From an uncultured Anaerolineales bacterium (GTDB lineage Bacteria > Chloroflexota > Anaerolineae > Epilineales > Epilineaceae), in the NCBI GenBank assembly GCA_964498575.1, contig CAZCJG010000001.1, positions 1 to 32,997 of the forward strand: a DNA stretch of 32,997 nucleotides, given 5' to 3'. Below are positions 1-32,997 of this stretch, one piece after another; within the stretch, counting starts at the first letter, position 1, and the number at the start of each line of letters is the position of its first letter. The notes below the pieces were generated by a model. It was given only the letters and a program-made list of their open reading frames with translations. It ran no database searches and was not told the origin of the DNA. Position numbers and translations under genes: made by a program.

Positions 1-505
1 GGACCTTGTCGGGATGCAACGCGCTGTAGCACAAGCTGAAGGTCCCGCCCTGGCAAATCCCCAGCAGGTTGATCGAAGGCTGGCCGCTCCGGGCGCGGAT
101 CACGTCGACGCAGCGGTCGATGTAGCCGTTGATGTAGTCGTCCAGCGTCAGCCAGCGATCACCACGGGTGGGGTAGCCCCAGTCGATCAGGTAGACGTCC
201 AGCCCCAGGCGCAATAGGTTGTGCACCAGCGAGCGGCCCTTCTCCAGGTCGACCATGTAGGGCCGGTTGACCAGGGCGTAGTTGATCAGCAGCGGCACCG
301 GCCGCGGCGTCTCGACTACCGGCGTGTAGCGGTACAGCGTCAGCTTGTCCTCGCGGTAGACCGCCTCGCGCGGCGAGAAGCCGACCTGGATGTCGTCGGC
401 GTCGATCCGCGACAGCGCCTCGATGCCCGCGACCGTGCGCCGGCTCATCTCGGCCAGCTCGCGCACGAAGGTCTCCGGGCTGATGGCAAGCACGGGGGAT
501 ATCAT
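1..505 (-). CDS. phaC: Class III poly(3-hydroxyalkanoate) synthase subunit PhaC, N-terminal ~168 aa only (3' end runs off the window)
   Basis: Absent from the ORF track because the frame stays open to the window edge. The minus-strand ATG at 505 reads MISPVLAISPETFVRELAEMSRRTVAGIEALSRIDADDIQVGFSPREAVYREDKLTLYRYTP..PLLINYALVNRPYMVDL..DVYLIDWGYP..LTLDDYINGYIDRCVD..INLLGICQGGTFSLCYSALHPDKV. This is collinear with Allochromatium/Synechocystis-type PhaC, including the lipase box G-x-C-x-G (GICQGG). There is an ATGA start/stop overlap with phaE. Confidence 0.93.
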   Translation of the reverse strand, partial: MISPVLAISPETFVRELAEMSRRTVAGIEALSRIDADDIQVGFSPREAVYREDKLTLYRYTPVVETPRPVPLLINYALVNRPYMVDLEKGRSLVHNLLRLGLDVYLIDWGYPTRGDRWLTLDDYINGYIDRCVDVIRARSGQPSINLLGICQGGTFSLCYSALHPDKV

Positions 506-1803
506 GCGGGACCTCCGGGCGTCTGTTCTCCGGGCGTCTGACGATCGCTTCGCCGGCGGCTGGGGCGCTTGGCGGCCTTGAGCGCCGCCATCTCGCCGCG
601 CAGCGCGCGCAGCTCGCCGCGCAGGCGGTAGATCTCGCGGAAGGCCTCGTCGAGCTCGCTGCGCGAGGCGATGTCGGTCGTCTTGAGGAAGGTTTCGACC
701 ACGGCGCGCTCGGCCTGGCGGTAGCGCATCGCGGCGTTGAGCATCCTGCCCTGGGCCGCGGCGTAGGGTTCCGAGCGGAAGGCTTCCTCCATCGAGGCGT
801 CGGTGACGGTCGTCCACAGCGTGGTGAGCTCGCGCAGCGACGAGATCGGCTTGCCGGCCTCGGCGCGCGCCTTGAGCGCCTCGAACACCGCGGCCGAGGC
901 ATCGGCCCAGGCCTCGCCGACGATCAACTGGTATTCCGCGACGGCGCGGCGGTAGTCGATCCAGGCGTCGAAGCCGCCCAGCAGCTCCTCCTCGAACTCG
1001 CGCGTCATGCCCAGGCTCGGGCTTTCGAGCAGCCGGCCGCCGGTGTGCTCCCAGGCGTCCCAGTAGAGGCGCGACAGCCCGGCGAAGGCCGAGCCGTCGC
1101 CGGAGATCGCCGAGGAGATGTGCCCCGGCGCCTGGCGCAGCGACTGCGCCCAGGGACCGACCAGGCGCCCCACGGTCTCCAGATACAGCCGCCACAGCTC
1201 GGCGGTGTCGCCGGCGATGGCGGCGTAAGCGGTGGGATCGACCGTCCAGCCACGCTTGACCTGCTCGCGGTAGCCGTCGATCGCCGCCTGCCAGTCCTGC
1301 CCGGCCGCGACCTGGGCCGAGAGCGTCTGCCAGGCCTCGGTCATCAAGCGCGTGTAGCGGAACACCAGGTCGTGCGTGGCCAGCAGGCCGGACGCGACGT
1401 CCTTGACCACCGGCTCGCTGCCTGCCGTCCACGCCCCCATCGCCTGCTCGGCGAGGCGGCGCCACTGCTCGGCGAGCAAGAGCATGGGATCGGTCGAAGC
1501 CGTCTGCCCGGCGGCACCGCGCCCGGCAGGTCCGGGACCCGGGTTGGGGAACGGCGTACCGGGCGGCGCGCCAGCCGGGGACGATCCAGCGGCTGAGGCG
1601 GGTCCCGACGCGGCCGCCATCCCGGCGCTCGCGGTCTGGGCGGTGCCGGCGGTAGCGGCTGCCTGCGCCATATCGGCCCACGCCTGCCACATGTTGCGGC
1701 CGGCTTCGCCCCACAGGTTGACCATCGACTCGGTCTGGGCCTGCCAGGGATTCACTGGGCTGTTGTTGTTCACTTGGCTGTTGTCGTCCATTGCCTCAGC
1801 CAC
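502..1803 (-). CDS. phaE: Class III PHA synthase subunit PhaE (with a long Ala/Gly/Pro-rich insert near the N-terminus)
   Basis: A 433-aa ORF sits immediately upstream of phaC and is translationally coupled to it (ATGA). The Trp-rich N-terminus (NPWQAQTESMVNLWGEAGRNMWQAWADM) and the C-terminal part (LGMTREFEEELL..WIDYRRAVAEYQ..EPYAAAQGRMLNAAMRYRQ..EIYRLRGELRALR) fit the PhaE family and the phaE-phaC gene order seen in cyanobacteria. The start is uncertain: GTG at 1803 or ATG at 1791. Confidence 0.85.
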   Translation of the reverse strand: MAEAMDDNSQVNNNSPVNPWQAQTESMVNLWGEAGRNMWQAWADMAQAAATAGTAQTASAGMAAASGPASAAGSSPAGAPPGTPFPNPGPGPAGRGAAGQTASTDPMLLLAEQWRRLAEQAMGAWTAGSEPVVKDVASGLLATHDLVFRYTRLMTEAWQTLSAQVAAGQDWQAAIDGYREQVKRGWTVDPTAYAAIAGDTAELWRLYLETVGRLVGPWAQSLRQAPGHISSAISGDGSAFAGLSRLYWDAWEHTGGRLLESPSLGMTREFEEELLGGFDAWIDYRRAVAEYQLIVGEAWADASAAVFEALKARAEAGKPISSLRELTTLWTTVTDASMEEAFRSEPYAAAQGRMLNAAMRYRQAERAVVETFLKTTDIASRSELDEAFREIYRLRGELRALRGEMAALKAAKRPSRRRSDRQTPGEQTPGGPA

Positions 1804-2228
1804 GCCTGCTGCATCTCCGCCAGTTGGCGGGCGGTCGCCTGCCAGGCGCCGAGCATGTCGCGGTCCGCCGCGCCCCAGGCACCGCTGCCGCCCGGATCCA
1901 GGCCGCGCATCGCCTCGAACCAGCTTGCCCAGAGCTGCCGCTGCGAGGCGATCCAGGCCTCTACCACCGCCTTGCCCTGGGCCGCCCAGGTCTCGACATC
2001 CGCCGCCGCGCCGGTGGTCGGCGCGGCCTCCGCCCAGCGCGCGGCCCAGGCCGCCTGGGCATCCAGGGCTCCGTCGATCGCGGACTTCCAGGCATCCAGC
2101 GTCGACTGCCAGGCAGTGCTGGCCGGCGGGTGCCCGGCCACCGCCTTCGACCAGCCGTCGAGAATCTGCGCCTGGGCATCGAGCCAGGCGCGGGTCATGT
2201 CATTGGTCTGCTGGGTCCAATCCACCAT
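1770..2228 (-). CDS. Trp-rich helical protein, putative PHA-granule-associated (phasin-like, resembles the PhaE N-terminal segment)
   Basis: A 152-aa ORF with a strong SD (GGGGGAGG, 5 nt before ATG 2228). It contains 15 Trp, mostly in A-W/x-W helical spacing (TRAWLDAQAQILDGWSKAV..LDAWKSAIDG..AAWAARWAEA..VEAWIASQRQLWASWFEAM..QQAWLRQW). It lies between the phasin-like gene and phaE and overlaps the phaE start. Function is inferred from context only. Confidence 0.6.
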   Translation of the reverse strand: MVDWTQQTNDMTRAWLDAQAQILDGWSKAVAGHPPASTAWQSTLDAWKSAIDGALDAQAAWAARWAEAAPTTGAAADVETWAAQGKAVVEAWIASQRQLWASWFEAMRGLDPGGSGAWGAADRDMLGAWQATARQLAEMQQAWLRQWTTTAK

Positions 2229-2305
2229 CCGGGCCTCCCCCGCCGCCTTCGGATCGAATCAGTTCGCGCCCTTCGCGCCTTCGCGTGAGACGACCTTCAC
2301 AGTAT

Positions 2306-2342
2306 ACACAAACAAGAGAGGGCACGGCGAACCGTGCCCTCT
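2306..2342 (-). terminator. Intrinsic terminator downstream of the phasin-like gene
   Basis: The minus strand reads AGAGGGCACGG-TTCG-CCGTGCCCTCT followed by CTTGTTTGTGT. This is an 11-bp GC-rich stem with a UUCG tetraloop and a T-rich tail. It begins 15 nt after the stop codon at 2358. Confidence 0.65.
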
Positions 2343-2357
2343 TCTCAATCCCACCAA

Positions 2358-2816
2358 CTAGGCCTTGGCCCGCGTGCGGGTGCCGTTGGCCGGGGTCTCG
2401 GCCGCCGCCTGGACGACTTCGGTGGCCTGCTGCATGATATCGTTCATCTGCTCCTGGGCGACCTGGGCCTGCGCCTGCATCGCGCGGCCGGTCTCGCTGG
2501 CGAAGGCGCGCGTCGCCTCGGCCATCGAGCGGGTGAGCTGGGTCGCCAGGTCCGCGTTGGCCTTGAGCTGAGTCTGCCAGAGCTGGGCGCTCTCGATCAC
2601 GAGCTTGTGCTCGCGCCCGGCGATCTCGCCCGCGCGCCGGTTGGCCTCGGCCCACAGCTTGCCATTGTGCTCGCGCAGCGCGAAGGCGCTGTCGAGCTGG
2701 TGCTGGGTCGCCTCGACCACGAAGCCGTTCCAGGCCTGCAGCGCGTCCTGCCACTGCTTCAAACCGGTCCGGAAGCTCTCGTTCATCGTCTGGTACATCG
2801 GCTGGGTTTCGTTCAT
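2358..2816 (-). CDS. Phasin-like PHA granule-associated protein (putative)
   Basis: The ORF 2358..2849 is trimmed to ATG 2816 (MNETQPMYQ...), which has AAGGAG 7 nt upstream. The protein is amphipathic and all-helical, rich in Ala/Gln/Glu (LKQWQDALQAWNGFVVEATQHQLDSAF..LWQTQLKANADLATQLTRSMAEATRAF..QAQAQVAQEQMNDIMQQATEVVQAAAE). It heads the phaE-phaC cluster. The phasin call rests on composition and context. Confidence 0.7.
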   Translation of the reverse strand: MNETQPMYQTMNESFRTGLKQWQDALQAWNGFVVEATQHQLDSAFALREHNGKLWAEANRRAGEIAGREHKLVIESAQLWQTQLKANADLATQLTRSMAEATRAFASETGRAMQAQAQVAQEQMNDIMQQATEVVQAAAETPANGTRTRAKA

Positions 2817-2861
2817 CGTTGGTTCTCCTTGGTAGGGTTGATGGGCCAAGTGTAGCGAGCA

Positions 2862-2880
2862 GGAGTTACAGTGGAGTTAC
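2862..2880. promoter_or_regulatory. Two 8-bp direct repeats (GGAGTTAC) phased 11 bp apart, in the divergent phasin / vWA-gene control region
   Basis: aGGAGTTACagtGGAGTTACggg occupies 2862-2869 and 2873-2880. The second repeat ends 9 nt upstream of the GGAACC -35-like element at 2890. One-helical-turn phasing is typical of winged-helix (OmpR/SARP-type) activator sites. Confidence 0.3.
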
Positions 2881-2889
2881 GGGCGCCGC

Positions 2890-2916
2890 GGAACCCCCGC
2901 CCGCCGCCGGGTGTCT
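2890..2916 (+). promoter_or_regulatory. ECF-type promoter candidate upstream of the NHL/vWA gene (GGAACC-N17-GTCT)
   Basis: The site is GGAACC (2890-2895), cccgcccgccgccgggt (17 nt), GTCT (2913-2916). It has the same architecture and spacing as the site upstream of the ECF sigma gene (8827-8853, minus strand). Confidence 0.5.
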
Positions 2917-2927
2917 TTCCTGATAGC

Positions 2928-5900
2928 ATGGTCCCGCCACCTTCCCACCTGATCCCGCGCGGTGCGCGCGCACCCATGACGCGCGCCATCGCCTTGGGCG
3001 CGGCCGCCGCTCTCGGCGTCCTCGACCTGGTCCTCGCGCCGGGCGCGCCACACCCGCGCGCCGCCGGAGCCGCCGTGTGGTCCAGGCCAGCGCCGCCGGC
3101 AACCGCCCAGGGCCAGCCGGCCCGCGCCGCGCTCCCGGCCCGCGGCTACGCCGTCGTGGCGTCCTGGCCGCTGCCCCCACGCCCCTTGCCGCACACCCCC
3201 GACTTCGAGCCGCTGGATCTGGCGCTCCTGCCCGACGGGCGCCTGCTGGTCGCCGACGCCGCCAACAACGCGGTGCTCGCCTTCGATCCGGAGGGCCGGT
3301 TGGCCGGGAAATGGACCTTCGACGGCCAGCCCGGCACCCGTCCCTGTGCCGCTACGCCGATCGCTTTGGCCCTCGGCGCGGGCGAAGGGCCGGTCTATGT
3401 GCTGTGGGCGTTGCACGAGGCAGCCGCAGCGCCGGGGATCGGAATGCTGCACCAGCCGGCCCAGGCGCCGGGAGCCGGGGTGCTTGAATCGCGCACCTTG
3501 GACGGCCACAGCCTGGATCGGCGCTCGGTGGAAGCCAGCGATGTGGCGATCGACCCCGTGTCGGGCGACCTCGTCCTGCTGGACGCCGTGGGCGGCTGGT
3601 TGCGGCGTCTCGGGCCGGGCGACGCGGCGCCGCGGCGCTTCGCACCGGTCGGGCGTATGACCGGCCAGGCCGGCGCCCTGGCGGTGGGCCGCGCCGTCAT
3701 CGCGGTGCTCGCCGGCGGCGGCGCGGTCGACCTGGTCGCCCCGGACGGGACACCGGCCGGCCGGATCGCCCCCAGCCCTCACCGCGCCCGCGCTGTCGGC
3801 GTGGGCGACGACGGTCGCATCTGGCTGCTCGTGCAAGCCGATGTCCGTATCGCCCCGGACGATCGCCCGATCATCCTGCGCTACGGCGCCGATGGACGGC
3901 TCATGGATGCGCTCGGCACGGCCGCTCTCGGATCCGTGACGCTGCCCAACCTCGCCTGGCCCTTCACGCTGGATGTGCGGGAATCCGGGCTCGCCCTGGC
4001 CGCCGCGGACGCGGGCGGGGCGTTCGCGATCCACCGCTACGCGGATCTCGGCCGCGTCGGGCCGATCCTGCGCGGCGGGCGGGCCCGGTCGGGCGGCGGC
4101 GTCTCGCGCTGCGCACCCTTGCGCGTGGACGGCCCCTTGCGCCTGGCCGCCGCCCCGGACGGGAGCCTGGCGCTGCTCGACGGCCGCGAGGGACAGGTCC
4201 TGGCCCTCGACGAATCCGGCCCGGTGTTCAAGGCGCTCGCCCCGCCCGACGCGGCCGAGCTGGCGCTGGGGCCCGGCGGCGCGCGCTACCTCCTCGGCAC
4301 CGGCGGGGCGCTGCTGCGGCAGGACGCGGCCGGCGGCACGGTGTGGCGCGTGGACTGCGGCTGCCCCTGGGCCACGGGCCTGGTGGTGGCGGGCGAGCGG
4401 GTGCTCGTCGCCGAGCCCTGGCCGGCGCCGGGGCGGATCGCCGCCTTCGCGGCCGAGGATGGCCGGCCGCTCGGCACCCTGGAGCGGCGGCCGCCGGGCG
4501 GGCTATGGCCGATCGACCTGGCGCTGGGGACCGATGGCCGGCTCTTCACCGGCGACCGGCTGGCCGGGACCGTGGCGGCGTTCGCCCCGCCCTTCGGTCC
4601 GGGCTTCGTGGACGATGCGATGCGCTGGGCCACCGGCCCGCGCGGCGCGGCGCGCCGTCTGGACGCCGGCTGGCTGGCACCGGGCCTGCCCGGCCTGGCC
4701 CTCGTGCGCGAGGACGACCGGCTGGCGATCCTGGCCGGCGACGAGGGCATGCTCGCGGATCTCGTCCTGCCCGAAACCCAGGACGGATCCGCCGTCCACG
4801 CCGCCGACCTCGCCTGGGACCCCGGCGGACGCCTCTTCCTGGCCGATCCCGGGCGCAACGAGGTGCACCGTCTGGAACCGAGCGCGCGCGCCGGGCCTGC
4901 CCAATCGGGAAGCCCCCCGTCGCCGGAGTCGCCGGCCTGTCGGATCGCGGGGGAGCGGACGGTTCGACCCGGCACGGCCCGCATCGGCGAAGCGGTGGAG
5001 GTCCGGCTGCGGCTGGGGACCGTATGCCCGCCCGGCGGCGACGCGGCGGTGAACCTGGTGCTGGTGGTCGACCGTTCCGCGTCGATGCAGGGAGCGCCGC
5101 TCGACGCGGCCAAGCGGCTGGCGCGCGACTTCGTCGAAAGCCTGGGCGCGGATGCGCGGCTGGCCCTGGTCACCTTCGATCTGCAGACCACGGTCCCGGT
5201 CTACTGGACCGCCCAGCGCTCCCGCCTGATCGCAGCCCTGACTCCGATCGAAGCCAACGGCGGCACCAATCCGGCGCCCGCCCTCCGCCGTGCCGACGCC
5301 CTGCTGCACGAGATCGCGCTCACGGAGCCGGGGCGGGGCCGCGCGCTGCCGGTCATCCTCCTGCTCACGGATGGCGCCCGCAGCCAGGACACCGAGGATC
5401 CCCGCGGCCCCGCCCTGCTCGCCCGTGCCCGCGGCGTCATCCTCATGGCCGCCGGCCTGGGACCGCGGGCCGACATGCGCCTCCTGGCCGAGCTGGCCGG
5501 CGGCGCGGCGCTGGAAGTGCGCGCGGCGTCGGACTCGGAACCGCTGCGGCGCCGGCTGGACCAATTGACACGGCGGCCCCCGCCCGGCGATCTGGTGATC
5601 GACGAGCTGGCCGGCGCCGGATACGCCATCGCCGGCGATGGTGCCCAGCCTGCCGTGCTCGGCATCCCCGGCGGCCTGCGCTGGGGCCGGGTGCTGCTGC
5701 CGGCCGAAGGGCTGACCCTCACCTACACCATCCGCCCCCATGCGATCGGCGACCTGCCCGTCGGCGCCGCCGGCGCCGCCGCCTACGCCGACGGGCACGG
5801 TGTCCGGCGCCGCCTGCCGCTCGCGCCCGCCCCGCTCCGTGTGCTCCCACTGGTGCCCAGCCCGTCTCCAGCACCCGGCCAGTCCTCGACACCCAGCCCA

Positions 5901-6623
5901 TCTCCGCCGCCCGCCACCGCGACCCCGGCCGGACCCGCCGTCGGCACGCCGACGCCGGGAGGTCCACCGAGCCCGGTCCCCACCGCTTCCCCGACCGCCA
6001 CCGACCCAGCGGCGGCACGTCCCCTCCGCGCCTTCCTGCCGGCGATCGAGCGCTGCGGCGAGCGGCGGCCGACCGATCTGGTGCTGGTGCTCGACGCCTC
6101 GACCAGCATGCACGAGCGCTTCGGGCCGGGCACCAAGCTCGATGCCGTCGTGGCGGCGGTGGGTACGCTCTGGGGCGCGCTGTGGCTGGGCGGGGGCGAT
6201 CGGGCGGCGGTCGTCACCTTCAACCGCGAGGCGGTGGTGAGGCAAGGCCTGACCGGAGACCGCGCGGCATTGCAGGCGGCACTCGATGCGGTGCCGGTGG
6301 CGGCCGAGACCCGGATCGACCGGGGGATCGAGGCGGCCTTGCGCCTGGGCGCCGGCGCCGATCCGGGCCGGGCCGCCGTGCTCGTCCTCGTCACCGACGG
6401 CCGGCCCTACCCGGTCTCGCCCGATCAGGTGCTGGCCCAGGCGGAGACCGCCAAGGCGGCCGGCTTCCAGCTCTTCAGCGTCGGCATCGGCGCGGAGCTG
6501 GACCTGCGCACGCTGCGGGGCATCGCGTCCCGGCCCGGCGATGCGTACCAGGCGCTCGATCCCGCGGCGCTGCGGGCGGCGCTGGAGGCCATCGCCGAAG
6601 CGATCCGCTGCAGCGGGGCTTGA
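2928..6623 (+). CDS. Secreted NHL-repeat beta-propeller protein with two von Willebrand factor A (vWA) domains
   Basis: A 1250-aa ORF (track start GTG 2871). The likely start is ATG 2928, 11 nt after the GTCT element, or ATG 2976 (MTRAIALGAAAALGVLDLVLAPG, signal-peptide-like). NHL-like blades: LLPDGRLLVADAANNAVLAFDPEGRL, AAPDGSLALLDGREGQVLALDESG, WDPGGRLFLADPGRNEVHRLEP. Two vWA MIDAS motifs: LVLVVDRSASMQG and LVLVLDASTSMHE. A Pro/Ser/Thr-rich linker (PSPSPAPGQSSTPSPSPPPATATP...) separates the vWA domains. Confidence 0.88.
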   Translation: MVPPPSHLIPRGARAPMTRAIALGAAAALGVLDLVLAPGAPHPRAAGAAVWSRPAPPATAQGQPARAALPARGYAVVASWPLPPRPLPHTPDFEPLDLALLPDGRLLVADAANNAVLAFDPEGRLAGKWTFDGQPGTRPCAATPIALALGAGEGPVYVLWALHEAAAAPGIGMLHQPAQAPGAGVLESRTLDGHSLDRRSVEASDVAIDPVSGDLVLLDAVGGWLRRLGPGDAAPRRFAPVGRMTGQAGALAVGRAVIAVLAGGGAVDLVAPDGTPAGRIAPSPHRARAVGVGDDGRIWLLVQADVRIAPDDRPIILRYGADGRLMDALGTAALGSVTLPNLAWPFTLDVRESGLALAAADAGGAFAIHRYADLGRVGPILRGGRARSGGGVSRCAPLRVDGPLRLAAAPDGSLALLDGREGQVLALDESGPVFKALAPPDAAELALGPGGARYLLGTGGALLRQDAAGGTVWRVDCGCPWATGLVVAGERVLVAEPWPAPGRIAAFAAEDGRPLGTLERRPPGGLWPIDLALGTDGRLFTGDRLAGTVAAFAPPFGPGFVDDAMRWATGPRGAARRLDAGWLAPGLPGLALVREDDRLAILAGDEGMLADLVLPETQDGSAVHAADLAWDPGGRLFLADPGRNEVHRLEPSARAGPAQSGSPPSPESPACRIAGERTVRPGTARIGEAVEVRLRLGTVCPPGGDAAVNLVLVVDRSASMQGAPLDAAKRLARDFVESLGADARLALVTFDLQTTVPVYWTAQRSRLIAALTPIEANGGTNPAPALRRADALLHEIALTEPGRGRALPVILLLTDGARSQDTEDPRGPALLARARGVILMAAGLGPRADMRLLAELAGGAALEVRAASDSEPLRRRLDQLTRRPPPGDLVIDELAGAGYAIAGDGAQPAVLGIPGGLRWGRVLLPAEGLTLTYTIRPHAIGDLPVGAAGAAAYADGHGVRRRLPLAPAPLRVLPLVPSPSPAPGQSSTPSPSPPPATATPAGPAVGTPTPGGPPSPVPTASPTATDPAAARPLRAFLPAIERCGERRPTDLVLVLDASTSMHERFGPGTKLDAVVAAVGTLWGALWLGGGDRAAVVTFNREAVVRQGLTGDRAALQAALDAVPVAAETRIDRGIEAALRLGAGADPGRAAVLVLVTDGRPYPVSPDQVLAQAETAKAAGFQLFSVGIGAELDLRTLRGIASRPGDAYQALDPAALRAALEAIAEAIRCSGA

Positions 6624-6684
6624 GGGCGCCGCGGGACCGAGTGCCCGGCGCGTGTCGCCCGGTCGACGGCCTTGCGCCGCCGGG

Positions 6685-8172
6685 TCAAGGCAAGCGGAAG
6701 TCGACGCGCGTCTCCGGCCCGCCTGCGCCGATCGTGACCGGCTCGGCGGCGGAGGGATCGGCCTGGGCGGGCCACCACAGCTCGGGCGGCCTGAACCAGG
6801 CGCGGGAGGCGCCGAGTCGATAGCGGCCCGGTGCCAGGTGCAGGGCATAGTTGCCCTCGTCGTCCGCCAGCACGGCCCCGGCAGGCGTGTCGCCGCCCTC
6901 CAGGGCTTCGGCGATCACCAGCGCCCCCGCGACCGGCCGATCCGCCGCGCCCTGCACCTGGCCCAGTACCCGTTCCGCCGGCCTGGCCTCGAGTCGGAAG
7001 TCCGCGCCCGGGGTCCAGCGGCCGGTCAACACCTCAATGGCGACGGCGGCGCGCGGGTCCGGGCTCGCGCCCGCGCCGGGGCCGCGCGACCAGGCGAGCG
7101 GATGGTCGGGCGATTCGGCGCTGAGAATCCAGACGCCCTCACCCAGCTCCAGCGCGAAGCCGCCGTCGGGCGCGCTCAGGCGCTCGACGAAGTCCCCATG
7201 CGCCGCGCCCGGCCGCCGCGCGCGGATCGGGATCTCCGCCCGCCCGGCGCCGTCCGGCCCGAGCACCTGACCCGCGATGCCTTGCGCCGGCCCGCCACCA
7301 CCGCCTGGGCCGGCCGTCGGCGTCGGCATGCCGCCCGGCGGTGTCGGCGTGTCGACCGGGGGCGGTGCCGCCGTGTCGTCCGGCGGCGGGTCATCCGTCA
7401 CCCGCTTCGGCGTGTCGTCCGGCGGTGGCGCCGTGATCCGAGGCGGGGTCTCGGATGGCAGGGGAATCACGATGAACACGGGCACGCTTGTCGCGCCGCG
7501 GGTCGGAGGGAAGGGTGAGGACGCCGGGAGCGGTTCCAGCCGCGCCCTCGCCGGCCCGCCGCGCGAATCGCCGCCCACTTCCGGCTCCGGGCCGACCAGC
7601 CGGGCGATCCGGGCCCCTGTGACCTCCCGCGCAGGGACCCCGGCGCGGCCGTTCGCGCCATCCACGCCCGGCCGTCGATCCAGCATGCCGGGCGAACCCT
7701 GTCTCGTCACGACGGTAGGCGCCGCCGCCGGGATGGCCGCGACGGGCACGGTGTCGATGGCCGCCCCGCGGTCGAGGTTCGACCAGGCGAGGAGGGCGAG
7801 GAGGAATAACAGGAGGATCAGGCCGACCCGCCCGCGGCGCTGGTCGCGCCCATCGGACTGTCCCGGACCGGCCGCCGATAGCTCCGACTGGGGCGCATCC
7901 CCGATCTCGTGCTGGGTCGATGCCGAGCGCGTCGAGGACGGCGTGGGATCCTGGGCGATGCGGGCCAGGACCGGCGCCAGAGAGGGCAGGGGGGCGGCGC
8001 GGACCACGGTGTCGTCGCGGACCGCGCCGGCCAGCGCCTGCCAGTCGCGCAGCTCGGCTGTGCAGTCCGGACAAGCGGCGAGGTTGCGCGCGACACGCTG
8101 GCGCTCGGCATCGCTCAACTGGTCGGCGGTGTATGCGATCAGGTGCTCGCGGACGTGGTCATACGCGGGCAT
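6685..8172 (-). CDS. Anti-sigma factor (zf-HC2 / ZAS type), single TM, extracytoplasmic Pro-rich linker plus two carboxypeptidase-regulatory-like beta-sandwich domains
   Basis: The ORF 6685..8268 is trimmed to ATG 8172 (MPAYDHVREHL...), with GGGGAG 6 nt upstream. It overlaps the sigma gene stop by 14 nt. HC2 motif: H-x24-C-P-D-C (REHLIAY...NLAACPDCTAEL). TM segment: VGLILLLFLLALLAW. C-terminal segments GIAGQVLGPDG..GGFALELGEGVWILSAE and VLGQVQGA..VLADDEGNYALHLAPGRYRLGA look like CarboxypepD_reg folds. Confidence 0.85.
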   Translation of the reverse strand: MPAYDHVREHLIAYTADQLSDAERQRVARNLAACPDCTAELRDWQALAGAVRDDTVVRAAPLPSLAPVLARIAQDPTPSSTRSASTQHEIGDAPQSELSAAGPGQSDGRDQRRGRVGLILLLFLLALLAWSNLDRGAAIDTVPVAAIPAAAPTVVTRQGSPGMLDRRPGVDGANGRAGVPAREVTGARIARLVGPEPEVGGDSRGGPARARLEPLPASSPFPPTRGATSVPVFIVIPLPSETPPRITAPPPDDTPKRVTDDPPPDDTAAPPPVDTPTPPGGMPTPTAGPGGGGGPAQGIAGQVLGPDGAGRAEIPIRARRPGAAHGDFVERLSAPDGGFALELGEGVWILSAESPDHPLAWSRGPGAGASPDPRAAVAIEVLTGRWTPGADFRLEARPAERVLGQVQGAADRPVAGALVIAEALEGGDTPAGAVLADDEGNYALHLAPGRYRLGASRAWFRPPELWWPAQADPSAAEPVTIGAGGPETRVDFRLP

Positions 8173-8809
8173 CGGCATCTCCCCTTGAATCGTCCGGAGT
8201 ATCGAGCAGGTCGCGCAGGGCGCGGCGCGCGCGGTGGAGGCGGCTCTTGACGGTGCCGGGCGCGACATCGAGGACCTCGGCCGCTTCCGCCACCGCCAGG
8301 CCGTGGAAGAAGACGAGCTCGAGGGTCAGCCGCTGATCCTCCGGCAAGGTCGCGAGCGCCTCCCGCAGGTCCAGGCGCTCATCCAGCCGGCGTTCGCGGG
8401 CGACCTTGCGCGCCTCGACCGCCAGGCCCGTGTCCAGATCGACCGTCGCTACCCGCGCCCGGCGGCGCGCGTTGATCGCGCGGTTGCGGGCGATCACCAG
8501 CAGCCACGTGCGCACGCCGCTCTCGCCCCGGAAGCCCGCCGCGGCGCGCCAGGCGGCCAGCATCACGTCCTGCAGCACCTCCTCGGCCAGCGGCCGATCG
8601 CGCAGGCGGCCGACCAGGAAGGCCAGGAGCCCGGGGCCATGCCGGGCATACAGGCGCTCGAGCGCGGCGGTCTCGCCGCGGGCCATCGCCCGCACCAGGG
8701 CACGGTCGCCGTCATCGACCTCGTCCGTCGCGGCGGCAGGTCGCCTGGCCGGCTCAGCCCAAGCGGCGCTCATCCGCATCCCTACCCACTCCAGCAGCTC
8801 CTCGGCCAT
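8159..8809 (-). CDS. ECF-family RNA polymerase sigma-70 factor
   Basis: Region 2: LYARHGPGLLAFLVGRL..AEEVLQDVMLAAWRAAAGFRGESGVRTWLLVIARNRAINARR. Region 4: LPEDQRLTLELVFFHGLAVAEAAEVLDVAPGTVKSRLHRARRAL. The track ORF starts at 8884. ATG 8809 is preferred because the GGAACC-N17-GTCT element lies just upstream; ATG 8779 is also possible. Confidence 0.9.
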   Translation of the reverse strand: MAEELLEWVGMRMSAAWAEPARRPAAATDEVDDGDRALVRAMARGETAALERLYARHGPGLLAFLVGRLRDRPLAEEVLQDVMLAAWRAAAGFRGESGVRTWLLVIARNRAINARRRARVATVDLDTGLAVEARKVARERRLDERLDLREALATLPEDQRLTLELVFFHGLAVAEAAEVLDVAPGTVKSRLHRARRALRDLLDTPDDSRGDADARV

Positions 8810-8826
8810 GGCATCCGAAGAGCAAT

Positions 8827-8853
8827 AGACACGCTTTGGCGGGGCCGGGTTCC
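8827..8853 (-). promoter_or_regulatory. ECF-type (probably autoregulatory) promoter candidate upstream of the sigma gene
   Basis: The minus strand reads aaatGGAACC-cggccccgccaaagcgt(17 nt)-GTCT-attgctcttcggatgcc-ATG(8809). The -35 and -10 elements and the spacing are identical to the site at 2890-2916. Confidence 0.5.
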
Positions 8854-8907
8854 ATTTCGGGCGAGATGCAACCCGGCCCGGCACCCAGCGTGTCTCCTGC
8901 TTGCGAC

Positions 8908-8934
8908 GGAATCGAACTCATCTGCAGCCTGTCG
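8908..8934 (+). promoter_or_regulatory. Degenerate ECF-type promoter candidate upstream of the giant membrane-anchored protein gene (GGAATC-N17-GTCG)
   Basis: The site is GGAATC (8908-8913), gaactcatctgcagcct (17 nt), GTCG (8931-8934). Spacing matches the two exact sites, with one mismatch in each element. It would give a leader of about 120 nt containing direct repeats. Confidence 0.35.
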
Positions 8935-8974
8935 ATTGGACCCCGTTCATCTGCAACCTCGCACGAACGAGATC

Positions 8975-9004
8975 ATGCACAACGATGCACAACGATGCAC
9001 AACC
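8975..9004 (+). repeat. Three tandem 10-bp repeats ATGCACAACG in the 5' region of the giant gene
   Basis: gatcATGCACAACGATGCACAACGATGCACAACCcttg. This AT-balanced repeat stands out in high-GC DNA. It lies 59 nt upstream of ATG 9063. A second direct repeat, TCATCTGCARCCT, occurs at 8918-8930 and 8947-8959. Confidence 0.8.
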
Positions 9005-9062
9005 CTTGCGCGACCATTACCGCGCCTTGCGCGACGGTCCGCCGCGACCCGAGGAGTTTGCC

Positions 9063-12000
9063 ATGTCTATCCCCAAGCCACCAATCGCCCGCGCCCACCC
9101 GTTGGGGCGCTCCTCCTTCGCCGACCCGCCGGGCCGCGGCTTCGTCCTGGGACTGCTTTGTCTCGGCCTGGGCTTCGGCCTGGTCCTGGGCTGGGTGTTC
9201 GGGCGCGCCCCGGGCGCGGCGGCGAGCTCGGCCGGGGGCGGCACGGCCCCATCCGTGGTCGACCAGGGCGCCGTCGGCGGCGACGCGGCCGGGAGCGAGA
9301 GCTGGCTGCCGGTCCTGAACTTCGAGGGCCGCCAGGACATCTGCCTCAGCTCGATCCAGGCGCAAAACATCGGGACCGACTTTGCCAAACCGATCCTGAT
9401 CACCTTGGGCGAGGGACCTCAGTGCGGGCCGGCGGCATCGAACGTCCGGGGTGTCGAGTGCGGCGGGCTGCTGCGCCCCGGCGACGCCTGGATCTTCGGG
9501 ATGGCCCAAATCCCGACCGGCAGCTTCGGCGGCGTGATCTACAGCTTCAACCTGCGCACCCTGTCCGAGCTGGGCCTGAACCCCGGCTTCGACGACGTGG
9601 CGGCCGACTTCCTGTGCCAGCGCCTGGCCAGCGATCTCAAGGCCGGCCCGGATGCCTTCCGGCGCTTCGCCATCGCCTACCGTGAAGGTGGCGTCTGGGC
9701 GGGCGTGCCGCTGGACCGCGCGAGAGGCACCCGCCTCGGCGTCACGACGCTCCGCTACTGTCCCGGCGACCGCCACCTCGGCCTCCTGGTCGCCAGCGGC
9801 TACGCGGCCCTGCCCCCGCCTCGCGGCTACGCGCCCGGAACCGGCGTGCGTTTCGACTACGCGATCGGGCCGGTGCACCGCAACGACGACGGCGTCAACA
9901 CCAAGGTCTATGTCCAAGGCATGGGCACGAGCTGCACCAGCTTCAGCCTTTACCTTCAAGACACAGGCGCCTGCGGCGCGCCGAGGCTCTGCGGCGGGTG
10001 GTCCGTGGGGCCGGGGCAGAGTCTGGTCATCGAGCCTTCGGCTTGCCAGTCCAACGCCAAAACGGGTGTGCTGTGGGCAACGGGCAGCTACGAGCCCATG
10101 GCGATCGTGGCCGAGACCGTCGGCAACGACGGCCGGTCGAGCTATGCGGCGATCCCGGCGGCCACCGGCGGATATCTCGAGCCGGTCGTCGACGCCCAGG
10201 GGCCGACCCTCTTCGCGCCCCTGCTCTTCCTCGACAGCGCCGAGGCCGATTCGGAGCTGCAAGTCTTCGTCCAGAACCTCTCGATCGCCGCGCCGGCGCG
10301 TGCGCGAATCACGCTGCTGGACGCCGCCGGATCCCCGCTCGCCGCCGAGGATATGCCGATCTGCGCCCAGGGTCAGGTTGTCTTCCGCCGCAGCTTCGCG
10401 GGCGGGCCGGCGCGGACGGTCCCGGCCGTCGGGAGCATCCGGGTGGAGAGCCTGCCGGTGGCGCCGAGCGGCGCGACGCGGATCGGCGCGGTGGCCGAGA
10501 TTGTCCAGACCGACCGGGCGCTGGGCGAGCTCAGCCAGACCCACGCGCTCACGCTCCTGCCCGAGTCGCAGGTGAGTGCCTGGCCGCCGAGCGGCGGCTC
10601 CGACGGTGCCGCCGTCCTGGCATTCCCGCTCTGGAACGATCCCTGGAGCACCACCTTGACCAGCGACCTGATCCTCTCCAATGCCGTCGCAGCGCCGGGC
10701 CGTACCGACTACGTGGTGCTGGCCTTCGACCAGAACGCCCTGGTCGGCCTGCAATGCGGGTCGTTGGGCCCCGCCGAGACGGACTACCTTGACCTCAAGC
10801 CGGCCATCCTGCCCGTGTCGCGCGGCTTCGTGGGCGCGGGGATCGTCAGCGCCACCGCCTGGACGCATCGGGACGGGGCTGGCGCGCAAGCGAGAGCGGT
10901 GGTGGGGTTGGCCGGCCTGAACCTCATCCGAAGGGACAGCCCACTGGGCGAGGACGTTCCTGGGGACGAGCTGGCGGTAGTGACCGCCCGAGCGCTGCCG
11001 CGGGGCGTCCTGTCGGGGAGATCCCTGCCGGCCGCAGCGGGTGGGCGGGCCGCGGCGATCGCGCGGACTCCGGCGATCGCGCGGACTCCGGCGAGCGGGC
11101 GGACTCCGGCGAGCGGGCGGACTCCGGCGAGCGGGCGGACCGCGCGGGCCGCGAAAGCTCCGGCCGGCCTGGGTGCGCTCTGCCCGGGCGGGGTCTTGCC
11201 GCCGGCGCCACCGCCCGTGCCGCTGCCGGTGCCCCGAGGCTCGGACGTGGCCGAGCTGCATCTGCCGGTGGTGAACATTCAGGGACAGGACATGGTCTGC
11301 AACAGCCAGCTCGAGGTCGCCAACCCGGGCACCGAGCCGAGCCAGGCCATCCTCGTCGCCTGGGACGAATTCGGCTTCGCCCCGCCCAACTGCCGGGGTC
11401 CACTCGAGATTGAATGCTCGGGGCTGATCGCCCCCGGCGCCGCCTGGTCGATCCCGATCTACATGGACTTAGCGTCGGCGACGTTGTACAGCCTCAGCGG
11501 CCGCACCCTGGCCGAGCTGGGCATCGATCCCGGCTCGACCCAAACCGCGGGCGACCGCGTGTGCGACGCCCTCCGGAGCACCGCCATCGGCGACTGCGAC
11601 GTGCAGCGCCTCTTCGAGCACGCCTTCCGCAACGGCGGCAGCTTCGCCGGCATTCCCCTGGCCCGCGCCTACGGCGCGCCGCTGACCGCGCGGCTCAAGC
11701 GAATGTGTCCGAGCTTGGTCGTTCCCGGCGTCGAGGAGCAGGACGATTACTCGGCCATCCCGCACCGCGACACGATCCTGGCCCAGGGCGGCAGCGACCC
11801 GGTCGACGGGACCTACGCCTACGCCATCCCCGAGGCCTTCGGCGATCGCGACGGCGTCTGGAGCGTCATCTACACCCAGAACGTCGGCAGCGCGACGACC
11901 GGCGCTGCCCTGGGCTTCCGGGCGCACGGGTCGGAGGTGGTAAGCAACTGCACGTTGACCTGGCTGGCACCCGGCGAGATCTGGCCCTTCGACGTGTCGG

Positions 12001-12491
12001 ACTGTGTCGGCCCCGATTGGATCGGCAGCATCGTCGTGACCAGCCGACAGCCGCTCGCGCTGATCGTGGACGACATGCATGTCGATCGCTTCGCCACGCA
12101 TGGCGCCTTCGCCGGCCGGCTCGCCTTCGACGTCAACGGCGACGGGCGGGTCGACGGCGCCGATCTCGCCCTGATCGATGCCGCCAGCGGCGCGAAGCCG
12201 GGCGACCCGCGCTGGAATCCGCGGCTGGACCTCAACTTCGACGGGGTCATCGACGCCGCCGACCGCGACATGCTCGCGCGCTACCTGGGCCTCCCCGCCC
12301 AGCCCACCCCGACACCGCCCGCCGGGTCGAGTGTGACGCCGCCCATCGGGTCGACCCCGACGCCGTCAGTCCGGCCGAGCGCAACGCGTACCGCCACGCC
12401 GAGCGTGACTCCGAGCCCTACCGCCAAGGTCCCGGCGATCTACCTCCCGCTGTGCGCGTCGAACACCAGGCTGGGAGAGGGTGAGCGGTGA
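9063..12491 (+). CDS. Giant membrane-anchored surface protein: N-terminal TM, duplicated ~150-aa Cys-containing module, several beta-sandwich-like modules, dockerin-like Ca-binding repeats, Pro/Thr-rich tail
   Basis: The ORF 8901..12491 is trimmed to ATG 9063 (GAGGAG 6 nt upstream; MSIPKPPIARAHPLG). TM segment: FVLGLLCLGLGFGLVLGWVF. The duplicated module spans 9303-9764 and 11256-11711. Dockerin/EF-hand-like pair: FDVNGDGRVDGADLALI and LDLNFDGVIDAADRDMLARYLG (12126-12290). The PT-rich tail ends ...AKVPAIYLPLCASNTRLGEGER. I recognise no characterised family for the core. Confidence 0.85.
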   Translation: MSIPKPPIARAHPLGRSSFADPPGRGFVLGLLCLGLGFGLVLGWVFGRAPGAAASSAGGGTAPSVVDQGAVGGDAAGSESWLPVLNFEGRQDICLSSIQAQNIGTDFAKPILITLGEGPQCGPAASNVRGVECGGLLRPGDAWIFGMAQIPTGSFGGVIYSFNLRTLSELGLNPGFDDVAADFLCQRLASDLKAGPDAFRRFAIAYREGGVWAGVPLDRARGTRLGVTTLRYCPGDRHLGLLVASGYAALPPPRGYAPGTGVRFDYAIGPVHRNDDGVNTKVYVQGMGTSCTSFSLYLQDTGACGAPRLCGGWSVGPGQSLVIEPSACQSNAKTGVLWATGSYEPMAIVAETVGNDGRSSYAAIPAATGGYLEPVVDAQGPTLFAPLLFLDSAEADSELQVFVQNLSIAAPARARITLLDAAGSPLAAEDMPICAQGQVVFRRSFAGGPARTVPAVGSIRVESLPVAPSGATRIGAVAEIVQTDRALGELSQTHALTLLPESQVSAWPPSGGSDGAAVLAFPLWNDPWSTTLTSDLILSNAVAAPGRTDYVVLAFDQNALVGLQCGSLGPAETDYLDLKPAILPVSRGFVGAGIVSATAWTHRDGAGAQARAVVGLAGLNLIRRDSPLGEDVPGDELAVVTARALPRGVLSGRSLPAAAGGRAAAIARTPAIARTPASGRTPASGRTPASGRTARAAKAPAGLGALCPGGVLPPAPPPVPLPVPRGSDVAELHLPVVNIQGQDMVCNSQLEVANPGTEPSQAILVAWDEFGFAPPNCRGPLEIECSGLIAPGAAWSIPIYMDLASATLYSLSGRTLAELGIDPGSTQTAGDRVCDALRSTAIGDCDVQRLFEHAFRNGGSFAGIPLARAYGAPLTARLKRMCPSLVVPGVEEQDDYSAIPHRDTILAQGGSDPVDGTYAYAIPEAFGDRDGVWSVIYTQNVGSATTGAALGFRAHGSEVVSNCTLTWLAPGEIWPFDVSDCVGPDWIGSIVVTSRQPLALIVDDMHVDRFATHGAFAGRLAFDVNGDGRVDGADLALIDAASGAKPGDPRWNPRLDLNFDGVIDAADRDMLARYLGLPAQPTPTPPAGSSVTPPIGSTPTPSVRPSATRTATPSVTPSPTAKVPAIYLPLCASNTRLGEGER
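11055..11144 (+). repeat. Five in-frame 18-bp tandem repeats inside the giant gene (encode AIARTP AIARTP ASGRTP ASGRTP ASGRTA)
   Basis: gcgatcgcgcggactccg occurs twice, gcgagcgggcggactccg twice, then gcgagcgggcggaccgcg. The array lies in the linker between the two halves of the protein. Confidence 0.9.
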
Positions 12492-12512
12492 GCACGGCGC
12501 CCGCCCTCGGCG

Positions 12513-13217
12513 CTACCGCGGCCTCTCTCCCCCGGCCACGCCGCCCTCGTGGTCCGGCCGAATCGCGGACTCCAGGCGCTCGACCTGGCGCGCGAGGTCC
12601 GCAACCTGGGCCACGAGGGCGGCGATAACCTCCAGGAGTGCGGGATCCGTCGCCGGCGCGGATTCCGCCAGCGAGGCTGTCGGGGCGGTCGCCGGCGAGT
12701 CCGGCGGAGCGATCGTCGGAGCGGGCGGCGGGGAGGCGGCGGGATGCCCCGCCGAGGGCGCCGCGGCAGTCGGGAAGCCTGCCGCCAGCAGGGGACTCCA
12801 CAGCGTCAGCGAGCGGGTCAAGCTCTCGCCGACCTGGCGCTGGTAGGCCTGGGTCTGGCGCAGCGACTGCTGCATCGACCGGACCACCAGGTCGGTGTAG
12901 TCGGCGGTGAAGCGCTCCCACAGACGCAGGCTGTCGGACATCGCCTGGGCCTGGTGCTCGGCGCTGTCGCCGGCGACCGAGTCTAGCGTGAGCTGGGCCA
13001 GCCGGCTCTGGATGAACGCCAGCGCGTCGGCGAAGTCGGTGAAGCGCGTCTCGGCGTCGCTCTGGACGTGGCGGATGTGACCACGCCAGCGCACATGCGG
13101 CTCGCCATCGGCCTCGCGCCACACATCCTGCGAAAAGCGCAGCACGAACGAGGCGATGTCCGGCTGCGCCCGCGTGGCCGGATCGTCCGATCGGCGGTCC
13201 GTAGTCGTCGTGGTCAT
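12513..13217 (-). CDS. Hypothetical protein (N-terminal small beta-rich domain, helical middle, Pro/Ala-rich linker, C-terminal coiled coil)
   Basis: The ORF 12513..13349 is trimmed to ATG 13217 (MTTTTTDRR), with GAGGAGAGGAAG directly upstream. The start is 25 nt after the SARP stop, so the two genes are probably co-transcribed. Motifs: SFVLRFSQDVWREADGEPHVRWRGHIRHVQSDAETRFTDFADALAFIQSRL, SLRLWERFTADYTDLVVRSMQQSL, LLEVIAALVAQVADLARQVERLESAI. Confidence 0.7.
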   Translation of the reverse strand: MTTTTTDRRSDDPATRAQPDIASFVLRFSQDVWREADGEPHVRWRGHIRHVQSDAETRFTDFADALAFIQSRLAQLTLDSVAGDSAEHQAQAMSDSLRLWERFTADYTDLVVRSMQQSLRQTQAYQRQVGESLTRSLTLWSPLLAAGFPTAAAPSAGHPAASPPPAPTIAPPDSPATAPTASLAESAPATDPALLEVIAALVAQVADLARQVERLESAIRPDHEGGVAGGERPR

Positions 13218-13242
13218 CTTCCTCTCCTCATGCCAGCTCTCC

Positions 13243-14115
13243 TCATGCCTGAACCCGGCCGCCGCGCGCATCCACGGGCTGCCCGTCCGCCGCGAGGATC
13301 GCGTCATGGATCGCACGCGTCGCCGGCAGCGGCGCGAGCCCGATCTCACGTTCCATCACATCGACGCAGCGCTGCCAGGCGCGTAGGGCCAGCGCGCGGT
13401 TGCCCTGGGCGAGGTGGGCCCGCATGTGGATGCGCCAGGCGTCCTCCCACACCGGGTCGATCGCCAGCACGCGCTGGGTCAGGTGCAGGCTTTCCAGCGG
13501 GTTGCGGTCGATCAGGAGGTCGGCCAGCCGCGTCATCGCGCCCAGCGCAAGCGTCTGCAGGCGCTCGGTCTCGAAGCTCGCCCAATCCTCGTAGCGCCGC
13601 TCGGGCAGGAAGTCGCCCGCGTACAGCGCCGCCGCGGCGCGGAGCTGCGCGATCGCCGTGTCCGCATCGTCGGGCAGCGCTCGATTGGCGGCTTCGACGC
13701 GCGCCTCCAGCTCGGCCGCGTCGATCCACAGCTCGGCCATGTCCAGCCCGTAGGTCTGCCCGAAGCGGCGGACGAAGCGCGGCTCGGCGCGCGGTGGGCG
13801 CTGCGGCTCCAGCGCCCGCAGCACCGCGTTCAGCGCCACCTTGAAATCGCGATCTCCGGTCTCGGGATCGGCCTCCGGCCAGAGCTGGTCGATGATCTGC
13901 AGCTTGTCCAGCCGCCGCCGGCGCTGGGTGACGAGAAATTGGAAGAGCTGCACCGCCTTGTCGCGCCCCCAGGCCGCCGCGTCGATCTCGTGCCCGTCGC
14001 GCCAGGCCCGGAAGCCGCCGAGCGTATGGACGCCCAGCGGCGCGACCGTGGCGCGGTCCACCCGCTCCGTCGCGACGGGCGCCGCCATGGTCTCGGCAAG
14101 CTCCGGCGGGATCAT
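13243..14115 (-). CDS. SARP (AfsR/DnrI/RedD)-family transcriptional regulator: winged-helix DNA-binding domain plus BTAD
   Basis: The N-terminus (LGVHTLGGFRAWRDGHEID..WGRDKAVQLFQFLVTQRRRRLDKLQIIDQLWPE) is OmpR-like. The BTAD part reads ELWIDAAELEARVE..LYAGDFLPERRYEDWASFETERLQTL..LTQRVLAIDPVWEDAWRIHMRAHLAQGNRALALRAWQRCVDVMEREIGLAPLPAT. The start could instead be ATG 14088. Confidence 0.85.
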   Translation of the reverse strand: MIPPELAETMAAPVATERVDRATVAPLGVHTLGGFRAWRDGHEIDAAAWGRDKAVQLFQFLVTQRRRRLDKLQIIDQLWPEADPETGDRDFKVALNAVLRALEPQRPPRAEPRFVRRFGQTYGLDMAELWIDAAELEARVEAANRALPDDADTAIAQLRAAAALYAGDFLPERRYEDWASFETERLQTLALGAMTRLADLLIDRNPLESLHLTQRVLAIDPVWEDAWRIHMRAHLAQGNRALALRAWQRCVDVMEREIGLAPLPATRAIHDAILAADGQPVDARGGRVQA

Positions 14116-14234
14116 CGGGCGGAAGTATGGGCGCGGCCGGCCAGCGGGTCAAGGCCGGTCCCCAATCGTCCAGGCGAGCGGCCGCCCGGGCACGCCGCGC
14201 GTTCAGCCCGCGCGATCGGCCCGAAAACACGTGG

Positions 14235-14262
14235 TTGACGGACGAGGAAAATCGGGTACCAT
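14235..14262 (+). promoter_or_regulatory. Sigma-70-type promoter candidate for the DoxX gene (TTGACG-16-TACCAT)
   Basis: TTGACG at 14235-14240, a 16-nt spacer, then TACCAT at 14257-14262. The site is about 80 nt upstream of ATG 14342. Confidence 0.3.
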
Positions 14263-14341
14263 CGTTGACATCCGGCGGCTTCGGCCCCGACGCTAGGTGA
14301 CGACAACCACACGTGAAACGTTCAGAAGGAGACCTCAACCC

Positions 14342-14761
14342 ATGAAGGCACTTTCGCTCCCCTTCCTCCACCCCCTTGCGCCCTATGGCACCTTGATCAT
14401 ACGGCTGGGCCTCGGCCTGATCATGGCGGCACACGGCTGGCAGAAAGTTCAGAATCCCGCCGGTGTCGCCGGTTTCTTCGGGAGCCTCGGCATCCCCGCC
14501 CCGCAGCTCATGGCCTGGGTCGTCATCGTGGTCGAGCTGATCGGCGGCATCTGCATCATCCTCGGCCTGGGAACGCGCTTCTGGGCACTCCTGAGCGCGA
14601 TCGTCGTGCTCGTCGCGATCATCATGGCCAAGGGTTTCGGCGCGATCACCGGCGAAGGCAGCTTCGAGCTCGAGCTCGCGATCATGGTCGGCATGCTCGG
14701 GCTCGCGCTCATCGGCCCGGGTCCGGTCTCGGTCGACCGCAAGCTTAACGTCGAAGAGTGA
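14342..14761 (+). CDS. DoxX-family membrane protein
   Basis: The ORF 14297..14761 is trimmed to ATG 14342 (AAGGAG 9 nt upstream). It has four hydrophobic helices and the DoxX-like signature LIIRLGLGLIMAAHGWQKV..GFFGSLGIPAP..VVIVVELIGGICIILGLGTR. Confidence 0.85.
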   Translation: MKALSLPFLHPLAPYGTLIIRLGLGLIMAAHGWQKVQNPAGVAGFFGSLGIPAPQLMAWVVIVVELIGGICIILGLGTRFWALLSAIVVLVAIIMAKGFGAITGEGSFELELAIMVGMLGLALIGPGPVSVDRKLNVEE

Positions 14762-14779
14762 CGGCCGGAGCGAACAAGC

Positions 14780-14805
14780 AGGGGCGACCCCTTGGGGCCG
14801 CCCCT
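14780..14805. terminator. Bidirectional hairpin between the convergent DoxX and sortase genes
   Basis: AGGGGCGACCCC-TT-GGGGCCGCCCCT forms a 12-bp stem with one A/C mismatch. It lies 19 nt after the DoxX stop and 44 nt after the sortase stop. There is no clear U-tract, which is common in high-GC genomes. Confidence 0.55.
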
Positions 14806-14848
14806 CAGACATCGTTGGTTCGATGGCGTGCGTCAGCCCGCCCGCATC

Positions 14849-15808
14849 CTATTCGATGAACCCGCCCTCGCCGGCCAGCACCGTCTTCTCGGGCTCGAGC
14901 GTGGTGAAGACGACCAGGCGCTTGGCATAGGTCGCGGCACCGTGATCCCAGACCCCGTCGCAGGTGACGAGGTTGAGGTCGGCGGTCTGCGACTTGCCGA
15001 AGATCGAGTCGATGATCGGCCCGGTGGCATTGTGGTCGTAGACCTTCCAATCCTCGACGATGAAGGTGTAGCGGTCGCCATTGGCGTAGCCCACGGTCAC
15101 CTCGTCGCCGACCGTGAGCTGGCCGAGATCCCAGAACACCGCCGGGCCGCCGGCATTGTTGTCCAGGTGCCCGGCCACCACCGCGTTGCCCGGCAGGCCC
15201 GGCAGGTAGCCCTGCTGGTACCAGCCGACGCTCATCCAGCCCGCCGGTGCATCCATCGCCCCCTCGGGCGTTTGCCCGACGTGCTCGATCGGGGCGCTGA
15301 CGCCGATGGCCGGGATATCGATGCTGACAGGACCGCCGGCATTGGCGAGCCGCAGCGCCAGCGGATCGGCCTGCGGTGCCGGCGCCGCGGCCGGCTCGGC
15401 CGCGCCGTCGGCGGCGGGCTGGGTGTCATCCCGGCCCGGGGACCAGGCCGCGTGCGCCAGGCCGGCATCGGCGCCGCCGACCCCCGCGCCCGGCGCGACC
15501 CTATCGGACGAGTTGGGGGCCGGGTCCGCGGCCGCCGAAGCCGCGGCGTTCGGTCCGTCTTCAACTTCAGCGGCCGTGGCCGCCTCCGCAGCGGGAGCGT
15601 TCGCCTCGGCCGCCGATCCGGCCGCCTCCGCGACGTCCGCCGCCCCATCCGCCTCGTCAGCGCCAGCGTCTACAGCAGGGTCGGCAGCGGGCGCCGGATT
15701 CTCGGAGGCCGAAACGGCCTCGAAGACCACATAGTCACTTGCACACCCGACCAGGAGCGTGCTCAACAGGGCAAACATCGAAAGTGTCGAGATCAGTTTC
15801 AGCATCAT
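14849..15808 (-). CDS. Class F-like sortase with lipoprotein-type signal peptide and long acidic Ala-rich linker
   Basis: The ORF 14849..15823 (TTG) is trimmed to ATG 15808 (MMLKLISTLSMFALLSTLLVGCAS; lipobox L-V-G-C). It has a low-complexity A/D/E/P linker of about 120 aa. Catalytic-domain motifs: AVVAGHLDN (His), LNLVTCDG (Cys) and KRLVVF (Arg). The layout IPAIGVSAPIEHVG..GWY..PG is typical of the class F/marine sortase family. Confidence 0.85.
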   Translation of the reverse strand: MMLKLISTLSMFALLSTLLVGCASDYVVFEAVSASENPAPAADPAVDAGADEADGAADVAEAAGSAAEANAPAAEAATAAEVEDGPNAAASAAADPAPNSSDRVAPGAGVGGADAGLAHAAWSPGRDDTQPAADGAAEPAAAPAPQADPLALRLANAGGPVSIDIPAIGVSAPIEHVGQTPEGAMDAPAGWMSVGWYQQGYLPGLPGNAVVAGHLDNNAGGPAVFWDLGQLTVGDEVTVGYANGDRYTFIVEDWKVYDHNATGPIIDSIFGKSQTADLNLVTCDGVWDHGAATYAKRLVVFTTLEPEKTVLAGEGGFIE

Positions 15809-15860
15809 CTGTTTCCGTGGCAATGTGCGCTCGTTTCGTGCATAAGGTTAGGCCGAGCTT

Positions 15861-15889
15861 AACATAGGCCAAAATCGCGCGCGCGTCAA
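15861..15889 (-). promoter_or_regulatory. Sigma-70-type promoter candidate for the sortase gene (TTGACG-17-TATGTT)
   Basis: The minus strand reads aatagTTGACGcgcgcgcgattttggccTATGTTaagctcgg. The -35 is at 15884-15889 and the -10 at 15861-15866. The site is about 50 nt upstream of ATG 15808. Confidence 0.45.
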
Positions 15890-16165
15890 CTATTCCTGTT
15901 CCCACACCAAGCCCATTCTCGGCGGGCGCTGAGGTGGTAAGCCTGGTGACGCGGCCCTGGGGGGCACGGCCGGCGGTCCGAGGCAACCATATGTCAAGCC
16001 GGTCAAGCAGGGTCACACCAACCATTGAACAATGCCGGCCATCACAATCCAGGGTTCAGGACGTGCCAGCCCGGCCTGTGGTTACGCGACATTGCGATCG
16101 TGGCGTGGTATTCAGAGGAAAAGGAGGGCGCCTGAGTCACCGGGCGCGACAGGATCGACGCGGGG

Positions 16166-16213
16166 TGACCTCGGCGGGGCGGCAGTCCGGCGACTGCCGC
16201 CCCACCGAGGTCA
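16166..16213 (-). terminator. Long GC-rich hairpin immediately after the CpaB-like gene stop
   Basis: TGACCTCGGCGGGGCGGCAGTC-cggc-GACTGCCGCCCCACCGAGGTCA forms a 22-bp stem with a single mismatch. It ends 9 nt from the stop codon at 16223-16225. There is no U-tract. Confidence 0.55.
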
Positions 16214-16222
16214 GGGAGAATT

Positions 16223-17077
16223 CTAGCGGGCCATGCCGCCGTAGCCGGTTTCGGCGATCTTGGCCGTCGGCATCAGTACCGGCCCCAGTGACTCCAGTGT
16301 CGCCGGCCAGTCCGGCCCCGGCGTCGGCGCGCGGAGCGGCACGGCCGTCGCCATCGCGCGCAGGTCCACGGTCTGGTTGGCCGCCAGCGATGCCCAGGCG
16401 CTGAGACCCTGGGCGCCGAGCGCGTCGATGATGTGGTAGGCCTGGTTCGGGGGCACCGCGACGGTGATCAAGCTGCTCGGCACCGTCCGGTCACCCCCGT
16501 CTTCGCGATACTCCCCGGTCTCCAGGTCCGGCCTGGCCGTAGCCGAGCTGACCGGCTGGCCCCCGGCGGAGACCCGCACCACCCACAGGCGCGGCTCGAT
16601 CAGCGTGGTGAAGGGCTGGCGGGTCTCGCGATCCTGCCCGTAGCCGTACAGGTTGATCACATGCCCCGGCCGGAGCTGACCGCCGACCGTGCGGTCGACG
16701 CCCGCCGCGAAGGTCACCACCTCCAGACCGAAGTCCTCGACGAAGCGCACCTCGTCGACCGGCTTGGCGTTGACGCCGGTCAAGAGCGCGCCGGGCCGGA
16801 TCTGGTCGGTCGACATCAGGCCGACGACCGACTCGATCGGGTAGGCGCCGCGGTCGTAAGCCGCGCCGGCTTCCATCGGCTCGCCCGCCTTGATCATCGC
16901 CTGGGTGATGATCGTGTACGGTTCGATCTGGCTGGCGGCGACAGCCACCGGCACGCGCAGGACGACCGGCGTCGGCTGCCAAAAGTTGCTGAGGACCCAT
17001 ACCAGGCCCCCGCCAAGCATGACGAGGGCCGCGATCAGGATCACAGGGCGGAAGTTCACAGTTGCACGTCCTTTCAT
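16223..17077 (-). CDS. CpaB/RcpC-like (SAF-domain) Flp-pilus-assembly-type protein, orphan
   Basis: The ORF 16223..17281 is trimmed to ATG 17077 (MKGRATVNFRPVILIAALVMLGGGLVWVL, an N-terminal TM). GTG 17059 is an alternative start. The SAF-like segment reads VPVAVAASQIEPYTIITQAMIKAGE, followed by a beta-rich region (FGLEVVTFAAGVDRTVGGQLRPGHVINLYGY..LWVVRVS..LITVAVPPNQAYHIIDA) as in CpaB. No other tad/cpa genes are present in the window. Confidence 0.65.
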   Translation of the reverse strand: MKGRATVNFRPVILIAALVMLGGGLVWVLSNFWQPTPVVLRVPVAVAASQIEPYTIITQAMIKAGEPMEAGAAYDRGAYPIESVVGLMSTDQIRPGALLTGVNAKPVDEVRFVEDFGLEVVTFAAGVDRTVGGQLRPGHVINLYGYGQDRETRQPFTTLIEPRLWVVRVSAGGQPVSSATARPDLETGEYREDGGDRTVPSSLITVAVPPNQAYHIIDALGAQGLSAWASLAANQTVDLRAMATAVPLRAPTPGPDWPATLESLGPVLMPTAKIAETGYGGMAR

Positions 17078-17300
17078 CTCATCAGGGTTCAAGGTTTGCC
17101 CGCGTTCGGCGCCCGCCACCGATCGGCCGCGCGGCGCCGCATGAGGCCCTACAACGATCCGTTCAACGATCCATTCATGGATGATCACGAATGATTCCCC
17201 CACCATGATCTGAACCCTGAGGGCAACTGTGATGGTTATATGATTGTCAAGCCGCTGTCCCCTTAGCACATCCCGTGCCACCGCGGCCGGGCCGCCCGCG

Positions 17301-17309
17301 TGCTACAAT
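17301..17309 (+). promoter_or_regulatory. Extended -10 promoter (TGcTACAAT) positioned for a leaderless transcript of the nucleotidyltransferase gene
   Basis: gcgTGcTACAATcgagccATG. The -10 ends at 17309 and the ATG is at 17316, 6 nt later. There is no SD. Confidence 0.45.
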
Positions 17310-17315
17310 CGAGCC

Positions 17316-18665
17316 ATGCTGAAGCTGGTTGATCCCGGCGTAGCCGGCGGTCTCGCGCCCGAGCCCGACCTATTCGAGGTGACGCCGCCCGATCCGGGCA
17401 TCGCGCCGCTGGTCGAGCGGCTGGCGGCCGCGCCGGGCGTGGAGGCGGTCATCCTGCTCGGCAGCGCAGCGCGGGGCGAGCTGGCCAAGGCGCGGGTCGA
17501 CGGCCGCGTCGAGCTCTTTAGCGACCTTGAGTTCATGGCGGTCACCGCGGGGCGGCTGCCGGCGCGCATCCGCCGGGATGTGTACGCGGATGTCGAGCGG
17601 ATCGCGGCGGGCTTCGGCCATGCCAGCCCGCTGTTCCACGTGGACGTCCTCTTCCGCGAGCGGCGGCGCCTGGGCACGCTGCCGCCCTTTATCTTCACCT
17701 ACGAGCTCGCCGCCACGGGCCGCACCGTGCACGGTCCGGACCTGCGCCGCGAGATCCGCCGGGTCGGCCTGGCGAACCTGGACCGGCGCAACACCCACGA
17801 GATCCTGATGAAGCGTCTCTGGGCCATTGCCGAGGCGCTGCCGGCGGCCTTCGTGCGCGGCGATCCGCTGGACCCGCTTGCCGCGCGCACGCTGGGCGTG
17901 GTGCTCCACCGCAACCCGCTGGACGTGACCACCGTCCTGCTCCCGGAGGTCGGGGTCCTCCTGCCCAGCTACGCGGCCCGCGTCCACCACTGGGCCGACC
18001 ACCCCGAGCTGCCCTTCCGGACCGCCATCGATGCGGCGCTCCGGCAAGACTCCGGCGCCTACCTGGAGCACTGCCTGGCCGAACGCGCGCTCGCCGCTCC
18101 GGCGGCGGATGCGATCTCGGCCTACCGCGATGCGCTGATGCTGATTTGCACGGCGCAGGAGTGGCTGGAAACCGGGGGGACTTCGGGGAAGCCACGCGGC
18201 CTCTTCAACGAGCGCCCGGTCACACCGGGCGAAGGCTTGGCGATGCTGCGCCAAATTGTACGGATTGCGTACAGCTCTGGGATCAGCGCCGCCGCGCGTT
18301 GGGCGGGCGGGTCGCGCAAGGCCGGGCTCAGCGCCGGGCTGGTCTCACTCCACGGTGCGCTGGTCCTCCGCCAGGCCGGGGACGAGGCCGGCGCGCAGGC
18401 CGCGCTGGACCACGCGGTGGAGAGGCTCGCCCCCGTGGCCTGCGCGCCGGCCCCCCATCTACTCGCCTGTGCCGCGGATACGCCCTTCGCCGCGCGCTGG
18501 ATGGCGGTCCGGGCGCTCGCCGGCCGGGCCTTTTGGCGCACGGTCCGCCTGGGCGACCCGGCGGCCTGGGCGCGCATCGTGCGGACCATCGGCTGGGAGG
18601 AGGGGCGCCCGGGGCATGGCGGGGGGCATGATGAGGGACATGATGGGACACAGGACGGGGCATAG
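17316..18665 (+). CDS. Nucleotidyltransferase-fold (Pol-beta superfamily) protein with a large helical C-terminal domain and His/Gly/Asp-rich tail
   Basis: The ORF 17244..18665 is trimmed to ATG 17316. NTase motif: VILLGSAARGE...FSDLEFMAV (G-S ... D-x-E). The remaining ~330 aa are predicted helical. The C-terminus reads EEGRPGHGGGHDEGHDGTQDGA. The specific substrate is unknown. Confidence 0.7.
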   Translation: MLKLVDPGVAGGLAPEPDLFEVTPPDPGIAPLVERLAAAPGVEAVILLGSAARGELAKARVDGRVELFSDLEFMAVTAGRLPARIRRDVYADVERIAAGFGHASPLFHVDVLFRERRRLGTLPPFIFTYELAATGRTVHGPDLRREIRRVGLANLDRRNTHEILMKRLWAIAEALPAAFVRGDPLDPLAARTLGVVLHRNPLDVTTVLLPEVGVLLPSYAARVHHWADHPELPFRTAIDAALRQDSGAYLEHCLAERALAAPAADAISAYRDALMLICTAQEWLETGGTSGKPRGLFNERPVTPGEGLAMLRQIVRIAYSSGISAAARWAGGSRKAGLSAGLVSLHGALVLRQAGDEAGAQAALDHAVERLAPVACAPAPHLLACAADTPFAARWMAVRALAGRAFWRTVRLGDPAAWARIVRTIGWEEGRPGHGGGHDEGHDGTQDGA

Positions 18666-18680
18666 GATGGGGATCGGCCG

Positions 18681-19796
18681 ATGGCAACCCTGATCGTCTT
18701 CGTCGATGCGCTGCCCTTCGACGACCTGGCGATGCTGCCCCGCCTGTCGCGCTGGCTGTGGCAAGCGCGCCTGAAGCCGGGCTTCGGCTACTCGATCAAC
18801 CTGCACGCCGAGCTGTTCGCCGGCCTGACGCCGGACGCGGTCGGCTTCTTCGGCGAGTGGACGGTCGATCCCGCGCGCGCGCCGGGCCGGGCGTATCGGC
18901 GGATGTTGCCGCTCCTCGACCGCCTGTGCCGGCCCTACGTGCTCAACCGGGGCCTGCAAACCGTGCTGACGCGCGGCTACCGGCCCGATCGGATCATGCC
19001 CAACCTGCCGCTAGCGAGGCTGGGCGACTTCGCGATCCACGGCGAGAAGGTGACGGACGCCCGGTTCCCCAAGCCCTCGCTCTTCAGCCGCTACTCCCGC
19101 CTGGTCAGCATCGACGCGCGTGGGTTGGACAAGGGGATGCGCGATGCCGAGCTGGTCCGGCGAGCCGCCGCGGTGATCGACGCCGGGTCGGAGCAGATCT
19201 ACCTGCCCTTGCCGGACCTCGACGGCATCGGGCACGGCGATCGCCGCAGCGGCCGGCGCTGGGCCGAGCACCTGGCCAAGGTCGACACCTGGGTCGACGA
19301 CCTGGCCGATCGATTCTTGCGCCGGCAGCCTGAAGGCGACGTCTTCGTCGTCAGCGACCACGGCATGGCCGACGTCCGCGCTGGCGTGGTCTTCGACATC
19401 GAGGCGGACGCCGGTCCGCCAGGCCCGGGCCGCTACCTCTACTTCACCGACAGCACGCTCCTTCGGGTGTGGGTGTACGATCCGCTGCTCGGGCCGGCGA
19501 TCGCCGAGCACATCCAGTCCTCCCCGGTCGCGCACCTGGTCTCGCACGACGAGCGCGTGGCCTACGGGCTGACCAACCCGGCCTTCGGCGACTTCATCGC
19601 GGTGCTGGACGAAGGCATGTGCTTCAAGCCCAGCACCTTCGCCCGCAACATCCCAGCGGCGATGCACGGCTACCACCCGGACGTGCCCAGTCAGCACGCC
19701 GTCCTGCTCCACCAGGGTGCCCACCCGCCAAAGGAGACAGCCACCCGGACGCTGGACGTGTTCGGGGTGCTGGACGCGGCGTTGGGGCGGGTCTGA
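18681..19796 (+). CDS. Alkaline-phosphatase-superfamily protein (nucleotide pyrophosphatase/phosphodiesterase-like)
   Basis: Metal-ligand-like motifs appear in the order typical for the family: MATLIVFVDALPFD, LPLPDLDGIGHG, VFVVSDHGM, AAMHGYHPD. The gene starts 15 nt after the NTase stop. Confidence 0.6.
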   Translation: MATLIVFVDALPFDDLAMLPRLSRWLWQARLKPGFGYSINLHAELFAGLTPDAVGFFGEWTVDPARAPGRAYRRMLPLLDRLCRPYVLNRGLQTVLTRGYRPDRIMPNLPLARLGDFAIHGEKVTDARFPKPSLFSRYSRLVSIDARGLDKGMRDAELVRRAAAVIDAGSEQIYLPLPDLDGIGHGDRRSGRRWAEHLAKVDTWVDDLADRFLRRQPEGDVFVVSDHGMADVRAGVVFDIEADAGPPGPGRYLYFTDSTLLRVWVYDPLLGPAIAEHIQSSPVAHLVSHDERVAYGLTNPAFGDFIAVLDEGMCFKPSTFARNIPAAMHGYHPDVPSQHAVLLHQGAHPPKETATRTLDVFGVLDAALGRV

Positions 19797-19844
19797 GGGG
19801 GGCACCCCAAGTCCGCCCGGTCAACCCGGTCCACTCAGTCCACG

Positions 19845-20999
19845 ATGTCCACCAGCCCCCACCCCCCTCCCCTGACCGTCCTCTTCGTCGACCACGCCCC
19901 AGCGCTCGGCGGCGCCGAGCACAGCTTGTTGGGGCTCCTTAGCGCCTTGGACCGCGGGCGGGTGCGCCCGGTGCTGGCGGCCGTGCCTGGTCCACTGGCG
20001 GAGGCGGCGCGAGCGTCGGGGGTGACGGTTCACACCCTGCCGCTGCGCCAGCTCAAGGGCCATGCCACGGCGATCCTCCGCCTGGCGCGCGGCGTGCTGG
20101 CGCTGGCGGCGCTGATCCGCCGCGAGCAAGTAGACATCGTCCACGCCAACGTGCTGCGCGCGGCGGTCTACGCGGCACCGGCGGCGCGGCTGACAGGGCG
20201 GCCGCTGGTCTGGCATGTGCGCGACATCCTGGCGTCGGACCGGACGACGCGGGCGCTGTGCGGGCAGGCGGCGGCGGTGATCGCGATCTCCGAGGCGGTG
20301 CGGCGGGCGCTGCCCTGCGCAGGGCGAGCGTGCGTGATCTACAACCCTGTCGCGGTCCTACCAGCCCAGGCACGTACCCGGGCCGAGCTCGGGCTGCCGG
20401 AGGACGGGCTGCTCGTCGCCTCGGTGGGGCGGATGCGGGAGTGGAAAGGGCACGACGCCTTCCTCGAAGCGGCGGCGCGGGTGCGGCATCCCCAAGCGGG
20501 TTTTGTGGTGATTGGCGGACGGCTGTTCGGCGAGGATCGGGACGATTTGGACCTGGCCGAGCGGCTCGAAGCGCGGGCGGCGGTGCTGGGCCTATCCGAC
20601 CGGATGACCTTCACCGGCCATCGCGGCGACCTGGCGGACATCTGGCCGCACCTGGCGGTGGTCGCGCACACCGCCGAGGCCGAGCCTTTCGGCCGGGTGG
20701 TCGCCGAGGCTCAGCTCGCCGGCCTGCCGGTCGTCGCCTTTCGCGACGGCGGCGTACCGGAGATCGTCGCCGGCGGCGAGACCGGCCTGCTGGTGCCCGC
20801 GGGCGATGTCGGGGCGCTGGCTGGGGCGGTCGACCGTCTGCTGGATGACGCGGAATTGCGATCGCGCATGGGCGCGGCGGGACGGGCGCGGGCGGCGGAA
20901 CGGTTCGACCCGGCGGAGCATGCGCGGGCGGTGGTGGGGGTGTACGACGGCGTGGTTCGATCCCAACTCGCCGCGACGGGATCTGACCGCGTCCGTTGA
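19845..20999 (+). CDS. GT4-family (GT-B fold) glycosyltransferase
   Basis: N-terminus: VLFVDHAPALGGAEHSLLGLL. C-terminal E-x7-E region: VVAHTAEAEPFGRVVAEAQLAGLPVVAFRDGGVPEIVAGGETGLLVP. Confidence 0.88.
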   Translation: MSTSPHPPPLTVLFVDHAPALGGAEHSLLGLLSALDRGRVRPVLAAVPGPLAEAARASGVTVHTLPLRQLKGHATAILRLARGVLALAALIRREQVDIVHANVLRAAVYAAPAARLTGRPLVWHVRDILASDRTTRALCGQAAAVIAISEAVRRALPCAGRACVIYNPVAVLPAQARTRAELGLPEDGLLVASVGRMREWKGHDAFLEAAARVRHPQAGFVVIGGRLFGEDRDDLDLAERLEARAAVLGLSDRMTFTGHRGDLADIWPHLAVVAHTAEAEPFGRVVAEAQLAGLPVVAFRDGGVPEIVAGGETGLLVPAGDVGALAGAVDRLLDDAELRSRMGAAGRARAAERFDPAEHARAVVGVYDGVVRSQLAATGSDRVR

Positions 21000-21056
21000 G
21001 GTCGTAGCGGCACGGCTCCCGCGGGATGGCCCGGACGCTTCGGGGTGCCGATCCCG

Positions 21057-23087
21057 CTAGCCCCGCCCCCACGGCAGGAAGGCCCGGATCGCCCGCACGA
21101 TCGCCTCCACCGGCCCATGGATCCGCGGCGCACCCGCAGCCACCGCGTCCACGACCTCGAGCCGGTACGCGAAGGCGCCCACGCCCGGCGCGTCCGCCAC
21201 CGCGTAGCGCGCCCCGCCCGTGGCCCCGCCGCGCGCCGGCACCAAGCCGCCGACGGCGATCCACGGACCATCCCCGCTCGCGCGCTGCACCCGGAAGCCC
21301 GCGGAATCGACTTCGCTGGCGGTCTCCCAGGTAACGCGGACGCGGCCGGTGGGATCGGCCACGGCGGCGAAGTGGGTGATCTCGGCGGCGGTGGGGGCAA
21401 TGGCGGTGGGTGTTGCTACCGGTGTCTGGGTGGGCAGGGGGGTGAGCGTGGCTGGCGGTGTGGGCGTGGCCGGTTCGAGCTCGTAGGCGCCGACGTCGCA
21501 GTTGGTGAACTGGGGCCGTGTGACCCCACGCTGGTCGGACGTGTAGGTCGTCCCGCAGCCGTTCTGGCCGGGCGGGATCTGGTCCTGCGCGGCGCTGCCC
21601 GAGCCCAGGGCGTGGGTCTGGGTCGTCCCCGGTGGATTGGAGGCGAGCGGTCCGAGCATGAGCGCCCCGGCGCCGACGCCGTCCTGGTCACCGGTCCCGG
21701 TGAACCCGCAGCTCGTGGTGCTCTCGATGTTATAGCCCCCAGAGACGAAGTTGCCGCCGGAGCAGTCCGTGCCCGCCGCCTGGCCGGCGACGATGCTGTT
21801 TTGGAAGGTCACGGTGCTGTAGCCGACGTAGTAGCTGCTGAAGGCGCGCACGCCCCCGCCGATGCTCGCGCTGTTGCCGGTGACCGTCGCATGGGTCAGG
21901 CTCACCACGCCGGTGGAGACGTAGATGCCCCCGCCGTTGTTGGCTGCGGTGTTGCCGCTGATTGTGCCGTTGGTCAGGCTCACCGTGCCGAACGCGGCGA
22001 AGATGCCGCCGCCGCTGCCGGCCGCCGAGTTGCCGCTGATCGTGGTGTTGGTCAGGTCCAGCCTGCCGCTCCCAGTAAAAATGCCGCCGCCGATGATGCC
22101 CGACGTGTTGCCGCTGACCGTGGCGCTGGCCAGGGTCACGCTGGCGCCGCTGATGGCGGAGATGCCGCCACCGTTGCCGGCCGCCGAGTTGCCGCTGATC
22201 GTGGCGCTGGTCAGGCCCAAGGTGCCGACCGAGATGTAGATGCCGCCGCCGCGGCCGGTGTCCGCCGTGTTGCCAGAGATCGTCGCGCTGGTCAGGCTCA
22301 CGACGGCGCCCACGGCGTAGAGGCCGCCGCCGGTGCTCGCCGAGTTGCCGCTGATCGTCACGCTGGTCCCGTTCACCGTGCTGCCAGCGGCGTGGATGCC
22401 GCCGCCCCGGAAGTAGGCCGTGTTGCCGCTGATGGTCGTGCTGGTCAGGCTCAGCGTGCTGGAATCGACGAAGATGCCGCCGCCATTCGCGGCCGTAGAC
22501 CCCCCGGTGATCGTCGCGTTCGAGAGCGCGAGGCTCCCACCGCCCGTGACGCGCAGGACCCCGAACGCGCCTTCCGCGTCCAGGGTAGTGGTGCCGTTGC
22601 CCTGAATCGTGACCACCGTGGTGACGTCCGGCAGCGCCGCGCCGTAGTTCGTGTCCAGCGAGTAGGTCGTGTTGGCATTCTGGAAGTTGATCGTGTCCGG
22701 CCCGCTGCCCGCCGGGCAGCTCCCCGTCGCCATGTCGGTATTGGCCGCGGTGATGGCATCGTCGAGCGTGCAGCCGCTCCCCGTGCGGTCCACCGTAATC
22801 GCCGCCGCCTGCGCCTGCCCGGCCGCGAGCGCCAGGAGCAGCGCCGCCGCCGGCAGCGCCCAGGCCCAGCGCCGAGCCCAGGCGCGCCGCAGCCGGCGCG
22901 GGAGCGCCGCCAGCCGGGCGCGGAGCTCACCCAGGTGCTCGCGGAGCGCGGCCAGGCGCCGCATGAACAAGCTCGCCCGCCACCGATCCCCGGCGGTCGC
23001 GGCGAGGTGTGCGCGCAGGGCGGCCGGGTCGGGCTGCGGGGGCGGGTGGTCCGCGGGATCGGTGGCGGGGGGTGGATGGAGGGGCAT
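21057..23087 (-). CDS. Secreted right-handed beta-helix repeat protein, choice-of-anchor-Q-like, with CSLREA-like N-terminal motif, PT-rich linker and C-terminal Ig/Fn3-like domain
   Basis: Signal-like segment: WAWALPAAALLLALAAGQAQA-AA, preceded by an Arg-rich extension of 40-80 aa (alternative start ATG 22964). CSLREA-like motif: GSGCTLDDAITAAN. About nine repeats of 22-27 aa, h-S-L-T-x-x-T-I-S-G-N-[ST]-A-x-x-G-G-G-I, span nt 21843-22535. The motif DQRGVTRPQFTNCDVGAYE is, as far as I recall, the hallmark of choice-of-anchor Q domains. The C-terminus ends ...VEAIVRAIRAFLPWGRG. Confidence 0.8.
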   Translation of the reverse strand: MPLHPPPATDPADHPPPQPDPAALRAHLAATAGDRWRASLFMRRLAALREHLGELRARLAALPRRLRRAWARRWAWALPAAALLLALAAGQAQAAAITVDRTGSGCTLDDAITAANTDMATGSCPAGSGPDTINFQNANTTYSLDTNYGAALPDVTTVVTIQGNGTTTLDAEGAFGVLRVTGGGSLALSNATITGGSTAANGGGIFVDSSTLSLTSTTISGNTAYFRGGGIHAAGSTVNGTSVTISGNSASTGGGLYAVGAVVSLTSATISGNTADTGRGGGIYISVGTLGLTSATISGNSAAGNGGGISAISGASVTLASATVSGNTSGIIGGGIFTGSGRLDLTNTTISGNSAAGSGGGIFAAFGTVSLTNGTISGNTAANNGGGIYVSTGVVSLTHATVTGNSASIGGGVRAFSSYYVGYSTVTFQNSIVAGQAAGTDCSGGNFVSGGYNIESTTSCGFTGTGDQDGVGAGALMLGPLASNPPGTTQTHALGSGSAAQDQIPPGQNGCGTTYTSDQRGVTRPQFTNCDVGAYELEPATPTPPATLTPLPTQTPVATPTAIAPTAAEITHFAAVADPTGRVRVTWETASEVDSAGFRVQRASGDGPWIAVGGLVPARGGATGGARYAVADAPGVGAFAYRLEVVDAVAAGAPRIHGPVEAIVRAIRAFLPWGRG

Positions 23088-23251
23088 GCGGGGGATCCTG
23101 TCGTGCGGTAGGGCGCGGTGTCGATGCGCTGTTCAGTTTAACGGAGTAAGTACGACTCAAGATACGGCCCTACGTTGCAGTTCTTGAGGGATCGAGCGAG
23201 CGGAGCAAGGCCGGTGAGGGGGTGGGGTGAACTATAATCCCAAGCCGACCC

Positions 23252-24178
23252 ATGAATCCACCGTCGACATCCACTCCTCCCATCCTCTGGACTCCCGTGC
23301 CCTGCGCCCTCTGCGGCGCCGACGCACCGCGCCCGCTGCTGGTCGATCGCGTCCGCCGCCAGGGCGCGGTCTACGACTTCCAGGTCGTGCGCTGCGGCCG
23401 GTGCGGCTTCGTCTACGTGACGCCGCGGGGCAGCGGGACCGTTTTCAGCAACCTCACCGGCGGCGCGGCGCGGCGGGACGCGGCGGTGGCCAACGCGCCG
23501 ATCTATACCCGCGGCCTGGCGGCGCTGCGGCGGGCGGGGCTGCCGGAGGGCGGGCGGATCCTGGACCTGGGCTGCGCGCGGGGGGACTTCCTGGCCTTCG
23601 CGGCCGAGCACGGCTATCGGGCGATCGGCGTCGATCTCCACCCCGGATTGTCGGACGAGGCGCGCGCCCGCGGCTTCACGGTCCATACCGGCGACCTGCG
23701 CGACCTGGTGGATGGCGGCCAGGCGGCGCTCGGGCCGGACTTCGACGCGGTGACGCTGTGGGACGTGATCGAGCACGTCGACGACCCGGTCGCGGTCCTC
23801 GCCGCCTGCCGCGCGGTGCTGCGGCCGGGCGGGCTGCTGTTCTTCCACACCGGCAACGCCCGGTTCCAGATCCCGAAAGCGCGCGTGCAGAAGCTGCTGC
23901 GGCCGGACGGCGGGCCCTACCTCATCCCCTACCAGCACATCTCGCACTTCGATCCCGAATCCGCGCGATCCGTCCTGGCGCGCGCCGGGTTCGAGCCGCG
24001 GTCGGTGTTCTTCGCGGGGACGCTGCGTTATCGCCAGGCCTGGAAATACGGGGCGATGGCCGCGCTGAACGCCGTCGGCGCTCTCCCGGCGCGCTTCGGC
24101 GGTCCGCTGTGGACAAATGCGATGGGCGCGATCGGGCAGAACCCGGTTGGGGACGGTCCTGGGCATCCCACAACATAG
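23252..24178 (+). CDS. Class I SAM-dependent methyltransferase with N-terminal Cys4 zinc-ribbon-like motif
   Basis: Cys motifs: CALCG..x20..CGRCG. Motif I: RILDLGCARGDFLAFAAEHGYRAIGVDL. Post-I/II: DAVTLWDVIEHVDDP and LRPGGLLFFHT. TATAAT at 23233-23238 lies 13 nt before the ATG, and there is no SD. Confidence 0.85.
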   Translation: MNPPSTSTPPILWTPVPCALCGADAPRPLLVDRVRRQGAVYDFQVVRCGRCGFVYVTPRGSGTVFSNLTGGAARRDAAVANAPIYTRGLAALRRAGLPEGGRILDLGCARGDFLAFAAEHGYRAIGVDLHPGLSDEARARGFTVHTGDLRDLVDGGQAALGPDFDAVTLWDVIEHVDDPVAVLAACRAVLRPGGLLFFHTGNARFQIPKARVQKLLRPDGGPYLIPYQHISHFDPESARSVLARAGFEPRSVFFAGTLRYRQAWKYGAMAALNAVGALPARFGGPLWTNAMGAIGQNPVGDGPGHPTT

Positions 24179-24182
24179 ACCG

Positions 24183-25367
24183 ATGCACGTCGCGATAGAC
24201 GGCCGCGTCATCACGGATCACTTCCCCGGTATCGGGCGTTATGTCTACCACCTGGTCGACGCCTTGGCGCGGATCGCGCCGGACGACCGCTTCGCCCTGC
24301 TGTGTACGCCGGAGCAGCTTCCCCGAGCTTCCGTTACGAATCTCCGCTATGAGCTGACGACCCTCGCCGCGCACCCCAACGTCCACCTGGTCCCCATCGA
24401 CGCCCCGGTCTTCAGCCTGTCCGCCCAGTGGCGCCTGCCGAGAGCGCTGGCCGCCGCGCGGGCGGACGTGTTGCACGCGACCTACTGGGTCGGCGCCTAC
24501 CGGCCCGGTGTGCCGACCGTCCTCACGCTCTTCGACCTGATCGGCGCGCGCGTGCCCGGCGCCGTGCCGGGACCGCGGCGTCGGGCGCTGGACCTCGCGG
24601 TGCGGCTGGCGCTGCGCGGCGCGCGGGAGGTGTTGACTCTGTCCGAAGCGTCCAAACGAGACTTGGTGGCGGTCGCGGGCATCCCGCCGGACAAGGTGAC
24701 CGTGACGCCCCTGGCGGCGGACGCGCGCTTTCGCCCGGTGGAAGCCGCGGTGGTCGCGGAGATCCGCGCGCGGCTGGGCCTACCTTCGCGCTACGCGCTC
24801 TACCTCGGCATCAACAAGCCGCACAAGAACCTCGGCACGCTGATCGAGGCCTGGGGACGGGTCGCCGCCGAGCATCCGGACCTCGCCGCGAGCGCCGAGC
24901 TAGTGATCGCCGGCGCCTGGGACCCGCGCTATCCGGAGGTCCGCGCGCAGGCCGACGCGCTGCCCGCCGCCGCACGGACGCGCTTTATCGGGCCGGTTGC
25001 CGAGGCCGACCTGCCCGCGCTCTACAGCGGAGCGGCGCTCTTCGCCTTTCCCTCGCGCTACGAGGGCTTCGGCCTGCCGCCGCTGGAGGCGATGGCCTGC
25101 GGCACGCCGGTCGTCGCCGCGGGCGTGACCAGCCTGCCCGAGGTCGTCGGCGACACCGGCAGGCTGGTCGATCCAGACGATGTCGCGGACTGGGCACGCG
25201 CGCTGGCGGAGATCCTGGCGGACGAGGCGCTCGCGGCGGAGCTGGGCGCGCTGGGGCGGGCGCGGGCGGCGGCCTTCACCTGGGAGGAGACGGCGCGGAG
25301 GACGATGGCGGTGTATCGGCGGGCGGCGGGGCAACCACAAGATTCGCGGGCTGTGCGCCGGTCATGA
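24183..25367 (+). CDS. GT4-family glycosyltransferase
   Basis: The ORF 24117..25367 is trimmed to ATG 24183, 4 nt after the methyltransferase stop (MHVAIDGRVITDHFPGIGRYVYHL). C-terminal region: LFAFPSRYEGFGLPPLEAMACGTPVVAAGVTSLPEVVGDTGRLVDP. Confidence 0.88.
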   Translation: MHVAIDGRVITDHFPGIGRYVYHLVDALARIAPDDRFALLCTPEQLPRASVTNLRYELTTLAAHPNVHLVPIDAPVFSLSAQWRLPRALAAARADVLHATYWVGAYRPGVPTVLTLFDLIGARVPGAVPGPRRRALDLAVRLALRGAREVLTLSEASKRDLVAVAGIPPDKVTVTPLAADARFRPVEAAVVAEIRARLGLPSRYALYLGINKPHKNLGTLIEAWGRVAAEHPDLAASAELVIAGAWDPRYPEVRAQADALPAAARTRFIGPVAEADLPALYSGAALFAFPSRYEGFGLPPLEAMACGTPVVAAGVTSLPEVVGDTGRLVDPDDVADWARALAEILADEALAAELGALGRARAAAFTWEETARRTMAVYRRAAGQPQDSRAVRRS

Positions 25368-26967
25368 TGGGCACGGGATCGACGGCTTCCAGGTTCTCGT
25401 CGATGCGGTAGATCGCCAGACCATCACCCGTCGCCACAACCAGGCGATCGCCGGTCAGCCAGGCGGTTTCGCGCCAGTCCGCGCTGCCGGCCGGTTCCCG
25501 CGGGGCGAGTGCCGGACTACCGAGGCGCGTGCCGCCGGGCCGGATGCCGCCTTCCGGCGTCCGATCCCAGAAGGGAAAACTGAAGCGCTCGCCATCGGGC
25601 GACCAGGCGAAGTTGTTGAGCTCGGGCGGCGCAGCGGCGGAAAAGACGCTGCGCGTGCTATCCAGGCCGGCGAGGACGAGGTCGGGCGCGGCGGAGGGAG
25701 CCGATGCCGGCGCGCTGGCCGGGTAGGCGGCCCGGCTCGGTGTGGGCGGTACCTGGGCTGGTTGGAGGAAGGCGACCCGGCGCCCGTCCGGCGACCACCA
25801 CGCGTTGTAGTCGTTCGTCCAGGGCAAGGAGCCGGGGCCGGCTTCCGCGATGGTCGCGGTGCCGCCGTCAAGGTTCAGCCGCAGGAGGCGGGCGGGGCCG
25901 TCGAAGTAGGCGAGGTCATCGCCAGGGTACTTCGAGGGTGCCGGTGACACGACGAGCAGCGACCGGCTGTCCGGCGCCCAGCGGGGTAGTTGGTAGGGGC
26001 GCCAGTCCGACTCGCTGGCCATCGGCGGGTGCTCGAACAGGACGCGAACGTCGCTGCCGTCGGCGCGCGCAACGGCAATCGTCGCATGCAGTGGCGGCGG
26101 CTGGTCCTCAAGGCGCGTGATCACGACGTGCTGGCCATCGGGCGAGAACGCGAAGTGGCCGCCCTGGCGCGGTGGAAGCAGTTGGCGCGGCTCGCCTCCT
26201 TCCAGCGGCACGGACCACAGGTCGTCGCGATAGGCATAGTTCCAGTCGGGAACCCCATTGTCGGAATCGTCGGACCGGAATTCTTCCTCGGTCGTGAAGG
26301 CAAGGCCCGAGCCGTCGGGCAGCCAATCGTAGAACCACACTTCGGTCCATGATCCCTCGGGCATGTGCTCGGACTTCGGGAGCTGGCGCGTCAGCGTCTC
26401 GACGTCGATCACCAACCGAGGTTCCGCGCCATCCAGCGCGGCGACGTAGACCGGCGCGGGCTCGCGATCGGGACCCTCCGAACGCACCTGGAACGCGACC
26501 CGCCGCCGGTCGGGCGAGAAGCGCGGCGCCGATGGCCAAGACGGTGGCGCCGACGGCGAGAATTGACTCAAGTAGGGTGGCGCCGACGCGCCCGACCGAT
26601 CGGAGACCAGCACTGGCCGTCCATCCGCACCCACCGCCCATAAGCCGCCGCAGTCGGTCCAGCCGATCGCCGCGCCTTCGGGGATCACGCCGGCCGGAAT
26701 GTCGGCGGGCTCGGGCGAGCAAGCCGAGGGAGAGTAGCTGGCGGAGGAGATCGCGGTGGCGGGAGCAGGTTCGGTGGACTCAGTGGGCCGAGTGGACCCA
26801 GCGGACGCGCTGGACAGGGGAGTGGCGTGGTAGGAGTCAGGACCGCGCAGTTGGCTAGGAACGGACGTGGTCGGAGCGGAGCAAGCCGCGGCCAATACGA
26901 GCACTCCGGCGAGCGCAGGGGCGCGATTCAGAGCATGGCGAAAGCTGTGGGAGTGATAGGCTGGCAT
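25276..26967 (-). CDS. PD40/TolB-like beta-propeller repeat lipoprotein
   Basis: Signal/lipobox-like N-terminus: ALAGVLVLAAACSAP, followed by a Ser/Pro-rich linker. Repeated PD40-like motifs: FSPDRRRVAF, FSPDGQHVVI, WAPDSRSLLV, WSPDGRRVAF, WSPDGERFSF. The low-complexity C-terminal tail overlaps the 3' end of the convergent GT4 gene by 92 nt. Confidence 0.8.
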   Translation of the reverse strand: MPAYHSHSFRHALNRAPALAGVLVLAAACSAPTTSVPSQLRGPDSYHATPLSSASAGSTRPTESTEPAPATAISSASYSPSACSPEPADIPAGVIPEGAAIGWTDCGGLWAVGADGRPVLVSDRSGASAPPYLSQFSPSAPPSWPSAPRFSPDRRRVAFQVRSEGPDREPAPVYVAALDGAEPRLVIDVETLTRQLPKSEHMPEGSWTEVWFYDWLPDGSGLAFTTEEEFRSDDSDNGVPDWNYAYRDDLWSVPLEGGEPRQLLPPRQGGHFAFSPDGQHVVITRLEDQPPPLHATIAVARADGSDVRVLFEHPPMASESDWRPYQLPRWAPDSRSLLVVSPAPSKYPGDDLAYFDGPARLLRLNLDGGTATIAEAGPGSLPWTNDYNAWWSPDGRRVAFLQPAQVPPTPSRAAYPASAPASAPSAAPDLVLAGLDSTRSVFSAAAPPELNNFAWSPDGERFSFPFWDRTPEGGIRPGGTRLGSPALAPREPAGSADWRETAWLTGDRLVVATGDGLAIYRIDENLEAVDPVPIMTGAQPANLVVAPPPADTPPSSSAPSPPR

Positions 26968-26981
26968 TGCGGATCAGGACA

Positions 26982-27209
26982 TCACGGCATCTCATCTCGC
27001 AAACGGTTGATGAGATCCAACGTCACGACGCCTGCGCCGGGCTGGATTGGGAACTGCGGCAACCCGTGAATTGTCGTCGCATCAGCCTGTCGCGTCAGAG
27101 CTTGGCGCGCCAGGTCGGACAGCACTTTGCCCATCGTCATGCCCCGCTGCCGGGCCACCTCCCTGACCGCCAGCAGGGCATCGGGATCGAGATCAAAGTT
27201 CGTGCGCAT
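26982..27209 (-). CDS. VapB-like (ribbon-helix-helix type) antitoxin-family protein, no cognate toxin gene adjacent
   Basis: Only the last 75 aa of track ORF 26982..27851 are retained: MRTNFDLDPDALLAVREVARQRGMTMGKVLSDLARQALTRQADATTIHGLPQFPIQPGAGVVTLDLINRLRDEMP. GAGGAACC lies immediately upstream of ATG 27209. The pattern M-R-T-x-h-D-h-D-x-x-L-L, then a basic helix, then a C-terminal G-h-P-x-h-P...VT-x-x-h-h-x-x-L-R-D-E matches VapB antitoxins that normally precede PIN toxins. Confidence 0.65.
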   Translation of the reverse strand: MRTNFDLDPDALLAVREVARQRGMTMGKVLSDLARQALTRQADATTIHGLPQFPIQPGAGVVTLDLINRLRDEMP

Positions 27210-27220
27210 GGTTCCTCGAG

Positions 27221-28129
27221 TTATCCCACCATCACCACCCCGCCCGGCTCGCGCGCCTGGCGGGCGACGAGGTCGTAGCCGGCGCCGTCGACCAGGACGT
27301 GCAGGCGGATGTTGAGGATGCACACCGGATCCTGGCGCTTGGCCGAGTCCATCGACGAGAACAACACGTCCGAGGGATCGACCACCGTGATCGCGCCGCT
27401 GCCGACGACCTCCAGCGTGTCGTCGGGCCCGATGAAGGCGGCGGTGTCCTCGTCCAGCCCGATCCCGACCGGCTCCGGATAGTAGGCCAGCGCGGTCAAG
27501 AGCCGACCGAGCCGATCGCGCTGGCGGAAGTGCTGGTCGATGATCGTCCGCCCCGTCAGCCCCAGGCCGGGCGCCAGGGTGACGATGCTTGCGCGCGGCG
27601 TCGGCCCCTCGTCGCCGAACGCGATCATGTGCTCCGACAGGATTGCCGCGCCGGCCGAGGTGCCGGCGACGTGCGCGCCGGCCCGGCTGCGCGCGCGGAT
27701 CAGGTCCGCCACCGGCGTGCCGCCGATCGTCGTGGACAGCTTGAGCTGGTTGCCGCCGGTCAGGAAGATCCCGCCGGCCTCGCCCAGCGCCGCCAGCCAG
27801 TCCGCCCGCCGGCAGTCCTCGCGCCGCTCGAAGGGCAGCACGCGCGCCCACTGGACGCCCAGGTCGCGGAAGATCCGCTCGTACTTGCGGCCGGTCTCGC
27901 GCAGCAGCGAGGCGGTGGGGATGATCGCGATCCGCGCCGAGCGTCCGCCGCAGAGCTCGGCGAAGCGGCGCAGGATCGCCCGGTCGCGGATCTTCTCCTC
28001 GGCCCCGCCGATCGGAATGATGTAGCCGCGCGGGGAATCCCGATGCCCGTCGGGATCACGAGACCCATCGGCATCCCGATGCTGAGCAGTATCCGGGTCG
28101 CGGTCGGGATGGTGGTGGTTGCCGCTCAT
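27221..28129 (-). CDS. Cyanophycinase (peptidase S51)
   Basis: The track ORF 27221..28699 is trimmed to ATG 28129 (ATGA overlap with the aminotransferase stop). Motifs: YIIPIGGAEEK, RIAIIPTAS, GIFLTGGNQ, HVAGTSAGAAILSEHM (Ser nucleophile), IIDQHFRQRDRLGRLL, VGIGLDEDTA. There is an unusual His/Asp/Arg-rich N-terminal extension, MSGNHHHPDRDPDTAQHRDADGSRDPDGHRDSPRG, and no signal peptide. Confidence 0.9.
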   Translation of the reverse strand: MSGNHHHPDRDPDTAQHRDADGSRDPDGHRDSPRGYIIPIGGAEEKIRDRAILRRFAELCGGRSARIAIIPTASLLRETGRKYERIFRDLGVQWARVLPFERREDCRRADWLAALGEAGGIFLTGGNQLKLSTTIGGTPVADLIRARSRAGAHVAGTSAGAAILSEHMIAFGDEGPTPRASIVTLAPGLGLTGRTIIDQHFRQRDRLGRLLTALAYYPEPVGIGLDEDTAAFIGPDDTLEVVGSGAITVVDPSDVLFSSMDSAKRQDPVCILNIRLHVLVDGAGYDLVARQAREPGGVVMVG

Positions 28130-29322
28130 GCCATGGCCTCGACGAAGCCCGCGATCCGCCGCAGGCCCTCGCGGATGACCTCGCGCGAGGTGGCGTACGA
28201 CAGCCGGATGTGCCGGTCGTCGCCGAAGGCCACCCCGGGCACGGTGGCGACCTGGACCTCGTCGAGCAGCACGTTGGACAGCTCCATCGATCCCTCGATC
28301 CGCGTCCCCCCCGGCGAGCGGCGGCCGTATAGGCTGTCGACTTTGGGGAAGACGTAGAACGCACCCTGCGGCTCGGCGCAGATCCAGCCCGGCAAGGCGC
28401 GGATGCCGTCGAACATCAACCGGCGGCGGGCGTCGAAGCGCTCGCGCCGCTCGGCGACGATCGCCTGGTCGCCAGTCAGCGCGGCCAGCGCGGCGACCTG
28501 GGACAGGGTGTTGGCGTTGGAGGTCTCGTGGTCCTGCACGCGGTTCATCACGCGGACCAGGTCGGCCGGGGCGATGACGTAGCCGATGCGCCAGCCGGTC
28601 ATCGAATAGGTCTTGGAAAAGCTCTGCGACATGACCGTGCGGGCGCGCACCTCGGGGCCGAGCATCATCGGGCTGAGGTAAGGCTCGCCGCTGTAGCACA
28701 GCTCGGCGTAGATCTCATCGGAGAGGATCCACAGGCCATGCTCGAGGGCCAGCTCGACCAGGGCATGGATGTTGGCGTGCGGCAGGCGCGCGCCGGTGGG
28801 GTTGGCGGGCGAGTTCAGGATGATCGCCCGCGTCCGGCCGGTCAGCCGTGACCGGACCGCGTCGAGGTCCACGCTGAAGCCGTCCTCCACGCGGGTCGGG
28901 ACGCACACCGGGCAGCCGCCGGCGAGCTTGACCATCTCCGGGTAGGATACCCAGTAGGGACTGGCGATCAGCACCTCGTCGCCCTCGTCGAGCAGGGCCT
29001 GGAAGGTGAGGTACAGCGCGTGCTTGCCGCCGCAGGAGATCAGCGTCTCGTCGCGCGCGGTGGGTGCGCCGTACAGGGCCGCCGAGCGCGCCGCGACCGC
29101 GTCGCGCAGCTCCGGCATGCCGGCGGTGGCGGTGTACTTGATCTGGCCCGCCGCCAGGTAGGCCGCGGCCGCCTGCACCACCGCCGGCGGGGTCGGGAAG
29201 TCCGGCTCGCCGGCGGTCAGGTTGACCACGTCGATGCCCGCCTGCCGCATCGCCTTGGCGCGCGCGCTCATCGCCAAGGTCGCCGAATCGCCCACCGCTT
29301 GCACCCGGCGCGCAAAGGTCAT
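28126..29322 (-). CDS. Class I pyridoxal-phosphate-dependent aminotransferase (aspartate aminotransferase-like)
   Basis: The ORF 28126..29364 is trimmed to ATG 29322 (GGGGAGAG SD; MTFARRVQAVGDSATLAMSARAKAMRQAGIDVVNLTAGEPDFPTP). Motifs: NSPANPTG and SFSKTYSMTGWRIGY (PLP lysine). Confidence 0.9.
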   Translation of the reverse strand: MTFARRVQAVGDSATLAMSARAKAMRQAGIDVVNLTAGEPDFPTPPAVVQAAAAYLAAGQIKYTATAGMPELRDAVAARSAALYGAPTARDETLISCGGKHALYLTFQALLDEGDEVLIASPYWVSYPEMVKLAGGCPVCVPTRVEDGFSVDLDAVRSRLTGRTRAIILNSPANPTGARLPHANIHALVELALEHGLWILSDEIYAELCYSGEPYLSPMMLGPEVRARTVMSQSFSKTYSMTGWRIGYVIAPADLVRVMNRVQDHETSNANTLSQVAALAALTGDQAIVAERRERFDARRRLMFDGIRALPGWICAEPQGAFYVFPKVDSLYGRRSPGGTRIEGSMELSNVLLDEVQVATVPGVAFGDDRHIRLSYATSREVIREGLRRIAGFVEAMA

Positions 29323-29372
29323 GGTTCTCTCCCCACTGTTCTGGATCGATCTTCGAGCCGACACCTGCCAGG

Positions 29373-29401
29373 ATTATACCGAAGCGCCCTGAATTTGACA
29401 T
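29373..29401 (-). promoter_or_regulatory. Sigma-70-type promoter candidate for the aminotransferase operon (ATGTCA-17-TATAAT)
   Basis: The minus strand reads gATGTCAaattcagggcgcttcggTATAATcctggc. A perfect -10 lies at 29373-29378, about 50 nt upstream of ATG 29322. Confidence 0.45.
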
Positions 29402-29430
29402 CGGCGGTCGCGATCGCGAGCATTGATCGG

Positions 29431-30324
29431 ATGGACGATCCACCCGAACACGTCACCGCGCCTGGCCATGTCACCGCACCGGATCAGGTCCACTCGCCTG
29501 ACCATGTCACCGCGCCCGACCACGCCCCCCCGCCCGACCACCTCGTCCCGCCCGCCGCGCCGTTCGAGGGGCGCTTCCTCAAGGGGCCCCGGCCGCGCGT
29601 CCCCGAGCTTATCGAGGTGGCGCGCATCGCCTGGGAGTTCATCCGGGGCTTCCGGACGCTGCACTTCGTCGGCCCTTGCGTCACCGTGTTCGGCTCCGCG
29701 CGCTTCCCGGAGGATCACCGCTACTACGGCCTCGCGCGTTCCCTCGGCGCCTGCCTGGCCCAGGCGGGCTTCACCGTGATGACCGGCGGCGGGCCGGGCA
29801 TCATGGAGGCCGCCAACCGCGGCGCCAAGGACGCCGGCGGGATGTCGATCGGCTCGAACATCGTGCTGCCCCAGGAACAGCACGTCAACCCTTATGTCGA
29901 CACCTGGCTGAACTTCAAGTACCTGTTCGTGCGCAAGGTGATGCTGGTCAAGTACTCCTACGGCTTCGTCGTCATGCCGGGCGGCTTCGGCACGCTGGAC
30001 GAGATCTTCGAGACCGCGACCCTGATCCAGACCGGGATCATCGAGAACTTCCCGGTGGTGATCATGGGCCGCGAGTTCTGGCAGCCGCTCCTGGACTACC
30101 TGCGCGACACGATGTCGCACCAGGGGACGATCTCACCGGGCGACCTGGACCGCTTCCTGATCACCGACTCACCCGAGGAGGCGGTGCGGCACATCCTGGC
30201 CGCCGTGCCGCGCTTCGGCCTGAAGTGGGAGCCGGCGGCGCGACCGATCCCGATCCTCGGCGAGAAGACGCCGTTCCCGGAGGACAGCGTCCGGTTGGGG
30301 TTGCCGGAGGGCGGGGAGGAGTAG
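29431..30324 (+). CDS. LOG-family (TIGR00730 Rossmann fold) nucleotide 5'-monophosphate nucleosidase-type protein
   Basis: The ORF 29020..30324 is trimmed to ATG 29431; the upstream part is antisense to the aminotransferase gene. Motifs: VTVFGSARF, TGGGPGIMEAANRGA, PGGFGTLDEIFE. The N-terminal extension is built of HVTAPD-like hexapeptides. Confidence 0.88.
   Translation: MDDPPEHVTAPGHVTAPDQVHSPDHVTAPDHAPPPDHLVPPAAPFEGRFLKGPRPRVPELIEVARIAWEFIRGFRTLHFVGPCVTVFGSARFPEDHRYYGLARSLGACLAQAGFTVMTGGGPGIMEAANRGAKDAGGMSIGSNIVLPQEQHVNPYVDTWLNFKYLFVRKVMLVKYSYGFVVMPGGFGTLDEIFETATLIQTGIIENFPVVIMGREFWQPLLDYLRDTMSHQGTISPGDLDRFLITDSPEEAVRHILAAVPRFGLKWEPAARPIPILGEKTPFPEDSVRLGLPEGGEE
29449..29556 (+). repeat. 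Six degenerate in-frame 18-bp tandem repeats encoding H-V-T-A-P-D-like hexapeptides at the LOG N-terminus
   Basis: The units are cacgtcaccgcgcctggc, catgtcaccgcaccggat, caggtccactcgcctgac, catgtcaccgcgcccgac, cacgcccccccgcccgac and cacctcgtcccgcccgcc. They encode HVTAPG, HVTAPD, QVHSPD, HVTAPD, HAPPPD and HLVPPA. Confidence 0.85.
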
Positions 30325-30414
30325 GGCCCTTGCGCACATCGGCCCCCTCCCCTGCCCCTCCCCCAGACGGCATGGGAGAGGGGATTCACGCGCAGGTTGG
30401 AGGAGGACCATGCC

Positions 30415-30951
30415 ATGACTGTAGACCTCGAGCCGTTAGAGACTGGGAGTCACGCGGATCACCACACCTTGGCCGCTTCGGGTGATCCCGTGCCGATCGC
30501 CGTCGTCACGGTCAGCGACAGCCGGACGGCGGAGACCGATGTCAACGGGCGGTTCCTGCGGGAGGCGATTGCGGCGGCGGGTCATCGCCTGGTCGACTAC
30601 CGGCTGATCCCGGACGAGCCGGACCGGGTGACCGCGGTGCTCGACGAGCTCGCCGGGGGCGAGGCGCGGGTGATCCTGTTCAACGGCGGCACCGGCATCT
30701 CGCGGCGCGACACGACGTATGACGCGCTCTCGGCAAAGCTGGAGAAGACCCTGCCGGGCTTCGGCGAGCTGTTCCGGATGCTAAGCTGGGAGCAGGTCGG
30801 CGCTGCGGCGATGCTGTCGCGGGCGACGGCGGGGGTCTACCGCGGCGTGGTCATCTTCTCGACGCCCGGCTCGCCCAAGGCGGTCCGGCTCGCCTGGGAG
30901 CAGCTGATCGCGCCGGAGCTGGCGCATGTGGCGTGGGAGCTGGGTCGGTGA
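30415..30951 (+). CDS. moaB: MoaB/MogA-family molybdenum cofactor biosynthesis protein
   Basis: The track ORF (TTG 30397) is trimmed to ATG 30415, with GGAGGAGGA 7 nt upstream. Motifs: [54 protein letters not shown]. Confidence 0.88.
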
Positions 30952-30970
30952 GGCGGGTTTTTCGGGGCGA

Positions 30971-31525
30971 TCAACCTGCGTCTACCGCGTAGGGCACGCG
31001 CACGAGCTCGCCGTCTTCGTCTTCTTCCAGGAAGTACAGCTTGTCCACGCCGGTCACGCGGTCGACGAAGAGCACGCCGTTGAGGTGGTCGATCTCGTGC
31101 TGGAAGACGCGCGCCTCGAAGTCGGTGAGGGTCAGCTCGATCGGCTGGCTGTAGCGGTCCAGCGCGCGCAGGCGGATCGAGACGTGGCGCGGCACGTCGC
31201 CGAACAGGTCGGGGATCGACAGGCAGGCCTCGCGGCCCTCCTCGAGCTCGGCGGACACCCACAGGACCTCGGGATCGGCCAAGGCATGCACGCGGGTCTC
31301 GCCGTCGGGATCGTCGAGGTCCAGCGGGATCTCCGCGACGAAGACCTGGATGTCCAGCCCGATCTGCGGCGCGGCCAGCCCCACGCCCGAGGCCTGGCGC
31401 ATCGTCTCGATCATGTCGTCCATCAGGCGCCGGGTCTGCCGGTCCACCCGGCGGATCGGCCGGGCGGATTTGCGCAGCACGGGGTTGTCGTCTTCGACCG
31501 TCACGATGCGCCGTAGTTGAGCCAA
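30971..31525 (-). CDS. def: Peptide deformylase
   Basis: The track ORF 30971..31759 is trimmed to TTG 31525 (GGAGGAA 8 nt upstream; MAQLRRIVTVEDDNPVLRKSARPI). The three Def motifs are present: GVGLAAPQIG, EACLSIP (EGCLS variant) and QHEIDHLNG. Confidence 0.9.
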   Translation of the reverse strand: MAQLRRIVTVEDDNPVLRKSARPIRRVDRQTRRLMDDMIETMRQASGVGLAAPQIGLDIQVFVAEIPLDLDDPDGETRVHALADPEVLWVSAELEEGREACLSIPDLFGDVPRHVSIRLRALDRYSQPIELTLTDFEARVFQHEIDHLNGVLFVDRVTGVDKLYFLEEDEDGELVRVPYAVDAG

Positions 31526-31547
31526 GTTTCGCGTTCCTCCGGCGGTA

Positions 31548-31576
31548 ATTATAGGAAGCGCCCGGGTAGGGGGCAA
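31548..31576 (-). promoter_or_regulatory. Sigma-70-type promoter for def (TTGCCC-17-TATAAT)
   Basis: The minus strand reads ggaTTGCCCcctacccgggcgcttccTATAATtaccgccGGAGGAAcgcgaaacTTG. The -35 is at 31571-31576 and the -10 at 31548-31553. Confidence 0.55.
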
Positions 31577-31675
31577 TCCGGCAAGGAGAGTGGCGGGGCA
31601 CTCGCTGCCTGCCGCGGCACCGGGAGAACCGCTCTCTGACGGTCGCGGCTCGGACATCGGAGGGCGCCCGGCGCC

Positions 31676-31704
31676 TTGGCAGGTTCCGCGTCGCGCGTTA
31701 TGAT
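31676..31704 (+). promoter_or_regulatory. Sigma-70-type promoter for the MshA-like GT4 gene (TTGGCA-17-TATGAT), positioned for a leaderless or very short-leader mRNA
   Basis: TTGGCA at 31676-31681, ggttccgcgtcgcgcgt (17 nt), TATGAT at 31699-31704, then 9 nt to ATG 31714. It is back-to-back with the def promoter. Confidence 0.5.
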
Positions 31705-31713
31705 TCTCGGCAC

Positions 31714-32997
31714 ATGGAGGGGGGCATGGCGGGTCAGCCGATCGATCCGGGCGCGGCACGTCCGCGCCGCATCTGCATGCTCGCCGTACACACTTGCCCG
31801 CTGGCGGCGCCGGGCGGCAAGGAGACCGGCGGGATGAACGTCTACGTGCGCGAGCTGATGCGCCAGCTCGGCCGGCGCGGCTACCTCGTGGACTGCTTCA
31901 CCCGCTCGCAGTCCAGCCTGATCCCCCACATCCCCGACACCGACCTCGGCCCGAACGTCCGCGTGATCCACGTCACCGCCGGCCGCGAGTCGCCCCTGCC
32001 CAAGGCCGAGGCCTGGCGCGCCGCGCCGGACTTCGTCGCCGGCGTCAACGCCTTCATCGCCTCCCAGGGCATCCGCTACGACCTCTACCACAGCCACTAC
32101 TGGATGAGCGGCTGGGTGGCGCGCGAGCTGGCGCGCCGCCGGCCTGCGCCGATCATCCACATGTTCCACACCCTGGGCGCGATGAAGGACCGGGCCCAAG
32201 GCGACGGCGCGGCGCCGGAGATCGCCCCGCGCCGCACGATCGAAGCCGAGATCATGCGCTTCGCCGACGCCCTCGTCGCCGCCACGCCGATCGACCGCCA
32301 GCACATGGTCGAGCTCTACGGCGCCGATCCCGCCCGTATCGAGGTGATCCCGCCCGGCGTGGACCTGGACCTCTTCCACCCGATCCCGATGGCCGACGCT
32401 CTGGCCCGCCTGGGCGAGCGCCCCGGCCACCGCATGATCCTCTTCGTCGGCCGGCCGGACCCGGTCAAGGGCCTGGACATGCTGGTCCACGCCATCGCCC
32501 AGATCCTCGCCGCCGAGCCGCACCTGCGCGAGAACAGTTGCCTGTGCATCGTCGGCGGCGACAAGACCGACGACCCGGCCCAGATGACGGCCGAGATGGC
32601 GCGCATCGACCGCTTGCGGCGCGACTTCGGCATCGCGGACTTCGTCACCTTCCTCGGCCCGCAGTCCCAGGACATCCTGCCCTATTACTACAGCGCCGCC
32701 CAGGTCGTCGTCGTCCCCTCGCGCTACGAGAGCTTCGGAATGGTCGCGCTCGAAGCGATGGCCTGCGGCGCGCCGGTCATCGCGACGCGGGTCGGCGGCC
32801 TCTCCACCCTCGTCCGCCACGGCCGCACCGGCTACCTCGTCCCCGAGGGCGACCCCGACGCGATGGCCGCCGCCCTGCGCCCGCTCTTCGACAACCCCGC
32901 CCTGCGCCGGGAGCTCGGCGAGCACGGCGTCGCCACCGCGGAGGGCTACAGTTGGGCGTCGATCGCGGGGCGGATCGAGCGGCTGTACGAGCGGGTG
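31714..32997 (+). CDS. GT4-family glycosyltransferase, MshA-like (D-inositol-3-phosphate glycosyltransferase-like); 3' end runs off the window
   Basis: Absent from the ORF track because the frame is open to the window edge. It reads MEGGMAGQPIDPGAARPRRICMLAVHTCPLAAPGGKETGGMNVYVRELMRQLGRRGYLVDCFTR..YDLYHSHYWMSGWVA..HMFHTLG..ILFVGRPDPVKGLD..VVVVPSRYESFGMVALEAMACGAPVIATRVGGLSTLVRHGRTGYLVPEGDP. The motif HT-x-P-L-x-x-PG-x-x-x-x-GGMNVYV is characteristic of the MshA-like subfamily. The start is ATG 31714 or 31726. Confidence 0.88.
   Translation, partial: MEGGMAGQPIDPGAARPRRICMLAVHTCPLAAPGGKETGGMNVYVRELMRQLGRRGYLVDCFTRSQSSLIPHIPDTDLGPNVRVIHVTAGRESPLPKAEAWRAAPDFVAGVNAFIASQGIRYDLYHSHYWMSGWVARELARRRPAPIIHMFHTLGAMKDRAQGDGAAPEIAPRRTIEAEIMRFADALVAATPIDRQHMVELYGADPARIEVIPPGVDLDLFHPIPMADALARLGERPGHRMILFVGRPDPVKGLDMLVHAIAQILAAEPHLRENSCLCIVGGDKTDDPAQMTAEMARIDRLRRDFGIADFVTFLGPQSQDILPYYYSAAQVVVVPSRYESFGMVALEAMACGAPVIATRVGGLSTLVRHGRTGYLVPEGDPDAMAAALRPLFDNPALRRELGEHGVATAEGYSWASIAGRIERLYERV

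Follow-up and report, generated by a model that had tools for sequence, protein, structure and literature searches.

The window (the 33 kb stretch of DNA analysed here, positions 1 to 32,997 of contig CAZCJG010000001.1, 72% GC) holds a four-gene cluster that probably works as an autoregulated ECF sigma/class I anti-sigma module driving two neighbouring genes for secreted proteins. Autoregulated ECF sigma circuits with such a layout are of a textbook type, and this is an ordinary circuit of its kind, here with unusually clean comparative support. The comparative evidence supports the core of the original prediction, namely an autoregulated pair with a promoter of the same type before both flanking giant genes.

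The gene cluster and its products

Gene order in the window is NHL/VWA/VWA gene, anti-sigma, sigma and dockerin-bearing giant gene, and Pfam bears out the domain types originally assigned to all four. The features are:

2889..2917, plus strand, predicted promoter of the vWA gene, cGGAACC-N15-GTGTCTt; matrix (PWM) score 19.4, second in the window
2928..6623, plus strand, vWA gene, 1231 aa, secreted; Pfam NHL and two VWA domains; N-terminal hydrophobic segment
6685..8172, minus strand, class I anti-sigma gene (Pfam and NCBIfam matches, transmembrane scan, ZAS motif comparison)
8159..8809, minus strand, ECF (group 4) sigma gene, 216 aa; Pfam Sigma70_r2 and Sigma70_r4_2
8826..8854, minus strand, predicted promoter of the sigma/anti-sigma operon, TGGAACC-N15-GTGTCTa; PWM 27.3, best in the window
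8867..8896, plus strand, candidate promoter of the giant gene, TGCAACC-N16-GTGTCTc; PWM 16.0, third in the window
8908..8934, plus strand, GGAATC-N17-GTCG, third element of the original prediction; PWM 7.6
8975..9003, plus strand, tandem repeat ATGCACAACG x2.9, within a window-specific insertion of ~77 nt in the giant gene's 5'UTR
9063..12491, plus strand, giant gene, 1142 aa, membrane-anchored or secreted; Pfam Dockerin_1; GAGGAG Shine-Dalgarno before ATG 9063

The coordinates first given for sigma and anti-sigma are unchanged, and the ORF-based starts of the vWA gene (2871) and the giant gene (8901) are now replaced by 2928 and 9063. An alternative vWA start, ATG 2976, agrees with a 1215-aa database gene call. 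The sigma exceeds the NCBIfam cutoff for TIGR02937, and every family-specific NCBIfam model scores below its own, the best being PRK12515 (120 bits vs a cutoff of 236). Its 2458 homologs come from Chloroflexota wherever a taxon name is given.

The anti-sigma gene starts at ATG 8172 (Shine-Dalgarno AAGGGGAG) and shares 14 nt with the end of the sigma gene. Its product consists of an N-terminal zf-HC2-like anti-sigma domain, a single transmembrane helix (aa 116-134 in the transmembrane scan), a Pro-rich linker and a C-terminal CarboxypepD_reg region. Two carboxypeptidase-regulatory-like domains had been proposed, of which only one is detectable in the window's protein; the ortholog in locus L076 has two CarboxypepD_reg stretches. 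ZAS comparison shows that two of the four zinc ligands are missing in this protein from the motif after which zf-HC2 (putative zinc finger) is named, and its regulation may thus differ from that of canonical zinc-binding anti-sigma factors.

The vWA protein runs from a signal peptide through an NHL/beta-propeller region to a VWA domain, a linker and another VWA domain. In the giant protein, an N-terminal transmembrane segment is followed by an unannotated module present in two copies (aa 78-360 and 730-1010; internal duplication E = 6e-34), which carry beta-sandwich arrays according to an AF2 model and Foldseek search, and then by a C-terminal part in which a repetitive (A/G)RTPAS linker leads to a type I dockerin and a Pro/Thr-rich tail. 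It has homologs in 185 clusters at E <= 1e-30. Both large secreted or anchored products are probably binding proteins.

Promoter elements in the window

Motif discovery upstream of the sigma gene in Chloroflexota relatives, with a pattern that demanded only GGAA[CT]-N15-19-GTC, gave T-GGAACY-N15-GTGTCT-A as the sigma autoregulatory promoter, with GTGTC and the preceding T invariant in 24/24 aligned sites. The informative -10 is GTGTCT, not the GTCK originally proposed. We trained a PWM solely on the relatives' promoters, leaving the window out. Among the relatives, 33 of 44 have a match of at least 15 within ~170 nt of the sigma start and in the correct orientation, with only three matches of at least 16 elsewhere in 722,685 bp of their loci, both strands (~2e-6 per position). 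In the window, exactly three matches reach 10 or more, all of them 5' intergenic and each facing one transcription unit, compared to means in shuffled windows of 0.01 at a score of at least 18 and 0.32 at 14 or above. A promoter scan across 2600-9200 detected no sigma-70-type promoter.

The exact pattern GGAACC-N17-GTCT has two copies in the window, 2890-2916 (+) and 8827-8853 (-), as an initial scan by eye had suggested. With 0.04 expected per window by chance, and two or more copies in 0/100 dinucleotide shuffles, the claim that this pair is non-random is confirmed. The looser GGAAYC-N17-GTCK brings in 8908-8934 (+), with 0.25 expected and at least three copies in 0/100 shuffles. The proposal that the same element precedes all three units stands for the sigma and vWA genes; the giant gene has a different conserved element, back-to-back with the sigma promoter.

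Transcription of the sigma operon is predicted to start near 8819. The start predicted for the vWA gene, near 2924, would leave a leader of ~4 nt before ATG 2928 and hence a nearly leaderless mRNA, and that for the giant gene, near 8903, implies a 5'UTR of ~160 nt. The giant-gene candidate departs from the consensus in its -35 (GCAACC) and in a spacer one base longer, and its score of 16 has a chance rate of ~0.1-0.3 per window.

Conservation and alternative explanations

Synteny in related genomes had been put forward as a check, and sigma, anti-sigma and both large genes are indeed found together in three further lineages (L001-L004, L006/L067 and L076/L077). Identity to the window's orthologs is 64-78% for sigma, 38-55% for the giant protein and 37-61% for the vWA protein (61% in L001; 37% over 1178 aa in L076). 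Beyond the giant gene, the flanks of L001 and L067 differ from the window's; beyond the vWA gene the flank is visible in L001 alone, and there too it differs. The sigma and giant-gene promoters keep their positions in 3/3 other lineages, and in all four lineages the two stand back-to-back. Both other lineages in which the region upstream of the vWA gene can be inspected, L001 (score 20.0, with an identical distance from -10 to ATG) and L076 (score 26.1), retain the vWA promoter. For the giant gene, position and orientation are kept in L001, L006 and L067 (scores 16.3-16.8), while L076 and L077 have a perfect TGGAACC -35 (23.4-24.1); GCAAC is the -35 in three of the four lineages, and the perfect L076 version with the same N16 validates the weaker TGCAACC. 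Spacers are divergent in every lineage compared. Since these four lineages share ancestry, their conserved sites do not count as independent events. In a paralogous cluster, L068, with a giant-like gene and two VWA genes, no promoter motif was found; one of the source studies of L001 (adjacent run accessions) is also that of L068, and L069, the twin of L068, is from the run of L004.

These promoters could be genuinely of ECF type and yet be read mainly by a paralogous sigma of the same family encoded elsewhere, with adjacency incidental or reflecting shared control. T-GGAACY-N15-GTGTCT precedes homologs merely 50-65% identical in many Chloroflexota, and L005, whose sigma is 65% identical and motif-bearing, shares one metagenome sample with L070, another ECF system; the window's sigma is therefore unlikely to be the only one with this promoter specificity. 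Nevertheless, the four genes remain clustered in all four lineages despite changes in the visible outer flanks, the divergent promoter pair is maintained throughout, and most relatives have no extra motif matches within 10 kb on either side, so that the concentration of sites is specific to clusters of the window's type. We thus consider this explanation unlikely. It is less likely still, and indeed very improbable, that only the autoregulatory promoter is functional and that the vWA and giant-gene matches are chance occurrences in GC-rich intergenic DNA. Such a view could draw on the 72% GC, the 0.32 matches per shuffled window at the lower threshold, and the low score and non-consensus -35 of the giant-gene site, but the vWA site scores above the level at which 0.01 matches are expected, and the relatives' loci hold just one non-autoregulatory match of at least 19 in 1.4 Mb strand-positions. 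In orthologous loci, moreover, both sites lie at the same place, point the same way and retain their core bases, although spacers and surroundings have diverged, and in L076 both score 24-26.

The giant gene might instead be driven by the element at 8908-8934, as originally predicted. This element fits the loose pattern, lies upstream of the giant gene and is correctly oriented; however, it has CTGTCG as its -10 where the family has the invariant GTGTC, and scores only 7.6. The stretch of intergenic DNA around it is absent from, or unalignable with, the two nearest lineages (L001 and L006), and the matrix finds a counterpart in none of five loci (L001, L006, L067, L076 and L077), compared to five of five for the element at 8867-8896, 40 nt farther upstream. 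The 8908-8934 element is probably not a functional promoter, and we regard its driving the giant gene in place of the upstream element as most improbable. Finally, a simple scan marks 2898-2913 and 8835-8849 as terminator-like, which might suggest that the GC-rich elements act as terminator hairpins or as binding sites for a regulator other than a sigma. The supposed stems are, however, the GC-rich promoter spacers, whose sequences are unconserved while the flanking hexamers are conserved; the neighbouring genes diverge from these places, so that no gene end is found there on the strands in question, and the three terminator-like sites compare to 1.0 expected by chance. The likelihood of this reading is negligible.

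The proposed circuit and known systems

ECF sigma factors are usually autoregulated and often encoded beside their targets (PMC7826278). From motif and synteny, we infer that the three promoters depend on the window's sigma. The sigma and the single-pass membrane anti-sigma would be co-translated, and at rest the cytoplasmic anti-sigma domain would hold the sigma. The C-terminal beta-sandwich (CarboxypepD_reg) region may act as an extracytoplasmic sensor for a signal that is most likely envelope- or surface-related. Other class I systems free their sigma through regulated proteolysis of the anti-sigma, and the same is presumed here. Freed sigma would take RNA polymerase to T-GGAACY-N15/16-GTGTCT promoters, three of which lie inside 6 kb: its own (8826-8854, -), giving positive feedback, the divergent one (8867-8896, +) for the dockerin-bearing giant protein, and the one directly before the NHL/VWA/VWA gene (2889-2917, +). 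As the promoters face both flanking genes, the predicted output is the two large secreted or anchored proteins.

The cluster resembles canonical ECF/class I modules (for example E. coli RpoE-RseA and B. subtilis SigW-RsiW) in several ways. The sigma has two domains, limited to regions 2 and 4, and an autoregulatory promoter, with AAC in the -35 and GTC in the -10. The anti-sigma gene lies downstream and overlaps the sigma gene, and its product combines an anti-sigma domain at the N-terminus with a single transmembrane helix. The targets, here predicted ones, are encoded next door. The window differs in its longer -10, GTGTCT, in an extracytoplasmic sensor made of a Pro-rich linker and CarboxypepD_reg beta-sandwich, in predicted targets that are two secreted proteins of >1100 aa rather than chaperones, proteases or detoxification genes, and in that release by regulated proteolysis is assumed.

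SigL-RslA of Mycobacterium tuberculosis also has a membrane-bound anti-sigma of zf-HC2 type, and the SigL regulon includes secreted and membrane proteins. The SigL promoter consensus (-35 TGAACC, -10 CGTGTC; PMC2703886) is nearly identical to the window's (T)GGAACC ... cGTGTC. SigL is among the three best solved-structure matches to the window's sigma (E = 3.7e-17), though no better than RpoE-like structures. However, SigL His54 and Asp60, which set -12/-11 specificity (bioRxiv 10.1101/381020), align with Ala and Gly in the window's sigma, which bears an RpoE-type FRGES loop and scores 111 against a cutoff of 202 for PRK09645 (NCBIfam). The resemblance in the -10 is therefore likely to be convergent or generic rather than a sign of family membership.

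The wider Chloroflexota sigma family (L005, L007-L047, L049 and L050, from Anaerolineae, Aggregatilineales, Ardenticatenaceae and Thermoflexus MAGs) has sigmas 44-61% identical to the window's by tblastn (65% for L005 by BLASTP), and it shares the autoregulatory T-GGAACY-N15-GTGTCT and a conserved anti-sigma N-terminus of the form W.E.IPFYVAGTL ... HL..C..C. The extracytoplasmic parts of its anti-sigmas vary widely (SH3-like repeats, WD40, multi-transmembrane, peptidase-like), neighbour genes differ, and most loci are without additional promoter copies within 10 kb, whereas the arrangement of three promoters and four genes is confined to a small clade.

The sigma factor and the promoter of its family

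The sigma gene of the four-gene cluster encodes a protein of 216 residues in which Pfam detects Sigma70_r2 (55 bits) and Sigma70_r4_2 (60 bits), and which scores 95.7 against the NCBIfam sigma70-ECF model TIGR02937 (cutoff 42.9). As a small protein with regions sigma-2 and sigma-4 only, it is an ECF (group 4) sigma factor. None of the family-specific NCBIfam models matches it at its cutoff, the taxon-named homologs are all from Chloroflexota (Anaerolineae, Aggregatilineales, Ardenticatenaceae and Thermoflexus), and the closest species representative is at most about 60% identical. The main text of the 2021 ECF reclassification (ECF Hub) mentions neither Chloroflexi nor carboxypeptidase-regulatory anti-sigma factors.

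We collected 44 Chloroflexota loci with relatives of this sigma factor (44–65% identity) and searched upstream of each sigma gene for GGAA[CT]-N15-19-GTC only. The 24 sites that could be aligned share far more than the pattern used to find them: 18 have a T just before GGAAC, position six holds C or T, the spacing is fixed at N15, and the -10 is GTGTC in all 24, mostly as GTGTCTA. From these common features we derive T-GGAACY-N15-GTGTCT-A as the autoregulatory promoter of the family. A position weight matrix (PWM) built from 20 non-redundant sites, with the window left out, scores at least 15 in the right orientation, no more than about 170 nt from the start of sigma, at 33 of the 44 loci; elsewhere, with both strands scanned, only three matches of 16 or more occur in 722,685 bp. 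The element, a putative autoregulatory promoter whose -35 is of the AAC type and whose -10 is of the GTC type, thus lies upstream of sigma in those 33 relatives and likewise in all orthologs of the cluster.

Two further observations concern the motif. A sub-branch of the sigma family (L012, L017, L027, L028 and L035) carries GGGAACC-N15-GTGACTA upstream of sigma, with GTGAC replacing GTGTC. At L010, a locus from Aggregatilineales, two motif copies (9543–9571, minus strand, score 19.4; 8573–8601, minus strand, score 16.8) face away from the sigma gene and toward small unannotated ORFs, and may belong to another local regulon.

Predicted promoters in the window

Domain matches in Pfam and NCBIfam agree with the four genes as originally described. 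Within the window the PWM scores 10 or more at exactly three sites, each directed at one of the transcription units; shuffled windows yield on average 0.01 matches at 18 or above and 0.32 at 14 or above.

Genes of the cluster and predicted promoters in the window
2889–2917, plus strand: vWA-gene promoter, CGGAACC-N15-GTGTCTT, PWM 19.4
2928–6623, plus strand: vWA gene
6685–8172, minus strand: anti-sigma gene
8159–8809, minus strand: sigma gene
8826–8854, minus strand: sigma promoter, TGGAACC-N15-GTGTCTA, PWM 27.3
8867–8896, plus strand: candidate promoter of the giant gene, TGCAACC-N16-GTGTCTC, PWM 16.0
9063–12491, plus strand: giant gene

The original prediction had placed one element upstream of each of the three units, and two of these stand. 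The 32,997 bases contain two copies, and no more, of its exact form, GGAACC-N17-GTCT, at 2890–2916 (plus strand) and 8827–8853 (minus strand), where 0.04 matches would be expected, and none of 100 dinucleotide-preserving shuffles contained two. The degenerate form GGAAYC-N17-GTCK does have the third match proposed for the giant gene (8908–8934, plus strand; 0.25 expected), but this site scores only 7.6, because its -10 is CTGTCG, and was rejected in favour of the better scoring and conserved site at 8867–8896. The replacement lies 40 nt upstream of it, back-to-back with the sigma promoter, with the two -35 elements 14 bp apart. No sigma-70-type promoter was detectable between 2600 and 9200.

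With positions numbered by analogy to M. tuberculosis sigma-L, where CGTGTC occupies -14 to -9 (bioRxiv 10.1101/381020), we infer start sites near 2924, 8819 and 8903. The predicted leaders would be about 4 nt for the vWA gene (to ATG 2928) and about 10 nt for sigma, with a 5'UTR of about 160 nt for the giant gene, whose likely start is the ATG at 9063 behind a GAGGAG Shine-Dalgarno sequence. As the vWA gene lacks such a sequence, its transcript would have almost no leader; GTC lies 12 nt from the ATG both here and at L001, a locus from one of the other lineages with the cluster. At a second, L076, the ortholog has a leader led by AGGAG, which makes the leaderless layout lineage-specific. An Rfam scan of the window gave no match, so the 160-nt 5'UTR of the giant gene contains no riboswitch or leader of a known family.

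The promoter type is very similar to the consensus of SigL from M. tuberculosis, TGAACC/CGTGTC (PMC2703886), and the CGTGTC -10 made the SigL family (NCBIfam PRK09645) a candidate for the sigma factor. The similarity is confined to the promoter. The protein scores 111 bits where 202 are required, the residues that set -12/-11 specificity in SigL, His54 and Asp60 (bioRxiv 10.1101/381020), align with Ala and Gly, and SigL is no closer to it than are RpoE-type structures; for these reasons we do not place it in the SigL family. In architecture the locus is the same as standard ECF modules, where a sigma factor and its class I anti-sigma factor are typically autoregulated with adjacent targets (PMC7826278): it has a class I anti-sigma factor, predicted autoregulation and predicted adjacent targets.

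Conservation of the cluster and of its intergenic region

Three further lineages carry the same four genes together. The outer flanks, where visible, differ: a PHA synthase subunit and unknown genes in the window, SdpI-like and folate-biosynthesis genes at L001, and those folate genes also at L067.

Loci of the three further lineages and protein identity to the window
L001–L004: sigma 74%, giant protein 55%, vWA protein 61%
L006/L067: sigma 78%, giant protein 51%, vWA protein 59% (C-terminal fragment only; gene cut by the contig end)
L076/L077: sigma 64%, giant protein 38%, vWA protein 37% over 1178 aa; one extra VWA gene inserted

Similarity of the sigma factor above 60% is no guarantee of the cluster, since at L075 a sigma factor 62% identical has other neighbours and the motif is absent. 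A metagenome scan for further vWA orthologs gave distant NHL matches only, and the word-indexed homolog search had missed the L001 ortholog.

The intergenic region between the divergent genes has changed from lineage to lineage outside a small number of blocks, namely the two GTGTC -10s, the two -35s (GGAACC, and [G/C]CAACC or GGAACC on the giant-gene side), a short stretch between the -35s, and CGACGG. The giant-gene promoter at L076/L077 is a perfect TGGAACC-N16-GTGTCT (PWM 23.4–24.1), which validates the weaker TGCAACC with the same N16 in the other three lineages. The originally proposed third site falls in a stretch absent from L001 and L006, part of which is an insertion of about 77 nt specific to the window. 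Both lineages whose upstream region is available have the vWA promoter, as CGGAACT-N15-GTGTCT at L001 (PWM 20.0) and TGGAACC-N15-GTGTCT at L076 (PWM 26.1), in DNA that is otherwise unalignable.

Three smaller features of these regions were recorded. CGACGG is invariant in all four lineages (window 8897–8908, plus strand; L001, L006 and L076) while adjoining bases vary, and lies some 8 nt beyond the -10 of the giant gene, around +2 of its predicted transcript. The 77-nt insertion, in the giant-gene 5'UTR, holds a perfect tandem repeat of ATGCACAACG (x2.9, window 8975–9003). L001 has an additional PWM match of 18.7 (16041–16069, minus strand; TGGAACC-N15-TGGGTCT) within a 130-aa ORF just upstream of its vWA ortholog, which may be a second promoter or may be chance.

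The original interpretation is partly supported: the idea of a regulon stands, though several of its details fail. The locus is a well-footprinted ECF circuit, predicted to control two large secreted proteins, and is a clean case of phylogenetic footprinting correcting a motif guess.

The anti-sigma factor and the two large proteins

The anti-sigma factor (495 aa) starts at ATG 8172, behind AAGGGGAG, and overlaps the sigma stop codon by 14 nt. A zf-HC2-like N-terminus is followed by a single transmembrane helix (residues 116–134), a Pro-rich linker and CarboxypepD_reg at the C-terminus; Pfam detects one such domain rather than the two originally described, and two stretches in the L076 ortholog. 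Matches to zf-HC2 (20.5 bits, cutoff 22.2) and to the anti-sigma model NF052375 (41.9 bits, cutoff 100) both lie below cutoff, and the former is reproducible in orthologs (28.1 bits at L001, 23.8 at L076). It is the co-encoded, predicted cognate partner, with a class I anti-sigma domain. In the wider sigma family the N-terminus of the anti-sigma factor is conserved and the external domains are highly diverse.

Within residues 1–40 (8172–8060, minus strand) two of the four zinc ligands of the C ... HxxxCxxC pattern are gone in this lineage: the L001 and L006 orthologs have C4 and H30-x3-C34-x2-C37, the window protein Y4 and N30-x3-C34-x2-C37. By its ligand set (C ... H-x3-C-x2-C) it does not belong to the zinc-binding anti-sigma (ZAS) subfamily. 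Since Tyr and Asn replace Cys and His, zinc binding has probably been lost, and with it the zinc site; the fold family is kept.

The vWA protein (about 1230 aa) has a signal peptide and, by Pfam, NHL repeats and two VWA domains (109 bits). In translation DxSxS reads intact in both, as DRSAS and DASTS, and is conserved at L001; the fold and this MIDAS motif fit VWA adhesion or ligand-binding proteins.

The giant protein (1142 aa) has an N-terminal transmembrane segment, an internal duplication (residues 78–360 against 730–1010, 32% identity, E = 6e-34) and a type I dockerin (Dockerin_1, 39.6 bits, cutoff 22.9), with no other Pfam match. The L001 ortholog has no Pfam dockerin match, and no cohesin domain was seen in the scanned ORFs of the window. 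An 18-nt tandem repeat (x4.9) at 11053–11140 encodes the (A/G)RTPAS linker between the halves. The AlphaFold (AF2) model, of beta-sandwich arrays with helical inserts, has a mean pLDDT of 57.7 (about 70–85 in the modules), and Foldseek against the PDB matches only generic multi-sandwich proteins (TM at most 0.1), such as complement/alpha-2-macroglobulin MG domains and GH2 sandwiches. With such confidence and such matches, no function was assigned from structure.

The module of about 570 aa is without a Pfam model. Word-indexed searches (7 matches) made the family look very rare; this is an artefact of the index, as a full HMMER search puts the number of clusters (50% identity) at 185 or more for E ≤ 1e-30, in carriers from 300 to 4800 aa long. 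What the family lacks is annotation; it is not rare. A paralogous cluster at L068 (9802–20088) and L069 has a giant-like protein of 1471 aa followed by VWA proteins of 713 and 1180 aa, with neither a sigma/anti-sigma pair nor the promoter motif; L069 shares its sequencing run with L004, and the run of L068 is adjacent to that of L001. L070 (10001–15752) also encodes a giant-like protein (34% identity); immediately downstream of it come an ECF sigma that is unrelated (33% identity) and a CarboxypepD_reg anti-sigma factor, so the association of the family with CarboxypepD_reg ECF modules recurs.

It is possible, though we consider it unlikely, that the two outputs form an undescribed sigma-controlled surface assembly of filamentous Chloroflexota, with the external domain of the anti-sigma factor as its feedback sensor. 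Such an assembly may comprise the NHL-propeller/double-VWA protein and the dockerin protein with its duplicated module. If true, the occurrence of the family beside VWA proteins without sigma (L068) and beside a CarboxypepD_reg anti-sigma factor (L070) would make this unannotated module family a new class of ECF-associated surface proteins.

To our knowledge, experimental work on how transcription is controlled in Anaerolineae-type Chloroflexota is almost absent. The locus offers a ready sigma/promoter triplet that can be tested in a heterologous host (T-GGAACY-N15/16-GTGTCT with three predicted natural targets), and places two large secreted proteins, both uncharacterised and one with an unannotated domain family, in a regulatory context. 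It leaves the understanding of ECF signalling unchanged and provides an experimentally tractable circuit in a poorly studied phylum.

Several long ORFs of the window have no Pfam match; other genes were recognised as follows.

Other genes in the window
502–1803, minus strand: PHA synthase class III subunit E homolog
16223–17281, minus strand: SAF/RcpC-like protein (Flp pilus CpaB-type)
19845–20999, plus strand: GT4 glycosyltransferase
24117–25367, plus strand: GT4 glycosyltransferase
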